A DNA stretch of 64,000 nucleotides from Alphaproteobacteria bacterium (lineage in GTDB: Bacteria; Pseudomonadota; Alphaproteobacteria; CAAHEQ01; UBA3637), in the NCBI GenBank assembly GCA_015062385.1, contig SUUT01000006.1:7587-71586 (forward strand), given 5' to 3'. Below are positions 1-64,000 of this stretch, piece after piece (position 1 is the first letter of the stretch; the number at the start of each line of letters is the position of its first letter). Made by a program: the position numbers and the translations under genes. The notes below the pieces were generated by a model. The model was not told the DNA's origin. It worked only from the letters and a program-made list of their open reading frames with translations, and did no database searches.

Positions 1-1
1 T

Positions 2-757
2 TTTGAAATTACGGGTGTATCCGATATTATGCGAGGCAGTTCTAATGAACGGGAAACCGCAACCGCTGTTGAGAAAAAGACAAATTTTGGTACATTACGT
101 AATCAAGACCGTCAGAATGATATGCAACGCTTTTTGGCAGATTTATATCGTATTAAAGCCGATATGATTTGTACCTGTTTTACCCCGGATACATTGGCCG
201 GTTTTGTAAACGTGAGCGAAGGATATACCGAAAATGTTATTCAAGAAGCCGTATCGCTTTTAAAACAAGATAAATTAAGGGGGATGTTGCTTCATGTTGA
301 ATCAACGGGTATTGTTAATACTCAGGAAGAAATTTTACGTACGACACAGGGCGTTCAGATATTACAAGATTTGTTAAAAGATGCAATGAGTTTTGTATCT
401 GCTCAACCGTTATTGTTACCGATTTATAAGCAAATGATGATGACGGTTATCGGGCAAATGCCACAAGCTCGATCCTTTGAAAGTGTGTTGGATCAAACGT
501 TTTCTCATATTAAGACTGATTTGGAAAAACCGGATATGCAAGGTACGGAACAAATGCAACGCCATACTCAATTAACAGATCATCAAATGCGTATGGAAAA
601 TCAGGCATTGGAACAACAATTGTTTGAGCGAAAATTATCCGTTCGCAAATTACAACAAGAGTATGAATTAACGAAAGAAAAAAATGCCATTGAACGGGAA
701 AAAAATCTGTTGAAACAACGAGAGTTGGATATGAAAGAACATGAAACACAACAGTAA
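2..757 (+). CDS. phage portal protein, C-terminal part (5' end outside window)
   Basis: The frame is open from base 2, so ORF 29..757 is only the tail of a longer gene. It has a long Q/E/K-rich helical C-terminus (QQLFERKLSVRKLQQEYELTKEKNAIEREKNLLKQRELD), like podovirus portal barrels. It lies in a tail/lysis/terminase block. The call rests on resemblance and context only. Confidence 0.45.
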   Translation, partial: FEITGVSDIMRGSSNERETATAVEKKTNFGTLRNQDRQNDMQRFLADLYRIKADMICTCFTPDTLAGFVNVSEGYTENVIQEAVSLLKQDKLRGMLLHVESTGIVNTQEEILRTTQGVQILQDLLKDAMSFVSAQPLLLPIYKQMMMTVIGQMPQARSFESVLDQTFSHIKTDLEKPDMQGTEQMQRHTQLTDHQMRMENQALEQQLFERKLSVRKLQQEYELTKEKNAIEREKNLLKQRELDMKEHETQQ

Positions 758-767
758 AGCGGATTTG

Positions 768-785
768 TAGTTTTGCTATATGTTT
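768..785 (+). promoter_or_regulatory. conserved phage intergenic motif, copy 1 of 6
   Basis: tagttttgctatatgttt lies directly after the portal stop. It shares the consensus TA(G)TTTT(A/G)CTATA(T/A)GTT with copies at 1075, 6180, 8589, 9130 and 9155, all on the + strand. Confidence 0.5.
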
Positions 786-859
786 TTAATTGATATTATT
801 ATTTTAAGTTTTAAGTCATTGTTTTCTTTCCCCACTGTCACATTGGATTTAACATCTAT

Positions 860-1048
860 CGTCAATTTTGGAAAAATGTGAGAGCATTTTATCTGAAATC
901 TTGTCACGATAATGACACATCGTTTGTACTACTTCTAACTTTTCTTAGTTTTTCGTCTCCCTGAATTTATTTCAGAGTCTCGTGACGATAATGGTACATT
1001 TTTTGTGCCTGTTCTTTATAAGAATCTGAAACAAGTTCAGATTGACGG
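860..1048. repeat. two tandem hairpin-rich REP/MITE-like units
   Basis: The units carry terminal CGTCA-plus-hairpin ends (ctgaatttatttcag, ctgaaacaagttcag) and a central GTCACGATAATGG...GTGCC block. The first unit is collinear with 27271-27368. The same family occurs at 8244-8572, 18571-18743 and 27271-27490. Confidence 0.75.
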
Positions 1049-1074
1049 TAAGGGTAAGGAAGAATGAAAATACA

Positions 1075-1092
1075 TACTTTTACTATATGTTT
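1075..1092 (+). promoter_or_regulatory. conserved phage intergenic motif, copy 2 of 6 (left arm degenerate)
   Basis: tacttttactatatgttt begins the 500-bp block that is duplicated at 6180-6680. Confidence 0.45.
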
Positions 1093-1145
1093 GGACCATT
1101 AAAAATATCAATATTTGTTTAATTTTAACAAGAAAGGAAATCAAA

Positions 1146-1741
1146 ATGACAGATTTATCAACTTACGATATCTTAAATGATATCAGAAACGGGAAGACGC
1201 CGGTCAAAAGACAAAATCCGCAACCAGGGAAAGTCCGTATTATTATATTCAGTCTAACGGAGATAAATCATATCTGCCAATAACGGAAAAGAATATTATC
1301 GGTGTAAATTCGGCAGATGAACCCAATCCGCTTTGGCGTAGTACGTTTCAAAAGACAACAAATAAGGGAAGTAGTGAATCAACACCGACAAGTGTTTCCG
1401 ATTTGGTTTTATCGGGAACAGGCGATACATCTCCAACGGATAGTTTGGGAATAAATTCCACACAAACGGATAATTTGGGCTTTAATTCTGTTTCATCAAC
1501 AAATAACACAATGTCTTTGTTTGATACGCCTCAAACAATGTCGTCAATATTAGGCACAAGTTCAACCGGTTCGGTTAATATTGAATCAAAATGGCCAAAG
1601 TTATATCAAGCGGCCCGAGAATTTAACCAACAAGAATTGTGTAATAATATTGCTCGGACAACAAAAGATCGTCCGGATATGATAGAAAGAAACGCTTGGG
1701 GTTTAAATGAATGTTTGCAGGATGATTTTATTCAAAAATAG
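1146..1741 (+). pseudogene. frameshifted orphan copy of the 6251..7354 gene with a different short C-terminus
   Basis: The same RBS and ATG context as 6251 is present (aagaaaggaaatcaaaatgacagat). Where 6331-6335 has GGGGG, this copy has AGGG (1226-1229), one base shorter. The ATG frame therefore stops at 1281-1283 and the homologous frame continues as track ORF 1403..1741. Homology ends near 1574, after which a different 55-aa tail follows. Confidence 0.7.
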
Positions 1742-1756
1742 CTTGCAAGGAGCGGA

Positions 1757-1788
1757 TATTGAGCATATAGTAAGCTATATGCTCAATA
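1757..1788 (+). promoter_or_regulatory. perfect 14-bp stem hairpin/palindrome (tattgagcatatag-taag-ctatatgctcaata)
   Basis: Read directly from the sequence. There is no following T-run. It contains the same ATATAG/CTATAT arms as the six-copy motif and lies between the orphan gene and the tandem array. Confidence 0.6.
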
Positions 1789-1810
1789 TAGTGTCTGGGA
1801 GGAGGGTTGC

Positions 1811-2275
1811 ATGTTCAAGAATAAATTTTTCCATATTTTAATTTGTTTGTGTATGAGTTTTACAGGATACGCCCAAGAACCGACAACTTTTGTAGATGAA
1901 CGGTTTAATCAGGTGTTAAAAGAATATTCATACAGGAGTGGAGATGCAAAGGTGACTCCTGATACTGTGATTAATCCTTACGGAAATGAATATGTTAATA
2001 TTATTAAAGGCGATTGTGAACTGTTAAAAAATGAAATAGGATACATTAAACTGCATTGTCGTACATGGAAAGTGTGTATGAAAACACCCAGTTGTGATGC
2101 TCCGGTAGAGCCTTTTTCGGATGACTTTATTTTTGTGATATTGGATGAAACAACGGAGAGGGAAGGTAAAACATATCGACTGATACACATGCGATATTCA
2201 GGAGGAGGTAGTTTTGAAGATTTTTTTTCCAGAACAACATTAATGATAGAGGAAAAGTCTAATGTTCAAGAATAA
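1811..2275 (+). CDS. secreted 154-aa protein, tandem copy 1 of 3
   Basis: It has a Sec-type signal (MFKNKFFHILICLCMSFTGYA|QE) and four conserved Cys. It is one of three head-to-tail copies with a 451-bp period, each ATG lying 14 nt inside the previous ORF. Confidence 0.7.
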   Translation: MFKNKFFHILICLCMSFTGYAQEPTTFVDERFNQVLKEYSYRSGDAKVTPDTVINPYGNEYVNIIKGDCELLKNEIGYIKLHCRTWKVCMKTPSCDAPVEPFSDDFIFVILDETTEREGKTYRLIHMRYSGGGSFEDFFSRTTLMIEEKSNVQE

Positions 2276-2726
2276 GTGTTTCCATATTTTAATTTGTTTG
2301 TGTATGAGTTTTACAGGATACGCCCAAGAGCCGATAACTTTTGTAGATGAACGGTTTAACCAGGTGTTAAAAGAATATTCATACAATAGTGGTGATGTAA
2401 AAGTGACTCCTGATACTGTGATTAGTGCTTATGGTTATGAATACGTTAATATTATTAAAGGCAATTGTGAATTGTTAGAAAATGAAATAGGATACATTAA
2501 ACTGCATTGTCGTACAAGGCAGAACTGTATGAAATCACCCAGTTGTGATGCTCCGATTAAGGCATTTCAAAATTATTTGAGTTTTGAGATATTGGATGAA
2601 ACAATAGAGTGGAAGGGTAAAACATACAGGCTTGTAGAAATGCGATATTCAGGACGAGATAAATTAGAAGATTCTTTTTCCGGAACAACATTAATGATAG
2701 AGGAAAAGACTGATGTTCAAGAATAA
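2262..2726 (+). CDS. secreted 154-aa protein, tandem copy 2 of 3
   Basis: Paralog of 1811..2275 with the same signal peptide and Cys spacing. Confidence 0.7.
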   Translation: MFKNKCFHILICLCMSFTGYAQEPITFVDERFNQVLKEYSYNSGDVKVTPDTVISAYGYEYVNIIKGNCELLENEIGYIKLHCRTRQNCMKSPSCDAPIKAFQNYLSFEILDETIEWKGKTYRLVEMRYSGRDKLEDSFSGTTLMIEEKTDVQE

Positions 2727-3177
2727 ATTTTTCCATATTTTAATTTGTTTATGTGTGAGTTTTACAGGATATGCTCAAGAGTCGATAACTTTTGTAGATG
2801 AACGGTTTAATCAGGTGTTAAAAGAATATTCATACAGGAGTGGAGATGCAAAGGTGACTCCTGATACTGTGATTAATCCTTATGGGAATGAATATGTTAA
2901 TATTATTAAGGGCAATTGCGAACTGTTAAAAAATGAAATAGGATACATTAAATTGCATTGTCGAACATGGCAAGACTGTATGAAAACGCCCAGTTGTGAT
3001 GCTCCGATTAAGGCATTTCAAAATTATTTGAGTTTTGAGATATTGGATGAAACAATAGAGTGGAAGGGTAAAACATACAGGCTTGTAGAAATGCGATATT
3101 CAGGACAGGATAAATTAGAAGATTCTTTTTCCGGAAAAACATTAATGATAGAGGAAAAGCCACATGGTCAAGAATAA
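2713..3177 (+). CDS. secreted 154-aa protein, tandem copy 3 of 3 (mosaic of copies 1 and 2)
   Basis: The N-terminal two thirds match copy 1 (YRSGDAKVTPDTVINPYGNEYV). The C-terminal third matches copy 2 (IKAFQNYLSFEILDETIEWKGKTYRLVEMRYSG). Confidence 0.7.
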   Translation: MFKNKFFHILICLCVSFTGYAQESITFVDERFNQVLKEYSYRSGDAKVTPDTVINPYGNEYVNIIKGNCELLKNEIGYIKLHCRTWQDCMKTPSCDAPIKAFQNYLSFEILDETIEWKGKTYRLVEMRYSGQDKLEDSFSGKTLMIEEKPHGQE

Positions 3178-3211
3178 ATGTTTCTATGATCTTGCCGGTT
3201 ATTTATAAACT

Positions 3212-3748
3212 TTAATATAATCCGAAAAATGTCGGGTAAAATAATGGTTTATCAATGTTGGAAATTAGCGGAATCAAAATGTTTTGATCGTATGCATATT
3301 CCCATATTCGCCAAACAACGGGAATTAAAATCAATGCCCAAGCCCAGTTTGGATTTTTGCGATAAATATAAATTGACAAGACAATCGCAGGCAAGCATAT
3401 CCCTAAAAACAAACCATTATACAAATAAAATTCTTTTAAACAATGCCAATCCCATCCGCAGGTATAACAACCCCATTTTACCCCGGCTGACAAGCCGTTT
3501 GTCCATACGTCAATAATAAAATAAAATGTTAATGCCAAAAACAACATATCAAAAACAGTTATGCCGATAAACAAAATCTGAAAAATCTTAGCTAAAACAG
3601 AATGTGACGGTTTATTCGGTGTTGTATCAATATCTTTTGATTTTAACCGTTTACGCACTGACGGTAATAACCGATATGATAATGGGACAAAAGCCGATTG
3701 ATAGGCCCGTTTAATATTTCTGGATGATTTGCGAGGCATTACATTCAT
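3212..3748 (-). CDS. integral membrane protein, opposite strand inside the phage block (moron-like)
   Basis: The 178-aa ORF has several hydrophobic helices (ILFIGITVFDMLFLALTFYFII, LFLGICLPAIVLSIYIY, WALILIPVVW). No family was recognised. Confidence 0.5.
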   Translation of the reverse strand: MNVMPRKSSRNIKRAYQSAFVPLSYRLLPSVRKRLKSKDIDTTPNKPSHSVLAKIFQILFIGITVFDMLFLALTFYFIIDVWTNGLSAGVKWGCYTCGWDWHCLKEFYLYNGLFLGICLPAIVLSIYIYRKNPNWAWALILIPVVWRIWEYAYDQNILIPLISNIDKPLFYPTFFGLY

Positions 3749-3913
3749 TCTCCCTGATAGATTTATTCAAAATTCTATCAGGTAATTTTCTGAATTGCAA
3801 CAGAAAAAAACAGGTGTCGCAAAATTTCTTTGTCGGCACTTTTTATTTTAATTTTTAACGGGCGTTATTGTGTTTAAAGCATACAACGCTCTTTTTTTAC
3901 GGAGAAAATAAAG

Positions 3914-4639
3914 ATGAGTACGATTTTAGAAATTTGTCAGGATGTTGCTTCACTGGTTGCAACACAAAAACCGGATACATTGTTTGATACGGATAATCAA
4001 CAATCCGCCATTTTTTTAAGCATTGCCAAAGATACGTTGGAAAGTTTACGGCGTTATGGTGATTGGCAGGAGTTAACCAAAGAGGGCTCTTTAACCGTTA
4101 CGCCTAATAAGTCAATCTATCGATTACGGGATGTTTGTCCTGATTTTTATTCATTGATGAACAATACGGTATATGTGCGGGATACGTCCGAACGGATTAT
4201 CGGGTCCATTACGCCCGAACAATGGATGAATGACCGTTTTTTTAATGTAGGTGTATCGGAAATGCGGTTTAAAATTCAAAATAATTGTTTGCGATTTTTA
4301 ACACCGCCCACACAACGTTGTCGGATTGTGTTTTATTATCGGTCAAGCGTTATTGCGGTTTCATCCGAAACGGATTGTCCATGTGATGAAATTGAAAAAA
4401 CAACCTTAACGGCAGATACGGATATTCCTGTATTTGATGAATATCTGGTTAAGTTGGGTATTATCTGGCGGTGGTATAAACGTAACGGATTGCCATATGA
4501 AGAAGAATTTAACGAATATACAAAGGAAGTGAAAAATCGTTTTAGCAATGGGTTATGTTTAAAAGATATTCCGTTAGCCCGTTGTTTTGATACGTCTTTA
4601 AACGGATTGGGAGGTGTTCATGTTATTACGAAAGCCTAA
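3914..4639 (+). CDS. phage structural protein (head-tail adaptor/tail accessory candidate)
   Basis: The 241-aa ORF has an RBS (ggagaaaataaagatg) and overlaps the next gene by 20 nt. The call is by position only, upstream of a large beta-rich tail-like protein. Confidence 0.4.
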   Translation: MSTILEICQDVASLVATQKPDTLFDTDNQQSAIFLSIAKDTLESLRRYGDWQELTKEGSLTVTPNKSIYRLRDVCPDFYSLMNNTVYVRDTSERIIGSITPEQWMNDRFFNVGVSEMRFKIQNNCLRFLTPPTQRCRIVFYYRSSVIAVSSETDCPCDEIEKTTLTADTDIPVFDEYLVKLGIIWRWYKRNGLPYEEEFNEYTKEVKNRFSNGLCLKDIPLARCFDTSLNGLGGVHVITKA

Positions 4640-6182
4640 TCGAACAAACAAGTCGGTCAACTATGTGTTGCCGTGTCCCAGCGGGGGATTAAATGCCCGT
4701 GATAGTCGGGATAAAATGCAGTTAACCGATGCCATTGTTATGGATAATTATATGCCGTTAAATACACAGGTTTCTTTGCGAAAAGGATATCGTAAATATG
4801 TACCCTTGTCATGTGCAGTAAAAACATTAGTGACATATAATGCACCGGATGGAAAAGACCGTTTATTTGCTTTTGGTGGTGGTACGGTATGGGATATTAC
4901 CAGTGTTCTGGATGTGCGGGATTTGGAAAAAACATATACCGGTAATACATGGCAAACATGTCAGTTTAAAAATCGGTTGTTTGCCGTCAATGGTGTTGAT
5001 GTTCCGCAAACGTATGTGCCGGATGAAACGGGTGTTTCGGTCGGGTCTTGGGAAGATGTGTCTTTTTCGGGTGACAATTTAAATTTAACCAAGCTTGTGC
5101 AGGTTGGTGTTTCAAAACAACGCCTGTGGTTTGTTGAAAAAGGTAGTTTAACCGTTTGGTACACAAGTGGTGTTGCCGAAGTTCAGGGAACATTAATTCC
5201 GTTTGATTTTAGTACCGTTGCTACAAAAGGGGGGCATCTGGTTGCCGTTGGTTGTTGGACACAGGACGGTGGTCAGGGATTGGATGATTTAACTGTTTTT
5301 ATCACATCGGAAGGGGAAGTTCTTGTTTATAGTGGAACAAATCCAAGCAGTGCAGATGGTTGGATTTTACGGGGTGTGTATCAAATCAGCCGACCGCTTG
5401 GGTATGATTGTCTATTGCCATATCAAGGCGATTTGATTGTTTTGTGCGAAGCCGGATATTTACCGTTATCCAAAGCATTATCCTTGCAAAACGCTACCGA
5501 TACCCGTATTGCATTCAGCGATAAAATCAGGGAGCTGGTGCAAGATCGTATTCGGTCCAATCGGGCAAAGGACGGTTGGCAGGGGATTATATACAGTCGG
5601 GGCGGATATGCCTTGTTTAATGTGCCGGTTGCACAGCAATTTGAACAACATGTTGTGAATACTACAACTGGAGCATGGTGTCGGTTTACGGGTATTCGTT
5701 CTTATTGTTGGACGGTTTTTCAAACACGGCTTTATTTTGGAACAGATAATGGAGTTATGCTGTTTGATGAGGGGTATAGTGATGACGGGCAACCGATTGT
5801 CGGAGTTGTGGAACAGGCATTCAGTGATTTGGGTAGTCCGTACTTAAAAAAAGCACAGTTGATGAATCCCCGAACAAAATCATCATTGCCTTATGCTTTA
5901 ACGGTTTACTGGAATACGGATTATCAATCGGTTGAACGTAAAAATGCTTTATCGGTCGGTGATCAGAAAACGGTTTTGTGGAATCAGGTTAAATGGTCCT
6001 CATTAAAAGATAAAAGCGGGACACTTTGGGCAACGTTGAAAGGTCGTATTCGGTCGCAGTGGATTGGTTGCAATGCAACCGGTTTTAAATTGAGTTTGGT
6101 ATTTAAAACCAAAACAAAAGGAACCCTGATTGATTGGTATGAAACAGGTGTTCGCTATGAACAGGGAACCGGAATTTTATAG
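4620..6182 (+). CDS. phage tail hub/head-completion-like protein with beta-propeller-like repeats
   Basis: The start is taken at ATG 4620, behind gggagg. It has repeated beta-strand blocks (LFAFGGGTVWDIT, LFAVNGVDVP, LWFVEKGSLTVWYT, VFITSEGEVLVYSG, LYFGTDNGVMLF). Its size, position and C-terminal GFKL..L.F pattern recall P22 gp10-type proteins. Not verified. Confidence 0.4.
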   Translation: MLLRKPNRTNKSVNYVLPCPSGGLNARDSRDKMQLTDAIVMDNYMPLNTQVSLRKGYRKYVPLSCAVKTLVTYNAPDGKDRLFAFGGGTVWDITSVLDVRDLEKTYTGNTWQTCQFKNRLFAVNGVDVPQTYVPDETGVSVGSWEDVSFSGDNLNLTKLVQVGVSKQRLWFVEKGSLTVWYTSGVAEVQGTLIPFDFSTVATKGGHLVAVGCWTQDGGQGLDDLTVFITSEGEVLVYSGTNPSSADGWILRGVYQISRPLGYDCLLPYQGDLIVLCEAGYLPLSKALSLQNATDTRIAFSDKIRELVQDRIRSNRAKDGWQGIIYSRGGYALFNVPVAQQFEQHVVNTTTGAWCRFTGIRSYCWTVFQTRLYFGTDNGVMLFDEGYSDDGQPIVGVVEQAFSDLGSPYLKKAQLMNPRTKSSLPYALTVYWNTDYQSVERKNALSVGDQKTVLWNQVKWSSLKDKSGTLWATLKGRIRSQWIGCNATGFKLSLVFKTKTKGTLIDWYETGVRYEQGTGIL

Positions 6183-6197
6183 TTTTGCTATATGTTT
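6180..6197 (+). promoter_or_regulatory. conserved phage intergenic motif, copy 3 of 6
   Basis: tagttttgctatatgttt overlaps the stop of 4620..6182 and lies 54 nt upstream of ATG 6251. Confidence 0.5.
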
Positions 6198-6250
6198 GGA
6201 CCATTAAAAATATCAATATTTGTTTAATTTTAACAAGAAAGGAAATCAAA

Positions 6251-7354
6251 ATGACAGATTTATCAACTTACGATATCTTAAATGATATCAGAAACGGGAA
6301 GACCCCAGTCAAAAGACAAAATCCGCAACCGGGGGAAAGCCCATATTATTATATCCAGTCTAACGGAGATAAATCATATCTGCCAATAACGGAAAAGAAT
6401 ATTATTAATGTTAATTCGGCAGAGGAGCCGAATCCGCTATGGAGTAGTGCGTTTCAAAAGACAACAAATACGGGAAGTAATGAGGCAACACAAACAAGTG
6501 TTGCCGATTCGGTTTTATCGGGAACATTTGATACATTTCAAACGGATGGTTTGGGGACAAATTCCACGCAAACGGATAATTGGGGCTTCAATTCTGTTTC
6601 ATCAACAAATAACACAATGTCTTTGTTTGATACGCCTCAAACAATATCATCAATATTAGGTACAAGTTCAAGTGGTTCGGCAAATCCGTTTGGCACATCA
6701 TCATTTCAGCCGGATAATTCATCATTTTCTAACACAATCAATAATTATTTTACACCGAATATGTCGACTGAACAATCTTATCTTGATACCACTGCTCAAA
6801 CACAGAATACAATAGATATTAATACAAATTTAAAAACAAAGGAAAATTATTCAAACGCATATCCAATTATGCGTCCTGATAAAAGAAAATTAGTTCATTT
6901 TCCCCTTACTGAATATGTGAAGTATACAACAGGAAAGTTCGATTCCCCACATCCAAATAATCAAATTTTTGGAGCATTAAGAGATTTCGGAGAAAGTTAC
7001 ATTAATATGCAAAATGCAAATTTAAGAAGTAATCCGGAGACAAGAGAATCAGGAAAAACAATGGATAATTATGTACATTGTATAGCTAATTATAATGCTG
7101 CAAAACGAGGATCGTTAGGGGGGGGAACTGGATTGCTGTTAGGTGTATCTCGTGAGATGATGGATTTAATTAAAAATACAAAAAAAGGAGATATCTATTC
7201 GGCTTTAAAAGATGCTGTAAATGATCTTTCTGTTAATTCTGTTGGAATATTAAAAGGGATGACTAATTGGCATCAGTCAGCCGAAGAGGCTTGCCAAGAT
7301 TACAAACCGGAAAGTTATAATCCGATAGATGTTTATAAATGGTATCGTAAATAA
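6251..7354 (+). CDS. tail-associated protein: conserved N-module, S/T/N-rich linker, serum-amyloid-A-like C-terminal domain
   Basis: The start is taken at ATG 6251 (RBS aaggaaatcaaaatg). The C-terminus FGALRDFGESYINMQNAN...DNYVHCIANYNAAKRGSLGGG...VSRE parallels the vertebrate SAA motifs FDGARDMWRAYSDMREAN...DKYFHARGNYDAAKRGPGG...DARE. Confidence 0.6.
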   Translation: MTDLSTYDILNDIRNGKTPVKRQNPQPGESPYYYIQSNGDKSYLPITEKNIINVNSAEEPNPLWSSAFQKTTNTGSNEATQTSVADSVLSGTFDTFQTDGLGTNSTQTDNWGFNSVSSTNNTMSLFDTPQTISSILGTSSSGSANPFGTSSFQPDNSSFSNTINNYFTPNMSTEQSYLDTTAQTQNTIDINTNLKTKENYSNAYPIMRPDKRKLVHFPLTEYVKYTTGKFDSPHPNNQIFGALRDFGESYINMQNANLRSNPETRESGKTMDNYVHCIANYNAAKRGSLGGGTGLLLGVSREMMDLIKNTKKGDIYSALKDAVNDLSVNSVGILKGMTNWHQSAEEACQDYKPESYNPIDVYKWYRK

Positions 7355-7438
7355 TTTGTTTATGATGTAAAATTTTCTTGTTTATAGATGCATTTTGTTA
7401 TATGAATCTCGTGTAATAAGTGTATTAGGAGTGCCAAG

Positions 7439-8173
7439 ATGTTTTTATTTTGTGTTGTTTGTTTTCTTGTTTTTTTAGGATGGCAGTATCATGTTTATCA
7501 TTCTTTTTTAAGAATGACTAAATCGTGTTGCTTAATTAGTTACAAGGTTATCTTTGCACTTTTTACAATCGTATTATTTTTATTTTGTATCGGATGTTTG
7601 TTGTTATCTGTTCCGATTTGGATAATTTTTTTCGGTGGCTTATGTTTATATGTCTTGATGTTTTGCCTACTGGATATTGTATTATCACGGCAAGTGATAA
7701 AATACCGAAGTTTATGGTTTTTAAAGCCGATATGGATAAGTTTTTTTATCGTTAATTTATTATTTTTAATAATTGGTTTAGGGGAATATATTTCGGTTAT
7801 CGTATGGATTTGGGTACAATTAATGAGTGTTTTTTGGATTTGTTTATCTAAACAACTGTTTTCGTATTCTTTAAATTATACATCTATAAATGGTGTTTTT
7901 AGACGTTTATTTTTTTGTATTTCTTTGTTCTTTTCGGTAGGGATGGGGCTTATATGGATTTTGATATTTTTAAGTGTTTGCTTTTTGCCGATATTTAATT
8001 GGTTACCGGAGAATTCATCAGACACATGTTTGGATTTTGGATATTGTCAATCAGGTTTGGTAATTAAGTATTGCGATAATGATTGTTCGGATATAATAGT
8101 TAGCAAAGATTGGTGCCTATCTCAAAATTTTCATTGGGATGAAAATGGGCAGGCATGTATTTTACATCAATAA
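7439..8173 (+). CDS. polytopic membrane protein with Cys-rich C-terminal tail
   Basis: The 244-aa ORF has at least 6 hydrophobic helices. It ends in CLDFGYCQSGLVIKYCDNDCSDIIVSKDWCLSQNFHWDENGQAC. It lies directly downstream of the SAA-like gene. Confidence 0.55.
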   Translation: MFLFCVVCFLVFLGWQYHVYHSFLRMTKSCCLISYKVIFALFTIVLFLFCIGCLLLSVPIWIIFFGGLCLYVLMFCLLDIVLSRQVIKYRSLWFLKPIWISFFIVNLLFLIIGLGEYISVIVWIWVQLMSVFWICLSKQLFSYSLNYTSINGVFRRLFFCISLFFSVGMGLIWILIFLSVCFLPIFNWLPENSSDTCLDFGYCQSGLVIKYCDNDCSDIIVSKDWCLSQNFHWDENGQACILHQ

Positions 8174-8243
8174 TGTTAAAGATGAAGCTTGGTTATTGCT
8201 TTTTGTTTTGATTGTTGTTTTTCTTATTATATATCCCGCATTG

Positions 8244-8572
8244 CTCTGAATTTATTTCAAGGATTTGGTTACAATAATGGCAGAATGTTTGTGCCAATTC
8301 TACCCGAGATTCCGGACTAAATCCAGAATGACGGTAAGTGTAAATATTTGTTGTTATTTCAATCATTTTTAATGTTTTTCGTCACTCCGGACTTGGTCCG
8401 GAGTCTTGTCACAACAATGGCACACCATTCGTGCCACACCGTCCCGAGAATCTGAAACAAGTTCAGATGACGATGAGTGTAAAGGGGGGGCATCATTTTG
8501 TCCGAAATCTCGTCACGAAATGGCAGCGTGTTTGTGCCGGTTCTATACGAGACTCCGGATGACGATAGCGAT
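8244..8572. repeat. three tandem REP/MITE-like units
   Basis: The units lie at about 8244-8335, 8378-8472 and 8490-8572. Each contains GT(C/T)AC(G/A)A(T/C)AATGGCA-N8-GTGCC and hairpin ends (ccggacttggtccgg, ctgaaacaagttcag, ccggactaaatccag) next to GACG/CGTC. Confidence 0.8.
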
Positions 8573-8588
8573 GACAAACAATGATATA

Positions 8589-8606
8589 TAGTTTTACTAT
8601 GTGTTT
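8589..8606 (+). promoter_or_regulatory. conserved phage intergenic motif, copy 4 of 6
   Basis: tagttttactatgtgttt lies 63 nt upstream of ATG 8669, whose RBS context (aagaaaggaaataaaaatg) matches that of 6251. Confidence 0.5.
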
Positions 8607-8668
8607 GAGGATTTTCAATTCGTCGTTATGTATAAAATTGAGTTGTTTTTTTAAGAAAGGAAATAAAA

Positions 8669-9127
8669 ATGTCAATAAAAACAGATATATTATCTTCCAG
8701 TCAATCGGGAATGAGTGATGTGATATGGGATAAAGATTTATTAACCGTTCCTTGGGCTTGTGCCGGATTGGGGATAAAGCCTTCTGAAATTCGGATATTG
8801 ACGGCTTTAGCATTCTTTTGGCAGGGGCGTTTGGTCGGGTCGTTATTGTTTCATGATGGCTATGCCGGTCGGGATGTTTGGTGGACAATTTATACAGTAG
8901 ATAAACATTGGTGTCAACGGCGTTTTTTACGGACAATTTTTCGGGTTGCGTTTGAAGATTTTCATTTTCGCAGAATAGGAATTATTGTTCGGGCAGACAA
9001 TAAAAAATCATTGTCGTTGGTTCGTCGGCTTGGCTTTGTAGAGGAGGGACGATTTCGTCAAATTGAAGATGACGGAACGGATTGCCTTGTTTTTTCAATG
9101 CTCAAAAATGAAAATCAATTTGTATAA
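8669..9127 (+). CDS. GNAT-family N-acetyltransferase
   Basis: The C-terminal half (FHFRRIGIIVRADNKKSLSLVRRLGFVEEGRFRQ) fits the GNAT acetyl-CoA-binding beta4-alpha3 and beta5 pattern. Confidence 0.65.
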   Translation: MSIKTDILSSSQSGMSDVIWDKDLLTVPWACAGLGIKPSEIRILTALAFFWQGRLVGSLLFHDGYAGRDVWWTIYTVDKHWCQRRFLRTIFRVAFEDFHFRRIGIIVRADNKKSLSLVRRLGFVEEGRFRQIEDDGTDCLVFSMLKNENQFV

Positions 9128-9129
9128 TA

Positions 9130-9147
9130 TAGTTTTACTATAAGTTC
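9130..9147 (+). promoter_or_regulatory. conserved phage intergenic motif, copy 5 of 6
   Basis: atatagttttactataagttc, tandem with copy 6, which lies 25 nt downstream. Confidence 0.5.
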
Positions 9148-9154
9148 AGATATA

Positions 9155-9172
9155 TAGTTTTACTATAAGTTT
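9155..9172 (+). promoter_or_regulatory. conserved phage intergenic motif, copy 6 of 6
   Basis: atatatagttttactataagttt. Confidence 0.5.
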
Positions 9173-9357
9173 TGCTTTTGTTCGTTGTCCGAGACTTGTT
9201 TTATCGTTTTTGGGGGCGTAAAAAGTATTTTAAAGTAATAAAAAAATGTCAAAACAGATACGAATAATGTATCTGAATGATTTGTTCAATCAATTTTTAT
9301 TCAAATTTCAAGTGTGTCAAAAATAAATTTAAATTTTTTAAAAAAGGAGAAAAAAAT

Positions 9358-10056
9358 ATGAGTAAAGCAATTGGTTCGGTCTTAGGTACAAATGTTAAAG
9401 TTGATACCTCTGCCGGAGAGAATTATTTATCTTATTTAAAGTCTTATGATACGTCAACAGCCGATAAAACAAACAACTTAATGGCTCAGGAAGCGTATCA
9501 GTTGGCTTCTGATTTATCTAATCAAGGGCTGGTTTCTGCCGTTTCGGCTTCTGATGAAGCCCGTCAGCGGATGGAAAATGCAACATATCAATCATATATG
9601 GATCGCTTAATCCCGCAACATCAACAACAAATGGCTGATTTGGAAACCCGTTTGGCTAATCAGGGATTGTCGGTTGGTTCACAGGCTTATCAAACAGCCG
9701 TTAATAATTTAATGCAAGAACAAAATGATTCCATTAATCAAGCGACTTACAAGAGCGTTATTGCAGGTCAGGATGCTTATACGCAATCCCTAAATGATGC
9801 CATTGCAGCCGGTAATTTTACAAATACGGCTTATCAAACGGCAATTAATCAGATGAATGCACTCTTGCAAAATAGCCCAACGGGGTATCAAAATCAAGCA
9901 AATATCTATGCTGTTCAACAGGGTGTTGCACAACAACAGGCATCGGCAAAACAGCAAAGCTTAAACAATATGTTTGGCGTGTTGGGTGGGGCTTTAAATG
10001 CAGCGACAACCGCTTATGGTTATTCTCAAATGGGTAAAACTGCTTCAAACGGTTAA
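9358..10056 (+). CDS. Q/A/N-rich helical virion protein (ejection/scaffold-like)
   Basis: The start is taken at ATG 9358, behind aaggagaaaaaaat. The 232-aa product is low-complexity and coiled-coil-like. The call is by position only. Confidence 0.4.
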   Translation: MSKAIGSVLGTNVKVDTSAGENYLSYLKSYDTSTADKTNNLMAQEAYQLASDLSNQGLVSAVSASDEARQRMENATYQSYMDRLIPQHQQQMADLETRLANQGLSVGSQAYQTAVNNLMQEQNDSINQATYKSVIAGQDAYTQSLNDAIAAGNFTNTAYQTAINQMNALLQNSPTGYQNQANIYAVQQGVAQQQASAKQQSLNNMFGVLGGALNAATTAYGYSQMGKTASNG

Positions 10057-10203
10057 TCGGTGTTAACCTCAAATAATGCAGTATATCAGAGTGTTTTTTT
10101 TCTGTAATTTAAGTGTATCTGCATTTGATATTATTTATTTTTAATCAATAAATTAAATAGAATTATTAATGCTTAACATTAATTTAAAAAAAGGAAGGTT
10201 AAA

Positions 10204-11454
10204 ATGACAAATTTTAATTATGTTAATGATATTTTAAACGTTAATCGTCATGCTCCGAAAGCATTGGATTTAACGGGGATTGCCTCATTGCCGAATGCGG
10301 CGATAAATGGTTTACGAAATGGTATGGAGTTGAAAAATACAGTTTTGAAACAGCAGTCAACAGCAGATAGTTTATCTCGTCAACAGGCAGAAAACGATGT
10401 TCGGCGACAATATTTGCAAAATCCGGCTGCAAATACCATTTATGAGCCGTATTTTAACATCCGTCCATCTGGTCTTTCTCAAATGAATGGATATACAGTT
10501 AACGGCACAACTCAATCAGGTACCGATCGTTCTCGGATGATGCCGTCTAATGGATCTTCAATCAATAGTCGGGTAAATACATCCCGTACGCAAATGAGTG
10601 CAAAAGATAAAGAGTGGAATCGATTGACTGAGGCTGGTTTCGCTCCGCAAGAAATTATGTCTGTCTTATATCCGAAAGGTGTTCAAAGTAATGCTGTACA
10701 GCAAGAAAATCAAAAATCTTCAACAATGTTTGATAGATATGATTATTTTAACAAAAACAATCAAATAAATGACATTTCTAATCCAGTGAATGAAGATAAT
10801 TTTTCATCTTCAAACTTGATGAATGTTGGTCAAAATGTTTTTGTTTCTCCTCAACGTACACCGGTGGATTTTTCGGCTGTTGGAACAGATATGACAGTTC
10901 CTTCCGGCATGAATTTTGATACATCGGATGTGGCTAATCCGACAGATTTGAATACGTCATATCGACAAAATGCGTTTTCTTTTCCGCAATCGGATATCGT
11001 AAATGAAAAAACAATACCTATGCAATCGTTTATGTCCACATCTGAAACGGGGCCGATGAGTATGGATACAGTAAGTGATACATTAAATGCTTCCAATCCG
11101 GTAAGTAGTGAAATAAATACCTCAACGATGAGTGGAACAGTTGATAATGCATTTGTGTCAACAGGAACATCATCTGCTCCTACGGTTGAAAATATGCTAT
11201 CGACTTCCCCTGTCGGTTTAGGTGGAATGCATACAACAAATAATTATTCCTCCGAAACACAAAAATCAAGCGGACAAACATCATCGGTTGAAACTCAAAG
11301 CATGCATATGATGCCGTTTAAAACACAAGATGAATTGTATGCTTTTCAAGAAGCTGCTTTGGGAGCTGATTCTTCTTTAACCCCTGATCAACGCAATGCG
11401 CGTATTTTACAGGGCGTGCCAGTGTCTGATACATTTTGGAACAGCTTTGTTTAA
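10204..11454 (+). CDS. S/T/N-rich low-complexity virion protein (ejection/internal protein candidate)
   Basis: The 416-aa ORF has an RBS (aaggaaggttaaaatg) and extended S/T/N/M-rich segments. No family was recognised. Confidence 0.4.
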   Translation: MTNFNYVNDILNVNRHAPKALDLTGIASLPNAAINGLRNGMELKNTVLKQQSTADSLSRQQAENDVRRQYLQNPAANTIYEPYFNIRPSGLSQMNGYTVNGTTQSGTDRSRMMPSNGSSINSRVNTSRTQMSAKDKEWNRLTEAGFAPQEIMSVLYPKGVQSNAVQQENQKSSTMFDRYDYFNKNNQINDISNPVNEDNFSSSNLMNVGQNVFVSPQRTPVDFSAVGTDMTVPSGMNFDTSDVANPTDLNTSYRQNAFSFPQSDIVNEKTIPMQSFMSTSETGPMSMDTVSDTLNASNPVSSEINTSTMSGTVDNAFVSTGTSSAPTVENMLSTSPVGLGGMHTTNNYSSETQKSSGQTSSVETQSMHMMPFKTQDELYAFQEAALGADSSLTPDQRNARILQGVPVSDTFWNSFV

Positions 11455-11473
11455 CCGAATAAAAACCGTTAAC

Positions 11474-11503
11474 TTCCCCCGAAAAGATGTTTTTTCGGGG
11501 GAA
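11474..11503 (+). terminator. strong intergenic hairpin (ttcccccgaaaa-gatgtt-ttttcgggggaa)
   Basis: A 12-bp stem is read directly from the sequence. There is no clear T-run, so it may be a processing or attenuation hairpin rather than a true terminator. Confidence 0.4.
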
Positions 11504-11522
11504 AACGTTTAGGGAGCGGAAA

Positions 11523-11813
11523 ATGGACAGGAGAAGAAAAATGCCAAAATCTATGGATAGATTTTATGAAGTTCTGCATAAAACGGTGACCGGTTTTTTA
11601 ATTCCGCTTGTTTTTTATTTGTTGGGTCAAATCAATGAAGTGAAAAAAGAGGTATCAATTTTTGAGTTGCGGGTTGCCAAAGATTCAGCACAGTATGCCC
11701 TGCGAGATGATATCGTGCGGGTAGAAACAAAAATTGATGAGTTAAAAACACTTATCATACAGGAGGTTAAACGAAATGAGCATTATTACACCGGCTTTAA
11801 AAAAGCGGATTAA
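11523..11813 (+). CDS. holin or i-spanin-like membrane protein
   Basis: The start is taken at ATG 11523, behind gggagcggaaa. It has one TM helix (VTGFLIPLVFYLLGQI) followed by a coiled coil. It lies immediately upstream of, and overlapping, the endolysin gene. Confidence 0.5.
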   Translation: MDRRRKMPKSMDRFYEVLHKTVTGFLIPLVFYLLGQINEVKKEVSIFELRVAKDSAQYALRDDIVRVETKIDELKTLIIQEVKRNEHYYTGFKKAD

Positions 11814-12201
11814 ACGACATGAAGGGATGCGTCTTAAACCGTATCATTGTCCGGCTGGACGACTGACAATTGGCATTGGGCGTAATTTAACTGATGTTGG
11901 TATAACAGAAACGGAAGCTGAGTATTTGTTGGAAAACGATTTGCAATCGGCCGAAAAAAATTGTTCGGATGCGTTTATTTGGTATGAAAAACTGGATAAT
12001 ATTCGAAAAGGCGTGATTGTGGAAATGGTTTTTAATTTAGGATTTGCGGGATTTTTGGGATTCCGCAAATTGATAAAAGCGTTAACGATAGGGGATTATC
12101 TGACCGCTTCGAAAGAAATGTTATCCAGTCGTTGGGCAGCACAGGTGGGGCATCGGGCAGAGGTATTATCGTTAATTATGAAAACAGGAAAGGAGTATTA
12201 A
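11776..12201 (+). CDS. T4-type (GH24) phage lysozyme/endolysin
   Basis: HEGMRLKPYHCPAGRLTIGIGRNL aligns with T4 lysozyme [24 protein letters not shown], including the catalytic Glu and Thr. EMVFNLGFAGFLGF...SRWAAQVGHRAEVL aligns with NMVFQMGETGVAGF...SRWYNQTPNRAKRV. Confidence 0.9.
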   Translation: MSIITPALKKRIKRHEGMRLKPYHCPAGRLTIGIGRNLTDVGITETEAEYLLENDLQSAEKNCSDAFIWYEKLDNIRKGVIVEMVFNLGFAGFLGFRKLIKALTIGDYLTASKEMLSSRWAAQVGHRAEVLSLIMKTGKEY

Positions 12202-12202
12202 C

Positions 12203-12343
12203 ATGAAAGACAGACTATTATTATTTTTAAAAACAAACAAAAAGAAAATGATAACATTTATCGTAACGGGTATTTTAGCGGCGTTAGGTGTAGTAGCCGA
12301 TACAACGGCGTTAACTGAGTTATTGTCCGTTATGATACCATAA
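12203..12343 (+). CDS. 46-aa single-TM protein (holin/antiholin/spanin-like), below the ORF-track cutoff
   Basis: The ATG lies 2 nt after the lysozyme stop, with aggag 8 nt upstream. The product is MKDRLLLFLKTNKKKMITFIVTGILAALGVVADTTALTELLSVMIP, with a basic N-terminus and one TM helix. Confidence 0.5.
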   Translation: MKDRLLLFLKTNKKKMITFIVTGILAALGVVADTTALTELLSVMIP

Positions 12344-12354
12344 AAGGAGTGAAA

Positions 12355-13011
12355 ATGATGATTGTACAGCAAACGAAACCGGCGTTTTATCCGATAACGA
12401 CGGAGGATGTGTCGGCAACGGATATGCCGGAATGTCATCAATTAAATAATCGGATACATTCAGTTGAAAATAAGCTCAAAAAGCAAAATCATTCATCTGA
12501 AATTGTTTCGTCTGTTCAGCGAAAGCCTCAAAAAACTTCCGTTGAACGAAATTTGCAATCAGTTCAGGAAAAAAAGGTTTCTGTTTTTTCCGAACAGGAT
12601 GTATTGCCATCTCAGCGGAAAGCAGAAATGCTTTCCGCTGAACAAATTCAGTGTACAAAGCAAAAACAAACAGATGTTTGTTCTGTCACACAGGATGAAC
12701 CGACCCTTTTTTCATATACGATTGCAGACAGTTTTTCAAAATTATGTGATATTCAGGAAACTGCTTTATCCATGGCACCCAAACCCGATTTTACGGCAGC
12801 GTTAAAGTCGGAGGAATTAAAAGGAAAACTGTTTGGATTATATACGGATAAAAAGGATAAAGAAAAAGGATTTGAAAATTTACCGCAGTTGTTGGTTGAA
12901 TTTATTGAGGTTGATAAAACGGAATATCGAACATCATTCGGCAATGCAACAGCAGATAATAATCATTCGACAGAGGAAAATAGTTTGCCATTTACGGTAG
13001 AATATGTTTAA
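12355..13011 (+). CDS. hypothetical phage protein upstream of the large terminase (small-terminase position)
   Basis: The ATG lies behind aaggag. The 218-aa product has no recognisable motifs. Only its position suggests a small-terminase (TerS) role. Confidence 0.3.
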   Translation: MMIVQQTKPAFYPITTEDVSATDMPECHQLNNRIHSVENKLKKQNHSSEIVSSVQRKPQKTSVERNLQSVQEKKVSVFSEQDVLPSQRKAEMLSAEQIQCTKQKQTDVCSVTQDEPTLFSYTIADSFSKLCDIQETALSMAPKPDFTAALKSEELKGKLFGLYTDKKDKEKGFENLPQLLVEFIEVDKTEYRTSFGNATADNNHSTEENSLPFTVEYV

Positions 13012-13022
13012 GGAGTTTTTTT

Positions 13023-14348
13023 ATGCCAAAAATCAAGGTGTGCATACCGGCGGTTTTTCGTCCGTTGTTAAGTCAGAAAAAACGCATTAAATTTTATTAC
13101 GGCGGACGGGCAGGGGGAAAATCTTATGCTTTTGCCGATAGTTTACTGATTTTAGGGCGGATGAAAAAATTATTTATTGTCTGTTTAAGGGAGATTCAGG
13201 GATCCATTCGGGATTCTGTTCATAAATTGTTATCTGATCGTATTTCGTATTATCAGTTAAGTGATTATAAAGTGACTGATACAAAAATTGAAAATAAAGT
13301 GACCGGAACAGTTTTTGTATTTAAAGGTTTGCGAGATCAGGATCCGCAAAAAATAAAATCATTGGAGGGAGCAGATATTGCTTGGATTGAAGAAGCACAA
13401 ACCATTACCAAAAAATCATGGGATATATTAGAACCGACCATTCGTAAGCCGAATTCCGAAATTTGGATATCCATGAATCGAGAACAGGAAAATGATCCTT
13501 TATGGGTAGCGGTGGCAGTACAACCGGATGAAAATACGCTGGTTCAAAAGGTTAATTATACAGATAACCCCTTTTGTCCGCAGGAAATGAAAGATTTAGC
13601 CGATAAGTGTCGAGAGAAAAATCCGACGGATTATGCACACATTTGGTTAGGTGAACCCATTTTAAACGGAAATAATAAGCTGATAGATTTGCAGTCCGTT
13701 AAAAAGGCTCAATCGGGTCATCTGATTGAAACATCCGGTTCGTTGATTATCGGATTGGACATTGCCCGTTTTGGGGATGATGAAACTGTTTTTTGTTTCA
13801 GGCGGGGGCGTATATGTGAACGGTTTGAAGCCTATCGGAAAAAAGATACGGTAGAAGTGGCAAATATTGTCACGCATTACATTCAGCAATATCAACCATA
13901 TCGCATTTTTTTGGATATTGGCGGACAGGGTGCCGGTGTGTATGATATTTTAACGGACAGAGGATTTCGGGAAGTTGTTCGGGGTATATCGTTTGGGGAA
14001 AAAGCCATTCAATCAGACAGATACGTGAATAAACGGGCAGAAATGTGGGACGGTATTCGTCAATGGTTGACGGGAACGAGTCCTGTTTATTTGCCGAATG
14101 ATACAGCTATTACGGATGATTTATGTGATGTGAATAAAAAATACGATCGGTTGGGACGATTACAGTTGGAAGAAAAAGAAAGTTTAAAACGCCGGTTAGG
14201 ACGTTCTCCGGATTGGGGAGATGCATTAGCGTTAACGTTTGCAGAGCCGATATTTGAACAAGATACGCCGAATTTATATACGAATGATACGGATAAAATC
14301 AGCATTGAAACCTTGTTTTGCGATAAAAGGGAAGGTGCTGGTTGGTAA
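13023..14348 (+). CDS. terL: phage terminase large subunit
   Basis: It has a Walker A-like YYGGRAGGKSYAFA and an ATPase-coupling LREIQGS / IAWIEEAQ (Walker B-like). The C-terminal nuclease-like half has GLDIARFGDDETVF and FLDIGGQGAGVYD. Confidence 0.8.
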   Translation: MPKIKVCIPAVFRPLLSQKKRIKFYYGGRAGGKSYAFADSLLILGRMKKLFIVCLREIQGSIRDSVHKLLSDRISYYQLSDYKVTDTKIENKVTGTVFVFKGLRDQDPQKIKSLEGADIAWIEEAQTITKKSWDILEPTIRKPNSEIWISMNREQENDPLWVAVAVQPDENTLVQKVNYTDNPFCPQEMKDLADKCREKNPTDYAHIWLGEPILNGNNKLIDLQSVKKAQSGHLIETSGSLIIGLDIARFGDDETVFCFRRGRICERFEAYRKKDTVEVANIVTHYIQQYQPYRIFLDIGGQGAGVYDILTDRGFREVVRGISFGEKAIQSDRYVNKRAEMWDGIRQWLTGTSPVYLPNDTAITDDLCDVNKKYDRLGRLQLEEKESLKRRLGRSPDWGDALALTFAEPIFEQDTPNLYTNDTDKISIETLFCDKREGAGW

Positions 14349-14463
14349 TGGGAAAAGTAGGCTGAAAAAGCAGATAAAAGGGATGTGTTTCAGCAATAAT
14401 AAGGGTAGAACGATTTTTTATTAATGAAACACATCTAAAAGGGCAGAAAAAAATCTGCCCTTT
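14316..14463 (+). repeat. 148-bp perfect direct repeat, left copy (terL 3' end plus terminator)
   Basis: Base-for-base identical by eye to 16028-16175. It contains an 11-bp inverted repeat (gatgtgtttca ... tgaaacacatc) and the gggcaga/tctgccc terminator. Confidence 0.9.
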
Positions 14464-14464
14464 T
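14441..14464. terminator. bidirectional rho-independent terminator
   Basis: gggcaga-aaaaaa-tctgccc is flanked by A4 and T4. Confidence 0.75.
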
Positions 14465-14486
14465 CCCAACTTTGAGCCATATGATA

Positions 14487-14551
14487 TTACTGCACCAAAA
14501 TAGCTTGTGCGGTTGCAGATGATACAGTCGGTGTCGCATAAAAAATAAGGC
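14487..14551 (-). pseudogene. relic 3' end of a pilin-like Cys-rich paralog
   Basis: The reverse strand reads ...FYATPTVSSATAQAILVQ*, against ...FYASIDVFSSTAQAILIQ* at the end of 16212..18341. An in-frame stop lies just upstream, so only about 20 codons survive. Confidence 0.6.
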
Positions 14552-14692
14552 TATACATTTAATCGGGTTATTATTTGATGTTATCGAAAATGGTTTTAGG
14601 GACAAAAATGGATAGTTTAAGTTTAAAAATTGGGTAAAAGTTAAACTTAAATAGCATAATATTAAAATAAGTTTAATTGTTCAAACTTAAAT

Positions 14693-15817
14693 TTATAAAC
14701 CGGCTTCAATTATATCCATATACTTTTTGAATATGTATTTTTTATATCTTTTTGTTTGATTGGTTTGGACTAATAATCCTTTTTCCACAAATCCATTTAC
14801 TAATTTATTTGCGGTTGCTTTACTAACTTGTAATGATTTCTCAACTGCTGAAATCTCTAATGTTGGTTTGACGAATAAAAAGTCAAAAAGTTTATACTCA
14901 TTTTCTCCTTTTAAAGTATGGGATAGTTCATTTTTTAACGAATTAATTTGAGTAGTTGTTTGCATAATTTGTTTGCAAACTATTTCTATTCCTTTTAAAA
15001 AGAACAAAATCCAAGTCTCAAAATCATTATTTTCTCTTGTTTTTGTTAAGAGAGTATAGTATTCTTGTTTATGTTTTTTTAAGTATAAACTCAAATATAA
15101 TGTCGGTTGTTCCAAGATGTTTTTGCTTATTAAAAATAAACTGATTAATAAACGTCCAATTCTTCCGTTTCCATCTAAAAATGGATGAATGGTTTCAAAT
15201 TGATAGTGTATTAATGCTAATTTAATAACATCGGGAAGTGTTCCTTCATAGATATATTTTTCTAAATCACTCATTAAATTAATTACGGTATCTTCTTTGG
15301 GTGGAACATAAATTGCGGTAGAGGGATTATTTCCGCCAATGAAATTTTGACTTCTTCTGAATTCGCCGGGGGTTTTGTCGTTTTCTCCACCTCTCACATT
15401 ATTCATTAAAATATTGTGACATTCTCTTAATAGCCTTGATGATAAAGGTAATCCACCATTTTTGATTTGATTGGTGGCATAATTTAAAGCATGCAAGTAG
15501 TTTTTCACTTCTATAATATCTACTTTTATATCATCATTATTATTGTTTTCATTTTGTAAAATTTCCACCATGGTGGATTGTGTCCCTTCTATCTGTGATG
15601 ATAATAATGCTTCTTTTAATGCATATTTTTCAATTAAAAGTTCCGGATTAGGTAATAAAATATTTAATGCATTTAATTGTCCTAATGCCCAAGTTGCACT
15701 GGAGATTGCTTGATATAGATTTGACAAATCCAATTCTTTTTCTATTTGTTGTAATGCATTTGGTTGAAAAGTGTCATATCCTCTGCCAGAATTTACTTTA
15801 CTTCCGGAAATTGGCAT
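14693..15817 (-). CDS. Fic-family protein (class II, N-terminal inhibitory helix, C-terminal wHTH-like domain)
   Basis: It has the Fic motif HPFLDGNGRIGR and the inhibitory motif S-x-x-x-E-G in LLSSQIEGTQS upstream. The C-terminal ~70 aa are winged-helix-like. Confidence 0.9.
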   Translation of the reverse strand: MPISGSKVNSGRGYDTFQPNALQQIEKELDLSNLYQAISSATWALGQLNALNILLPNPELLIEKYALKEALLSSQIEGTQSTMVEILQNENNNNDDIKVDIIEVKNYLHALNYATNQIKNGGLPLSSRLLRECHNILMNNVRGGENDKTPGEFRRSQNFIGGNNPSTAIYVPPKEDTVINLMSDLEKYIYEGTLPDVIKLALIHYQFETIHPFLDGNGRIGRLLISLFLISKNILEQPTLYLSLYLKKHKQEYYTLLTKTRENNDFETWILFFLKGIEIVCKQIMQTTTQINSLKNELSHTLKGENEYKLFDFLFVKPTLEISAVEKSLQVSKATANKLVNGFVEKGLLVQTNQTKRYKKYIFKKYMDIIEAGL

Positions 15818-16027
15818 TTTTATCTCCTTTTTTTAATGTTAATTATTATAATTTATTTCAAAGTATAATGAATTTAAGTTAAAAAAACAAGATAAAATTA
15901 AACTTATTGGCAAAAATATAAGAATAAGTACAGAAAACTAAACTTATATTTTTGCTAATAAAAAAATTTTTTGTAAAGCAGAAACAACTTGTGCGTAAAT
16001 GATTTGATGTTTGCCGGAAAAAAGATA

Positions 16028-16175
16028 TTTTGCGATAAAAGGGAAGGTGCTGGTTGGTAATGGGAAAAGTAGGCTGAAAAAGCAGATAAAAGGGATGTGT
16101 TTCAGCAATAATAAGGGTAGAACGATTTTTTATTAATGAAACACATCTAAAAGGGCAGAAAAAAATCTGCCCTTT
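16028..16175 (+). repeat. 148-bp perfect direct repeat, right copy (detached terL 3' fragment plus terminator)
   Basis: Identical to 14316-14463. Here it is not attached to any terminase ORF. Confidence 0.9.
16153..16175. terminator. bidirectional terminator (copy), serves the gene ending at 16212
   Basis: The same gggcaga/tctgccc hairpin. On the minus strand it is followed by tttt. Confidence 0.7.
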
Positions 16176-16211
16176 AATTGTTCCCCTCTTTTTTATTGAA
16201 AAAAAAACAGT

Positions 16212-18341
16212 CTATTGTATCAAAATCGCTTGTGCGGTTGATGAGAATACATCTATTGATGCATAAAACGTATTGGCAGGTGCTAGATCTTTATTGGTAT
16301 TTACCTGTGCCAATACAACAAGTTGATTACCTTTTGGTTTTTGTAATGCCATTAATAAATGTTGCCCATGATTATCATAGCATCCGGTATCTTGATCATA
16401 ATGAACCGGTACAAAATTTGAAATAGTTGTATTTGTTAAGATTATCTGATTGTTTGTTACAGTTAAACGACCGCTCCATCTTGGACAGCTTCCTAATTGA
16501 ACACTTGTAGAAATATCTGCTTTTTGATTTGTTCCGATTAATTGCCATACACCGGTTGTAATTGTTGTCGGAAAAGTAAATATTAACGAATTTCCTTTGG
16601 TTAATGAATATGTTCCAACATGATTAGCAATATCTTCATAATATCCGCCTGTTTCAATCGAAACGGTTACGGCACACGCTTTATGTTCATCATTCCAAGT
16701 TGCCCCCTCCGGACACGTAATACACGTTCTGCCATTATCATGTGAACCGGTCGGACAAGTACATCCTGTTTGTGTGGCATTTATGATATACGGTGCTGTA
16801 CACGTTGCACAGGTTGTCCCTGTATCATATGTTCCTGTCGGACAGACACATTTATCGCCTTCACGAGTATAGGGGGCAAAGCACATCGGGCCCCAATCCC
16901 GACATAATGCGTAGTGCGGTCCACCATGATAATCCGTAGAAGAGCTTTGATGTGTATTAACTTTGTTTTGAGATAACCAGAAACAGGCTCGTTGACAAGT
17001 CATATTGCCACTCTGACTCCAAGGATTATAGGTAATCCACGGACCACTTGAATATCCGGCATTTATTAAATTGGTTGTAATTATCTTATATACTGAACTA
17101 TCATATCCGCTACATGTTTGGGCCTGATTGTCAATTGCTAGATTGTTTGTACATCCTAAATCAGGAACGGATACCATTTGTTTCCCCAAAGCTGTACAGA
17201 AGTTAATGGCTGATTCCCAACCTTTATTGCCGTCTCCATAATCTTTTTTAGAGAAATAAAAGTTGACACCGTTAATTTTGAAAGTGATGAAATCCAATTT
17301 TTCACAACGAGCATTGCTAAATGTTCCCGTTTCACAAATATTATCCCCCCGTGTACAGAAATAATTTGTATCATTATTGTACAGTTTATGACAATCATCA
17401 TTCGATTCGCATTCATTCGGCGAACATTCTTTACCATTCCAATACGGCGCAGAACTTGGACAGGCAATACATTCGTTTGTATTAACGGCAAAAACCGGTG
17501 TTGCATCCGGACATTTTTCACATTTGTCTGGATTTGTACTGTTCACATTATAAAATGGGCGTTCATCCGGACACGATTTGCAGGTATTATTTGATGTATC
17601 ACAGACAAGGTTCGGAATTTGACACGTACTGTCATCGATGCATTCAACACATTCTTCATTATGCCATACAGGTGTCATATCCGGACAACGACACGTTGTT
17701 TCATCTTCAAACCATTCTTTGGGCGGATAACACCGTTCGCAATTATCTCCAAATTCATATTCGTGACGACAAACACAACCATATGTACCATCTTCTTTTT
17801 GTCGCCATACCATTTTATCGGGGCAGGATTGCGGTTCAATATTTGGATTATCCGTTTCTGTTTCAGTGGTTCCGCCGAAATGACTGTCTGAATTAACAAC
17901 CGGAATTGCATTAAAAGAAAACACCATATTTGTTTTGCTGTTTGGATTTCCGCACGTTCTTGTTAAAATTGAAATACCCATATCATTCAATATACCTTCC
18001 TTTTGAAGGAGTTTTTCACAAACCTTATAAACCACTTTAAATGTCGTTACCTGATAATTACTATTAACCAACTTGACCATGGACTTTTTGTCATCAGGGA
18101 CATATTCGGAAAGTGCTGATTTAATAAACCGATTGACTTCCAATGCATGAGAAGCCCGAGAATCTGTTTGTGCCAATGTTTTGGCTTTTCCGAGAACATC
18201 CTGCACTTTGCCGGCTTGATAAGCCGTTAACGCATATTGGTAAGTAGCAACACCGGCAACAGATAATACACCGATAATTGCCAATACCCCTAGCATTTCC
18301 ACCATACTTCGTCCGGTTTCATTCAGTTTGATTTTAAACAT
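16212..18341 (-). CDS. type IV pilin-like N-terminus fused to Cys-rich ectodomain with lectin-like insert
   Basis: MFKIKLNETG|RSMVEMLGVLAIIGVLSVAG has a Gly, Glu at +5 and a hydrophobic helix. The RBS is gggaggag. It has dense C-x-x-C / C-x-C repeats, a W-x-S-A-x-x-F-C-x-x-x-G module, and a Cys-poor beta-rich C-terminal ~140 aa. Confidence 0.8.
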   Translation of the reverse strand: MFKIKLNETGRSMVEMLGVLAIIGVLSVAGVATYQYALTAYQAGKVQDVLGKAKTLAQTDSRASHALEVNRFIKSALSEYVPDDKKSMVKLVNSNYQVTTFKVVYKVCEKLLQKEGILNDMGISILTRTCGNPNSKTNMVFSFNAIPVVNSDSHFGGTTETETDNPNIEPQSCPDKMVWRQKEDGTYGCVCRHEYEFGDNCERCYPPKEWFEDETTCRCPDMTPVWHNEECVECIDDSTCQIPNLVCDTSNNTCKSCPDERPFYNVNSTNPDKCEKCPDATPVFAVNTNECIACPSSAPYWNGKECSPNECESNDDCHKLYNNDTNYFCTRGDNICETGTFSNARCEKLDFITFKINGVNFYFSKKDYGDGNKGWESAINFCTALGKQMVSVPDLGCTNNLAIDNQAQTCSGYDSSVYKIITTNLINAGYSSGPWITYNPWSQSGNMTCQRACFWLSQNKVNTHQSSSTDYHGGPHYALCRDWGPMCFAPYTREGDKCVCPTGTYDTGTTCATCTAPYIINATQTGCTCPTGSHDNGRTCITCPEGATWNDEHKACAVTVSIETGGYYEDIANHVGTYSLTKGNSLIFTFPTTITTGVWQLIGTNQKADISTSVQLGSCPRWSGRLTVTNNQIILTNTTISNFVPVHYDQDTGCYDNHGQHLLMALQKPKGNQLVVLAQVNTNKDLAPANTFYASIDVFSSTAQAILIQ

Positions 18342-18380
18342 TTGGCTCCTCCCTACAAAAAAACTACTACTTTATATTAT

Positions 18381-18536
18381 AAAAAAAGGTACCTTTTTTT
18401 CCCGCTTCGAATCGAAAGAATCGGATTTTTAAGAAAATGAAAAATTATTGTTTTTATTGAATTGGTTAGTTAAAATCAAAAAAAATGTCAAAATGTGAAA
18501 AAAATTGTTGCATTTATACGTACCTTTTTGTACAGA
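18381..18536 (-). promoter_or_regulatory. conserved upstream element, copy A
   Basis: This is the reverse complement of 27526-27678. It ends in the perfect palindrome aaaaaaaggtaccttttttt (18381-18400). It also contains an A8/T8 tract and the tctgtacaaaaaggtacgta box. Confidence 0.75.
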
Positions 18537-18743
18537 CATATATTTTTTATTATGGCATTCTTTTGAACCTGCCGTCTGTCCTGTTGAACTTGTTTCAACA
18601 TTGCGGATAGAATTGGAATGGATATTTTTTTACCATTATCGTAATGAACCGCTGAAACAAATTCAAGGTTGTTGCTTAAAAGTGTGATAAATAAATGACG
18701 AAAAACTAAAAAGAGGGAAGAATCAGCACAAATAATATGCTAT
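18381..18743. repeat. left arm of a ~360-bp inverted repeat (upstream element plus REP units 18571-18743)
   Basis: The reverse complement aligns with 27322-27678 with only scattered mismatches and small indels, by eye. Confidence 0.85.
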
Positions 18744-18961
18744 TTTACATAAAAACCCTAAAATAATGCAAGAATAAGGGGCAAAAGTGTAAAAATACAC
18801 AAAAAAATTAATCACTGTAATGCTAAAAAATATAAAGAATAAATCTGATTTAGAATAGAAACAAAAAAAATACAAAAAAATTTAATATATTTTTTATTTA
18901 AAGAAAAAAAATTATTTTTTTTTGAAAAAAATGCTTTATGTACTTGCATAATTAAAAATTT

Positions 18962-19231
18962 TAAGATACATTACCTTTCGTAAAGATGGCCAATCTTTAC
19001 AGGGATTTTGCGATCCGAGACTTATGTACAGAATTTGAACGAAAATTTATCACGTTCTATAAGTTTTATCAACTAAAGTTCTGTTGGCATCCTCTTACGA
19101 GAAGTAAAAAAAATACCTATCTCTGGGTGGATGCCTGCCTAATAAGGGGGACTCCCCAAATAAGCAGGGCTATTCTCACATAAGTCGTAGTTGCAAACAT
19201 CCACCCACCTTTTAACAGGTGGGTTGTTTTT
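18962..19231 (+). ncRNA. structured 5' leader or small RNA with competing antiterminator and terminator helices
   Basis: tgggtggatg (19124-19133) pairs with catccaccca (19198-19207), enclosing a nested hairpin (cctgc..ggggg-act-cccc..gcagg). The 3' strand overlaps terminator stem acccacct/aggtgggt (19203-19224), which is followed by tgttttt. An 8-bp hairpin gtaaagat-ggcca-atctttac lies near the 5' end. The 5' boundary is a guess based on a weak promoter-like ttgaaa...cataat at 18922-18952. Confidence 0.5.
19203..19231 (+). terminator. rho-independent terminator within the leader
   Basis: acccacct-tttaac-aggtgggt is followed by tgttttt, 31 nt before ATG 19262. Confidence 0.7.
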
Positions 19232-19261
19232 AGTGTTTAACCGTCAACCCATTCGTGTTCA

Positions 19262-19687
19262 ATGTATAAACAATGCTCTTTTTATGAATATGGTTTTCAA
19301 AAATTATCAATTCTTGAAAAACAACAGCTGATAAATATTATCAGTATGTTAATTATTAATTATGATGTAAATGCATTTTACATCAATCCACAGAATGAAT
19401 TTAATCTCGAAGCGGCATCAATTATTTGGAACATAAAAAAAGGTCTTCAAAATTATATTCAACTGGATCTTTTTCCCTTAAATACCGAAGCACACGATTC
19501 GGTATCAATTAAGCAACCATCTCAAATTCAGTATAAAGTTGTTTACGCTAATACCAAACATCACAGTACGTTTTACATTCAAAAAATACAAGACAATAAA
19601 ATTACTTTGTTACATTCAGCCGATATTTTTATTGAAACGGAAAATGATAAAATTATTTCCCGACAACGACATTCGTTATTACAATAA
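19262..19687 (+). CDS. hypothetical protein (141 aa)
   Basis: An ORF with no recognisable motif, first gene after the structured leader. Confidence 0.45.
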   Translation: MYKQCSFYEYGFQKLSILEKQQLINIISMLIINYDVNAFYINPQNEFNLEAASIIWNIKKGLQNYIQLDLFPLNTEAHDSVSIKQPSQIQYKVVYANTKHHSTFYIQKIQDNKITLLHSADIFIETENDKIISRQRHSLLQ

Positions 19688-19787
19688 TCTATCAGTAGCA
19701 ATGTGTTTTTTGTTGACATTTTTCGCAATATATGATACATATTTGCACATAAACATCAATTAAATGTGATAACAAAAGGGACAATGT

Positions 19788-20423
19788 ATGTCAAAATCGT
19801 TGCTTCAAAATCCGATTTTTCTTGAATCATTTCAAATTAACAACAATCGCCTTTCTTTTGTGTATGCCAATATGCCTGCACAAGAAATACTGCCTGTTAT
19901 GCCTGTTTTATTAGTTCGAGGACAAAAAACAGTTTCGCATCCTAATGAATTGACACGAATTGAAAAAATCGGATATACAACGTATGGACAAGTCCTCAAT
20001 TACTTAAATCAACACCAAGCTGACACGCCTGATTATCCCGAAAACAACAACGTGGAAAAATTTTTGATTCAAAAATCCATTGATGCCCATCAAAACAAAC
20101 ACATTACTTATTTATTGCCGATACAAGACATTCAACGGCATCCGTTAGGCGGAATGCTTTTTATAAAAACCCGCATGGCAGACGGCACAAAGCATACCCG
20201 TTTTGTCGGCACAGTCGGCATGATGAAATTCCAACTGTTAAAGCACAAAGCCATTCCGTTGGATAAAGCACCGTTATACCCGTTCAAAACAGATGAAAAA
20301 CCGATTATTCCGGATACATCATTTACATTTTCTAATTATCGGTTTGTTCCAATTACACCAAATTTAACAAGCGCCGTTAAATTAGCTCGTATCAGATATG
20401 CCTGTCAACATCAACCGGAATAA
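19788..20423 (+). CDS. hypothetical protein (211 aa)
   Basis: An ORF with an RBS (aaagggacaatgtatg). No family was recognised. Confidence 0.5.
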   Translation: MSKSLLQNPIFLESFQINNNRLSFVYANMPAQEILPVMPVLLVRGQKTVSHPNELTRIEKIGYTTYGQVLNYLNQHQADTPDYPENNNVEKFLIQKSIDAHQNKHITYLLPIQDIQRHPLGGMLFIKTRMADGTKHTRFVGTVGMMKFQLLKHKAIPLDKAPLYPFKTDEKPIIPDTSFTFSNYRFVPITPNLTSAVKLARIRYACQHQPE

Positions 20424-20428
20424 AAAAA

Positions 20429-20947
20429 ATGTCATTTAAAACAAACGATACTTTATGGGATACAGTCAAACGCTTTATTAGCGGTATTTTTTGGCAATTA
20501 CCATGGTTGAGTGCCGTTGGTGGTGGTTCGTGGTTTGTTAAACAAAATTTACAAACATATTTGGAAACTTATTTTGATTTATTTTTATATCAAAAAAACG
20601 CCATTGATTTACAAGAACGAACCGAAGCCGTTCAGGCAACATTATCCTTAACAAATCCGTTACGCTATGCCGATTACATCTCGGCACTATCGGCAAGTAC
20701 GTTTGCTTCTGCCAAAGCCTCAACAGTAGAACAAGCTATTCATTTAATCAGCGGATTGACAAACGGTATTTTATCCGTTGTTTGGGTTATTGCCTGTATT
20801 TATGCCGTTATTCGTGTGTTTAAACATGTCAACCAAAAAACAATGGAAAATGATATTGCTAATCAGGTTGTGGAAAAATTATTACCTATTTTGGAAGATA
20901 TTCAATATCAGTCTTATCAGGCAAACACGTCAAAAAAAGCAGAATAA
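20429..20947 (+). CDS. hypothetical membrane protein (172 aa, 2 TM)
   Basis: It starts 5 nt after the preceding stop. The TM helices are FISGIFWQLPWLSAVGGGSWFV and ILSVVWVIACIYAVIRVF. Confidence 0.5.
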   Translation: MSFKTNDTLWDTVKRFISGIFWQLPWLSAVGGGSWFVKQNLQTYLETYFDLFLYQKNAIDLQERTEAVQATLSLTNPLRYADYISALSASTFASAKASTVEQAIHLISGLTNGILSVVWVIACIYAVIRVFKHVNQKTMENDIANQVVEKLLPILEDIQYQSYQANTSKKAE

Positions 20948-21035
20948 AAATCTGATACCTTATCTCAAAGAATGGTATTTTAGCATTTAATGATACTTAT
21001 TATTGATTTTTTTACCGAGTTCTCATAGTAGAATT

Positions 21036-21590
21036 TCATTTATTCCACGGACATTTCATCAACATTTTTTCAATTTGATTTTGTCCCAAAATACCCTGTA
21101 TAATTAAAATAAAACCAATCATTACGGGCAATATTAAAAAAATCATACTCATTAAAAAACACAATACAAAACCTGTTAAAATAATAATGCCGACAATCAG
21201 GTCTTTTTGTTGTTGCATATTCCAGTAATGATGTTCAATCATTCGTAAACCACTTGTTTTTGCTTGTATAATACCACCGGTAAGAATGGCAACATTTGGA
21301 TAATCTGCCTCAATAAATTTTTGTGCCATTTGTCGTGATTTTTCACCTGTCGTACACAAAATATATAATGTTTTTGAACCATCTAAATGATATTGTCTTA
21401 TAAATTCTTTGGGATTAACATCATCAGCTTCAACATGCCAGTGTGGATATTTTAAAGCTATTTTGGAATGACGGATATGAGAACGAATATCTAAAATCAA
21501 ATCAGTTTCTTTTAATTGACGAGCATCTATTTGTTTGATTTTAGTCCGATTGAGTTCTGAATTTTTAAATGTTTTTAAATTTTTTATCAC
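21036..21590 (-). CDS. membrane-anchored rhodanese-domain protein (YgaP-like)
   Basis: The rhodanese fold has the active-site loop LCTTGEKS. The C-terminal pair of TM helices (LIVGIIILTGFVLCFLMSMIFLILPVMIGFILII) matches the architecture of E. coli YgaP. Confidence 0.7.
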   Translation of the reverse strand: MIKNLKTFKNSELNRTKIKQIDARQLKETDLILDIRSHIRHSKIALKYPHWHVEADDVNPKEFIRQYHLDGSKTLYILCTTGEKSRQMAQKFIEADYPNVAILTGGIIQAKTSGLRMIEHHYWNMQQQKDLIVGIIILTGFVLCFLMSMIFLILPVMIGFILIIQGILGQNQIEKMLMKCPWNK

Positions 21591-21679
21591 AACGCCCCCA
21601 TTCTGATATTATAAATAATCTGTACATTATGAATGTCAATCCAACCAAAAGCATCATCAACAATCAAAAATTTTGTATT

Positions 21680-21843
21680 TCTGTAAAAAAAGGGACGTAT
21701 AATTGCAACACTTTTTTTCACTTTTTAGCATTTTTTTTGATTTTAACTAACTTATTAAACTAAAAGAATAATCTTTCATTTTTGCCGAAAGTTGATTTTC
21801 CCGATTCGAATAGGGAAAAAAAGGTCCCTTTTTGTATACACAA
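21680..21843 (+). promoter_or_regulatory. conserved upstream element, copy D (most diverged)
   Basis: tctgtaaaaaaagggacgtataattgcaacactttttttcac...T8...gattttaactaa...gattcgaatagggaaaaaaaggtcccttttt is collinear with copies A-C. The palindrome is degraded to ggtccc. Confidence 0.65.
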
Positions 21844-21873
21844 TTAGTGTACAACCAAACACATGGAGGAAAT

Positions 21874-22242
21874 ATGAAAAAAATACTATTATTAGCAACT
21901 CTTTCTATCATCTTGCCAAGTATAGCATGGGGAGCCTGTGAAGGTGGAGAAGAATTTACCGGTAAAAATGGTCATGTATATTGTAAAAGCAATCAATATA
22001 TGAATTGGTGGAGTGCTTTTGCTTGGTGCAAAGCAAACGGTCGTCATTTAGTGACTTTGGATGAAGCATGCAATAATAATTCTTGGATAAACGGTTGTCC
22101 AAATATTTTTTTAGACGTAGATCGGTTTGGTTGGACTTCAATCGCATCAGGGGATCAACACGCCTATCGTGTTCATTTTAAATATGCCACTGTTAGCACA
22201 GCAGGGAGAGCTGGCGAGTACTGTACTGCTCTTTGCTATTAA
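21874..22242 (+). CDS. small secreted Cys-rich lectin-like protein
   Basis: The start is taken at ATG 21874, behind ggagga. It has a Sec signal (MKKILLLATLSIILPSIAWG|A). NWWSAFAWCKANGRHLVTLDEAC ... EYCTALC parallels GWESAINFCTALGKQMVSVPDLGC ... HYALC in 16212..18341. Confidence 0.6.
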   Translation: MKKILLLATLSIILPSIAWGACEGGEEFTGKNGHVYCKSNQYMNWWSAFAWCKANGRHLVTLDEACNNNSWINGCPNIFLDVDRFGWTSIASGDQHAYRVHFKYATVSTAGRAGEYCTALCY

Positions 22243-22346
22243 ATTTGTCTGAAAATGTTATTTTAATTAATGAGTGATAATTAATTGAATTGAATCCGTT
22301 TTTAATGACTGTATAAATTTTTCTTAATAAATAGATGACCCTAATA

Positions 22347-22380
22347 TAAAAAAACGCCGATATAAATCAGCGTTTTTTTA
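22347..22380. terminator. bidirectional terminator between convergent genes
   Basis: aaaaaaacgc-cgatataaatca-gcgttttttt. Confidence 0.7.
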
Positions 22381-22431
22381 TTACGTAAAAAGACAAATGA
22401 CACATTGTTTCTGTGTCGCCCCCTAAAAGGT

Positions 22432-23208
22432 TTAATCATCCATATATTTACGGCCGGATTTCCAGTAATCATAACCGGTCATAACCGTTAAAATAGCAGC
22501 CCCCCATAAGGCTAACTGTCCAACATAATAAAACACATCAGAAAATTGTCCGCTGACCCCCGGTTCGGAAACCATTAACATCGGCAAGGCACACATTTGA
22601 CAGGCTGTTTTCCATTTTGCTAAACGAGTGACCGGACAACCGACTTTAATTTCTGCCAAAAATTCACGCAGACCGGAAACCAAAATTTCACGGCACAAAA
22701 TAATAACTGCCGGAATAATACCGTAATCGCCTAAACGTGCCGTAAATGCCAACATCAACAAAATAGCCCCGACAAGCAATTTATCGGCAATCGGATCTAA
22801 CACCCGACCAAAACGGGACAACTGATTTAAATGTCTTGCCAAATAGCCGTCCATATAATCACTAATACCGGCTAAACCAAACAAAACAACGCCTATCCAA
22901 GCCGCAGTCGGTTTATCAAAAAAGAATGTTGCGACAATAGCCGGAATGGCCCAAATGCGAAACAATGTCAACATGTTGGGAATATTAACCTGTTTATGTA
23001 CCTTTTTTAAGGTATCAATTGTTTGCGTTGCTTTTTCTTGAATCATTTCTTTTACATCACTCGGGGCAGAAATAACGACTTCTTCCGTTGTGGACGATTC
23101 GGAAACACCTTGGGTTTCGCTTTGAATTTCTTCCGATATTTCCTGCACTTCTTTTGTATTGTTTTTTAAGACTTTTTTATCTTCTTTTGTTATTTTTTTG
23201 TCTGCCAT
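22432..23208 (-). CDS. pgsA: CDP-diacylglycerol--glycerol-3-phosphate 3-phosphatidyltransferase with acidic N-terminal extension
   Basis: It has the CDP-alcohol phosphatidyltransferase motif DYMDGYLARHLNQLSRFGRVLDPIADK and multiple TM helices. About 70 extra E/K/S-rich residues sit at the N-terminus. Confidence 0.85.
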   Translation of the reverse strand: MADKKITKEDKKVLKNNTKEVQEISEEIQSETQGVSESSTTEEVVISAPSDVKEMIQEKATQTIDTLKKVHKQVNIPNMLTLFRIWAIPAIVATFFFDKPTAAWIGVVLFGLAGISDYMDGYLARHLNQLSRFGRVLDPIADKLLVGAILLMLAFTARLGDYGIIPAVIILCREILVSGLREFLAEIKVGCPVTRLAKWKTACQMCALPMLMVSEPGVSGQFSDVFYYVGQLALWGAAILTVMTGYDYWKSGRKYMDD

Positions 23209-23256
23209 TTTTTATCCTCTCACCCTAATAAAATTACGCTCTTTTATCTTTATAAC

Positions 23257-25083
23257 TCAATCATGATAAAATGTATAGACTTTTTTTGCAATTTTTTCAC
23301 TTATTCCTTCAACACGCTGAATTTGTTCCAAAGAAGCCCCCGCAATTGCCTTAGGAGAACCAAAATGTCGCAATAATGCTTTTTTTCTTTTTTCCCCGAT
23401 TCCTTCAATATCCAATATGGTTTCATGAAACATATTTTTTGCCCGTTTCATTCGGTGCGTTCCAATAGCAAATCGATGGGCTTCATCTCTTAACCGCTGA
23501 ATTAAATGAATTAAATCACTTTTTAAATCTAAATGAATGGGGGTATTCGGATTACTGCCGTGAAAAAGCGTTTCTTTACCGGCATTACGTTGTTCCCCTT
23601 TGGCAACAGCCAACAAGGCGATTGAATGAATACCCAATTCGTCCATCATTGCCTGAACGGCAGACAGTTGTCCTTTTCCACCGTCAATCAACATGGCAGT
23701 CGGTAAATCTTTTTCAACTACACCCCGAGATAATCGCCGATACATAACTTCTTTCATCATACCGAAATCATCATTTGTTTTAGCCCGTGAGCCGTCAATA
23801 TTATACCGCCGATACCATTTTTTTTGAAAACCGTCCTGATTGGCGGCAATCATGGCACCGACAGCTGCTGTTCCCTGAATATGACTGTTATCATAGACTT
23901 CCACCTTTTCCAAAATGGGAACATTTAACAACTGCCTTAATTCTTCCCATACCTGTGCTTTAATTTCTTTTTCGTTTTGTGTTTGTTTAAAAGAACGTTT
24001 TGCGTTTTCAAGTGCTTGCTCCATTAATTTTTTACGAGTTCCTTTAAACGGCCCTGTTCCGATGTGAACAGTATAACCGGCTTTTTGAGAAAGAGCCTCA
24101 GCCAATCCGTTTTCGGGTAAAATGGATAAATAAATTTGTCGGGGAGCCGGAATCTTGTCATACACTTGCATCAGATATGAGGATAAAACCTCATTTAAGT
24201 TGTCATTATTTATATCTTGAAAAAACTGAATTAAATTACCTTCCGCTCGACCCGTTCGATATAAAAACACCTGAATACACCCTTTTCCGTTTTCGGTATA
24301 AACGGCAACAATATCCGTTTGTTTTAAAGGCGTAGCGGAATCCGTATCCTGAATATGATTTAACGCCAATATCTTATCCCGAACGACAGCCGCTTCCTCA
24401 TAGCGAAAATCAGCCGCCAATTCATCCATCTGTTGTTGCAGAACCTTTTGAATACCGACATGTTCGCCCCTCATAAATGCTTTTGCATTTTGAACGCTTT
24501 TTTCATAATCTGCCGATGATATACATTGACAACACGGACCGGAACACCGTTTAATTTGGTAAAGCAGACACGGTCGAGAACGATTTTTGTAATAGGTGTT
24601 ATTACAGGTACGCAATCCGAATATTTTTTGTAGCTCTTTAATGGTTTGATTAACCGCCAAAACAGATGAAAACGGACCAAAATATGTTCCCTTTATCCGT
24701 CTTTCTCCTCGATATTTCAACAAACGAGCAGGCGTTTCATCCGTTAACACAATATACGGATAACTTTTATCATCCTTCAAAAGAATATTGTAAAATGGCT
24801 TATATTGCTTAATTAAATCATTTTCCAACAAAAATGCTTCCGTTTCACCGGCGGTTTCAATCACAATCAAATCGGCAACCTGCGAAACCATTTGACGGAT
24901 ACGATTAGATAACCGTTCCGTTTGAGTATAATTTGTCAGTCTGTTTTTTAAATTTTTGGCTTTGCCGACATACAAAACCGTGCCGGTCTCGTCTATCATC
25001 CGATAAACACCGGCTTTGTGTGAAACATACTTAATTTTTTGGCGTAATATATCAACGCCTTGTAATTTGTTTTCAGTACCCAT
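23257..25083 (-). CDS. uvrC: excinuclease ABC subunit C
   Basis: It has an N-terminal GIY-YIG domain (GVYRMIDETGTVLYVGKAKNLKNRL), a UVR domain, an endonuclease V-like domain and a C-terminal (HhH)2. Confidence 0.95.
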   Translation of the reverse strand: MGTENKLQGVDILRQKIKYVSHKAGVYRMIDETGTVLYVGKAKNLKNRLTNYTQTERLSNRIRQMVSQVADLIVIETAGETEAFLLENDLIKQYKPFYNILLKDDKSYPYIVLTDETPARLLKYRGERRIKGTYFGPFSSVLAVNQTIKELQKIFGLRTCNNTYYKNRSRPCLLYQIKRCSGPCCQCISSADYEKSVQNAKAFMRGEHVGIQKVLQQQMDELAADFRYEEAAVVRDKILALNHIQDTDSATPLKQTDIVAVYTENGKGCIQVFLYRTGRAEGNLIQFFQDINNDNLNEVLSSYLMQVYDKIPAPRQIYLSILPENGLAEALSQKAGYTVHIGTGPFKGTRKKLMEQALENAKRSFKQTQNEKEIKAQVWEELRQLLNVPILEKVEVYDNSHIQGTAAVGAMIAANQDGFQKKWYRRYNIDGSRAKTNDDFGMMKEVMYRRLSRGVVEKDLPTAMLIDGGKGQLSAVQAMMDELGIHSIALLAVAKGEQRNAGKETLFHGSNPNTPIHLDLKSDLIHLIQRLRDEAHRFAIGTHRMKRAKNMFHETILDIEGIGEKRKKALLRHFGSPKAIAGASLEQIQRVEGISEKIAKKVYTFYHD

Positions 25084-25209
25084 ACCTTAATAATATGGCA
25101 TTTATCGTAAAAATCAATTATTATTCTTTAAAAATTAAAAAAAAGTAATTTGTTTAACATCTGTTAATTATTTATATTGTATAAATGTAAAATATATAGA
25201 GGGGATTTT

Positions 25210-27111
25210 ATGCGTTATTTAATGAGTTTGGCTTTGTGTTTTATTTTGTTTTGTGCCTGTGAGGCACAAGCCGTTGTTTCAACCTTAGTTGCTGACACAA
25301 AAAGCGGAACAATTTTATCTTCTAAAAATGCACAAAGAAAACAATATCCGGCATCACTAACAAAAGTAATGACTCTATATTTAACATTTAATGCCTTAGA
25401 TAAAGGGTTGTTAAAAATGGATGATAAACTGCCGATTTCTTTACATGCGGCAAAACAACCCCGCTCAAAAATGTTTTTAAAAGCCGGCGATACAATTCGG
25501 GTTAAAGATGCCGTTATGGCATTGATAATTAAATCGGCAAACGATGCTGCCGTTGTTTTGGCGGAAGCACTGGCCCCATCTGAAAAAGAATTTGCCAAAA
25601 TGATGACGCAAACTGCACATCAACTGGGGTTAAAAAACACACAATTCAGAAATGCATCCGGTTTGCACAATCCCGAACAGGTCACAACGGCAGAAGATAT
25701 GGCTTTATTGACAATCGCTCTGATTAATCATTATCCTGAATATTACAAATTGTTTTCAAAGGGAAAATTTTGGTATAGGGGAAAAGAATATCGATCACAC
25801 AATCAGGTAACACGTTCATATTCAGGGGCCGAAGGATTAAAAACAGGTTATATTGCCGCAGTCGGTTATAACATTATTTCAACAGCAAAACGCAATAATG
25901 ACCGATTGGTAACGGTTGTTATCGGACATAACACATCCAAATCACGGGACAAACAAGCGGTTCGTTTATTGGATAAAGGATTTTCTTTGATGAAAAAATC
26001 CCGTTCTGTTTTAAAAAAATTGTGTGCACAAGGTAAATATCGCACGTTAAATTATGCACAAGCATCACGCAAACCAAACCTAACAGCACAATTAAAAACC
26101 ATGGAAAAAAGATTGGCGTATACCCGCCAAACGGTAACAAATGTACAAAAAGAACGCTTATTGGCCTTACAAAAAACCGGTGTTTTGGATAGATTAACCG
26201 TTTCAAAAGCAATGAGAGAAACAATAGAACAAGGCGATAGCAATCTTGGAACTGCTACCGTATCAAATGAAACAGATTCAAATACATCCATTGAAAAAAG
26301 TTTGGCTTTATCTCCGACCATATCGGATGAGATACGGGCAGAACTGGCTGACAACATAACGGAGCAAACCGCACTTTTGACAGAAAATGAACAAGCAAAT
26401 TTACCAATGGCAACATTTACGCCTGTTTATGGTTGGAAATTAGATGAAAATACAACTGATGAAATCACACATATCTATATCTCGGCAAATCATACACCGA
26501 TTGATTTAAACAGATATCCGCTGTCGGTTGTGCAAAATCAACTACAAACAATGGATAACATATCAAACGAAGAGACAAGTGCTGTTGTCTTACAAACAAA
26601 AGAAACGGAAAAGCCCTCAGAAACAATCATTGCATTACAAGAAATAGAAACAAGCGATAAATTCTCCTCTTTGTCGTCAGAAGCCATTGAACAACCCTCC
26701 AAAACAGTTCAAGTTACCGGTTTAATGCCGATTGCACCAACGCAAACAGAAACCGAAAAGGAGATATCAACAAATAAGACAATAACAAAACCTCAACCGA
26801 TAATATCAGCACAAACACAGCAAAATAAATCTGTTAAAAAAGAAAGAAAAAGCGTTCAAACAGCTCAATTACGCAAAAAAGGATGGGGGGTACAGGTAGG
26901 GGCTTTTTATGAAAAATCACAGGCACAAAAACAAGCTCAAAAAGCCTTAAAATCCATTTCTAAAAAAGGGAAGAAAATAGCTGTTTCACCCAACAAAAAA
27001 GAAACGATATATCGTTCCCGCATTTATGGATTTCAATCCAAAAAAGAAGCCCAGCAAGCTTGTCGTGTATTAAAACGCTCACAAAATATGAATTGTTTGC
27101 CTGTTTTATAG
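25210..27111 (+). CDS. D-alanyl-D-alanine carboxypeptidase (S11) with long linker and C-terminal SPOR domain
   Basis: The start is taken at ATG 25210 with a signal peptide. It has SLTKVMT (SxxK), SANDAA (SxN) and KTGY (KTG) motifs. The C-terminal WGVQVGAFYEKSQAQKQAQ...YRSRIYGFQSKKEAQQACRVLK fits a SPOR domain. Confidence 0.85.
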   Translation: MRYLMSLALCFILFCACEAQAVVSTLVADTKSGTILSSKNAQRKQYPASLTKVMTLYLTFNALDKGLLKMDDKLPISLHAAKQPRSKMFLKAGDTIRVKDAVMALIIKSANDAAVVLAEALAPSEKEFAKMMTQTAHQLGLKNTQFRNASGLHNPEQVTTAEDMALLTIALINHYPEYYKLFSKGKFWYRGKEYRSHNQVTRSYSGAEGLKTGYIAAVGYNIISTAKRNNDRLVTVVIGHNTSKSRDKQAVRLLDKGFSLMKKSRSVLKKLCAQGKYRTLNYAQASRKPNLTAQLKTMEKRLAYTRQTVTNVQKERLLALQKTGVLDRLTVSKAMRETIEQGDSNLGTATVSNETDSNTSIEKSLALSPTISDEIRAELADNITEQTALLTENEQANLPMATFTPVYGWKLDENTTDEITHIYISANHTPIDLNRYPLSVVQNQLQTMDNISNEETSAVVLQTKETEKPSETIIALQEIETSDKFSSLSSEAIEQPSKTVQVTGLMPIAPTQTETEKEISTNKTITKPQPIISAQTQQNKSVKKERKSVQTAQLRKKGWGVQVGAFYEKSQAQKQAQKALKSISKKGKKIAVSPNKKETIYRSRIYGFQSKKEAQQACRVLKRSQNMNCLPVL

Positions 27112-27270
27112 ATAAACTATTCATTTGATTATGTTGTATATCCTAATCATACTGATTTTATTTTAAAAACAATCTTTGTATTTAAATCAGATTAATGTGA
27201 TAAATTCAGAATAATCAGAATATTACGTGTGGTTTCAGCAATATAACATGATAGCAAATGTAAAGATTTA

Positions 27271-27490
27271 TCATCATTTTGGAAAAATGCGAAAGATTTT
27301 ATTCAAAATCTTATGACAACAATAGCATATTATTTGTGCCGTTTCTATCCTTTTTTTAGTTTTTCGTCATTTATTATATCACACTTTTAAGTAACAACCT
27401 TGAATTTGTTTCAGCGGTTCATCACGATAATGGTAAAAAAATATCCGTTCCAATTCTATCCGCAATGTTGAAACAAGTTCAACAGGACGG
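27271..27490. repeat. two tandem REP/MITE-like units
   Basis: Collinear with 860-1048 (tcatcattttggaaaaatg..., ...gttgaaacaagttcaacaggacgg). The part from 27322 onward also forms the inverted repeat with 18571-18743. Confidence 0.8.
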
Positions 27491-27678
27491 CGGGTTCAAA
27501 AGAATGCCATAATAAAAAATATATGTCTGTACAAAAAGGTACGTATAAATGCAACAATTTTTTTCACATTTTGACATTTTTTTTGATTTTAACTAACCAA
27601 TTCAATAAAAACAATAATTTTTCATTTTCTTAAAAATCCGATTCTTTCGATTCGAAGCGGGAAAAAAAGGTACCTTTT
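27322..27678. repeat. right arm of the ~360-bp inverted repeat
   Basis: See 18381-18743. Confidence 0.85.
27526..27678 (+). promoter_or_regulatory. conserved upstream element, copy B
   Basis: tctgtacaaaaaggtacgtataaatgcaacaatttttttcacattttgaca-T8-gattttaactaacc...cgattcgaagcgggaaaaaaaggtacctttt. Confidence 0.75.
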
Positions 27679-27726
27679 ATTACACTCACTTTATAAATGC
27701 AACTTTATAATTGTGAGGGTAAGATT

Positions 27727-30700
27727 ATGCGAATCAAACTGAATGAACATGGACGAAGTATGGTAGAAATTCTTGGTGTGTTGGTTGTTATTGGCATATT
27801 GTCTATTGGGGGTATGGTTGGATATGAATATGCCTATTCGGCATATCAAGTACATAAAATTCAGGATGTTTTGCTAAAAGCAAAAGCACAGACAGACACC
27901 AAACGTCGAAATTCCCGAGTGACAAGCATTAATCGTTTTGTTAAAAGTACATTAAGCGAATATGCTCCGGATGATAATACACCAATGGTTTCTTTTGAAG
28001 AAAATGTTCATTATGTCGATTTATACAAAGTATCGGATGTTATATGTAAAATGTTGTTTGAGCGACAAGAGTCATTGAGCCGAGTCGATATTTATCTAAT
28101 AAAACCTAACAGTATCGAAAATTGTACCAATCAAGAAAATCGTTTAGTGTATTCATTTGACAAAGTTGTTGATACAGATGACACGTCAACCTCCGATTGG
28201 ACTGATGAACCACTGAATTCTGATATTCCCGACTGTGAATATCCCCGTCAGATAATAGATGGGATTTGTACTTGTGCCTCTCCGACAATATGGAGTGATG
28301 TATATAACGATTGTATTTGTGATGAAGAAAATTATGCTGATATGTGTGCTGCTTGTCCGTTGCCTCGTAAATGGGTTTCCGGAGAATGTGTTTGTGCCGA
28401 TTCGGATAAGGTTTGGGATGAAGAAAATAACGCTTGTGTTTGTAAAGATGAAAATGCAGAAGAAGATGCATCCGGTAAGTGTATTCTTTGTGAATCTCCG
28501 AATACATACGACCCAATTGAAGATAAATGTGTTTGTATAGAACCGGAATGTGTATGCGAAACACCTCGTCAGATTATAGATAACGAATGTAAATGTTCAG
28601 ATAATCAAAAATATTTAGAAAGTGAAAATATTTGTGTTGAATGTCGTCACAATAATGATTGTATGGATGAGTACTATTGTGATGAAAATCATACCTGTCA
28701 ATTGTTGAATTGTGATGAAATGGGTTTTCCGATACGGTCCTTTTATTGCAGTTATGTGGATTTTGACAGTAATGCCGGTTATACCCCGTGGATGTATGTA
28801 AATAAGTATTATCAAACGGGGAGGGGAAATTGGACACTTGTATCTGGTTGCCAAAATTCTGTTTTGATTGTTCCAAAAGATTTTAAAGGTAATGTTTCTT
28901 TGGGTTCTTGTCGAGTTGGATGGGTTATTATTGACGGACAAAAATATTCATTAAATTCAAGCAAAACAACAGAGATTGATATTAAAAAAGGGAAATATTC
29001 CATTACATTCGGAACATCTCGTAATAAAGGTCGGGAAGGATGTAATATTAATTTCCATAGAAAACTCGGATGGGATATCTGTATGGCAAAGCAAAATAAT
29101 TGTCCTGCCGGATTTTATTGCCAACCTGACAGTCATAAAACAACTATTTGTCCAGTGGGGCATTATTGTCCCCAAAATTCATTTTTAGGGCCTACGCAAT
29201 GTCCGGTCGGAACATATAATCCTGAGGAAGGAAAATCGGCAAAAAGCGATTGTATGACGTGTTCATTAGGTAATTATTGTGCCAAAGGTTCTATTAATCA
29301 AACTCCTTGTCCGGCAGGATATTATTGTACATCAGCTTCTAAACAGACAGCATGTCCGAAAGGAACGTACAATCCGGATACGGGTAAAACGGCAAAATCT
29401 GATTGTATTGTCTGCTCGGAAACATCTTATTGTCCGGCGGGATCTGTACAGGAAATTACGTGTCCCGCAGGATATTATTGTACAGAAACAGCTCAAACAG
29501 CTTGTCCTGCAGGAACGTATAATCCGAATGAGGGCGCAACCGATAAGAGTGCCTGCTTAAAATGCGAATCCGGTCATTATTGCCCGAAAGCTTCCGTTAC
29601 CCAAACAATCTGCCCAAAAGGTCATTATTGTTCTTTGACAACAGCAACGGCTTGTGGGGCAGGTAAATATAACAATTTAGAAGGACAAACAAGTAGTAAG
29701 GCTTGTTTAGCTTGTCCGGCAGGTTCCTATTGTCCAAAAGCATCGGCTGAACCGATAATTTGTCCGAAAGGATATTATTGTTTGGCAAGTAAAGGGGCAG
29801 CAACTGTTTGTCCGAGCGGAACTTATACTGTTGGCGAAGGGGCAACGGCAAAAACAGATTGTATTGCTTGTACAACTGGTATGTATTGTGCAACGGGTGA
29901 AAGCGGAGATTGTCCGGCAGGATATTATTGTCCGACCCCCAAGACAAAAACAGCATGTCCGGTTGGTACTTACAACCCAACACCCGGAGCAACAAGCAAA
30001 GATGCTTGTATTGCATGTGATGACGGTATGTATTGTGCCAAAGGTTCTACCGAACAAACGCCTTGTCCGGCGGGGTATTATTGTACATCTCCTTCAACAA
30101 AAACGGCATGTCCGGCCGGAAAATACAATCCGAATGAACAGGCAACCAGTAAAACAGATTGTATTGCTTGTACAAGCGGATATTATTGTTTAAAAGGGGC
30201 TATTGAACAAACACTGTGTTCTATAGGGTGTTATTGTTCATTAACAAAAGAAACTATATGTTCTGCCGGAACTTACAACTTAAAAACGGGACAAAGCAGT
30301 TCTTCTGCTTGTTTGGCTTGTCCGGTCGGAATGTATTGTCCAACAACAACCAAAGAACCGATTACTTGTCCGGAAGGGTATTATTGTCCGGCAAAATCAG
30401 CGACGGCAAAAGCATGTGCAAGTGGTTATTTTAGTGATGTTGGTGCAAAAGTCTGTACAAAATGTTTAGCGGGGTCTTATTGTCCTGATGGTAAGAACTC
30501 AACAATAAAAACGTGTCCAATCGGGCATTATTGTGCTGCCGGATGTACTTCTCCGGTAAAGTGTGCAGAGGGGTATTATAACGGACAAACAGGACAATCG
30601 GCTTGTACAAAGTGTCCGGCCGGTTCATACTGCTCGGGAACGGGAAATACGCAAACAACGGTTTGTCCGGCGGGGGCATATTGTCCGGCAGGAGCAACTG

Positions 30701-31344
30701 CACCGACATTGTGTGCCGCCGGAAAATACAATCCGAATACAGGCGGAACGGCAAGCACGGCTTGTAAAACATGTCCGGCCGGTTCCTATTGTCCGACAGC
30801 GGGAACAGTGACTCCTATAACTTGTAAAGCCGGAACTTATTGTGTTGCCGGAGCAACGGCAGAAAAAGTATGTGCTGCCGGATATTACAATGGGCAAACA
30901 GGACAATCGGTTTGTACAAAGTGTCCGGCTGGTTCATACTGCTCGGGAACAGGCAATACACAAATGACTGTTTGTCCGGCGGGGGCATATTGTCCGGCAG
31001 GAGCAACTGCACCGACATTGTGTGCCGCCGGAAAATACAATTCGAATACAGGCGGAACGGCAAGCACGGCTTGTTTAAAGTGTCCTGCTGGTTCATACTG
31101 CTCGGGAACGGGAAATACGCAAACAACGGTTTGTCCGGCGGGGGCATATTGTCCGGCAGGAGCAACTGCACCGACATTGTGTGCCGCCGGAAAATACAAT
31201 CCGAATACAGGCGGAACGGCAAGCACAGCTTGTTTAAAGTGTCCTGCTGGGTCTTATTGTGGGAAAGGAACTATAACGCCGATTGCTTGTCCGGATGGAA
31301 AAACATCAGTTGCCGGTTCGGATGCTTTAAGCGATTGTAAATAA
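27727..31344 (+). CDS. type IV pilin-like N-terminus fused to giant ephrin-receptor-like/GCC2_GCC3-like Cys-repeat protein (1205 aa)
   Basis: The start is taken at ATG 27727 (RBS gagggtaagatt). The N-terminus is MRIKLNEHG|RSMVEILGVLVVIGILSIGG. About 14 units of ~50 aa follow, with CPxGxYC ... CPxGTYNPxxGxxxxxxCxxCxxGxYC. Confidence 0.85.
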   Translation: MRIKLNEHGRSMVEILGVLVVIGILSIGGMVGYEYAYSAYQVHKIQDVLLKAKAQTDTKRRNSRVTSINRFVKSTLSEYAPDDNTPMVSFEENVHYVDLYKVSDVICKMLFERQESLSRVDIYLIKPNSIENCTNQENRLVYSFDKVVDTDDTSTSDWTDEPLNSDIPDCEYPRQIIDGICTCASPTIWSDVYNDCICDEENYADMCAACPLPRKWVSGECVCADSDKVWDEENNACVCKDENAEEDASGKCILCESPNTYDPIEDKCVCIEPECVCETPRQIIDNECKCSDNQKYLESENICVECRHNNDCMDEYYCDENHTCQLLNCDEMGFPIRSFYCSYVDFDSNAGYTPWMYVNKYYQTGRGNWTLVSGCQNSVLIVPKDFKGNVSLGSCRVGWVIIDGQKYSLNSSKTTEIDIKKGKYSITFGTSRNKGREGCNINFHRKLGWDICMAKQNNCPAGFYCQPDSHKTTICPVGHYCPQNSFLGPTQCPVGTYNPEEGKSAKSDCMTCSLGNYCAKGSINQTPCPAGYYCTSASKQTACPKGTYNPDTGKTAKSDCIVCSETSYCPAGSVQEITCPAGYYCTETAQTACPAGTYNPNEGATDKSACLKCESGHYCPKASVTQTICPKGHYCSLTTATACGAGKYNNLEGQTSSKACLACPAGSYCPKASAEPIICPKGYYCLASKGAATVCPSGTYTVGEGATAKTDCIACTTGMYCATGESGDCPAGYYCPTPKTKTACPVGTYNPTPGATSKDACIACDDGMYCAKGSTEQTPCPAGYYCTSPSTKTACPAGKYNPNEQATSKTDCIACTSGYYCLKGAIEQTLCSIGCYCSLTKETICSAGTYNLKTGQSSSSACLACPVGMYCPTTTKEPITCPEGYYCPAKSATAKACASGYFSDVGAKVCTKCLAGSYCPDGKNSTIKTCPIGHYCAAGCTSPVKCAEGYYNGQTGQSACTKCPAGSYCSGTGNTQTTVCPAGAYCPAGATAPTLCAAGKYNPNTGGTASTACKTCPAGSYCPTAGTVTPITCKAGTYCVAGATAEKVCAAGYYNGQTGQSVCTKCPAGSYCSGTGNTQMTVCPAGAYCPAGATAPTLCAAGKYNSNTGGTASTACLKCPAGSYCSGTGNTQTTVCPAGAYCPAGATAPTLCAAGKYNPNTGGTASTACLKCPAGSYCGKGTITPIACPDGKTSVAGSDALSDCK
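30571..31233 (+). repeat. near-identical in-frame intragenic repeats
   Basis: 156-bp units at 30610-30765, 30919-31074 and 31078-31233 encode KCPAGSYCSGTGNTQ(T/M)TVCPAGAYCPAGATAPTLCAAGKYN(P/S)NTGGTASTAC and differ at only a few bases. 30571-30765 is repeated at 30880-31074. Confidence 0.9.
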
Positions 31345-31510
31345 GTATATAACAGACCACCGACTTTGAATGCGTTATAATAACGTATTTGAATGGGGAT
31401 TGTCTGTTTATAAAATAAACAATAGACGATATTTTGAAAAAAAGTTAATTTTTTCTTAAAAAAAGAGTTGTGTTTTTTTTGATTATCGTGTAAGACTGTA
31501 AAATATATGA

Positions 31511-32599
<1,089 letters not shown>

Positions 32600-32626
32600 T
32601 TTTAAACACAATATTTTTGAAATACA

Positions 32627-33487
32627 ATGGAAAACAAGTTCTTTCGGTGGCAGCGGTTTAAAGGGCAGTTAAAAAAGTTTGTGCCAATTCCGTTTTTATT
32701 GGGGGGACTTGTTTTATTTGTTTTCACAGCATTGAATACGCCTTTGATTATGCATCTGAAAGAACACACAATTTCTGCGGTTGCCCCCTTGATAGCCGGT
32801 GTTTCCGCTCCGCTCAATTATTTTAGACAAGTTGGCGAAAATATGTCTGATTATTGGCATGTGTATGAGGAAAATAAACGCTTGAAAGCAGAAAATGAAA
32901 TCTTGCGAGATTGGCGAACATTGGCAATAAAGTTATCGTTTGAACATCAGGAATTGTCAAAACTGCTTAATTATCAACAGGTAGCCGAGGGACGGGAATA
33001 CGTTGTACAGATATTATCCGATTATAACAGTCCGTTTTCACAATCGTTGATTTTGAATGGCGGGCGGAATATTGGTGTTCAAAAAGGCGATGTGTTGGTA
33101 TCTAACAATGGATTAATCGGGTTTGTACAGTCTGTCGGTTCAAAAACAGCACGTGCTTTAAAAGTGACAGATTATTATGCCCGATTGCCGGTTTATATTG
33201 GCGTTAATCGGTATCCGGCCATTATGTCCGGTGATAATTCTGCCTTTCCGAAACTAAACTCTTTGCCCGAAGAAGCCCGTTTATCGGACGGTGATTTTGT
33301 GATGACTGCCGGTACGGTTGGTGTGTATCCGGCGGGAATTCCGATTGGAACGGTAAAAACGGATGTAAACGGTGAATTATGGGTGGATTTATTTGAAAAA
33401 GTGCATAATTTAGAATTTGTTCGGGTCATTGATTTTGGATTGGAAGGTTTATTGCCGGATACCTGCCAAGGAGCTTCCGAACAATGA
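32627..33487 (+). CDS. mreC: rod shape-determining protein MreC
   Basis: It has an N-terminal TM helix, a coiled coil (ENKRLKAENEILR) and a beta-rich C-terminus (GDVLVSNNGLIGFV, GIPIGTV). It lies between mreB and mreD. Confidence 0.85.
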   Translation: MENKFFRWQRFKGQLKKFVPIPFLLGGLVLFVFTALNTPLIMHLKEHTISAVAPLIAGVSAPLNYFRQVGENMSDYWHVYEENKRLKAENEILRDWRTLAIKLSFEHQELSKLLNYQQVAEGREYVVQILSDYNSPFSQSLILNGGRNIGVQKGDVLVSNNGLIGFVQSVGSKTARALKVTDYYARLPVYIGVNRYPAIMSGDNSAFPKLNSLPEEARLSDGDFVMTAGTVGVYPAGIPIGTVKTDVNGELWVDLFEKVHNLEFVRVIDFGLEGLLPDTCQGASEQ

Positions 33488-33990
33488 CGGTTAATCGGTT
33501 AAAATATTATTGTTTACAGCTTTTTCCGTTTTTTTTAATTTGCGGTTTTGTTTTTTTTAAAAGTCTTTCTTTTAATTTATTCGGTTTTTCACAATCATAT
33601 TTAACGAATGTTTATGCGGTTATTTTTTATTGTGCAGTTTTTAATGCAACTGTTTTAAATATTTTTACAGTATTTTTCTTGGGGATATTGACGGATATAT
33701 TATTGGATATCCCATTTGGATTATCTCCATTTTTATATAGTTTTGTCTTTTTTATCGGTTATTTTAACCGCCGATTTTTACGACAGACAAGTTTTAATAA
33801 ACAATGGTTTGTGTTTAATGGCGTGATAACCTGTATTTTTCTGTTTGGATTGGGTTTTTTAAAATTTTTATATGGGGGTATTCCGCATATTCAATATTTG
33901 ATTGTTGAATGGTTATTGTTGATGTGTTGTTATCCGTTGGTTGCTGCCGTAGTCGGATACGTTAATCAAAGAATGGGACGATATATATGA
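33484..33990 (+). CDS. mreD: rod shape-determining protein MreD
   Basis: A small polytopic membrane protein that overlaps both mreC and mrdA by 4 nt. Confidence 0.7.
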   Translation: MTVNRLKYYCLQLFPFFLICGFVFFKSLSFNLFGFSQSYLTNVYAVIFYCAVFNATVLNIFTVFFLGILTDILLDIPFGLSPFLYSFVFFIGYFNRRFLRQTSFNKQWFVFNGVITCIFLFGLGFLKFLYGGIPHIQYLIVEWLLLMCCYPLVAAVVGYVNQRMGRYI

Positions 33991-35855
33991 GTACGCCTTG
34001 GAAATATGAAAAAGAACGTATCTTGCATCAACGCCTGATTTATTTAATCGGAATATTTGTTTTTGTTATTTTTTTATTGATTTGTCGGATGTTTTATTTG
34101 CAGATTATTTGTGGAGACAGATATAAAGAAATGGCTGATAAAAATCGGATATCCGTTCGGTTGACATTGCCCGGTCGTGGGTATATTTATGATCGAAACG
34201 GTGTTAAATTGGCCGAAAATCGAAAAACATTTCAGGCGGTTTTGTTTCGGGAAGAAAGTAAAACATATCGCCAAAGTATTGAAAATTTTCAAAAATTAAT
34301 TCCGTTAGAGGAAGATGAATTAAACCGTATTGATAAAGAAATCAAGCGTAAAAGACAATATATGCCCATTCGGGTTAAAAATAACCTGTCATTTGAGGAA
34401 GCTGCACTTATTCAATTAAACGCTGCCGATTTAAAAGGAATTCGTATTGAGGAAGAATTAACCCGTTTTTATCCGTTGAAAGAAAATGCGGCCCATTTAA
34501 TCGGCTATGTATCATTTTTAACGGAAAAAGACGTTTCGGATGATAAAGATTCACCGTTATTGGATTTGCCGGGGTATCGTATTGGCAGAATCGGTGTTGA
34601 AAAAGGATGGGAAAAAACGTTGCAGGGTATGCCCGGTATGCGTGAAACGGAAGTTAATGCGTTTGGACGATCGATTCGTGTTTTAAAAGAAGAAAATGCA
34701 CAAAAGGGTGAAAATTTAACTTTAACAATTGATTCTCGTTTACAGGAATTTGCTTTAAAAGCAATGGGAGAAGAAGCAGGTTCAGCTATTGTCATGGATG
34801 TGCATAGTGGTGCGATTTTAGCTCTTGTTTCTGCTCCGTCATTTGATCCAAATATATTTACCCGACCTATTCCTCAAAAAATTTGGAATCCGTTGATTCA
34901 AGATGAGAAAAAACCGCTTCAAAATAAGGCAATTAACGGATTGTATTCCCCCGGTTCCATTTTTAAATTAGTTGTGGCTTTGGCAGGATTGGAAAGTGGT
35001 CATATTACAGCTTCTCGCAAGGTGTTTTGTTCGGGACGAACACAAATCGGAAAACAATATTTTCACTGTTGGAAGCGGGGCGGACACGGAGCTTTAACCA
35101 TTGAAGAAGCCCTTATGCATTCGTGTGATGTTTATTTTTATGAATTAGCACAGGAAATCGGTTGGAAAAAAATTATTTCCGTTGCTAAACGATTGGGATA
35201 CGGTATTGAAAGTTCACTCAATCTGACAGGCGAAAAAGCGGGTATTTTGCCCTCGCAGGAATGGAAAAAAGCAAAATTTAAAGATGATTGGCGTAGAGGT
35301 GATACATTAAATTTAAGTATCGGGCAAGGCTTTTTATCTGCTACACCTCTTCAAATGGTTTTGGCAACGGCACGGATTGCAAATGGTGGTTATGCAGTTG
35401 AGCCGGGTTTGGTTTTAAGTCAAATCCGACAAAAAACATCTGAAAGTTTAGGATTTTCACCATATCATTTAAAATTAATTCGTTCCGGTATGAGTATGGT
35501 TGTTAATAAAAATGGTGGAACAGCCTATAAAGCCCGATTTGATATAAACGGTCAGAAAATGGCCGGTAAAACGGCAAGTACACAGGTGCGGCGTATTACA
35601 ATGAAAGAACGGGAAAAAGGTGTGCGTTCACAAGAAGATTTACCATGGAAATATCGAGATCATGCTATGTTTACGGCATTTGCACCGCTGGATAATCCGC
35701 AGTTTGCCGTGATTGTTGCCGTTGAACACGGTGGTGGCGGTTCTAAAACGGCAGCTCCGATTGCATCACAAATTTTACAGGAAACATTACGTTTGTATCC
35801 GAACGGCTTGACGGAACGCAAATCGGATGATATGAATAATGTACAAACCGATTGA
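33987..35855 (+). CDS. mrdA: penicillin-binding protein 2 (elongasome transpeptidase)
   Basis: It has an N-terminal TM helix, a PBP dimerisation domain and a transpeptidase domain with SPGSIFK (SxxK). It lies in the mre-rodA operon. Confidence 0.9.
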   Translation: MSTPWKYEKERILHQRLIYLIGIFVFVIFLLICRMFYLQIICGDRYKEMADKNRISVRLTLPGRGYIYDRNGVKLAENRKTFQAVLFREESKTYRQSIENFQKLIPLEEDELNRIDKEIKRKRQYMPIRVKNNLSFEEAALIQLNAADLKGIRIEEELTRFYPLKENAAHLIGYVSFLTEKDVSDDKDSPLLDLPGYRIGRIGVEKGWEKTLQGMPGMRETEVNAFGRSIRVLKEENAQKGENLTLTIDSRLQEFALKAMGEEAGSAIVMDVHSGAILALVSAPSFDPNIFTRPIPQKIWNPLIQDEKKPLQNKAINGLYSPGSIFKLVVALAGLESGHITASRKVFCSGRTQIGKQYFHCWKRGGHGALTIEEALMHSCDVYFYELAQEIGWKKIISVAKRLGYGIESSLNLTGEKAGILPSQEWKKAKFKDDWRRGDTLNLSIGQGFLSATPLQMVLATARIANGGYAVEPGLVLSQIRQKTSESLGFSPYHLKLIRSGMSMVVNKNGGTAYKARFDINGQKMAGKTASTQVRRITMKEREKGVRSQEDLPWKYRDHAMFTAFAPLDNPQFAVIVAVEHGGGGSKTAAPIASQILQETLRLYPNGLTERKSDDMNNVQTD

Positions 35856-35874
35856 TTTCGGTTGAAAGGTTAAA

Positions 35875-37035
35875 ATGTTTTTTAAAGAAAGAAACTGTTA
35901 TTTAAAAGATTATAATTTATCTTTAAAAGAAAAGATAAAGCGGTTTAATTTTCGGTATCTTTTTTTAATCTGTACCGTTGTTTTTATCGGCATCGGAACG
36001 TTGTATTCTGCCGGAAACGGTAATTGGACTCCTTGGGCAGATAAGCAATTTGCCCGTTTTTTGTTGAGTTTGAGTGTTTTGTTTTTTGTGGCTTTTATTA
36101 ATTTAAGAACATGGATGAAATATGCCTATTGGATTTATGCATTGGGTGTAGCGGCATTAATTGGTGTGGAATTGTTTGGTTCGGTCAATATGGGGGCTCA
36201 ACGGTGGCTTAATTTGGGAATTATGAATGTACAGCCGTCCGAGGTGATGAAAATAGCCCTTATTTTGGCTTTGGCACGTTATTTTCATTCGGCTTCGTTA
36301 TCGGATATTCAATCGGTTCAATATATAATACCGCCGATGTTGCTGATGGGACTTCCTGTTGCATTGATTATGAAACAGCCGGATTTAGGGACAGCTTTAA
36401 TGTTGGTTTTTGCAACCGGAGCCATTTTTTTTGTTGTTGGTGTTCAGTTGTGGAAATTTTTGGCGGTTATTTTATCGGTTGGATGTTCAATACCGATTTT
36501 ATGGACGTTTTTACACGATTATCAAAAACAGCGGGTTTTGACGTTTTTAAATCCGGAAAATGATCCGTATGGAGCAGGGTATAATATTATTCAGTCTAAA
36601 ATAACGCTGGGTTCAGGTGGATTATTCGGAAAAGGATTTATGGAAAGTACACAAGGACGATTAAGCTTTTTGCCCGAAAAACAAACGGATTTTATTTTTA
36701 CGGTTTTATCCGAGGAATTTGGTTTTTTGGGTTCTTCGGCTTTAATTGTTTTATATTTGATTATTATTTTATACGGATTTTATATCAGTTATCAATCTAA
36801 TAATTTTTTTGGGAAAGTATTGGCAATTGGATTAACGGTTAATTTTGCCCTATATGTATTTATAAATATCGGAATGGTTAGTGGCATGTTGCCGGTTGTG
36901 GGTGTACCATTGCCATTAATTTCATACGGCGGAACGGCGATGTTAACCTTGTTCGCAGGATTTGGGTTGATTGAATCGGTTTATATCAATCGGGAAATGG
37001 TTATCGGTCGACGTGGATCTATTGAGGATGAATAG
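35875..37035 (+). CDS. rodA: SEDS-family peptidoglycan polymerase RodA
   Basis: It has NPENDPYGAGYNIIQSKITLGSGGLFGKG, LPEKQTDFIF and PLPLISYGGT signatures. Confidence 0.9.
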   Translation: MFFKERNCYLKDYNLSLKEKIKRFNFRYLFLICTVVFIGIGTLYSAGNGNWTPWADKQFARFLLSLSVLFFVAFINLRTWMKYAYWIYALGVAALIGVELFGSVNMGAQRWLNLGIMNVQPSEVMKIALILALARYFHSASLSDIQSVQYIIPPMLLMGLPVALIMKQPDLGTALMLVFATGAIFFVVGVQLWKFLAVILSVGCSIPILWTFLHDYQKQRVLTFLNPENDPYGAGYNIIQSKITLGSGGLFGKGFMESTQGRLSFLPEKQTDFIFTVLSEEFGFLGSSALIVLYLIIILYGFYISYQSNNFFGKVLAIGLTVNFALYVFINIGMVSGMLPVVGVPLPLISYGGTAMLTLFAGFGLIESVYINREMVIGRRGSIEDE

Positions 37036-37047
37036 GAGAATAAGTAA

Positions 37048-38841
37048 ATGAGTGATATTGATACCTCTTTGGATGCGGCTTTTCAGGCGTATAACAATCA
37101 TCAGTTTGATATGGCGGAAGATTTGGTTCGTGATGTATTGACAATTTCGCCCACAAACGGAGATGCCTTGTATTTGTTGGGATTAATTGCTTATCGAGCA
37201 AATGCCTATGAGCCGGCAGAAAAATTGCTTTATGAAGCAGTTAAATTCTATCCGCAACAAGAAAACTACACATTGGCGTTGGCAAGTGTTTTGCAAAAAA
37301 CAGGGCGATTGGATGAAGCATTAAGCTATTATTCAAAGTATCCGAATAATGCAACAGGAATGGCTCAAACAGGATATATTTATTTGCAAAAAGGACAAAC
37401 CGATTTTGCCGGAAGTGCTTTTAAAAAGGCATTGGAATTGGATAAAAAATGCTTGACAGCATTTATCGGAGAAGCGTTGATTGACCGTCAAAACGGAAAT
37501 CATACAAATGCACTGAAAAAATTAGTACAGGCTCAATCAATCGGTGTGAATGCCGAGTTGAACTATCAGTTAAGTGTTCAGTATCGTTTAAATGGTAATT
37601 TTGCATTGGCTTTGGATTATATTAATTTAGCTTTGGCAGATGAAACGACAGCTTCGTTTTTAAATGAAAAAGGATTGGTTTTTGAAGCACTGCAAGATGA
37701 TATATCTGCTCAAAAAGCATACGAGGAAGCCATTGAGTTGAATGCTTATGCACCGGACAGTTTTTATAATTTGGGTAATATTTATCTGCGACAAGAAAAT
37801 TATCGTCAGGCAGAGGATTATTATAAAAAAGCATTGGCATTGGATGCTGATTTTTTAAATGCACATCATAATTTGGCGATTGCTCTTTGTAAACAAAATC
37901 GCAAACCGGAAGGGTTGGAACATTATCGGGAAGCACTTATTATTCAACCGACACATATTCCGACATTATATAATTTAGCAATGATGTTGGAAGAAATGGG
38001 TGATTACAGTGAATCAGCGGGACTTTATTTTAATGTGTTAGCATTAAAAGCAAAGCCTGATATGATAGAATTTCGTATTGCAAATACGCTGGCAGCATTG
38101 TCGGAAATCGGAAAGAAAGAATCAAAAGAAGCTATTGATTTTGCAAAAGGATGGGTAAAGCATTTTCCGGAAAGTTTAGTTGCTCAACATACGTTAAATG
38201 CCCTAACGCATACGATTAAAGATACGTCAAAAATAACAGCATATGCTAAGCAATTATATGATTTATTTGCTAAAACGTATGATTTAACAATGGAAAAATT
38301 AGAGGCACAAGGATTATTAACGGTATTGAGTTATATCAATCAATTGCCGGATAATACGTTGGGAGATGTATTGGATTTAGCCTGTGGAACAGGTATGTTT
38401 TCTGTCGGGTTAAATAAACAATTTATATCCTTGACCGGTGTAGATATTTCTGCTGAAATGTTAAAATATGCCAAACAGAAAGAAAAATATACATCTTTAA
38501 TTGAACAGGATGTTTTAACTTATTTGGAAACAACGGATAAACATTATGATTTGATTTGTGCCGTAGAATTAAGCGGATATGTTGCAGATATTGAACGATT
38601 GATTAAGCAGGTTAAAAATCATTTAAAGGCGACAGGGCGATTTGTTTTAACCATAGAAAATACGGCAACGGACAAAGTTTATTTGTCGGAGCAGGGCCGA
38701 TATCTGTATCGACCGGATTATATTCAAAACATCCTAAAACAAAACGGATTTCAGTCGATTGATAAGCAGGAAATTCATTTGAGAAAAGAAGGAACGGGCA
38801 ATCAAACCGTTATCGGAACTGTTTTTTACGCCACTGTATAG
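37048..38841 (+). CDS. TPR-repeat protein fused to class I SAM-dependent methyltransferase
   Basis: It has multiple TPR units (e.g. AYEEAIELNAYAPDSFYNLGNIYLRQENYRQAEDYYKKALALD). The C-terminal domain carries motif I VLDLACGTGMF. Confidence 0.75.
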   Translation: MSDIDTSLDAAFQAYNNHQFDMAEDLVRDVLTISPTNGDALYLLGLIAYRANAYEPAEKLLYEAVKFYPQQENYTLALASVLQKTGRLDEALSYYSKYPNNATGMAQTGYIYLQKGQTDFAGSAFKKALELDKKCLTAFIGEALIDRQNGNHTNALKKLVQAQSIGVNAELNYQLSVQYRLNGNFALALDYINLALADETTASFLNEKGLVFEALQDDISAQKAYEEAIELNAYAPDSFYNLGNIYLRQENYRQAEDYYKKALALDADFLNAHHNLAIALCKQNRKPEGLEHYREALIIQPTHIPTLYNLAMMLEEMGDYSESAGLYFNVLALKAKPDMIEFRIANTLAALSEIGKKESKEAIDFAKGWVKHFPESLVAQHTLNALTHTIKDTSKITAYAKQLYDLFAKTYDLTMEKLEAQGLLTVLSYINQLPDNTLGDVLDLACGTGMFSVGLNKQFISLTGVDISAEMLKYAKQKEKYTSLIEQDVLTYLETTDKHYDLICAVELSGYVADIERLIKQVKNHLKATGRFVLTIENTATDKVYLSEQGRYLYRPDYIQNILKQNGFQSIDKQEIHLRKEGTGNQTVIGTVFYATV

Positions 38842-38892
38842 ATTTTTTTTCTGATTTTAGTGCGTTTTCCTGTTGTTGTGTAAAATATCCGT

Positions 38893-38950
38893 TATACAAA
38901 AAATGGTATTTAAAGAAATATGACGTTTCATCAGAACCATTTTTTGTATA
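38893..38950. terminator. long bidirectional hairpin between convergent genes
   Basis: tatacaaaaaatggt ... accattttttgtata forms a 15-bp stem with a 28-nt loop. Confidence 0.5.
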
Positions 38951-38959
38951 AGGGCTGGA

Positions 38960-39565
38960 TTAGTTGATTCTTTCAACAACAATTGTTACATTTGTAATGA
39001 AAATTTTAAAAGCAATGGCAAGAAGCAAAATTCCAAAGAATTTTTGAAGCATATAAATAACGCCTTGACCTAAAAATGCGGCAATTTTTTCTACAAAAAA
39101 CAAGATTAAGCTGATAATGACAATGTTGGCAGCAATGGCTAACAAAATATTGATATCGTGATATTGGGCTCGAATGGTTAAAAGTGTTGTTAATACACCG
39201 GCTCCCGTTAATAACGGAAAAACAATCGGAATAAAGGTTGCATCTTTTGATGATTTGGGTCCTCCGCTTTTAAAAATTTCAATATCCAACATCATTTCCA
39301 AACCGAAGAAGAAAATAACAATAGAACCGGCAATGGCAAAGGTGGAAATATCTAAACCAAACAAGGATAAAAAGGCTTCTCCGATATAAAAGAAACTAAA
39401 CATCATAATTGTTGCATATAATGTTCCTGTTTTAGGGTTGATAATCCGTCCTTTTTCCTTTGAATTTAAAATAACAGGAATACTGCCGACCGCATCAATG
39501 GCGGCAAACAGAATCAGAAATGCACTTAAAAATTGTTGAAAATTAATTTGTTGTAAAAAAGACAT
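38960..39565 (-). CDS. MarC-family (UPF0056) membrane protein
   Basis: A six-TM protein with an N-terminal FLSAFLILFAAIDAVGSIPVIL, typical of MarC/YhgN proteins. Confidence 0.75.
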   Translation of the reverse strand: MSFLQQINFQQFLSAFLILFAAIDAVGSIPVILNSKEKGRIINPKTGTLYATIMMFSFFYIGEAFLSLFGLDISTFAIAGSIVIFFFGLEMMLDIEIFKSGGPKSSKDATFIPIVFPLLTGAGVLTTLLTIRAQYHDINILLAIAANIVIISLILFFVEKIAAFLGQGVIYMLQKFFGILLLAIAFKIFITNVTIVVERIN

Positions 39566-39754
39566 TTTTTTCTCCGTTTATAAAAAGGTTAATTTTTAGG
39601 TTTCATTTTGAAAAATGAACAAAAAATATGCTTCTTTTTATAAATTGTCAAGCCTCTTTTTGATGCTGTCATAAAATTTTAAAATGTCGTTTTTCAAAAA
39701 AATATGCCTTGAATTTAATCAAGGCATAAAGGCTTTGAATTTTTTTTTTAATTA

Positions 39755-40150
39755 TTATTGTGTATTGGTGTTCTGTCCTGTTTTTTGGAACAATAATTCT
39801 TTATCGTTTTTCAAAATCAAGATTAAATATTTTTCGGCAATTTTAAAGCGTTCCACATTAGATAAATCTTTAAAATAAGCGTGTTCTGCTTCCATTTCGG
39901 CAGGTGCTCCGGCCATTTGTGTCATACCGCCGGCATTTAACGTGATTTTATTACCGTTTATTTCATATGTGCCAAAGTAATTGTTTAAGGCTTTACCGTA
40001 ATACTTATTTTCGACATTGTCAAAGGCCAATGTAATCGGCATACCTTGTGGACTGGTTGATAATGTATAAACATTTCCTTTAATGGATGGTTGATGACAA
40101 CCCGTTAAGGCAACTGTTGATAAAATAAGGGCAAATAAGTTTTTTTTCAT
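39755..40150 (-). CDS. META-domain (HslJ-like) lipoprotein
   Basis: It has the lipobox ALTGC and the pattern NNYFGTYEINGNKITLNAGGMTQMAGAPAEMEAEHAYFKDL, typical of META domains. Confidence 0.7.
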   Translation of the reverse strand: MKKNLFALILSTVALTGCHQPSIKGNVYTLSTSPQGMPITLAFDNVENKYYGKALNNYFGTYEINGNKITLNAGGMTQMAGAPAEMEAEHAYFKDLSNVERFKIAEKYLILILKNDKELLFQKTGQNTNTQ

Positions 40151-40275
40151 AATTTCCTCCGATTTGTTTTATTTCAATATAAGTGGTTTTCAAAAAAAAA
40201 TCAAATAAAATGAAAAAATAACTTTACTTTTTCCGGAAAAAAAATAAGATACATAGAAATTGGAGGAGTAAAACA

Positions 40276-40875
40276 ATGATTGTTGGTTTAACGGGTGGTA
40301 TTGCAACAGGGAAAACAACGGTGACAAATCAACTGTTGAAAGATGGGTTTGTTGTTGTTGATGCGGATGATATAACACATCAATTATATCGTGAAAATAA
40401 GGACCTGATTGAAAAAATAAAAACTTTTTTCCCCGAAGCGGTGGAAAACGGTATGATTAATCGCCAGACACTGGCACGTTATGTCATTCAAAATCCGGCA
40501 CTGATGACACGGTTGGATTTTTTAACACACGGCTATATTGTTCGAGCAATACAGGATAAAATGGATGAATTATCCCAAACAAATGCGATTGTTATTTTAT
40601 CGGCTCCGTTGTTGTTTGAAACGGGTATGTATCATTTATGTGAAAAAGTTATCGGATTATATGCCGATTTAACGACACAGTATGATCGGGCACTTATGCG
40701 TAGCGGTATGACGTCCGATAAATTGGAATTGCTTATTTCCAAGCAATGGGCAAATCATCAGCGGGAAGTTTTATCTGACTTGTGGGTTTCTACCGATACG
40801 CCGTTTGAAGAAACGTATCAAACCGTTTTAGCTTATTTAAGAAAATTGGAAAAATCGGTTTCAAAATCCAAGTAA
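40276..40875 (+). CDS. coaE: dephospho-CoA kinase
   Basis: It has MIVGLTGGIATGKTTV (P-loop), VVDADDI and PLLFE motifs. Confidence 0.9.
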   Translation: MIVGLTGGIATGKTTVTNQLLKDGFVVVDADDITHQLYRENKDLIEKIKTFFPEAVENGMINRQTLARYVIQNPALMTRLDFLTHGYIVRAIQDKMDELSQTNAIVILSAPLLFETGMYHLCEKVIGLYADLTTQYDRALMRSGMTSDKLELLISKQWANHQREVLSDLWVSTDTPFEETYQTVLAYLRKLEKSVSKSK

Positions 40876-41292
40876 AGTCTGTTCGGGCAGAAATGATGTT
40901 TTGAGTGTTTGTTTTTCAGATAAATATGCTTTGAATTTTTGGTAATTAATCTCGTCAAACAGTAAATCTTTAACAGATACCTGTTGTGTATCTGCCGGAG
41001 CAATAAATTTATAGTTTTGGGGTTTTAATTTAGAAACGGTTGCTGTTCCCTGATGTAAAATTTTACACGAATCATACGTTGCCAGATAAAAAGGACCTGT
41101 TAAATAGAGGGTTTTAATGGCATATTTCTGTGTTTTTTCATTAATCAGTGTAAAATCAAAAAAGTATGTCTTTAAATTTTTGCAGTGAATGCATAATTCC
41201 ATATCGGTACTGAATAATCCGTCCAAAATATCACTTGGTGATAGATTGTATCGGATACAAAGTGTATTGAGTGAATGATATGTTTGTGTCAT
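40861..41292 (-). CDS. hypothetical protein (143 aa)
   Basis: ORF only. Its 3' end overlaps the end of coaE by 15 nt. Confidence 0.4.
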   Translation of the reverse strand: MTQTYHSLNTLCIRYNLSPSDILDGLFSTDMELCIHCKNLKTYFFDFTLINEKTQKYAIKTLYLTGPFYLATYDSCKILHQGTATVSKLKPQNYKFIAPADTQQVSVKDLLFDEINYQKFKAYLSEKQTLKTSFLPEQTLLGF

Positions 41293-41413
41293 TTGTCCCC
41301 CTTTGAACGTGTCTTTTTAGGTGGGTTTGGTTTGTGATAATGTCAAGTTAGCCGATAAATAAATTGACGAATGTTTATATTGTGCTATAATGCCTGTATT
41401 CAGTTGAAAGGAT

Positions 41414-41815
41414 ATGCTTATGAAACCGATAAAATTAATTTTTTGTTTAAGTGTCGTATGCTGTTTGATAGGATGTCAGCGTTTAACCGTTCCGCAACAA
41501 GCGACACAGGAAAATTATAAAACCCTTTTAAACGGTTGGTTGGGGGAGAATAAAGATTCCTTGTATCAGGTTTGGGGCGAACCGGCACATGATTACTGGA
41601 AAGAAAATGCCAATTATGTGATTTACATTAAAACACAGGTGGAAGAAACGGCACAAGGAGCGACGATTAACCGAATGCCTTATATGGCAAATACGCATGC
41701 ATTTTATGAAAAACCGCAAAGTCTTGTCACAAAATCATGTACAACATTATTTAAATTGGAAGACGGTATTATTTCCACTTGGAAATTTGAAGGCAATGCG
41801 TGTGTTGCATATTAA
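41414..41815 (+). CDS. hypothetical lipoprotein
   Basis: It has a signal peptide with the lipobox CLIGC. Confidence 0.5.
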   Translation: MLMKPIKLIFCLSVVCCLIGCQRLTVPQQATQENYKTLLNGWLGENKDSLYQVWGEPAHDYWKENANYVIYIKTQVEETAQGATINRMPYMANTHAFYEKPQSLVTKSCTTLFKLEDGIISTWKFEGNACVAY

Positions 41816-41970
41816 AAACTCTTATATTTATCGTTATTTATCACAATAATAATTTTGAGTGTTAATTTTATTTGTTAAGATGTTGGATAAAATCCGGCAT
41901 GATAACTTGAAACATCGGACTAAATCCGGCATGATACAATGAGCGTATGAGCGAAGATATGTAAAAGGTA

Positions 41971-43557
41971 TTATTCTTTTACTTTTAAGAATTTTAAATC
42001 AGGATTATCTTCCATCGCTTTATTTAAATGCCATGCATTTCGGGCTAAAAAGACAGCATCCATATCGTGATCCGTTGCCATAGTTGTTGCATTGATATCG
42101 GAAAATCTTTTCACTTTATCCGAATCACCGGCAACCCAACGGGCAGTATAATATGACGTTGGTTCAAAAATAACGGGAACATCAAATTCTGTTCTGATAC
42201 GATCTGCCAATACTTCAAATTGTAAAACACCGACAACACCGACAATCCATTCAAATCCGTGAATGGGTTTAAAAACGCTAGCACCGCCTTCTTCCGCAAT
42301 TTGATCTAATGCTTTTGCTAAATGCTTTGTTTTAAGCGGATCAACGGCACGTACTTTTTTCAGCAATTCCGGTGCAAAAGACGGAATGCCTTTAAATTGG
42401 ATTAACTCGCCTTCTGTAAATGTATCACCGATACGCATGCCCCCGTGATTGGGTAATCCGATGATGTCACCGGCAAATGCTTCTTCCGCTACTTCTCGAT
42501 CTTGGGCCAAAAACATAACAGGGTTGTGTAATATCATCTGTTTTTGTGAACGGGAATGGAGTAATTTCATCCCCCGTTTAAAGTGTCCGGAACATAAACG
42601 CATAAAGGCAATTCTATCCCGATGTTTGGGATCCATATTGGCTTGAATTTTAAAAATAAAGCCACTTACTTTATCTTCATCGGGTTCAATGATGCGTTGA
42701 GGTGTTGCCTGTGGTTTGGGGGCAGGGGCAAAGGCAACTAATGCATCCAATAATTCTTTAACACCGAAATTGTTGACTGCTGAACCGAAAAAGACAGGTG
42801 TTAATGTGCCTTCTAAATAAGCGTTTTTATCAAATGTCGGACACAATGCCCGTACCATTTCTACATTTTCCCGTAATTGAGATACTTGTTCGGTTGGCAA
42901 AACTTCATCTAATTTGGCATCATCTACGCCGTGAATGGTTGCAACAAATTCCGGCTTGGTAGATTTATCGGCTCCTTTTTCAAATAAATTCAGAGAATCA
43001 TCCAATAAATTAAAGCATCCTTTGAAATCCCGTCCCATACCGATAGGCCAAACGGCCGGAGAAACATCTAATGCCAATGTTTGTTCAATTTCTTCCAACA
43101 AGGCAAAAGCATCTTGTCCGTCACGGTCTAATTTGTTAATGAATGTAATAATGGGAATATCTCTTAATCGACAGACCTCAAAAAGTTTTTTTGTTTGTTC
43201 TTCAATCCCTTTGGCACAGTCAATGACCATTACGGCCGAATCAACAGCCGTTAAAACACGATAAGTATCTTCGGAAAAGTCTTCGTGCCCAGGGGTGTCA
43301 AGTAAATTGAATGAGCAACCACCGTATTCAAAGCTCATAACAGATGATGCAACGGAAATTCCCCGTTCCTGTTCTACTTTCATCCAGTCGGAATGTGCAC
43401 GTCGGTTTTCACCCCGTGCTTTAACTGCTCCGGCTTGGTTAATGGCACCGCCGAATAACAATAATTTTTCGGTTAATGTTGTTTTACCGGCATCCGGATG
43501 GGAAATAATGGCAAACGTTCTGCGTTTTGATACGGTTTGTTTTAATATGTCACTCAT
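41971..43557 (-). CDS. prfC: peptide chain release factor 3
   Basis: It has RRTFAIISHPDAGKTTLTEKLL, DTPGHEDF and NKLDR GTPase motifs, and RF3 length. Confidence 0.95.
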   Translation of the reverse strand: MSDILKQTVSKRRTFAIISHPDAGKTTLTEKLLLFGGAINQAGAVKARGENRRAHSDWMKVEQERGISVASSVMSFEYGGCSFNLLDTPGHEDFSEDTYRVLTAVDSAVMVIDCAKGIEEQTKKLFEVCRLRDIPIITFINKLDRDGQDAFALLEEIEQTLALDVSPAVWPIGMGRDFKGCFNLLDDSLNLFEKGADKSTKPEFVATIHGVDDAKLDEVLPTEQVSQLRENVEMVRALCPTFDKNAYLEGTLTPVFFGSAVNNFGVKELLDALVAFAPAPKPQATPQRIIEPDEDKVSGFIFKIQANMDPKHRDRIAFMRLCSGHFKRGMKLLHSRSQKQMILHNPVMFLAQDREVAEEAFAGDIIGLPNHGGMRIGDTFTEGELIQFKGIPSFAPELLKKVRAVDPLKTKHLAKALDQIAEEGGASVFKPIHGFEWIVGVVGVLQFEVLADRIRTEFDVPVIFEPTSYYTARWVAGDSDKVKRFSDINATTMATDHDMDAVFLARNAWHLNKAMEDNPDLKFLKVKE

Positions 43558-43969
43558 TTATTCATAATCCTTAAAAAATATTAAAATTTGCAATAGTATA
43601 TATAGTTTTTTGTTTTTTTTCAAGTAAAAAAGATATTGTTGTTTGTTTTCAAAAAAACAGGATGCATATTTTTTTATATGTACAACTGATTGTTTTAGCT
43701 GAAAGATTTTTTTTGTATGTAAAAAAGATAAAAAAATATGTTGTTTAGGGGTTGCATTTTTTATTTTATTTGCTACAATCAACAAAACTTTTTAAGAGAA
43801 CGAAAGCAAATGCATTATTTACTGTTTCATATTAAGCAGAAAAAAAAGCGTTATTGTGATATCAATTTTGCTTATCGTTTTTTGCCCCCTGTTTATCAAT
43901 TTCAAATTTTAAGTTCTTGTTGGCCAAAACAAGGGCTTTTTGTGTTTTGTTTTAAAGGAGTATAATGTT

Positions 43970-45595
43970 ATGACAAAATATGTTTTTATATTAGGCGGTG
44001 TTGTTTCTTCATTAGGGAAGGGAATTGCTTCTGCTGCTGTGGGCGGATTGTTAAAATCACGGGGATATTCCGTTCGTATGCGTAAAATGGATCCGTATTT
44101 AAATGTTGACCCTGGGACGATGTCTCCTTATCAACATGGTGAAGTTTTTGTGACACAGGATGGGGCTGAAACAGATTTGGATTTAGGGCATTATGAACGA
44201 TTTGCTGATGTTAATTGTCATAAAACAGACAGTATTTCCGGTGGACGTATTTATTATAATGTTATTCAAAAAGAACGGCGGGGAGATTATTTGGGGGCAA
44301 CCGTTCAGGCTATTCCGCACGTTACAAATGAAATTAAAGATTTTATTCGGTCCGATTTGCACGGAGAGGATTTTGTCTTGTACGAAGTCGGGGGTACGGT
44401 TGGCGATATTGAAGGAACACTTATGTTGGAAGGTATTCGCCAATTCGCTAATGAAGTCGGGCGTGAAAATGTTTTGTTTATTTTCTTAACGTTATTGCCA
44501 TATATCGATACGGCGGGAGAGTTGAAAACAAAACCGACACAACATGCCGTTAAAACGCTTTTGGAAGCAGGTATTCAGGCTGATATTTTGTTGTGTCGCT
44601 CGAAGGTTCAATTAGGGGAAGAAGAACGGCGTAAATTGGGATTGTTCTGTAATGTTAATCCGGATAATGTTGTTGTGGCGTTGGATGTTGACAACATTTA
44701 CAAAGTGCCGTTGTCTTATCATGAGGAAGGATTGGATGTGCAGGTTTTGAAGCATTTTAAAATGTATGAACAATCTCCGGAGCCGGACTTAACTAAATGG
44801 CATGAAATTATTAAAGTTACCGAAAATTATGAAAAAGAAGTGAAAATTGCCGTTGTCGGAAAGTACTGTGGATTATTGGAAGCCTATAAGTCTTTACAGG
44901 AAGCTTTGGTTCATGCCGGTATTTCCAATAAAGCAAAAGTACGGATTTCATGGATTGAAGCGGAAGAGTTAGAGGCATTGACCGATACGGAATTGTCAGA
45001 TAAATTAAAACCGTTTGATGGTATTTTAGTGCCGGGTGGATTTGGTATTCGAGGTATTCAGGGTAAAATTCGTGCTGTTCAATATGCCCGTGAAAACAAC
45101 GTGCCGTTTTTCGGTATTTGTTTGGGTATGCAAATGGCTGTTATTGAAGCATCTCGTCATTTATTGGGTATTGAAGATGCATCATCGGCAGAGTTTGGAT
45201 TAAAATGCACACCGGTTATTTCCAAAATGACGGTATGGGAAAAAGATGGGATTCAACACATTCGTCCGGACAACGGTGATATGGGGGGTACAATGCGATT
45301 AGGGGCTTATCCTTGTATATTGGATGAAAATTCTTTGGCACACAAAATTTATGGTGTGCGGGAAATTGCGGAACGGCATCGTCATCGGTATGAAATGGAT
45401 ATTGCTTATGCCGGTAAGTTACATGAAAAAGGATTTGTTGTTTCCGGAAAATCACCGGATGGATTGTTGCCTGAAATTGTAGAGATTCCGAATCATCCGT
45501 TTTTTATTGGTGTTCAGTTCCATCCGGAATTTACGTCTCGTCCGGGAAAGCCCAATCCGATATTTAAGTCGTTTATTGCGGCGGCAATGAAATAA
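43970..45595 (+). CDS. pyrG: CTP synthase
   Basis: The start is taken at [18 protein letters not shown]. It has the glutaminase GICLGMQ and HRHRYE motifs. Confidence 0.95.
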
Positions 45596-45606
45596 AACGA
45601 ATTGTA

Positions 45607-45648
45607 AAATAACGACAGTCAGTCATGGTTGTCGTTATTTTTTTTATT
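45607..45648 (+). terminator. rho-independent terminator after pyrG
   Basis: aaataacgaca-(12 nt)-tgtcgttattt is followed by a T-run. Confidence 0.8.
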
Positions 45649-45712
45649 TTTAGTATGAGGTGTAAAAAATACTTTACTTTTTCTTTTTGTTTTGCATAAT
45701 GGAGAAAAGGGA

Positions 45713-46180
45713 ATGAAGAAAATGATTTATTGTGATTTAGATGGTGTATTGGCTGATTTTAACGGAACATTTAAACGATTAACGGGATGTCATCCCAGAG
45801 AGTTGGAACGTCCGCAATTGTGGCAAATTGTAAAAGGTATGCCTTTATATTGGGGAATATTGGATATGATGCCTGATGCAACGGATTTAATTTCATTTTT
45901 AAATACACACTCCTATCAAATTTTAACCGGTTTGCCGGTGGATGGTTATCAAAAGGCGGAAAAGGAAAAACGGGAATGGGTGGAAAAATACATTCATCCG
46001 GATTTGCCTGTTATTTGTTGTTTAAGTAAGGATAAAGCCGTTTATTGTAATAAGGGGGATATTTTAATTGATGATTATCAACCGAACATTACCCGTTGGG
46101 AAAAAGCAGGTGGTATCGGTATTTTACATAAGGATGCACAAACAACAATCGCCCGTTTGAATGAATTGGGTTTTAAGTGA
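45713..46180 (+). CDS. HAD-superfamily 5'(3')-deoxyribonucleotidase-like protein
   Basis: It has HAD motif I (IYCDLDGVLADF), a later LIDD motif and a small size. The start is behind ggagaaaaggg. Confidence 0.6.
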   Translation: MKKMIYCDLDGVLADFNGTFKRLTGCHPRELERPQLWQIVKGMPLYWGILDMMPDATDLISFLNTHSYQILTGLPVDGYQKAEKEKREWVEKYIHPDLPVICCLSKDKAVYCNKGDILIDDYQPNITRWEKAGGIGILHKDAQTTIARLNELGFK

Positions 46181-46265
46181 GTGTTAAATTTATCGGGATT
46201 TTTCTTGATTTTTAAAAACCTTCTTTTTATACTAATTAAAGAATTTAATAAAAGGAGAATAAGTG

Positions 46266-47213
46266 ATGCGTAAACATAAATATATGGATGAAATCGATGA
46301 ATTGGGTAATCGGGAAGGCGTTGCGGATGAAACACCGACAAAAGGACATTCTACCCGTAAATTATTGAGAATGACATCTATTGTTGCTTTAAGTGTTTTA
46401 TGTATAACAGGTGGTGTTTTAATTCATCAGCTGAATCATGAAAAAAACAAGCAACACATGGAACGAACGCCGATTAATCATATGATTGCAAAAAAAATGC
46501 CGTTAATTAAAAAAGAGCCCATCCCTTCTTTTCCAGTGCCGGAAACAATGACAGATTCTCCCTTGTTGCCTGCAACTGCATCTGAACCAATCATTTCTTA
46601 TAAACCCGAACCGGTACGCATTATCCCAAACGAAACGAACGTATCTGATGTGACAGAAAACAGTGTTGAAAATCAACAAATTGTTGTTTCTTCATCTGCC
46701 GATTCCGGTTATACAATGCGTCAGGCATTGATGTTTAAAGACAGATTTTTAACAGGGTCTTCCTGTTATACGGATTATCAGGCATTAATGCGAATTGCGA
46801 ATAAAACACCGCAAATGAAAGAAGTTTTGAATAATTTATCGCCGTATTGTCTGCGTTTGATTCCGGCCAATGAATCGGTTAAGAATGCATTTTTAAAAAA
46901 CAAAAGACAAGCTTTGGTTGCAATGTATCAGGCTAAAAGTCCGTTATGGTTATCATATTTAAAAACGGTTTTGGTTTATTTAGTTGAAATTCGTAAATTA
47001 AATCCGACAACCTCCCGTCCGAAAGATTTGTTGTATAAAGTTCAAAATGAAATTTATCAAAATAATATTACCCAAGCAGACAAATTAGCTAAACAGTTGC
47101 CGATACATATGCAAAGGGCATTACCTGATTTCTTTCGGGAAGCTGAAATTTATTTGCGGGCGGAAGAAAGTTTAAATAAATTGATTTTGTCTTTTGGAAA
47201 AGAAGGAAAGTAA
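46266..47213 (+). CDS. alphaproteobacterial Mic60 (mitofilin)-like membrane protein
   Basis: It has an N-terminal TM helix (IVALSVLCITGGVLI) and a C-terminal block LVEIRKLNP...DLLYKVQNEIYQNNITQADKLAKQLP...FFREAEIYLRAEESLNKL of the mitofilin-domain type. It lies immediately upstream of a HemY-like gene. Confidence 0.45.
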   Translation: MRKHKYMDEIDELGNREGVADETPTKGHSTRKLLRMTSIVALSVLCITGGVLIHQLNHEKNKQHMERTPINHMIAKKMPLIKKEPIPSFPVPETMTDSPLLPATASEPIISYKPEPVRIIPNETNVSDVTENSVENQQIVVSSSADSGYTMRQALMFKDRFLTGSSCYTDYQALMRIANKTPQMKEVLNNLSPYCLRLIPANESVKNAFLKNKRQALVAMYQAKSPLWLSYLKTVLVYLVEIRKLNPTTSRPKDLLYKVQNEIYQNNITQADKLAKQLPIHMQRALPDFFREAEIYLRAEESLNKLILSFGKEGK

Positions 47214-47216
47214 CTC

Positions 47217-48401
47217 ATGTTAAAGTTAATTATATTTATAGTCTCCTTAATTTTAATCGGTTTTTTGATTGTACATGATAATTGGATGATGACGTTTTCC
47301 GGTTTTGGATATGAAATTACCATTTCAACTATTTTATTTGGGGCTCTGGTTATTTTGTTATTTTACGGTGTTCATTTGGTTAAAAAGCCGTTTATGTGGT
47401 TAAGTGGCGTTCGTTCAAAAATGAATGTGAGCTATTATGCCAAAAGGGAAGCCTATTTGGCACGGGTATTGCACGCTGTTTTGGCAAATGATACAGATAA
47501 TATCCAATCTTTAATGAAACAAAAGAAGTCCCTTTTTTCAAAACAGGATAAAAAACATTTGCTTGTTGCAGGATTAATTGCTCCGCATACGGATATTTTT
47601 GAAGAAATGAGTAAAAATCCCGAAACGGAATTAGCCGGATTGAGAGGACTGTATTTGGAAGCTCAAAAGAAAGGTGATGTGAAAGAACAGGATAAAATTT
47701 TGCAAAAAGCCATTGAAAATTATCCGCATGTCCATTGGGTTATACAGGCACAATTTGATTTGCAAATTCTTCAGAACGATTGGGAGGAAGCATTAAAAAC
47801 ATTGGATATCTTGAAAAAACATCAGTTAATAACAAAAGAGGCTTATACAAAAGGGAAAGCGGGATTATTATTTAAAACCGGTCATTATGCCGAAGCTTAT
47901 GCCTTAGATAAAACCAATCCGCAATTTGCTATATCGGCGGCACAAGTCAATCCGAAAAAAGCGGCGGATATTTTATTGGATAGCTGGCGGATAACACCTG
48001 CAAAAGAAGTATATACAGCTTATATGGACGTATTTAAAAACGAAACTGCCGTCAAGCAAATGAAAGCCGTTAAAAAACTGATTTCAAACAATCCGACTGG
48101 TAGGCAGGCTTTGTTGGCACTGGCTGATACAGCTATTCGATTAGAATTGTGGCAAGAAGCGAAGGAAACATTGCAGGTTTATATGGCAAGTTATCCGTTA
48201 ACGAAGGAAGTTGCTGAATTAATGGCTACGGTAATTCGGGAAGGGTGGCATCATCCGGAAGAAGCTCGAGAATGGGAACAAAAAGCAACGGAAAGTGAAG
48301 ATAATAGTGGTTGGCTATGTGGTAAATGCGGTCAAAAAACGTACGAATGGCAAGTGACTTGTCCGCATTGTCAGACATTTGATTCGATTTTGTATCGTTA
48401 A
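47217..48401 (+). CDS. HemY-like TPR membrane protein with C-terminal zinc ribbon
   Basis: It has two N-terminal TM helices (HemY_N type) and TPR-like helices. It ends in CGKCGQKTYEWQVTCPHCQ. Confidence 0.65.
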   Translation: MLKLIIFIVSLILIGFLIVHDNWMMTFSGFGYEITISTILFGALVILLFYGVHLVKKPFMWLSGVRSKMNVSYYAKREAYLARVLHAVLANDTDNIQSLMKQKKSLFSKQDKKHLLVAGLIAPHTDIFEEMSKNPETELAGLRGLYLEAQKKGDVKEQDKILQKAIENYPHVHWVIQAQFDLQILQNDWEEALKTLDILKKHQLITKEAYTKGKAGLLFKTGHYAEAYALDKTNPQFAISAAQVNPKKAADILLDSWRITPAKEVYTAYMDVFKNETAVKQMKAVKKLISNNPTGRQALLALADTAIRLELWQEAKETLQVYMASYPLTKEVAELMATVIREGWHHPEEAREWEQKATESEDNSGWLCGKCGQKTYEWQVTCPHCQTFDSILYR

Positions 48402-48423
48402 CAGCTGATATCAAATATTAATG

Positions 48424-48458
48424 CAACCTCGTAAAGTGATACGGGGTTGTCTTTTTTT
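48424..48458 (+). terminator. rho-independent terminator
   Basis: caacctcg-(10 nt)-cggggttg is followed by tcttttttt. Confidence 0.8.
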
Positions 48459-48468
48459 ATTATTATCG

Positions 48469-48530
48469 TTATGCCGGATTTAGTCTGATTTTTAAGCCTG
48501 TCGTCATGCCTGATTCAGTCCGGTATCTTG
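48469..48530. repeat. partial REP/MITE-like end units
   Basis: atgccggatttagtc and cgtcatgcctgattcagtccgg match the terminal hairpin modules of the 8244-8572 units. Related half-units occur at 41884-41935. Confidence 0.55.
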
Positions 48531-48600
48531 GGTAGATGTAGCATAACCGATTTGAATTTTTTATGATTACAACGTAGGTAAGAGATTTCTGTTGTTTGTG

Positions 48601-48756
48601 TCTGTACAAAAAGGTACGATTAATTGCAACACTTTTTTTCACATTTTTGAATTTTTTTTAATTTTGAATAACATATTCAACTAAAACAATAATTTTGCAT
48701 TTTATCAAAAATTTAATTTTGCTGATTCGAATAGGGAAAAAAAGGTACCTTTTTTT
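48601..48756 (+). promoter_or_regulatory. conserved upstream element, copy C
   Basis: tctgtacaaaaaggtacgattaattgcaacactttttttcacatttttgaa-T8-aattttgaataac...gattcgaatagggaaaaaaaggtaccttttttt. The 20-bp perfect palindrome lies at 48737-48756 and is followed by tataat. Confidence 0.75.
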
Positions 48757-48798
48757 ATAATATGTTTTATAAGAATCATTTTATAAAAGGGGAAAGAT

Positions 48799-50019
48799 AT
48801 GAAAATTAAAATTAATGAATTCGGTCGTAGCATGGTGGAAATGCTAGGTGTACTTGCCGTTATCGGGGTATTAAGTGTTGCCGGTATTATGGGATATAAG
48901 TATGGTATGATGAAATATCGGGTCAATGAAACTGTGAATGAACTCAACATTATGGCAAACACATATGGTGTTCAAATGCAACAGATGACAGAAGAACAGA
49001 CAATGCCGACAAACGGAGAATTACTGAGTGAAGAAGGGGCAACGACTCGTATGGGCTATGGATATGAAGTGCTGGGTTTTGATAATCATTTTGAAATAGC
49101 CTTATTGAATATCCCGACAGAAGAATGTGAACAACTCCAAAAAACAGGGTGGGCTATGCCGTATGATATACAAGTTGCAGAAGTGACAGCAGAAAACTGT
49201 GGCGAAATTGTATATTATATCAACAATGATTTAAGCGGATTTGCTCCGGAAACAGATAGTTCAGATGAAGATGATACAGATGAGGAAGAATCTCCGCTTG
49301 ATTGTGGTTTATATGGAACATTGATTGATAATACTTGTCAATGCGATGATGGATATACGGGAAATACATGTAATCGATGTGATACATCAAAAGGGTATAA
49401 GAAACAAGATTCTAATGGTAAATGTTATCAGGATTGTCAAATAACAAACAGTTGTACAAATGAAAATTATTGCAATGGAAATGCATTTCATACGGTAATT
49501 GGAGGCGATGGTCTTTTTTATTGTAAGCATTGCAAAGATGGGTATTGGGGAACACATTGTGAAAATTATGATCCTTCAGGCGATGCTTGTAATGGTCAAA
49601 GTAAAAGTTATGGTTGGATGAATTCTAATGTTGTAAATGGATGTGCTTGTGATAATAATCATTGGGGAGATCATTGTGAATATTTAAAATCAGAAAAGCC
49701 TGAATGTCATGGTCACGGAACAGTATATGGTTATGGACATTGTACTTGTGATGAAGGTTATTCCGGAGAATATTGTGAAAAGGAAGAACCAGCTGTTGAA
49801 TGTGGTATTACACTGGATTCTTATGGTTCTAAAAGTGGGTATATGATATATGAAAATGGTACAGCCTATTGTCAATGTGTCAATGGTTATACCGGTTCAG
49901 ATTGTAAAACTCCGCCAACCCAAGAATGCAAAAATGGTTATTGGGCTTATTATGAGGAAAATCCGACATGCGTTTGTTATAGTGGATGGTCCGGACCTGA
50001 TTGTAATACTCGGAATTAA
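48799..50019 (+). CDS. type IV pilin-like N-terminus fused to EGF-like repeat protein (406 aa)
   Basis: The N-terminus is MKIKINEFG|RSMVEMLGVLAVIGVLSVAG. Repeats CQCDDGYTGNTC, CTCDEGYSGEYC, CQCVNGYTGSDC and CVCYSGWSGPDC fit the EGF-like C-x-C-x2-G-[FYW]-x4-C pattern. Confidence 0.85.
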   Translation: MKIKINEFGRSMVEMLGVLAVIGVLSVAGIMGYKYGMMKYRVNETVNELNIMANTYGVQMQQMTEEQTMPTNGELLSEEGATTRMGYGYEVLGFDNHFEIALLNIPTEECEQLQKTGWAMPYDIQVAEVTAENCGEIVYYINNDLSGFAPETDSSDEDDTDEEESPLDCGLYGTLIDNTCQCDDGYTGNTCNRCDTSKGYKKQDSNGKCYQDCQITNSCTNENYCNGNAFHTVIGGDGLFYCKHCKDGYWGTHCENYDPSGDACNGQSKSYGWMNSNVVNGCACDNNHWGDHCEYLKSEKPECHGHGTVYGYGHCTCDEGYSGEYCEKEEPAVECGITLDSYGSKSGYMIYENGTAYCQCVNGYTGSDCKTPPTQECKNGYWAYYEENPTCVCYSGWSGPDCNTRN

Positions 50020-50031
50020 TACCTAAATGCT

Positions 50032-50057
50032 AGCCTGTTGTTGAAAAATAACAGGCT
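50032..50057. terminator. bidirectional terminator between convergent genes
   Basis: agcctgtt-gttgaaaaat-aacaggct. Confidence 0.65.
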
Positions 50058-50084
50058 GAGTTCTTTTAACAATATCAAAACAGG

Positions 50085-53015
50085 TTAATGGGCTTCTTTC
50101 CAGTTGTCACCAGATTGAACTTCGGCAATCAGCGGAATGGAAAGACGAGTGGCATTTTCCATTGTTTGTTTTATCAATTCCATTGCTTGTGGAACATCGT
50201 TTTCTTTAACTTCAAACACCAATTCATCATGTACTTGCAATAATAATCGGGCATCTAAATTTGATTTTTTAAGTGCTTTATCAACATCAATCATTGCCCG
50301 TTTTATAATATCGGCAGCTCCGCCTTGAATAGGGGCATTAATGCCGGCCCGAACCGCAAAACTTTTTGTTTTTGGTACATTATATCCTTGAATAAAACAT
50401 TTACGTCCCATATGTGTTTTCACATAACCGTTTGTTAAAACCTGTTCGGTCATATTATCCATATATGTTTTTATTTCCGGATAATGCTCAAAATAAGTAT
50501 TAATATATTCTTTTGCTTCTTTTTGTCCAATTCCTAATTGGCGAGCCAATCCAAATCCCGATATGCCGTAAATTAAACCAAAATTAATGGCTTTTGCCCG
50601 TCGACGTAAATCCGCATCAACTAAATGAAGGGGTTGTCCGAAAATTTGTGAGGCAGTTCGGGCGTGAATATCTTCATTTTTTAAAAATGATTCTTTGAGT
50701 TGAGCGACATTTGCAACATCAGCCATTAAACGCAATTCAATTTGTGAATAATCGGCACAAACAAGTTTATACCCTCGTTTCGCAATAAAAGATTTTCGAA
50801 TTTCTTTTCCGGCACTTGTCCGAATGGGAATGTTTTGTAGATTAGGATCAACGGATGATAATCGTCCCGTATTGGTAATTGTTTGCAAAAAGGTTGTATG
50901 AACCCGATTATTTTCATCTGCTTGGGCTGTTAAAGCATCAATATAGGTTGATTTTAGTTTGCCGTATAATCTGTATTCTAATATTTTTTGTGCAATCAGA
51001 TGACCATCTTCTGCCAAAGCCGTCAATGTTTTAACATCGGTTGCATATGTGCCCGAGGCTGTTTTTTTGCCGGCACTTAATTCCAATTTATCAAAAAGAA
51101 TATGGCTGACTTGTGCCGGAGAATTAATATTGAAAACTTCACCGGCAAGTTCATAAATTTGATTCATTAAGTGATCTAGTTCTTGAGTGAACAGTTCACG
51201 CAAATGGGATAAGTGGTTTTTGTCAATTAAAATGCCAGTTTTTTCCATTTCAAACAAAATCGGAATAAGTGGTAAATCCAAGGTGTGATAAATAATTTCG
51301 GCTGTTGAGTTTTGCATTTGCACGGCAAGAAGATTGTGTATTTGGATAGTGGCAGATACTTCTTGCATGCAAACAGGAGCTTTTGTTTCCAGTTCAATTG
51401 TTTCGAAACGGACTTTATTTTTGCCGGATCCAAGTAAGGCAGATATGTTTATAGAACAATCATTTAAATAGTGTAAACGCATATCGGATAAAGTGTGTGT
51501 GACATTTGAGCCGTTTAAAACATAACTTTCAAGCATAATATCGTGAAAGTTATTTAAACAAATATTTTTCATGCCTTGTTTGCTGAGTTGATGACATAAA
51601 GACTTTAAATCACAACCGATTGTTAATACGGATTTATCAGATAACCAATTTTGTACATAATTGAGGGCGACTGAACGGGAAATACCGTTTGATTCAGTGT
51701 TTTGGAACGAAAATAAATCCAGCGGTTTTTCTGCTTCGGCATGAGTTAAGGGTACATAAAATGCGTTTTTTTCATCTACTGCAATGGCTAAACCATCCGA
51801 AGGCGAATTTGGTTTGTCATTATCACACGGATAAAGTAAAATAGCACATTTTTTTGTTTTCTGAATCCGTTGAATGAGAGTATTAAATTCCGATTGCGTT
51901 TTGATAATGGTATATTCTTTATCTTTATTTACCATGCTTTTGAGTGTGTTCGAAGCAGAATCTTTTGAAGATTCAGAATAAAACGCAGGGCTTTTTTCCG
52001 AAATGATACCGGAAAAGACTGTATCGGATTCAGATGACAGACAGTTTTCGGGTGTTTGAAATAGCACTTTTTCTGTTTCATCCGGTTGTTTTGTACAAGC
52101 TATTTCACAAACGGATTTCTCCTCACTTGTTGAATCTGAACCGTATTTTGCACACCAGTGTTGCATTTTGGGAAGAAGACTTTTAAACTCGTTTTGAATA
52201 AGAAAATCCATAACGATTTGTGTTTGAACAGGTTTTGCTTTGAATTGTTCTAAATCCGGTTGAACGGGTGCATATTCATTTAATAAAACTAATTGTTTGG
52301 AAATAAAAACCTTTTCTTTATCCCTTTCCAATCCCTCTTTACGTTTGGGGCTTTTGATTTCATCCAAGTGTTGATATAAATTTTCAACGGAATTAAATTG
52401 ATTGATTAATTCTGCCGCTGTTTTGGGTCCGATACCGCTTGCACCGGGGACATTATCTGTTGAATCGCCCATTAAAGCCTGAACATCAACAACTTTATCC
52501 GGTGTGACACCAAATTTTTTTAACACATCTTCATTTGTCAGTTCTTTCTTTTTCATTGGGTCGTATAAGGAAACATTATCCCGCATTAATTGCATTAAAT
52601 CTTTATCGGCCGAAATAACACGGGCTTTAAATCCGTTTTCTACGGCTAAGCGGGCATAAGTAGCAATCAGATCGTCTGCCTCATATCCTTCCATTTCCAA
52701 ATAAGGAACGTTTAATGCCGTACAAACGGCTCGTATCAGAGGAAATTGCGGAATTAATTCCGGTGGTGTTTCTTTTCGGGTTGCTTTGTATTCCGGAAAA
52801 ATATCGTTCCGAAAATTTTTGCGTTTGGCATCAAATACAACAACAATATGCGAACAACGATTGGTATCAATCAGTTGTGTTAACATATTAAAAAAACCGT
52901 ACACCGCATTAACAGGAGTTCCGTCACTGTGGCGGGTCATTGGGGGCAGGGCATAAAAAGCACGAAAAATATATCCTGAACCGTCAACCAAACAAATTGT
53001 TTGTTGCGTGTTCAT
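50085..53015 (-). CDS. polA: DNA polymerase I
   Basis: It has a 5' nuclease N-terminus (LVDGSGYIFRAFYA), a 3'-5' exonuclease-like middle, and polymerase motifs DYSQIELRLMA and QVHDELVFEV. A low-complexity insert follows the 5' nuclease domain. Confidence 0.95.
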   Translation of the reverse strand: MNTQQTICLVDGSGYIFRAFYALPPMTRHSDGTPVNAVYGFFNMLTQLIDTNRCSHIVVVFDAKRKNFRNDIFPEYKATRKETPPELIPQFPLIRAVCTALNVPYLEMEGYEADDLIATYARLAVENGFKARVISADKDLMQLMRDNVSLYDPMKKKELTNEDVLKKFGVTPDKVVDVQALMGDSTDNVPGASGIGPKTAAELINQFNSVENLYQHLDEIKSPKRKEGLERDKEKVFISKQLVLLNEYAPVQPDLEQFKAKPVQTQIVMDFLIQNEFKSLLPKMQHWCAKYGSDSTSEEKSVCEIACTKQPDETEKVLFQTPENCLSSESDTVFSGIISEKSPAFYSESSKDSASNTLKSMVNKDKEYTIIKTQSEFNTLIQRIQKTKKCAILLYPCDNDKPNSPSDGLAIAVDEKNAFYVPLTHAEAEKPLDLFSFQNTESNGISRSVALNYVQNWLSDKSVLTIGCDLKSLCHQLSKQGMKNICLNNFHDIMLESYVLNGSNVTHTLSDMRLHYLNDCSINISALLGSGKNKVRFETIELETKAPVCMQEVSATIQIHNLLAVQMQNSTAEIIYHTLDLPLIPILFEMEKTGILIDKNHLSHLRELFTQELDHLMNQIYELAGEVFNINSPAQVSHILFDKLELSAGKKTASGTYATDVKTLTALAEDGHLIAQKILEYRLYGKLKSTYIDALTAQADENNRVHTTFLQTITNTGRLSSVDPNLQNIPIRTSAGKEIRKSFIAKRGYKLVCADYSQIELRLMADVANVAQLKESFLKNEDIHARTASQIFGQPLHLVDADLRRRAKAINFGLIYGISGFGLARQLGIGQKEAKEYINTYFEHYPEIKTYMDNMTEQVLTNGYVKTHMGRKCFIQGYNVPKTKSFAVRAGINAPIQGGAADIIKRAMIDVDKALKKSNLDARLLLQVHDELVFEVKENDVPQAMELIKQTMENATRLSIPLIAEVQSGDNWKEAH

Positions 53016-53018
53016 TTG

Positions 53019-53816
53019 TTATTTTCCTTTTTTTTCGGTTGAACCGACTTTTTTTGATGTTTCTTTTGTCGTTGATTTTATCGGTTTTGTTGAAACGGGT
53101 TTTGCCGTTGCTTTTTCAGCCGATTTTTTCGGCGCTTTTGGATTTGGTTTTGCCGGTGTTTTGACCGGTGTTTTCGGTTTAGGTTTGATTGGAGCCTTCG
53201 ATACAGATTTTGCAACTGTTTTTGCTTCTGTGTTTTCCGTTGTCTTTACCTGTTTTTTTTGCTTTTCAGTCGATTTATCCGTTTTAGCCGGATTTTTTGA
53301 AACGGCAACCGGTATTTGTTCGGTATTTAAAGCCTGTTCTTTGCTGTTTTCATTGTTTTTCATAGAGGTTGTTTCTTGAGCATCTTCCGGCAATACATTT
53401 ACCAGTTTTGATGGATCAATCGTGTTTTTTGCGTTTTGCATGGTTAATTCTTTAAGAGAAGTATATGCTTTTTTGCAATGCTCGGCACAATAGGGTTTTC
53501 CGGTTTTAACTTCTTTACCGCAAAAATGAAAATCCGAATGATCCGGTTCGCCAATCGGCCAACGACAAGAATTGATTTTTAAATCAACCAAACGAACCCA
53601 TTCCATACGCATTTTGGCCTGCTTGGACATACGGGCTTCTTTTCTCAGTCGTCTCATTGGGGATTCGCGATTATTTAATCCCAACCGGTGTGCTTTGCCG
53701 ACAACGGCATTTTTGGAAATACCCAATTCTTTGCCGATTTCAATCGTGCTTTTACCTCTGTCCCATAATTTTTTTAATGTTCTGATGGCTTCCGGTGTCC
53801 AAAACATAGCAGACAT
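53019..53816 (-). CDS. gcrA: GcrA cell-cycle regulator with ~150-aa Lys/Pro/Thr-rich C-terminal extension
   Basis: The start is taken at MSAMFWTPE, behind aaggag. The N-terminus is WTPEAIRTLKKLWDRGKSTIEIGKELGISKNAVVGKAHRLGL. The conserved CRWPIGEPDHSDFHFCGKEVKTGKPYCAEHCKKAYT box is present. The tail reads KAPIKPKPKTPVKTPAKPNPKAPKKSAEKATAKP. Confidence 0.85.
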   Translation of the reverse strand: MSAMFWTPEAIRTLKKLWDRGKSTIEIGKELGISKNAVVGKAHRLGLNNRESPMRRLRKEARMSKQAKMRMEWVRLVDLKINSCRWPIGEPDHSDFHFCGKEVKTGKPYCAEHCKKAYTSLKELTMQNAKNTIDPSKLVNVLPEDAQETTSMKNNENSKEQALNTEQIPVAVSKNPAKTDKSTEKQKKQVKTTENTEAKTVAKSVSKAPIKPKPKTPVKTPAKPNPKAPKKSAEKATAKPVSTKPIKSTTKETSKKVGSTEKKGK

Positions 53817-54044
53817 TCTTGATAACTCCTTTATTGAATGAAACATAATTATTAAAAAAATATACCTTTTTGTGTCGATAGTCAAGTAAAATCAGTAATC
53901 TGATAATTAAAAATGCCAGTTTTTCCATTTAAATTATTACACAAAAAAGATATTTTATCTTGGGCAATCAGAAATTTGCCATTTGTAATTATTTGTTTTA
54001 TTTTCGAATAATTATTTGTTGTCTTTTTATGTATAAAGAAAGGA

Positions 54045-55187
54045 TTAATCTAATGAAATCGGCAATCCGATAACAATGTACAAGTCATTTGTCCACATAG
54101 ATTGCCATTCTTTACCGTTTTTAAGCATATAAATAGCATCGCCCGGTGCAGCATTATACATTTCATTATACATTTGAATGGAAAGTAATTTTTCCCCTTT
54201 TTTAATTGGATAATCTCGTCGCATTTGATATAAAACCATTGCTTGCGTTAATTCCATTTGTGAAACACGATAGGCCTTTAAAGCGGTATCCGTTTTTGTG
54301 ATAAATTCTTCTTCGTTTTGCCAGCCGTGGTCTTTTAAAAATTGTGTAAAACCAATACGTCCCTTTGTTTGCTTTAAATTTTTTACCCATTCACGAATAG
54401 GGTGAACCATCATTATTTTTAAATTATCTTCGGTAATAAAATCCCGCAGTTGACTAGGTAATTCTTTATCTGTTTTAAAGACATAAATTGGCAAATCGGC
54501 AAGTGTTGCTGAAATTCGGGCTAAATCACCGTCTTTAAAAATGGTTTTGTTATAATTTTTGCGTGTTTCTTCGGATAGTTGATAAGAATCTCGCAGTGAT
54601 TTAACTTTGTAATTGAGATTGGGTTTAGAGTCTTCTATTTCCAATAACGGTAAATCATTTAAATTTGGCATTGTAATGATTTTTTCAAGCGTTTGTCTTT
54701 CTGTTGTCCGTTTCCATTTGTCCGGATCCAAGTGCGGATAGAAGTATGCCGGTAAAGCATCTAAATGTTTTTCGGCAAATTCTTTTAATTGAGGCGGTAA
54801 AACAGTTGGTTTCTTGCCTTTCCAGATAATAATTTCCGGATGGGAGGTAATTTTATGTGGTAATATAATTAATTCATGAACAGCCGGAAAATAATATTGC
54901 CTTTTTTCTTCCGGAATAGTTAACAGTTTATCCAGTACATAATCAGCTGATGTAAAATAATCTTTGTTTGCATCAAACACTTCCTGTACTTCCCGTAAGG
55001 ATAATTCATTATGCGGATCAAAATGAATTGGATTGAATGACTGTGCTTGTGCGGAAACAAATGAAAAACCGATAACTGATACGGTCATTGTTAAAAAAGC
55101 AATCCGATGGCGAAAATGTAAAACCGGCATCTTTTTAAATAACAGACGTATCTTGCTTTGAAATGGCGTTGTTATCGGTTTGTTCAT
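54045..55187 (-). CDS. hypothetical exported protein (380 aa)
   Basis: It has a signal/anchor (IAFLTMTVSVIGFSFVSAQA). No family was recognised. Confidence 0.5.
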   Translation of the reverse strand: MNKPITTPFQSKIRLLFKKMPVLHFRHRIAFLTMTVSVIGFSFVSAQAQSFNPIHFDPHNELSLREVQEVFDANKDYFTSADYVLDKLLTIPEEKRQYYFPAVHELIILPHKITSHPEIIIWKGKKPTVLPPQLKEFAEKHLDALPAYFYPHLDPDKWKRTTERQTLEKIITMPNLNDLPLLEIEDSKPNLNYKVKSLRDSYQLSEETRKNYNKTIFKDGDLARISATLADLPIYVFKTDKELPSQLRDFITEDNLKIMMVHPIREWVKNLKQTKGRIGFTQFLKDHGWQNEEEFITKTDTALKAYRVSQMELTQAMVLYQMRRDYPIKKGEKLLSIQMYNEMYNAAPGDAIYMLKNGKEWQSMWTNDLYIVIGLPISLD

Positions 55188-55310
55188 GTTGACTCCCTTT
55201 GTTGTTTTTCTTTATTAATAAATTATTTTGAAAACATTTGTCAATCAGTAAAATTACTTTAACCTGATAAATGTAAGTGTTAAATTTTTATCTTTGTTTG
55301 TATTTTTTTA

Positions 55311-56795
55311 TTAATAAATTACTTTAACCTGATAGGTTAAAACAGTTTCTCCTTCGGCGGGAACGGCAATTTTCCATTGATAATTGCCGGCATTTTCCTG
55401 TGTATAGTTGTGACTTGTTTTTAAAATAGAACTTTGTGCCGGATAGGTTTCTTTTAAGACGACTTCTTTTGCATTTTTGGCACCATTTTTAAATGTTATT
55501 TCATATGTTGCCGTATAATCCCTTTTGCCGATACGTTGATATTCCGTTTGTTTGGCGTTGGCATAGACATCAAAAGCATCTCCCATTTGCATTTTTACCG
55601 TTGCCGTGTTAGGCGTATGCGTTATTCTATTTTCTCCGACAAACAAAGGCTTGCCGTCTGCTGTGTTTTTATAAAACCGAATAACACCGGCGGGTAGAGC
55701 AATGCCCAGTTGATTATCTTTTGTATTGTTGAATTGATAATGAATGGTTGCTTTTGCATTTTCAATCGGTGTTTCAGAAGGACGCAGATAATTGAAAACG
55801 TATGTTTTTTGAATGCCGATATCATTGCCCGTTAATAAAGAAACTTGTTTTGTTTGGCGGGCATTGACCGTTGTTTTTGTGGGTAGTGTATATACGTAAA
55901 AATCGGCAACATCTTCTACCGTTGGCATCGCTCCGGCACTTTCTATTGTGTCCATAGCCATGGCATTCATTGCTTTATACCGTCGAACAGTTTGAATGCG
56001 TGGAGCTGTTTTAACATCACCTGCAACTAACTGTAAATCGGCATTTTTAAATGTTGAATTTGTTTGGTTGCTTAATGTAATATATCCGTTTAAATTCATT
56101 TTATCTTCATTCTCATTGAGTAATGCAACGTAGTTAGCTTGCCAAGAAAGTCCGTTTGTTAAATAATTTAAGTGTAATTTTTGTTCTTCAGTTTTACCGG
56201 CATTTATTCGTAAATTAAGAGACGGACGGGAAATTAACCCATGTGGCATATCATTTAACAAAACGGTACCAACTGGATTAATAACGATTTGATTGTTAAT
56301 TTCTAAAATGGCACCACTGTTGCCGGCATTTGTTGATGCGTTTTCATTCAATGCGGATAAAACAGCGGTGGGATTATCGGCATTAATTGTATTTGTTCCT
56401 GTAAAGGCAAGCAATTTGGCCGGTGTTTGAATTTTTTCACCGGAATCGGTTGTTGTTTGTAAGATGACATTTTGTCCGATTGATTTTTCCAATAATGAAG
56501 ACCGTGTAATTAAATCATAGTTAAAGTTTTGCTCTAATGTTGTAATGTTCGTTCCTTTTAACAAAGCACTTTCCGGAATAAGTTGGGCAGATATTTCTTC
56601 AAAGGAAATATCATTTATTCCTTGTGTCAAAGAAACGGTGCGTACATCATCAACCAGGGCAGTGTTTTGATTGTAAATGGCAATGTTTAAATTCGTTTGT
56701 TGAGATAACGGAATAATGGTTTGTGCTATTGCCGGAATACTTAATGCTGATAAAAGTAAAGCCTGAGTCACAGATAAAATCGTTTGTTTTTTCAT
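55311..56795 (-). CDS. DUF4139-type exported protein
   Basis: It has a signal peptide. The LNYLTNGLSWQANYVALLNENEDKMNLNGYITLSNQTNSTFKNADLQLVAGDV pattern is typical of DUF4139 (MuiA-like) proteins. Confidence 0.65.
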   Translation of the reverse strand: MKKQTILSVTQALLLSALSIPAIAQTIIPLSQQTNLNIAIYNQNTALVDDVRTVSLTQGINDISFEEISAQLIPESALLKGTNITTLEQNFNYDLITRSSLLEKSIGQNVILQTTTDSGEKIQTPAKLLAFTGTNTINADNPTAVLSALNENASTNAGNSGAILEINNQIVINPVGTVLLNDMPHGLISRPSLNLRINAGKTEEQKLHLNYLTNGLSWQANYVALLNENEDKMNLNGYITLSNQTNSTFKNADLQLVAGDVKTAPRIQTVRRYKAMNAMAMDTIESAGAMPTVEDVADFYVYTLPTKTTVNARQTKQVSLLTGNDIGIQKTYVFNYLRPSETPIENAKATIHYQFNNTKDNQLGIALPAGVIRFYKNTADGKPLFVGENRITHTPNTATVKMQMGDAFDVYANAKQTEYQRIGKRDYTATYEITFKNGAKNAKEVVLKETYPAQSSILKTSHNYTQENAGNYQWKIAVPAEGETVLTYQVKVIY

Positions 56796-56829
56796 TTGTT
56801 GTCTCCCTTTTTTTGTTTTATTCTTTCGT

Positions 56830-58545
56830 TTAATCCTGTTTATTTAAAGATGGACAGTGTTGACCTGCGTTTTTCCTCCATTGTTCGGAAAAGTTTAAAA
56901 CACGAGCGTACGAATAATTTTTTAAATATAAATTATAAACGGATTGTTCCGATAAACCATAAAAAATTGTATCATTGAGTAATTTTTGACGGAAACGAAC
57001 TGTTTCCCTTAAAATTTCTCGTCGTCCGATGTATCGGAAAAATAAGATTGTTAGAATAATCGTTGTTGAGATAATCAAGATGTATTGAGTAATGGTTAAA
57101 TCAATGTCATGTTGTTGAATAAAACAAAAACAGCCGATTAACAGTAAAATATCCGTTATCCAGTATTCGCCGGATAATCGTAAATATCGCATAAGCGAAA
57201 AAATATATTTAAATCCGAAACGGTTATAAAAACGGGTTTTGTATAATTTGCATTCTAATGGCTTTTTTTGTTTAAATTGACTGGAAAATCCATCCAAATC
57301 TGTCAAAAGAGCAGTGTTTGGCACAACACGATATAAACGGTCCAATGTTAATGGATGATATTTATATATAAAACGTTGTGTGTTTTTTGTGTGTTTTCGG
57401 ATGAGTAAAATATATCCTGCGGATAACAGTAAAAAGATAAGAACAGAACTGATTGAAAACAAAATACCAAACAAGGGGAGATGATTTTTCAATATATCTT
57501 CAAATTGTGTTTGATGAAATGCAGCCGGATGAAAAGACGCATAAATTGACGCGGATGCATAGGCGGGTAATAAATTATTTAAAATAAAGAGTGAATTGCC
57601 TTGTTTATCCGTTGTTATTTGGGTTGAATCCTGAATGGAGAGTTTATTTTGTCCGAATAAAATGTCTTTTTCAAACAGAACTGTTTGTTTGGGAAATGTT
57701 AAATAGGCAACAAAGCGATTAATCGGTAAATTCCAGCGACCGCCGGTCATGTCATGCATAATGTAACCTTTTCCGTCTTTTACTAAGACACTTCCTTTTG
57801 TTAAATAACGTAAGTAAATAGTGTGAAATCCAGCAGGCAGGTAATCTTTATTCGTCAGAATAATTTCTTTACTGTTTTGGCGGGAAATAATCGGTTGAAT
57901 TGTTTTGCCGTCAACCTTGACTTCCAATAATTCAAACGGATGAGCTATTTTTGAAGTGTTTATCGGTTTGTTTAACAATATAGAACGGACAAATGGTACA
58001 TTTTTTGTTTCAATAAAATAAATATGTTCTTCAATTAATAGTGTTTCTCTATCTAAAACACGAATAATGCTCACAAAATCGGTTGTGTGTGGAATAAATT
58101 GACTTGTTTGTGTATTGCCAAAGGGTGTTTTATATGTAATTTCTTTAAATAACGGCGTGTTTGCAATTCTGAAATTCGGTTTTTGAGGGGATAAATTGGC
58201 AATTTGACCGCCATTTGGTAATAATTCCGTTTTAGTAATTTGTGTTGTGCCAAATAGACGTTTTTTTTCTTCATCCATCCAGCCAGAGGCTTTTTCTTCC
58301 TCGGGGGCTCCAATTGTTTTGCCGATATAGACAAATGGGGAACCGAAATGGGCTTGTTGTTTTTTACCTCTGTTTTTTATATCCAATAAAGAAGCACTTG
58401 GCATTTGTTTTGCTTGTTGCAAAGCCTGACTGACTCCTTTTATTGGATACATTTTATTTTGTTGAGCAATGGACATCCCGCTATAAAAAAACAAGCAAAT
58501 AAACAAAGTTAAAGACAGAAAGCGGATAAAATTTAAAATAAACAT
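56830..58545 (-). CDS. DUF2207-like membrane protein
   Basis: It has a signal peptide, a beta-rich ectodomain (GFHTIYLRYLTKGSV ... MTGGRWNLPINRFVAYLTFP) and then several C-terminal TM helices. Confidence 0.5.
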   Translation of the reverse strand: MFILNFIRFLSLTLFICLFFYSGMSIAQQNKMYPIKGVSQALQQAKQMPSASLLDIKNRGKKQQAHFGSPFVYIGKTIGAPEEEKASGWMDEEKKRLFGTTQITKTELLPNGGQIANLSPQKPNFRIANTPLFKEITYKTPFGNTQTSQFIPHTTDFVSIIRVLDRETLLIEEHIYFIETKNVPFVRSILLNKPINTSKIAHPFELLEVKVDGKTIQPIISRQNSKEIILTNKDYLPAGFHTIYLRYLTKGSVLVKDGKGYIMHDMTGGRWNLPINRFVAYLTFPKQTVLFEKDILFGQNKLSIQDSTQITTDKQGNSLFILNNLLPAYASASIYASFHPAAFHQTQFEDILKNHLPLFGILFSISSVLIFLLLSAGYILLIRKHTKNTQRFIYKYHPLTLDRLYRVVPNTALLTDLDGFSSQFKQKKPLECKLYKTRFYNRFGFKYIFSLMRYLRLSGEYWITDILLLIGCFCFIQQHDIDLTITQYILIISTTIILTILFFRYIGRREILRETVRFRQKLLNDTIFYGLSEQSVYNLYLKNYSYARVLNFSEQWRKNAGQHCPSLNKQD

Positions 58546-58547
58546 AT

Positions 58548-59321
58548 TTATTCTCCTTTTTTCGTCTTTATTGGTGCGTTTTTTTTAACTTTTTTTGTTT
58601 CTTTTGGTACTGTTTTTTTGATACGCTTTTCGATGTTGTTTGATGTGTTGTTTTTTTCCATTGATGTACAAACATCATATATCGGGCATTTGTGACAATA
58701 TGGTTTGCGAGCTGTACAGGTATAACGACCATGTAAAACCAAGGCCAATCCAACATCTGCCTTATAAGAATCAGGAACTAGCTTGTTTAATTTGTGTTCA
58801 ATTTCCTGTGGGGTTTTTCCGGTACAGATATTCAGCCGATGACATAACCGAAAAACATGTGTATCAACCCCGATAGAGGGGGCATGTAATAAAATGTTTA
58901 AAAATACGTTTGCCGTTTTACGACCAACTCCAGGTAAAGTAATTAATGTATCAAAATCTGTCGGTACTTGCCCGTTATATTGATTAAGCAAAACATTGGC
59001 TAATTGAACAATTGATTTTGTCTTATTGTTAAAGTAATTGATTGATTTTGTATATTGTTTAAGGTTTTCTTCGCCTAATTCGAGTATTTTTTGAGGCGTG
59101 TCAGCCACGGGAAACAGTTTTTCTGTCACTTTGTTTACGCCTTTGTCTGTGCTTTGTGCCGATAAAATAATGGCGACCAATAAGGAGTACGGATTTGTCC
59201 AATTCAGTTCACAACGGGGATTGGGATATGCTTTATCCAATGCTTTAAAAAATGTTTCCCTTTGTGTTTTATTCATTAAAGGCATATGAGCTCCTGTTTT
59301 TTTATTTGTCACGTACGGCAA
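58548..59321 (-). CDS. nth: endonuclease III with Lys-rich C-terminal tail
   Basis: It has the HhH-GPD motif LPGVGRKTANV and the 4Fe-4S cluster loop CTARKPYCHKCPIYDVC. The tail is KRIKKTVPKETKKVKKNAPIKTKKGE. Confidence 0.9.
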   Translation of the reverse strand: MPYVTNKKTGAHMPLMNKTQRETFFKALDKAYPNPRCELNWTNPYSLLVAIILSAQSTDKGVNKVTEKLFPVADTPQKILELGEENLKQYTKSINYFNNKTKSIVQLANVLLNQYNGQVPTDFDTLITLPGVGRKTANVFLNILLHAPSIGVDTHVFRLCHRLNICTGKTPQEIEHKLNKLVPDSYKADVGLALVLHGRYTCTARKPYCHKCPIYDVCTSMEKNNTSNNIEKRIKKTVPKETKKVKKNAPIKTKKGE

Positions 59322-60495
59322 TATATTCGGTTAATGATTTTAGCAATGCGGCCCGTTCTCCGAATATTTCCAGTTTTTCCAAAGCCTGTTTACATATTTC
59401 TTGAACACGTTCAACCGTTTTTTCTGTTCCGTATAAACTGACAAAAGTTGATTTGTTTGCTTTTGCATCTTTGCGAACGGATTTGCCGATTGTTTGTTCA
59501 TCTCCCCATGCATCTAATAAATCATCTGTCATTTGGAATAAAATACCCAATAAATGGGCGTATTCCACTAATGCAATTTTTTCTTCCATCGGACAATTAC
59601 TGATAAAACACGGAGCAATACAGGAAAAATGAAGCAATTTTCCAGTTTTTAAAGCCTGCATTTGATAAATTTCTTCTTCGGAAAGTTGTTTCGTTTCACC
59701 ATACATATCAATCATTTGTCCGCCAATCATTCCGGAAGCCCCGGCACATTTTGCCAATTCGCAGATAATTCGACATTTTTGTTGTGCTAACATCGGACAG
59801 TTCGGTTCGGATAAAATTTCGAAAGCTTTTGTCAATAATCCGTCACCGGCTAAAATTGCCGTTGCTTCGTCAAAAGCGATATGGCAAGTTGGCTTCCCTC
59901 GTCGTAGGGTATCATTATCCATTGCCGGTAAATCATCATGAATTAATGAATAGGTGTGAACCATTTCAACGGCACAGGCAATTCGGCTTAATGCTTCCGG
60001 CAAGCAATCCAGCATTTGTCCGACTGTCCATACCAAAAACGGACGAAGGGCTTTCCCGTCCGATAATGCACTATAACGCATAGCTTCCCAAACACGATTA
60101 GTCAAATCATTTTGTTCAGGTAGAAAATGGTTTAAATCTTCATTCGTTTGAGTTCGCACAATTTCAAATTTGTTTGTTAATTGGTCCACCCGAGATAAAA
60201 CGGATAACAATTCGGGGGATAAATGAGCAAATGCCGTTGTGCGTGATTTTTTGAGAGATTTTGTTCCGTCTGATGTATCAGCTTGCATAAAATCTTCTGC
60301 CTCATGAGCTTGTGATAAAGCTTTTAAAAAATCAAAAGAAATAATGTTTGCAGGTGTTCCGGTCGAAATGGATAAGCGTGATTTTGGTTCAAAACGAGAA
60401 GCTATTTCATCAAAAGAAATAATGTTTGCCGATTTTTTCGGTTTTTTATTTTGTGTTTGAGAAGAATATGAGTTTTTCTTTGTCATTGTCCGCAA
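59302..60495 (-). CDS. ispA: farnesyl-diphosphate synthase with ~100-aa N-terminal extension
   Basis: It has the first and second Asp-rich motifs LIHDDLPAMDND and FQMTDDLLD. It lies next to xseB, as in many bacteria. Confidence 0.9.
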   Translation of the reverse strand: MRTMTKKNSYSSQTQNKKPKKSANIISFDEIASRFEPKSRLSISTGTPANIISFDFLKALSQAHEAEDFMQADTSDGTKSLKKSRTTAFAHLSPELLSVLSRVDQLTNKFEIVRTQTNEDLNHFLPEQNDLTNRVWEAMRYSALSDGKALRPFLVWTVGQMLDCLPEALSRIACAVEMVHTYSLIHDDLPAMDNDTLRRGKPTCHIAFDEATAILAGDGLLTKAFEILSEPNCPMLAQQKCRIICELAKCAGASGMIGGQMIDMYGETKQLSEEEIYQMQALKTGKLLHFSCIAPCFISNCPMEEKIALVEYAHLLGILFQMTDDLLDAWGDEQTIGKSVRKDAKANKSTFVSLYGTEKTVERVQEICKQALEKLEIFGERAALLKSLTEYIAVRDK

Positions 60496-60510
60496 TAAAT
60501 TGTTTGTTTT

Positions 60511-60768
60511 TTAACCATTAATTTGATTTTCAAAATTTTCCGTACCGATAGGTGTATCATTTTTTAGAATGAGTAAATCGATTTTTGATTTTGCCGATTG
60601 TAATTTTTCGGCACAGTGATTTTTCAACTGAACACCTCGTTCGTATGTTTGAACGGCATCTTCCAGTTTGATATTGCCACTTTCAAGTCTGCGGACAACA
60701 CTTTCCAATTCCGTCATTGCTTCTTCAAATGATAATTCAGCAATCGGTTTTAAATTTTCCGTATTCAT
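60511..60768 (-). CDS. xseB: exodeoxyribonuclease VII small subunit
   Basis: FEEAMTELESVVRRLESGNIKLEDAVQTYERGVQL is the canonical XseB helix pair. Confidence 0.9.
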   Translation of the reverse strand: MNTENLKPIAELSFEEAMTELESVVRRLESGNIKLEDAVQTYERGVQLKNHCAEKLQSAKSKIDLLILKNDTPIGTENFENQING

Positions 60769-60795
60769 TATATTAATCTCCCGTCATATTTATGA

Positions 60796-61338
60796 TTAAT
60801 GACATTTGCAACAGCAACAGGGTTTATCGGTTGTTGTTTCTTTTTTGTCATTCGAACAACATTTTGCAGGGATATCTTCCTTACAATGGGAACAGTGAGA
60901 ATCATTTTCACAGGTACAATTATCGGAACAACGGTGTCCGTCATGACAATGACAATTATTGCCACAGGTACAGTCGCTAGAACAATGACATACATCTTTA
61001 TTTGATTCTTTATCGGAACAATGACATTTTTTAGTTGTACTGTCTGTACGGCAACAATTTGTTTGTTTATGATAGGATTTTTCTTTTACTTCTAATTCTC
61101 GCAAGGCAATTTCATTCATGGTATTCCAAACGGCTTCCCGTGTGTCAAATAATTCCCGCATAGCTTCAACATTTCGCTCCGTTAGTTCGGCAGCATCCAA
61201 TAAGGACATAATTTCTTCTTGTAAATCAAAAGCTTTTTCGGAAACGATCCGCATTTCTTCCAATAAAATCTTTTTATTATGGGCTGTTTCGTTTAATTTG
61301 TTTAATTGATATAATTTTTCTTCGATAATTTGTTGCAT
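60796..61338 (-). CDS. coiled-coil protein with Cys/His-rich metallothionein-like tail
   Basis: The start is taken at MQQIIEE, behind aaggag. The last ~88 aa contain about 22 Cys and 9 His in C-x-C / CC / CCCC clusters (CHCSSDCTCGNNCHCHDGHRCSDNCTCENDSHCSHC...PCCCCKCH). Confidence 0.6.
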   Translation of the reverse strand: MQQIIEEKLYQLNKLNETAHNKKILLEEMRIVSEKAFDLQEEIMSLLDAAELTERNVEAMRELFDTREAVWNTMNEIALRELEVKEKSYHKQTNCCRTDSTTKKCHCSDKESNKDVCHCSSDCTCGNNCHCHDGHRCSDNCTCENDSHCSHCKEDIPAKCCSNDKKETTTDKPCCCCKCH

Positions 61339-61508
61339 GGTTTTCTCCTTTTTTTGTATTTTACTCAATCGATAATATAATTACAAGTTTTTTATTGCGA
61401 AAGCATCAAAAAAATTGACTTTTGTCATGCAACATTTTAATATACCGATAAAAATAATTTGAACAATTTTTAAAATATTTCGTTTTAACTGTTTGAAGGA
61501 GCTTAAAA

Positions 61509-62870
61509 ATGATGATAAAAACAATTTTAAAAACCGGTTGTGCTGTTGCCTTGTTAATATCGGCAATTCCTGCTGTTGCCTTAGATCCATTTTCGGTTTA
61601 TCGGGCAAATGCTCCTAAGGATTGTATCGATAAAGATATCGGAACGGGTCAGTTAGGTTTATCCGAGTTGCTGGAAATCGGCTTGTGTAATAATCCGGCA
61701 CTTAATCGGGATTATATGGGGGTTAAATCTTCAGAGGCTTCTTTGGGAAAATCTAAATCGGAATATTTACCGAATATTGATGTAAGCGGTTCTTTTTCCG
61801 ATACCGTTTCAAAAAAAGAATCCCTAGATTCACATCAGAGTAATCCATATAGTGCAAATGTTGCTTTATCATGGTTGTTATATGATTTTGGCGGAAGAAG
61901 TGCTCGTATCGAACGGGAAAAAGAATATTTAAATCAAACGCTTTTTTCATACAAATCAACAGTTCATAATACGATTTTAGCCATTCAAAATGCTTATTTG
62001 GATTTATTGGGAAGCGAAGAAGTTTTAAAGAGTGCCAAAACCAGTGAAGCCAGTTATAAAAAATCATATGAAGAATCAGCACGCAGATATGAGTTGGGAT
62101 TGGTTTCTTTAAGTGATAAATTGCAGGCAAAAACAAGTTATGAACAATCAAAACTGGATGTTGTTACGGCACAAAACACCGTTAAGCAAAATCAGGGTAA
62201 TTTAGCTGTTTTGCTGAATATTTCGCCGGATGCAACTTTTAATTTGAAGCATCCGCCCAAGGATAAAACGAAGAATTTTGCAAAATTGGAATCCGGTGAT
62301 TTGTCAGTTCAGAAATTAATGGATATGGCTTTGGACTTACGACCCGAAATTAAAAGTGCACAAAGTGCTGTTCGGGCATCAAAAGAAGGTATCGGTGTTG
62401 CCAAATCAAAATTGTATCCGTCTTTTTCGGCAACAGGACGTTTGTCGGTTGGAGATGACTGGAAATACGATAATCCGTATGAAACCGGATCATCGGTGGG
62501 TTTAAATGTATCTGTTCCCTTGTTTACAGGGTTTTCAAATACCTATAATATAGCACAGGCAAAGTATCAATATAAACAGGCTGAATATTCTTTGGCGGAT
62601 ACAAAGGAAAGTGTTAAAAATGAAGTATGGAGTGCTTATCAAAATTATAAAACAGCAGTTACTGCCCATGAAATCAGTGAAAAAGTCTTGGAAAGTGCCG
62701 TTGAAGCTGAACGGGTAGCATTTGCCATGTATCAAGTTGGCAAAGGGGATATTTTAACATTATTAACAGCCGGTTCAAATTTGGCATCAGCCCGAAAAGA
62801 GGTTATTGTCGCTTACTATGCCGTTTTAAAGAGTAAAGCCAATTTATATCGGGCAGTTGGGCAGTTTTAA
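61509..62870 (+). CDS. TolC-family outer membrane efflux protein
   Basis: It has a signal peptide and two OEP-type repeats (LSELLEIGLCNNPAL..., LMDMALDLRPEIKSAQ...). It lies upstream of an adaptor gene. Confidence 0.85.
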   Translation: MMIKTILKTGCAVALLISAIPAVALDPFSVYRANAPKDCIDKDIGTGQLGLSELLEIGLCNNPALNRDYMGVKSSEASLGKSKSEYLPNIDVSGSFSDTVSKKESLDSHQSNPYSANVALSWLLYDFGGRSARIEREKEYLNQTLFSYKSTVHNTILAIQNAYLDLLGSEEVLKSAKTSEASYKKSYEESARRYELGLVSLSDKLQAKTSYEQSKLDVVTAQNTVKQNQGNLAVLLNISPDATFNLKHPPKDKTKNFAKLESGDLSVQKLMDMALDLRPEIKSAQSAVRASKEGIGVAKSKLYPSFSATGRLSVGDDWKYDNPYETGSSVGLNVSVPLFTGFSNTYNIAQAKYQYKQAEYSLADTKESVKNEVWSAYQNYKTAVTAHEISEKVLESAVEAERVAFAMYQVGKGDILTLLTAGSNLASARKEVIVAYYAVLKSKANLYRAVGQF

Positions 62871-62914
62871 CGAATAAAACGGATAATTTTAGTTAAGAGA
62901 AAAAAGGAAAGAAG

Positions 62915-64000
62915 ATGATAGCAAAATTAAAAACGATTTTAAAAAACATTTGGCAGTATAAATGGATACGGCGGGGATTGATTTTGTTGATTGTTTGTGT
63001 TTTGGTTTTTCCTTTTTTGGGTAGAAAGGGAGGTGTTGACGAGAAAAATTTTGAGCAAACCGTTTTGGAAAAAGGAACTATTGTTGAACGTGTGACGGCA
63101 ACCGGTAAAATTCAACCGATTAATACGGTAAGTGTCGGTACACAGATTTCCGGTATTGTGGAACAGGTGTTGGTTGATTATAATGACGAAGTATCCCATG
63201 GGCAACTGCTTGCCCGACTGGATACGGCGTTGTTAACGGAAAATAAAAATGATGCCGAAGCTCGTTTGACACTTGCTAATGCTAAAAAGAAAGTAGCCCA
63301 ACTCAATTACGATCGATATAAAAAATTATATCAAGATAAATTAATTGCGAAAGCAACGTTTGAAGAAGCCGAAGTTGAATTAGCCTCAGCCGATGCGGAG
63401 GTCTTATCGGCAACGGCGGAGGTAAATAAAGCCAATCGTAATTACGGATATGCACAAATTACATCCCCTGTTTCGGGAACAGTTATTTCCAAAGAAGTGG
63501 AGCAGGGACAAACCGTTGCTGCCAGTTATCAGACACCGACGCTGTTTTTAATTGCCGAAGATTTATCAAAAATGCAAATTGAAGCCAATGTTGCCGAGGC
63601 AGATATCGGTTCCATAAAGGCTAATATGTCGGCAACATTTACGGTTGATGCGTATCCGAATGATACATTTAAGGGGGAAGTTAAACAGATTCGTTTATCG
63701 CCGACAGAAGATTCAAATGTTGTTATGTATACAGTTGTGATTGATGTGGATAATTCTTCTCGTAAATTATTACCGGGGATGACTGCCTTTGTAAACATTG
63801 ATGTGCGAACGGCAAAAGATGTTGTTCGTTTGCCGACAGGTGCTTTACAATTTAAACCGAATGCCCAACTAAAACAATTGGTTGAAAAACGAAAAATAGA
63901 ATTAAAGCCTAATGAAGGTATGGTTTATCAGTTTAAAAACGGTAAATTGATACCGATTGTGTTTGAGCGGGGTATTTCTAATGCTTCTTATATGGAAGTG
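62915..64000 (+). CDS. HlyD/MacA-type periplasmic adaptor subunit (3' end outside window)
   Basis: The ATG at 62915 lies behind aaggaaagaag and the frame stays open to base 64000. It has an N-terminal TM helix, a lipoyl-like TVSVGTQISGIVEQVLVDYNDEVSHGQLLARLD, a coiled-coil hairpin and a beta-barrel (GEVKQIRLSP). Confidence 0.85.
   Translation, partial: MIAKLKTILKNIWQYKWIRRGLILLIVCVLVFPFLGRKGGVDEKNFEQTVLEKGTIVERVTATGKIQPINTVSVGTQISGIVEQVLVDYNDEVSHGQLLARLDTALLTENKNDAEARLTLANAKKKVAQLNYDRYKKLYQDKLIAKATFEEAEVELASADAEVLSATAEVNKANRNYGYAQITSPVSGTVISKEVEQGQTVAASYQTPTLFLIAEDLSKMQIEANVAEADIGSIKANMSATFTVDAYPNDTFKGEVKQIRLSPTEDSNVVMYTVVIDVDNSSRKLLPGMTAFVNIDVRTAKDVVRLPTGALQFKPNAQLKQLVEKRKIELKPNEGMVYQFKNGKLIPIVFERGISNASYMEV

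Follow-up and report, generated by a model that had tools for sequence, protein, structure and literature searches.

Here, the open reading frame 27727..31344 (+) was analyzed within a window of 64,000 nucleotides (the whole stretch of DNA under study), and its product is rather likely to be a modular minor pilin that belongs to a type IVb pilus. The gene, which comes from a gut alphaproteobacterium, joins a fibre-building pilus part to a disulfide-rich stalk of about 1000 residues made of repeats that are otherwise typical of eukaryotes. We infer that the product is incorporated into the filament, located at its tip and involved in adhesion, as one of many alternative tip adhesins of a family whose members are probably exchangeable adhesive tips of a single conserved pilus.

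Domain layout of the encoded protein

The longest open frame starts at 27697, and the homologues all begin with MRIKLNEHG, which corresponds to position 27727; with the stop codon at 31342-31344 the protein comprises 1205 aa, and an identical protein is predicted on two independent ENA metagenome contigs. The preliminary description had given its layout as a leader, a pilin-like head of about 150 aa, C-x-C modules, an insert of about 130 aa and some 14 units of about 50 aa, and this was borne out, with the insert measured at about 125 aa and the units resolved as three-hairpin cysteine repeats. Cysteine accounts for 122 of the 1205 residues: the head (aa 1-165) has 2, the C-x-C region (aa 166-330) 25, the insert (aa 331-455) 5 and the repeats (aa 456-1205) 90. 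The protein ends in these repeats, without a hydrophobic C-terminal segment.

The basic leader peptide MRIKLNEHG (aa 1-9, 27727..27753 (+)) is predicted to be cleaved after Gly9. It is followed by the alpha-1 helix (aa 10-58, 27754..27900 (+)), which opens with R1-S-M-V-E5 and continues as ILGVLVVIGILSIGGMVGY; the basic leader ending in Gly, the Glu at +5 and the hydrophobic helix are exactly as quoted before. In the structure model this N-terminal helix spans 49 residues, and it is predicted to be the assembly helix of the filament core. In a family alignment of 45 sequences Glu+5 does not vary and Gly-1 reaches at least 90% conservation, and AIIG.L and Tyr24 are further alpha-1 positions kept in the family. 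Arg+1 was present in 231 of 231 database family members and in all 166 ORFs of the fetched loci (a count that takes in the window's own three genes), and we know of no precedent for it among characterised pilins. The leader aligns position for position with that of a Geobacter pilin (G|FTLIE), and against solved pilins the family Arg falls on residue 1 and the Glu on Glu5. The Pfam N_methyl check suggested earlier remained below threshold (the paralog 16212..18341 scored 11.1 bits, the cut-off being 21.2), and no NCBIfam pilin model reached its threshold. The reading of the N-terminus as a class III (pilin) signal is supported by the family-wide Gly-1 and Glu+5, by the register with solved pilins and by an identical leader on the major pilin of the operon described below.

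The pilin module (aa 1-150, 27727..28176 (+)) contains two cysteines, C107 and C132, and its AlphaFold model (pLDDT 82.4, pTM 0.69) shows helix 10-58 plus an alpha/beta domain. The eight best PDB matches of this model in Foldseek were all type IVb pilins, TcpA and CofA among them, and the statistics were weak (for TcpA, probability 0.97, E 0.03, TM 0.45); with that qualification, the fold agrees with the pilin interpretation put forward earlier. An acidic linker and C-x-C-rich modules follow (aa 151-330, 28177..28716 (+)), for which a Pfam scan matched no family and of which similar copies are present in the paralog and in homologues. The non-repeat insert (28717..29091 (+)) is predicted to be all-beta, gave an unreliable model (pLDDT 37-62), was without match in the Pfam scan, and besides the target was found only in homologues P0012 and P0161.

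The remaining tail (29092..31341 (+)) consists of Ephrin_rec_like/TNFR-type cysteine repeats, with 42 hairpins of the form C-x2-G-x-[YF] and one degenerate hairpin recognised by eye, spaced 14-20 aa apart and giving about 14 units of about 50 aa. Scanned against Pfam as 160-aa pieces, three of five matched PF07699 (27.8, 23.2 and 30.2 bits; cut-off 23.1), and the fold agrees, which upheld the earlier assignment to ephrin-receptor-like repeats. The repeat models reached pLDDT 90-97 and matched Mst1 (E 8e-8) and ELAPOR1 (E 2e-4), then Eph ectodomains and 4-1BB (TNFR) in Foldseek; as modelled, the repeats would form a confident hairpin ladder like that of the filament protein Mst1, and such a tail fits a stalk. 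The most recently duplicated units are still visible as a tandem DNA array at 30574..31250 (+), of 159 bp x4.2 or alternatively 309 bp x1.9, with 75-83% matches in Tandem Repeats Finder and three near-identical units of about 53 aa in the protein.

Paralogs and a shared upstream element

Two further genes of the window carry the same leader. Sequence comparison identified 16212..18341 (-) as a paralog of 709 aa with the same leader and head and a different Cys-rich tail; its head is 43% identical to that of the target, including the pair KSTLSEYAPDD/KSALSEYVPDD from which the common head had already been recognised. The third paralog, 48799..50019 (+), was missed in the preliminary description and encodes 406 aa with the same leader and a teneurin/laminin-type EGF tail.

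A conserved element of about 170 bp with the invariant core TCGAA..GGGAAAAAAAGGT(A/C)CCTTTT precedes the target gene (27552..27726 (+)). It is near-identical in front of the three paralogs and ORF 21874..22242, and nine further copies in MAG RGIG7750 precede family genes. The element contains a weak sigma-70-like site (27589-27618), gave no Rfam match and no RNA covariation, and is likely a shared promoter/operator. The fourth copy in the window (21706-21873) and the gene behind it occupy 21706..22242 (+); this gene (21874-22242) codes for a Cys-rich product of 122 aa that has a Sec-type signal and matched no family in a Pfam scan. Since an ordinary Sec-signal gene carries the same element, the regulon would extend beyond pilin-type proteins. 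A chance origin is unlikely because the leader is nearly invariant in thousands of database proteins and because the window holds four copies of the 21-mer upstream motif against zero expected. The target sits between dacC and mreB, and its flanks comprise a prophage, fic, uvrC, dacC-SPOR, mreBCD-pbp2-rodA, polA, gcrA and a TolC-like gene; the earlier statement that pilus or T2SS machinery is missing from the window holds for every ORF scanned.

The protein family and the type IVb pilus operon of relatives

A very large family without a name is defined by the leader G|RSMVE(M/I)LGVLAIIG(V/I)LS. It occurs in MAGs of gut and rumen Alphaproteobacteria and is overlooked by N_methyl-based catalogues. 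It comprises 5685 clusters at 50% identity (E<=1e-3), a search with the leader and alpha-1N returned at least 7842 matches, and single genomes hold dozens of paralogs with lengths up to 1642 aa and diverse tails. The architecture, at first regarded as unusual, is thus not isolated: the target is one member of a very large pilin-head/variable-tail family, and the concept of modular pilins is established (PMC8179133).

An operon for a type IVb pilus was seen in MAGs of relatives and in metagenome contigs; it was not seen in the source organism's own genome. Its gene order is TcpQ-like, secretin, PAP_PilO, PilP-like, T2SSE and T2SSF, with a GRSMVE-leader pilin directly downstream; this major pilin of about 190 aa (185-218 aa) bears the same leader as the target. 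The secretin was best matched by the PilN type IVB model (277.5 bits), the ATPase is 35.7% identical to BfpD, and a Bosea plasmid carries a syntenic operon with annotated pilO2 and PilV tip adhesin. Compared with PDB sequences, the operon pilins matched BfpA (E 4e-11), TcpA (6e-6) and S. Typhi PilS (3e-4), with Arg on mature residue 1 and Glu on Glu5 in the TcpA alignment; by these alignments they are genuine type IVb pilins. The target head in turn matched them in hhalign with a probability of 99.4% (E 1e-21), and on this profile comparison long-protein heads and operon type IVb pilins are homologous.

Apart from the major pilin and its duplicates, no GRSMVE-leader pilin gene was found at the inspected operon loci or at 80 further loci. 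In characterised type IVb pili a minor pilin is required to initiate assembly (PMC5207764), and the operon would therefore need a minor pilin from elsewhere. No single genome was found to combine the operon with a long Cys-rich member, no long member adjoined the operon, and an A24 prepilin peptidase was found neither in the window, nor beside the operon, nor in 2.3 Mb of fetched clade DNA.

Proposed function, alternatives and known systems

Following this, we propose that the class III signal would insert the protein into the inner membrane, where a prepilin-type peptidase would cut the 9-residue leader after Gly9. The mature N-terminus (Arg1...Glu5 and hydrophobic helix) would dock in the core of a filament formed by the major pilin with the same N-terminus and assembled by the conserved chromosomal type IVb machine (TcpQ-like, PilN-type secretin, PilO2-like, PilP-like, BfpD/PilQ-like ATPase and T2SSF platform). 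The bulky tail would fit only at the end of the filament, as a thin and rigid rod stapled by disulfides that bears or itself forms a surface for binding host, mucus or other cells. Paralogs with the same head or leader and different tails would supply a single pilus with a set of interchangeable tips. Against a minor pilin speak the A24 peptidase not found in the DNA covered, the sub-threshold N_methyl and NCBIfam scores, the weak Foldseek statistics of the head, the Arg+1 without known precedent, the operon seen in relatives and not in the organism's own genome, nor in any genome shown to have a long Cys-rich member, the absence of long members beside it, and the fact that a tail with 61 possible disulfides must cross the secretin already folded.

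Some of these observations would suit a pilin-like protein that is not polymerised and acts as an inner-membrane anchor or short pseudopilus stub, serving as envelope or surface receptor or as matrix protein. Archaeal sugar-binding proteins with class III signals (bindosome) resemble such a case. The peptidase not found in the DNA covered, the absence of long members beside the operon, a paralog number per genome far above the minor-pilin number of any known pilus and the Sec-signal gene under the same upstream element all point in this direction, whereas the strict conservation of the cleavage and packing positions (Gly-1, Glu+5, AIIG.L, Tyr24), the globular pilin domain kept by long members and the little gain that a periplasm-confined disulfide rod of about 750 aa would bring to a diderm make it an unlikely alternative. 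Less probable still is that the pilin module is an export handle, with the type IVb machine acting as a T2SS-like piston and the proteins released in soluble form or as matrix. The large family with its diverse tails would be compatible with this; however, TcpF and CofJ, known cargo of type IVb pili, are not known to be pilins, and the hydrophobic alpha-1N would render a released protein insoluble unless removed, a second cleavage motif not being evident. Type IVb pili do secrete TcpF via TcpB (PMC9565799, PMC10120004) and CofJ via CofB (PMC6048534), but both are separate polypeptides and attach to the minor pilin (PMC9565799, PMC6048534).

Of the pilus- or T2SS-presented adhesin considered in the preliminary description, the pilus part stood, as a type IVb association through the operon in relatives, and the T2SS part did not. 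A T2SS pseudopilin or T2SS-presented surface protein appears very improbable: pseudopilins also have class III signals and the operon ATPase scores partially on GspE models, but every T2SS model score was far under its cut-off, the operon encodes TcpQ-like, PilN-type secretin, PilO2-like and PilP-like proteins and a Bundlin/PilS-type pilin, and the GspC, L, M and G-K set was not detected in it. The repeats' best matches outside the family are eukaryotic-looking (fish, reptile, echinoderm and ciliate, 29-37% identity), as would be expected of eukaryotic contamination or of a chimeric assembly of a bacterial N-terminus with a eukaryotic repeat gene. This explanation is hardly credible given the uninterrupted ORF between dacC and mreB in an alphaproteobacterial setting that includes GcrA, the same protein on independent contigs, and the bacterial homologues P0010, P0013 and P0015, which combine the same leader with the same repeats.

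Modular pilins are already known (PilV, CofB, TcpB), and the present family is a Cys-rich, type IVb-like form of them. In Streptococcus sanguinis, PilB carries a vWA module and PilC a lectin module, and the concept extends to proteins in which extra domains are repeated many times (Raynaud et al., 2021; PMC8179133). Tip location and adhesion were proposed for PilB and PilC, as for the target here, and such pilins were catalogued via IPR012902 (N_methyl), which the present family fails; the Ephrin_rec_like domain is not named in the passages of that paper considered here. The S. sanguinis pilins are type IVa/Com-like with Phe-type N-termini, in contrast to the type IVb-like family with its invariant Arg+1, its many paralogs per genome and, in the target, a far larger tail of about 1050 aa with up to 61 possible disulfides. 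CofB, TcpB and LngB are, like the target, type IVb proteins of the enteric gut with a pilin domain and large C-terminal domains; they are tip-located, start assembly and mediate binding (PMC6048534, PMC5207764), and CofB forms a tip trimer (PMC6048534). However, they are single-copy, operon-encoded proteins of about 400-520 aa with beta-repeat and beta-sandwich domains, whereas the present genes are scattered, occur in many copies and encode up to 1642 aa, and the target tail is a cysteine ladder.

The relatives' operon is of the same machine type as the IncI thin pili (R64, TP114), with PilN secretin, PilO, PilQ ATPase, PilR and PilS pilin, in which one pilus displays PilV adhesins whose alternative C-terminal segments set binding specificity (shufflon; PMC5430464, PMC9045228). 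By contrast, PilV variants arise by DNA inversion inside one gene of a conjugative plasmid, whereas here they are complete chromosomal genes, each with its own leader and the shared 5' element. Similarly, in the Kil Tad pilus of Myxococcus alternative minor-pilin sets expose variable end domains and widen the target range (PMC12075869), although Kil is a Tad (type IVc) system with four defined complexes and not a type IVb system with single-chain modular pilins in dozens of paralogs.

With regard to the repeats, Mst1 (Chlamydomonas mastigoneme), ELAPOR1 and the Eph Cys-rich domain share the PF07699 HMM and fold with the target, and in Mst1 they form part of an extracellular filament protein. 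PF07699 is described as being of early-eukaryote origin, and its rare bacterial cases were attributed to horizontal transfer (PMC6993872). Eukaryotic Ephrin_rec_like proteins use the secretory pathway, whereas here the repeats are borne by a bacterial pilin scaffold. Large paralogous families are also formed by the variant surface proteins of protists such as Giardia, which are Cys-rich and extracellular, bear C-x2-C motifs, occur in gut organisms and share conserved 5' regions among paralogs. The present family would resemble them in these points but is not counted among them. Giardia VSPs end in a C-terminal membrane anchor, unlike the target, which ends in its repeats.

Domain layout and cysteine-rich tail of the 1205-aa protein

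The start of the target gene was fixed by homologues at 27727 (MRIKLNEHG...) and its end lies at 31344 on the plus strand, which yields a protein of 1205 aa; the identical protein is encoded on two independent ENA metagenome contigs, likewise upstream of mreB. The preliminary description of the target was confirmed: sequence and cysteine counts bore out the layout of leader, shared head, CxC region, insert and approximately 14 repeat units, and the N-terminus was correctly described as a basic nine-residue leader ending in Gly and followed by RSMVE, the Glu of which is at +5, and by a hydrophobic segment. The head of approximately 150 aa is indeed shared with the 709-aa paralog (16212-18341, minus strand), at 43% identity. 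It is followed by a CxC-rich region with 25 Cys (aa 166-330), an insert of approximately 125 aa with 5 Cys (window positions 28717-29091) and a repeat region with 90 Cys, in which 42 C-x2-G-x-[YF] hairpins plus a degenerate one recognized by eye are spaced by 14-20 aa and form about 14 units of ~50 aa. The final units are recent DNA duplications, and the last ones (30877-31341, plus strand) also passed the Pfam model DUF7631 (31.4 bits, cut-off 27 bits). A third leader-bearing gene, absent from the preliminary description, was found at 48799-50019 (plus strand); it encodes a protein of 406 aa with a tail that matches teneurin/laminin EGF domains.

The assignment of the repeats to the ephrin-receptor-like type depended on the length of the query: the whole protein scored below the cut-off of Ephrin_rec_like (PF07699; 17.1 vs. 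23.1 bits), while three of the five 160-aa pieces of the repeat region passed it (27.8, 23.2, and 30.2 bits; the others 21.5 and 21.4 bits), with weaker matches to TNFR_c6 and furin-like models in such pieces. The structural model of aa 325-640 (pLDDT 90-97 in the repeats) showed the disulfide-stapled beta-hairpin ladder known from the cysteine-rich domains of Eph and TNFR proteins, and its Foldseek matches comprised the Chlamydomonas mastigoneme protein Mst1 (E 8e-8), ELAPOR1 (2e-4), thyroglobulin, Eph ectodomains and 4-1BB. A sequence search of the PDB with the repeats returned nothing at E ≤ 0.01. The same repeats are present in the database homologues P0010, P0013 and P0015, and outside of the family their best sequence matches look eukaryotic. 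PF07699 has been described as a domain of early eukaryotic origin, and its rare bacterial occurrences have been ascribed to transfer (PMC6993872). The insert was found besides the target only in the homologues P0012 and P0161 and was poorly modelled (pLDDT 37-62) because the alignment was too shallow. P0161 joins a head almost identical to that of the 709-aa paralog to the insert and the C-terminal ending of the target, a mosaic which points to shuffling of modules among family members.

The target lies among ordinary alphaproteobacterial chromosomal genes (dacC-SPOR, mreBCD-pbp2-rodA, uvrC, polA, the gene of the alphaproteobacterial regulator GcrA and a TolC-like gene) at a GC content of about 36%. 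A Fic/DOC gene (14693-15817, minus strand) adjoins the 709-aa paralog, and a prophage-like block with SU10 adaptor, phage lysozyme and large terminase genes occupies positions 1-14348, including three tandem ORFs of 154 aa (1811-3177) that had no family match.

A large family with an unusual class III leader

The 45-sequence alignment of the family showed Gly at position -1 in at least 90% of the sequences and an invariant Glu at +5; its register matches that of solved pilins, with AIIG.L and Tyr24 in alignment. The residue at +1 of type IV pilins is hydrophobic and N-methylated, namely Phe in type IVa and Met, Leu or Val in type IVb pilins, whereas in this family it was Arg in all 231 database members as well as in all 166 ORFs of the loci fetched from related metagenome-assembled genomes (MAGs) and metagenome contigs, the latter including the three genes of the window. 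To our knowledge, Arg at +1 has been described for no characterized pilin. Arg1 and Glu5 are one helical turn apart, so that the two might form a pair. The leader is also shorter than the 15-30 aa typical of the long type IVb leader peptides: it has 9 aa in the target, 7-11 aa in most family members and 11-16 aa in the operon pilins treated below.

With the standard pilin signatures the leader scored below the cut-off or not at all: Pfam N_methyl (PF07963, IPR012902) did not match the target and gave 11.1 bits for the 709-aa paralog (cut-off 21.2), and the NCBIfam pilin models reached E 0.08 at best with these two proteins. The family can therefore not be filed under those signatures, and no model capturing it was found in Pfam or NCBIfam. 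Its size became apparent with a profile built from seven heads, which retrieved at least 7842 proteins and, when run against clusters at 50% identity, 5685 clusters with E ≤ 1e-3, 2836 of them with E ≤ 1e-10. At least 544 family matches were confirmed in species-representative genomes, nearly all of them in MAGs named "Alphaproteobacteria bacterium" from buffalo, goat, deer, sheep, rabbit and human guts; Acetobacter sp. CAG:977 is among the carriers, and each of several genomes contributed at least five loci. The 231 sampled database members had a median length of 232 aa, with 102 exceeding 300 aa and 36 exceeding 600 aa, and the ORFs of the fetched loci extended to 1642 aa, the long ones containing 4-11% Cys. 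Short members are scattered among housekeeping genes. The source annotations read "hypothetical" and occasionally FimT/PilE, and a description of the family was not found in the literature on RF32/Alphaproteobacteria pili or on PF07699 in bacteria.

Modular pilins are a recognized design (PMC8179133), to which the proteins described here add a large family that has so far lacked annotation and bears an unusual signal. Catalogues of modular pilins rest on the N_methyl signature (PMC8179133). Since the family fails N_methyl, thousands of pilin-headed proteins of gut and rumen Alphaproteobacteria are labelled "hypothetical"; their carriers are common members of these communities, known only as MAGs. 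An invariant Arg at +1 would widen what is accepted as a class III signal.

A type IVb pilus operon of related genomes and the probable pilin fold of the head

Nearly all ORFs of at least 100 aa in the window were scanned, and the preliminary statement that it holds no pilus or T2SS machinery stands, as no pilus, T2SS or Tad genes were detected. Three consecutive ORFs (4614-6182, 6185-7354 and 7439-8173) resemble by size a trio of ATPase, platform protein and peptidase; they were rejected, having no T2SSE, T2SSF or Peptidase_A24 match and lying in the prophage between the SU10 adaptor gene and the lysozyme/terminase genes. A link to a pilus came from related MAGs and metagenome contigs, outside of the window, where a conserved operon ends in a gene for a 185-218-aa protein carrying the family's GRSMVEMLGVLAIIGVLS N-terminus; it was found at 80 metagenome loci in addition to five loci from genomes and two from JGI. 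Its genes encode, in order, an unknown protein of 450-520 aa, a TcpQ-like protein, a secretin, a PAP_PilO protein, a PilP-like coiled-coil protein, a T2SSE ATPase, a T2SSF platform protein, a conserved membrane-anchored Bundlin-like protein (9263-9859 in locus L022 and 12831-13379 in locus L087, both plus strand) and the pilin with the family leader. In the Bundlin-like protein, the Bundlin/PilS-like domain follows an ordinary membrane anchor at the N-terminus, in place of a class III signal. In the operon loci no further leader-bearing pilin gene was seen besides the major pilin or its duplicates.

Of the models compared, the one that the secretin resembled most was "PilN family type IVB" (277.5 bits, cut-off 287.65), and the ATPase shares 35.7% identity with BfpD and 38% with ATPases from Bosea and Methylorubrum plasmids; the Bosea plasmid operon is syntenic with that of the clade and is annotated with pilO2 and a PilV tip adhesin. 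The ATPase is 82-95% identical across its best 120 database matches, each a 90%-identity cluster, which argues for the pilus machine as a core feature of the clade. In agreement with these assignments, the operon-pilin profile matched the solved type IVb pilins BfpA (E 4e-11), TcpA (6e-6) and PilS of S. Typhi (3e-4), and in the alignment with TcpA, Arg falls on residue 1 of the mature protein and Glu on Glu5. Because the leader is carried by the pilin of a type IVb operon, G|RSMVE, as judged from sequence and gene context, very probably functions as the class III signal in a type IVb system, albeit with an odd residue at +1 and a leader of unusual shortness. The reading as a T2SS pseudopilin or T2SS-presented protein was rejected on the content of the operon, with T2SS models scoring far below their cut-offs; neither gsp genes (GspC-M) nor pseudopilin domains of the GspG-K type were found in association, and the linked operon is of the type IVb kind.

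Comparison of the heads of the long proteins with the operon pilins by hhalign gave a probability of 99.4% (E 1e-21 over 115 columns, most of the signal coming from alpha-1), and by this profile alignment the two are homologous. The AlphaFold model of the target head, computed from the 45-sequence alignment (pLDDT 82.4, pTM 0.69), showed residues 10-58 as a helix, together with another helix and a sheet of four strands accompanied by two short helices. The eight top-ranking PDB matches of this model were all type IVb pilins, namely TcpA of the TCP filament (probability 0.97) and CofA of ETEC; TcpA crystal structures and S. Typhi PilS ranked lower. Since the statistics of these matches were modest (E 0.03, TM 0.40-0.47), the model is suggestive of a pilin fold, short of being decisive; a sequence search of the PDB with the head profile gave only sub-threshold pilin matches (E 0.44 and 0.81). 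The target head contains exactly two Cys (C107 and C132), the former invariant in the seven-head alignment; the two might form a disulfide bond such as closes the C-terminal region of type IVb pilin domains. With Ephrin_rec_like repeats, a domain not specific to pilus biology, joined to a pilin-like head, the protein has the composition that defines a modular pilin. The testable parts of the preliminary interpretation held, and the evidence supports its refinement to a modular minor pilin of type IVb.

Just upstream of the operon in locus L087 (1-2854, minus strand), a pair of small genes occupies the strand opposite to it: one, of 117 aa, has a TrbC match, and the other, of 147 aa and with no recorded match, resembles the first by eye. 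Next comes a gene of more than 1000 aa, for which no family matched. This arrangement hints that the operon may derive from a conjugative element.

Tip pilin or membrane anchor, and the shared upstream element

Characterized type IVb pili need a tip-located minor pilin to start assembly (TcpB, PMC5207764; CofB, PMC6048534), the tip pilin PilV of IncI plasmids bears exchangeable adhesin segments (PMC9045228), and in Myxococcus several tip sets are used on one Tad pilus (PMC12075869). The genomes of the clade studied here hold many dispersed genes that combine the same assembly helix with varied tails, and the simplest reading is that the target would be one of many alternative tip pilins. We propose that its head would dock into the filament, that the ladder of hairpins would make up a slender, stiff stalk, whose length may reach tens of nanometres if TNFR-type modules are taken as a rough guide, and that the insert and the repeats would supply the binding surface. 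If so, these uncultured commensals would colonize by means of a single conserved type IVb pilus that can be fitted with a wide choice of tips, and the target would be a striking case of eukaryote-typical extracellular cysteine repeats at work in a bacterial envelope.

The main rival to a tip pilin is a pilin-like membrane anchor that is never polymerized. It gains its weight from three observations. No PilD-type (A24) prepilin peptidase turned up in the window, in the neighbourhood of the operon or across 168 clade loci plus the window (2.3 Mb), searched by motif scans and by phmmer with BfpP from an E. albertii plasmid against all ORFs, and the only conserved multi-spanning membrane protein near the operon is the T2SSF protein. 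Arg at +1 is not known from any characterized pilin, and the operon was seen in relatives, with no single genome found to combine it with a long Cys-rich member. On the side of a tip pilin stand the homology of the heads to the operon pilins and the leader common to both. A further reading, which we consider rather unlikely, is that gut Alphaproteobacteria possess an equivalent of the variant surface proteins of protists, with interchangeable pilus-tip adhesins encoded by dozens of dispersed genes per genome and expressed alternately on one type IVb pilus. All these genes may carry the unusual, invariant Gly|Arg-Ser-Met-Val-Glu as a common handle and, in the lineage of the target, may share a ~170-bp control or recombination element on their 5' side, while the eukaryote-type cysteine-rich tails (Ephrin_rec_like, EGF/teneurin-like) possibly came from hosts or gut protists. 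Given the constant Arg at +1 and the failure to detect an A24 gene, the processing peptidase would then be highly divergent or outside of the A24 family.

The non-coding element of ~170 bp lies directly upstream of the three paralogs, at 27552-27726 (plus strand) before the target, 18342-18510 (minus strand) before the 709-aa paralog and 48627-48798 (plus strand) before the 406-aa paralog, and a fourth copy (21706-21873, plus strand) precedes the ORF at 21874-22242. All copies contain the invariant core TCGAA..GGGAAAAAAAGGT(A/C)CCTTTT, and over about 125 bp the copy of the target hardly differs from that of the 709-aa paralog, a conservation higher than that of the coding DNA. A role as riboswitch or structured RNA was rejected, given no match in Rfam, an alifold energy of -3 kcal/mol and no covariation. 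The element most likely acts as a shared promoter/operator, or possibly as a site at which paralogs recombine, and it offers a handle on regulation or diversification of the family. The ORF at 21874-22242 (plus strand) encodes a cysteine-rich protein of 122 aa with a Sec-type signal peptide, no pilin leader and no Pfam match; its position behind the same element suggests that the regulon extends beyond proteins with a pilin head. A C-type-lectin-like motif considered for this protein and the 709-aa paralog was dropped for want of Pfam support. In RGIG7750, the closest MAG, where the element likewise precedes every family gene, nine more copies were found 5' of family genes (loci L007, L011, L013, L015 and L047, and four in L010). 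The four copies of L010 (6106-15073, plus strand) each precede one gene of a 9-kb array, in which four family genes (421, 895, 369, and 994 aa) are arranged head to tail.

Follow-up and report, generated by a model that had tools for sequence, protein, structure and literature searches.

We lean toward the view that a 406-residue protein encoded within the window (the entire 64,000-nt stretch of DNA analyzed here) is a modular minor pilin, type IVb-like and resembling TcpB and CofB, in which a pilin-like N-terminal module displays a stalk of EGF-like repeats. The ATG-initiated ORF lies on the plus strand at 48799-50019, exactly where the original prediction had placed a gene joining a pilin leader to EGF-like repeats, and its product is identical to GenBank MBE6455476.1 ("hypothetical protein E7014_03395"), the source MAG of which is labelled Alphaproteobacteria bacterium. 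From the N terminus, the protein comprises the leader sequence MKIKINEFG/RSMVEMLGVL (slash, putative cleavage site) with Glu at +5, a hydrophobic helix, an acidic linker, and then 28 cysteines. This is a modular-pilin layout, with a pilin-like module at residues 10-148, an acidic linker predicted to be disordered at residues 149-165, and an EGF array at residues 166-406. The gene and its immediate signals are as follows.

48799-50019, plus strand: coding sequence, 406 amino acids and stop codon (ORF read; identical product on record, at least 16-20 contigs)
48788-48793, plus strand: ribosome-binding site AGGGGA, 5 nt 5' of the ATG (direct reading of the sequence)
50031-50058, plus strand: terminator-like hairpin that separates the gene from polA, which is convergent with it

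The gene is flanked by a hemY-like gene and polA, and a further terminator-like hairpin at 48423-48450 ends the preceding gene upstream of the ORF; with such hairpins on both sides, the gene looks like a single-gene unit.

The pilin assignment rests on the N-terminal third of the protein, the features of which are listed here together with the linker that follows.

48799-48825, plus strand: putative class III-type leader peptide MKIKINEFG, residues 1-9, ending in an invariant Gly after which cleavage is predicted
48826-48897, plus strand: hydrophobic α1N segment RSMVEMLGVLAVIGVLSVAGIMGY, residues 10-33, in which Arg at +1 and Glu at +5 (codon 48838-48840) are invariant
48826-49242, plus strand: pilin-like module, residues 10-148, with a long helix (residues ~10-62), a four-stranded sheet, a short helix, and the C110/C134 pair
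49252-49293, plus strand: acidic linker TDSSDEDDTDEEES, residues 152-165, predicted to be disordered (sequence; pLDDT <50 at residues 149-160); it includes the predicted SSDEDDTDEEE run, found at residues 153-163

Gly9, at position -1, is invariant in 83 aligned sequences and is retained in 134 of 136 new representatives, with positions -3 and -2 conserved as Asn (48%) and Glu (81%), respectively; leaders in the family are short, mostly 6-12 residues. The invariant columns among the 83 sequences are G9, R10, S11, M12, E14, L16, G17, L19, G23, L25, and Y33, and Glu14, which corresponds to +5, is an invariant column in the family alignments. Conservation is mostly 60-99% from +9 to +34 (362 sequences), and the α1N segment has a mean Kyte-Doolittle hydropathy of 2.0. 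Arg occupies +1 in all 259 motif-bearing proteins retrieved and is also invariant in independent alignments. The +1 residue of characterized pilins is typically hydrophobic or aromatic (Phe, Met, Leu, or Val, for example), a preference that is typical rather than strictly defining. An AF2 model of the N-terminal module (pLDDT 85.3, pTM 0.73) consists of a helix of ≈58 residues (5-62), four strands, and one short helix. A Foldseek search of this model against the PDB gave nothing significant (best E = 0.05) and no pilin in the top 50, in a comparison that the exposed long helix probably dominates. C110 and C134 are the sole cysteines of the N-terminal region, match the consensus Cys columns, and are ≥90% conserved in 78 long members; they are predicted to form a head-domain disulfide as found in type IVb pilins.

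The relationship of this module to pilins emerges through intermediate sequences. Neither the full 406-residue protein nor its N-terminal 150 residues match a pilin HMM (Pfam N_methyl PF07963 and PilS_N; NCBIfam prepilin models), and N_methyl matches a 709-residue paralog in the window only weakly (E = 0.33). Among 76 relatives, PilS_N detects nine (best 9.7e-21), Bundlin five (best 6.8e-13), and TcpA one, with weak N_methyl matches in 11 (best E = 0.003). The profile of the target aligns in hhalign with the PilS/Bundlin-positive relatives over residues 3-121 with a probability of 99.7 and E = 2.6e-26, a stretch that takes in the head motif FEI..IP.EEC. When the profile is compared with PDB sequences, type IVb pilins alone occupy the top ranks, weakly (PilS, E = 0.07; TcpA, 0.1; CofA, 0.7; 0.07-0.9 overall), and through the same head motif. 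Labels on relatives in source records include PulG and FimT/FimU. We dropped a direct assignment of the target to the pilins, as no pilin model matches it; judged from these profile alignments, the N-terminal module is probably homologous to type IVb pilins, via intermediates only. The "pilin leader" of the original prediction is a putative assignment: Gly at -1, Glu at +5, the helix, and the probable type IVb homology through intermediates speak for it, and the missed N_methyl HMMs, Arg at +1, and the lack of nearby assembly machinery speak against it.

That machinery was sought at several scales. Family genes are dispersed among housekeeping genes with pilus machinery never adjacent in the neighborhoods inspected; all ten such neighborhoods were housekeeping in character. 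As annotated, the 64-kb window contains no prepilin peptidase and no assembly ATPase or platform protein, and regular-expression searches of the window and of 1.27 Mb flanking ≈110 family genes, which test linkage only, recovered no T2SSE-type Walker A or A24 peptidase motif. The compact operon with assembly genes that marks type IVb systems is not seen around the target, a single-gene unit by its appearance. We count against the minor-pilin reading this unlinked machinery, the lack of a pilin HMM match to the target, Arg at +1, and the absence of pilins among the Foldseek matches, together with the size of some paralogs (1205 to >1640 residues), which would be unusual as cargo for a pilus.

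Much of the same evidence bears on the possibility that the pilin-like N terminus has been co-opted as a plain membrane anchor. Whether cleaved or not, the protein would then remain in the inner membrane, its cysteine-rich domain lying in the periplasm, or arrive at the surface by a different path, and would never polymerize. On this view, the invariant Arg would act as the "positive-inside" residue on the cytoplasmic side of a signal anchor, and it does sit exactly at the membrane boundary; the failure of N_methyl HMMs to detect the target, machinery unlinked to ≈110 family genes and to every neighborhood inspected, and outer domains of >1000 residues, awkward for pilus subunits, are also in keeping with an anchor. 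However, a plain anchor needs neither an invariant Gly at -1, nor an invariant Glu within the helix, nor 85-99% conservation at most of the 25 residues that come next, a pattern that is a hallmark of a filament assembly interface. Family members of 119-156 residues, some of them positive for PilS_N or Bundlin, resemble ordinary major or minor pilins, and a rod of at least six EGF units would barely fit into the periplasm. We regard an anchor as somewhat unlikely. A quite unlikely alternative is that these proteins are pseudopilin-like components or cargo of a T2SS-like or new export system, in which the conserved N terminus would direct sorting and the outer domain would be set free or passed on to the outer membrane instead of being shown on a long pilus. 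A relative carries the label PulG in one source, the short leaders recall those of T2SS pseudopilins and type IVa pilins, and the large paralogous expansion is reminiscent of sorting-signal families; against this, T2SS genes were not seen in any flank, the head homology is to type IVb pilins and not to GspG-K, and neither a second cleavage site nor a release motif is evident. A type IVb-like minor pilin remains the reading that we favor.

The C-terminal region supplies the module that such a pilin would display, and we parse it into ~six units.

49303-49371, plus strand: EGF-like unit 1 (C169, C180, C182, C191; CQCDDGYTGNTC), four cysteines; PROSITE EGF_1/EGF_2 at 180, best Pfam EGF_2 stretch 168-191
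49378-49560, plus strand: eight-cysteine unit (C194 to C254), ending in CKHCKDGYWGTHC, with laminin-EGF-like spacing; cysteine positions, EGF_TEN best stretch from 244, pLDDT 58-71
49588-49677, plus strand: EGF-like unit 3 (C264, C282, C284, C293; CACDNNHWGDHC); PROSITE EGF_1 at 282, loop 269-280 of low confidence
49705-49776, plus strand: EGF-like unit 4 (C303, C315, C317, C326; CHGHG...CTCDEGYSGEYC), tenascin/teneurin type without C1 and C3; EGF_Teneurin best stretch 301-329, PROSITE EGF_1/EGF_2 at 315
49801-49905, plus strand: EGF-like unit 5 (C335, C358, C360, C369; CQCVNGYTGSDC); PROSITE at 358, EGF_laminin best stretch 355-391, β-hairpin 347-360 with pLDDT ~86
49927-50004, plus strand: EGF-like unit 6 (C377, C391, C393, C402; CVCYSGWSGPDC); PROSITE at 391 and alignment with relatives

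The protein harbors four EGF_2 and five EGF_1 PROSITE matches. All four EGF-like patterns quoted in the original prediction are EGF_2 matches, at residues 180, 315, 358, and 391, a fifth EGF_1 match, CACDNNHWGDHC, lies at residue 282, and a looser one, CKHCKDGYWGTHC, at residue 242. Two Pfam models exceed their cutoffs (EGF_Teneurin, 38.5 bits versus 24.3; EGF_laminin, 22.0 versus 21) and two fall short (EGF_2, 21.0 versus 22.1; EGF PF00008, 11.3 versus 21.5), with EGF_TEN highly significant (E = 2.5e-14) yet at 53.9 bits below its long-model cutoff of 65. The term "canonical" is too strong for these repeats, since five of the six units contain four cysteines, lacking the C1/C3 pair, and the remaining unit contains eight, PF00008 and EGF_2 score below their cutoffs, and the six-cysteine C1-C3, C2-C4, C5-C6 arrangement is not found.

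These cysteine counts, the subthreshold PF00008, EGF_2, and EGF_TEN scores, and model pLDDT values of just 40-65 in places could be taken to mean that the matches are a by-product of a composition rich in cysteine, glycine, and tyrosine, with no EGF folds present. We consider this highly improbable. When the C-terminal 246 residues were shuffled 20,000 times with their composition preserved, 97% of the shuffled sequences contained no EGF_2 pattern and none more than two, compared with the four observed; taken with the significant EGF_Teneurin and EGF_laminin matches, this argues that the EGF repeats are not a compositional effect, and the HMM and PROSITE scans that had been proposed as a check come out in favor of EGF. 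The model of the EGF region forms a hairpin at each CxC motif and retrieves Notch1 EGF20-24 in Foldseek at E = 1.6e-6, along with Notch, Jagged, and DLL arrays, and nearly all of the top 50 are EGF-type arrays; TM-scores are low, as the arrays are flexible, and pLDDT spans 40-88. Furthermore, the cysteines of this region are invariant in four close relatives, which themselves terminate just short of the CxC motif of unit 6, and one family member, P0126, exceeds the EGF_TEN cutoff (92.7 bits versus 65). The C-terminal repeats are confirmed, at the level of sequence and structural model, as EGF-like and of the tenascin/teneurin type, in about six units. A word-indexed search with the C-terminal 246 residues returned only the protein itself and four bacterial relatives, with no close eukaryotic homolog, and the GC content of the EGF region (35.7%) is close to the window average (36.2%); with all close relatives bacterial and a native GC content, a recent transfer of the module from a eukaryote is unsupported, and its origin may be ancient or convergent.

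The same N-terminal module recurs in two other genes of the window, with which the target shares its leader and helix as predicted.

27727-31344, plus strand: paralog of 1205 residues with the leader and helix of the target, 122 cysteines, and CPAGxYC-type repeats; alternative start at 27697
16212-18341, minus strand: paralog of 709 residues with the leader and helix of the target, 43 cysteines, and an outer domain that is not recognized

Ephrin_rec_like matches six stretches of the 1205-residue paralog (E = 0.005, under the cutoff), the gene for which adjoins mreBCD-pbp2-rodA; a six-frame scan of the window for the pilin-leader pattern found no match beyond these three genes. A small ORF at 21874-22242, C-type lectin-like by eye, received no support from Pfam. 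Beyond the window, a profile of the N-terminal module retrieves 6374 clusters at 50% identity (E ≤ 1e-3), the best 150 of which are mostly 250-900 residues long with the module at the N terminus, and the family comprises at least 5440 such clusters. Members are mostly 250-1600 residues and cysteine-rich; among complete ORFs in related loci, 72 of 97 encode at least 250 residues, with up to 122 cysteines, and the largest paralogs reach 1205 to >1640 residues. Small members of 119-156 residues also exist, some matching PilS_N or Bundlin. EGF is a minority module in this family, and its outer domains give scattered Pfam matches of a kind typical of eukaryotes (EGF_TEN/EGF_Teneurin, EB, Mucin2_WxxW, F5/8 type C, TNFR_ELAPOR1, and Dumpy DPY). 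The family profile and these matches bear out the idea that one N-terminal module is combined with different eukaryote-like outer domains, and the leader is carried by all homologs surveyed. With this and the significant HMM matches, neither of the refuting outcomes named in the original prediction arose. Hosts so far are almost exclusively gut Alphaproteobacteria MAGs with several to many family genes per genome, and the family seems restricted to uncultured Alphaproteobacteria living in the guts of ruminants, humans, and rabbits. A literature search covering this family, pili of gut Alphaproteobacteria, and bacterial EGF-like proteins found no description of it.

In close relatives of the target, the N-terminal module is 90-95% identical compared with 54-66% for the EGF region, a contrast consistent with an assembly module under constraint fused to a binding module that diversifies. 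The best GTDB match, RGIG7750, shares 59% identity in the N-terminal and 46% in the C-terminal region and is not syntenic, and the gene context of P0124 differs from that of the target. We rejected P0125 as an ortholog because its MAG has the same locus-tag prefix, E7014, as the target, which makes it a paralog.

The paralogs in the window also share upstream DNA.

48599-48760, plus strand: conserved noncoding element of ~160 nt, starting with TGTCTGTACAAAAAGGTACG and ending at the palindrome (upstream-region alignments)
~27523-27685, plus strand; 18378-18545, minus strand; 21683-21840, plus strand: further copies of the element
48737-48756, no strand assigned: perfect 20-nt palindrome AAAAAAAGGTACCTTTTTTT (A7GGTACCT7), 42 nt 5' of the ATG, with TATAAT directly after it

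The element precedes all three pilin-leader paralogs as well as one further gene of the window, and no Rfam family matches it. Allowing two or fewer mismatches, the palindrome occurs four times in the window versus zero expected from shuffles, and, in related MAG loci, 16 of 101 family ORFs have an A4+GG..CCT4+ palindrome upstream, compared with a background rate of 0.005 per 260 nt. On this evidence, the paralogs appear to be coregulated in this genome through the common upstream element. A bolder proposal, which we hold to be unlikely, is that gut Alphaproteobacteria possess an undescribed surface-display system defined by near-invariant pilin-like 5' ends (G/RSMVEMLGVLA, with Arg at +1), an upstream operator-like element in some genomes, and varied cysteine-rich, eukaryote-typical outer domains, each on a full-length gene; such a system could maintain a switchable or recombining repertoire, like that of protozoan variant surface proteins, and might be served by dedicated, unlinked, and possibly noncanonical machinery that recognizes Arg at +1.

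Under the minor-pilin reading that we favor, the 406-residue protein would be inserted in the inner membrane so that its C terminus faces the periplasm, where the EGF units would be oxidized, and a prepilin peptidase would cut between Gly9 and Arg10. The helix would then dock in a type IV filament, the tip being the likeliest position by analogy with Vibrio TcpB and ETEC CofB, and the thin EGF stalk would be carried across the outer membrane and displayed as a ligand-binding or spacer module. Paralogs with a common N-terminal module and differing cysteine-rich outer domains would serve as alternative tips or adhesins of differing specificities; the outer domains would function at the cell surface, probably as interchangeable adhesins, and the adhesin or host-mimicry role suggested in the original prediction is a candidate function.

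The modular pilin is a recent idea of how filaments of simple build acquire many functions, and here a very large family escapes the standard pilin signatures, the target being a "hypothetical protein" in public records. If displayed on filaments, these proteins would be the main candidates for the means by which these unstudied bacteria adhere to mucus, host cells, protists, or other microbes. Should the pilin reading hold, Arg at +1, invariant in the family, would broaden what prepilin peptidases are known to accept and what filament packing is known to accommodate. EGF-like, ephrin receptor-like, mucin-WxxW, and discoidin modules on one bacterial carrier would also make a useful case for studying the origin or spread, in bacteria, of disulfide-rich modules typical of eukaryotes.

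Among known systems, the closest parallels are TcpB of Vibrio cholerae and CofB of ETEC, which share with the target a short leader, Glu5, an N-terminal module like that of the major pilin, a flexible linker, a large disulfide-stabilized C-terminal domain, and a mature size of ≈400-500 residues. TcpB itself has a 7-residue leader and a 423-residue mature protein with Glu5, a flexible linker, and a disulfide-stabilized C-terminal domain, and is located at the tip (PMC5207764); TcpB and CofB are proposed to prime assembly and bind partners from the pilus tip (PMC5207764, PMC8179133). TcpB and CofB are single-copy, encoded inside a pilus operon beside the major pilin, and terminate in a β-repeat and a lectin-like sandwich; the target, by contrast, belongs to a set of many single-gene paralogs at scattered loci with no machinery close by, carries Arg at +1, and ends in an EGF array. 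Modular pilins as such are an established concept, comprising >1200 proteins in 264 architectures (Raynaud et al. 2021, PMC8179133). Streptococcus sanguinis PilB (vWA module) and PilC (lectin module) likewise mount a function module on a small pilin module through a short linker for presentation on filaments (PMC8179133); however, the modular pilins of that study are defined by the IPR012902/N_methyl signature, whereas the target matches no member model, and the experimentally studied examples come from a monoderm bacterium. The main text and available supplementary files of PMC8179133 do not mention EGF, laminin, IPR000742, or IPR013032.

The repeats themselves resemble animal tenascin/teneurin EGF units in the C-x-C-x2-G-[YW]-x-G-x2-C pattern preceded by C-x-GHG, in their best Pfam models (EGF_TEN and EGF_Teneurin), and in the match of the target model to Notch/Jagged EGF arrays; in contrast to the animal units, most target units lack the C1-C3 disulfide and hence have four cysteines, a calcium-binding consensus was not found by eye, and the base composition is native to the host DNA. 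For a constant pilin N terminus with alternative C-terminal segments, there is precedent in the PilV adhesins of the type IVb thin pilus of R64 and Salmonella Typhi, a PilS-related system in which those segments set binding specificity. PilV variation arises by a shufflon, that is, site-specific inversion within one gene, whereas the alternatives in the target family are separate full-length genes scattered around the chromosome. Finally, Planctomycetes, Verrucomicrobia, and Lentisphaerae encode tens to hundreds of proteins per genome with a pilin-like N terminus and unrelated C-terminal parts. Those expansions carry the canonical G/FTLIELLVV motif and are detected by N_methyl HMMs, whereas the family described here combines G/RSMVEMLGVLA with a type IVb-like head and cysteine-rich, eukaryote-typical modules.

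The 406-residue target is encoded by an intact ORF with an ATG start. Terminator-like hairpins on either side indicate a single-gene unit, flanked by a hemY-like TPR gene and a convergent polA.

Features of the target gene (window positions)
48423-48450: terminator-like hairpin ending the gene upstream of the target
5 nt upstream of the ATG, +: ribosome-binding site AGGGGA
48799-50019, +: target ORF
50031-50058: terminator-like hairpin after the target stop codon

The surrounding genes are housekeeping ones, among them pyrG, polA, gcrA, and a TolC-like gene; these place the window in a low-GC (36%) alphaproteobacterium. The protein exactly matches GenBank MBE6455476.1 ("hypothetical protein E7014_03395"), whose source MAG is labelled Alphaproteobacteria bacterium, and is found on at least 16 to 20 metagenomic contigs. 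A six-frame scan of the window yields exactly three proteins with a pilin-type leader, the same three that had been proposed to share it: the target, a 1205-residue paralog (27727-31344, +), and a 709-residue paralog (16212-18341, -).

The C-terminal 246 residues harbor 28 cysteines vs 2 in the N-terminal 160. All four EGF patterns quoted in the original prediction were located, as PROSITE EGF_2 matches at residues 180, 315, 358, and 391; EGF_1 gives a fifth at residue 282, and more than two EGF_2 matches occurred in none of 20,000 shuffles of this region. In the EGF HMM scan proposed there, two models exceed their Pfam cut-offs.

Pfam EGF-type matches of the target
EGF_Teneurin: 38.5 bits, cut-off 24.3, above
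EGF_laminin: 22.0 bits, cut-off 21, just above
EGF_TEN: E=2.5e-14, 53.9 bits, cut-off 65, below
EGF_2: 21.0 bits, cut-off 22.1, below
EGF (PF00008): 11.3 bits, cut-off 21.5, below

In the AlphaFold2 model (mean pLDDT 72) every CxC motif carries a beta-hairpin, and a Foldseek search of the PDB with this model retrieves the EGF arrays of Notch1, Jagged, DLL, and integrin (best E=1.6e-6). Cysteine spacing divides the region into five 4-Cys units and one 8-Cys unit, the former resembling tenascin/teneurin EGF repeats (C-x-GHG...C-x-C-x2-G-Y-x-G-x2-C) but having lost the C1-C3 pair. The repeats are thus genuine EGF-like units, although not the canonical six-cysteine ones originally described.

The "pilin leader" of the original prediction is supported indirectly, by homology through intermediates, and no pilin HMM matches the target itself. 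Using the first 160 residues as query, we retrieved 563 relatives, every one of which carries the leader G|RSM[VI]EMLGVLA[VI]IGVLS; some come with precomputed PilS_N or Bundlin domains, or are named by their source as, for example, PulG or FimT/FimU. Among 76 aligned members, PilS_N is found in nine (best 9.7e-21), Bundlin in five (6.8e-13), TcpA in one, and a weak N_methyl match in 11. A profile built on the target together with its close relatives aligns with the PilS/Bundlin-positive members over residues 3-121 with 99.7% probability, extending well into the head and including the motif HFEIALLNIPTEECEQL. The only PDB sequences found were the type IVb pilins PilS, TcpA, and CofA (E 0.07-0.9), aligned on this same motif. 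Collectively, the sequence evidence that the module descends from type IVb pilins is good though indirect, resting on homology by transitivity. The model of residues 1-150 (pLDDT 85, pTM 0.73) combines a helix of ≈58 residues with a four-stranded sheet and one short helix, a pilin-like topology; a Foldseek search with it returned nothing significant.

Numbering from Arg10, the family shows no variation at Gly -1, Arg +1 (259 of 259 motif-bearing proteins), Ser +2, Met +3, or Glu +5; conservation is mostly 60-99% at positions +9 to +34, which lie outside the constraint of the search pattern, and head-domain cysteines C110 and C134 are conserved across the family. Cleavage of the leader would occur at Gly9|Arg10. 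The main rival explanation is that the pilin-like end now serves as a membrane anchor only. It is favored by the position of the invariant Arg, which lies at the membrane boundary, and by the very large paralogs. The invariance of Gly -1 and Glu +5 counts against it, as does a helix that is extremely conserved.

The lack of linkage between the family and assembly genes also favors an anchor. In the neighbourhoods inspected, family genes are scattered among housekeeping genes; there are no pilus genes in the 64-kb window, and regex scans for secretion-ATPase Walker A and A24 peptidase motifs gave no candidate in 1.27 Mb (window plus family loci), a result that bears on linkage and not on genome-wide absence. 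In related MAGs, small members (119-156 residues) are adjacent in groups of two to five, possibly major or minor pilin sets, with no assembly genes within 10 kb; in one relative, a 132-residue member is found immediately upstream of genes resembling a BatA/BatB/BatD cluster (VWA, VWA-TPR, BatD).

Small family members in other family loci (locus positions)
L064, 15995-18173: small-member cluster
L080, 8998-10001: small-member cluster
L087, 7669-8631: small-member cluster
L091, 10001-12168: small-member cluster
L004, 10001-15451, and L005, 33-5483: 132-residue member with the BatA/BatB/BatD-like cluster

Separately, positions 1-14350 of the window form a prophage-like block. The one 154-residue tandem ORF tested matches no Pfam family, and a 389-residue ORF gives a subthreshold match to vertebrate serum amyloid A (E=2.3e-5, 25.2 bits, cut-off 30.8).

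The prophage-like block and its flank (window positions)
1811-3177: three tandem 154-residue ORFs
3914-4639: SU10-type adaptor
6185-7354, +: 389-residue ORF
13023-14348: terminase large subunit
14693-15817, -: Fic/DOC family protein (Fic_N + Fic), between the block and the 709-residue paralog

Only four proteins are closely related to the target in the EGF region (54-66% identity, every cysteine conserved); over the N-terminal 150 residues they are 90-95% identical to it. One of these, P0125 (E7014_03910), shares the locus-tag prefix of the target and is therefore its paralog in one genome; the pair is 95% identical over the N-terminal 150 residues and only 54% over the EGF region, which points to within-genome concerted evolution of the N-terminal module. 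The gene context of P0124, another of the four, is unrelated to that of the target. Neither the GC content of the EGF region (35.7%, equal to the 36.2% of the window) nor its relatives show any sign of recent acquisition from a eukaryote.

An exhaustive profile search for the family returned 6374 clusters (50% identity) at E≤1e-3, 5440 at ≤1e-10, and 853 at ≤1e-30. GTDB species genomes contain more than 586 matching stretches, nearly all in gut MAGs (from ruminants, deer, humans (Hadza), rabbits, and others) that are labelled Alphaproteobacteria, with five to seven loci per MAG when just the best 80 stretches are counted. Two loci, L044 and L056, are in MAGs labelled Lactobacillales and Acidaminococcaceae and are probably mis-binned alphaproteobacterial contigs. 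Complete ORFs in the loci, a sample skewed to good matches of a 406-residue query, reach at least 250 residues in 72 of 97 cases and at least 400 in 40, with up to 122 cysteines. The 136 new representatives have a median length of 380 residues and C-terminal regions of 8.8% cysteine; only nine contain an EGF_2 pattern and three contain two or more. EGF is a minority module. Among EGF_2-patterned members, P0126 exceeds the EGF_TEN cut-off (92.7 bits). Pfam identifies few outer domains, with single matches to Mucin2_WxxW, F5/8 type C, EGF_TEN, EB, EGF_alliinase, TNFR_ELAPOR1, and Dumpy DPY and a subthreshold Ephrin_rec_like match in the 1205-residue paralog. The proposal that one N-terminal module is joined to differing eukaryote-typical repeat families is correct.

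A conserved noncoding element of ≈160 nt, which matches no Rfam family, stands before each of the three pilin-leader genes and before one other gene.

Copies of the upstream element (window positions)
48599-48760, +: target
≈27523-27685, +: 1205-residue paralog
≈18378-18545, -: 709-residue paralog
21683-21840, +: gene for a 122-residue protein (21874-22242, +)

The element ends in a perfect palindrome, AAAAAAAGGTACCTTTTTTT (A7GGTACCT7), 42 nt before the target ATG and ≈40 nt before the start codon across copies, followed directly by TATAAT in two of the three paralog copies. Of 101 family ORFs in other MAGs, 16 have a similar A-run/GG..CC/T-run palindrome upstream (≈0.5 expected by chance), which, with the shared copies, suggests common regulation; the element may serve a regulon as operator or promoter, or it may be an RNA structure. 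The 122-residue protein has a classical-looking signal peptide, several cysteines, and, by eye, a C-type-lectin-like stretch (WWSAFAWCKANGRHLVTLDEAC); no Pfam family matches it. Upstream regions of the 1205- and 709-residue paralogs (27328-27738, +, and 18330-18740, -) are nearly identical over ≈400 nt and far more alike than the coding regions, suggesting that the 5' region has recently been duplicated or gene-converted.

Overall, the original observation is confirmed and its interpretation partly borne out, the modular family being the supported part. The analysis establishes the architecture of the target, its family, and homology by transitivity, and the best-supported reading is a TcpB/CofB-like modular minor pilin. 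The target would be incorporated into a filament, and the EGF-like region may be displayed at the surface with a binding function. The target belongs to a large family for which no curated model was found and which the literature searched does not describe; the kinds already known are modular pilins and type IVb minor pilins. That functional modules are grafted onto pilins is an established idea (PMC8179133), and EGF does not appear in the accessible text and supplementary files of that paper. In TcpB, a 7-residue leader precedes a mature chain of 423 residues with Glu5, a flexible linker, and a C-terminal domain stabilised by disulfides; TcpB is proposed to act at the pilus tip, where it would prime assembly, and to pass through the secretin (PMC5207764).
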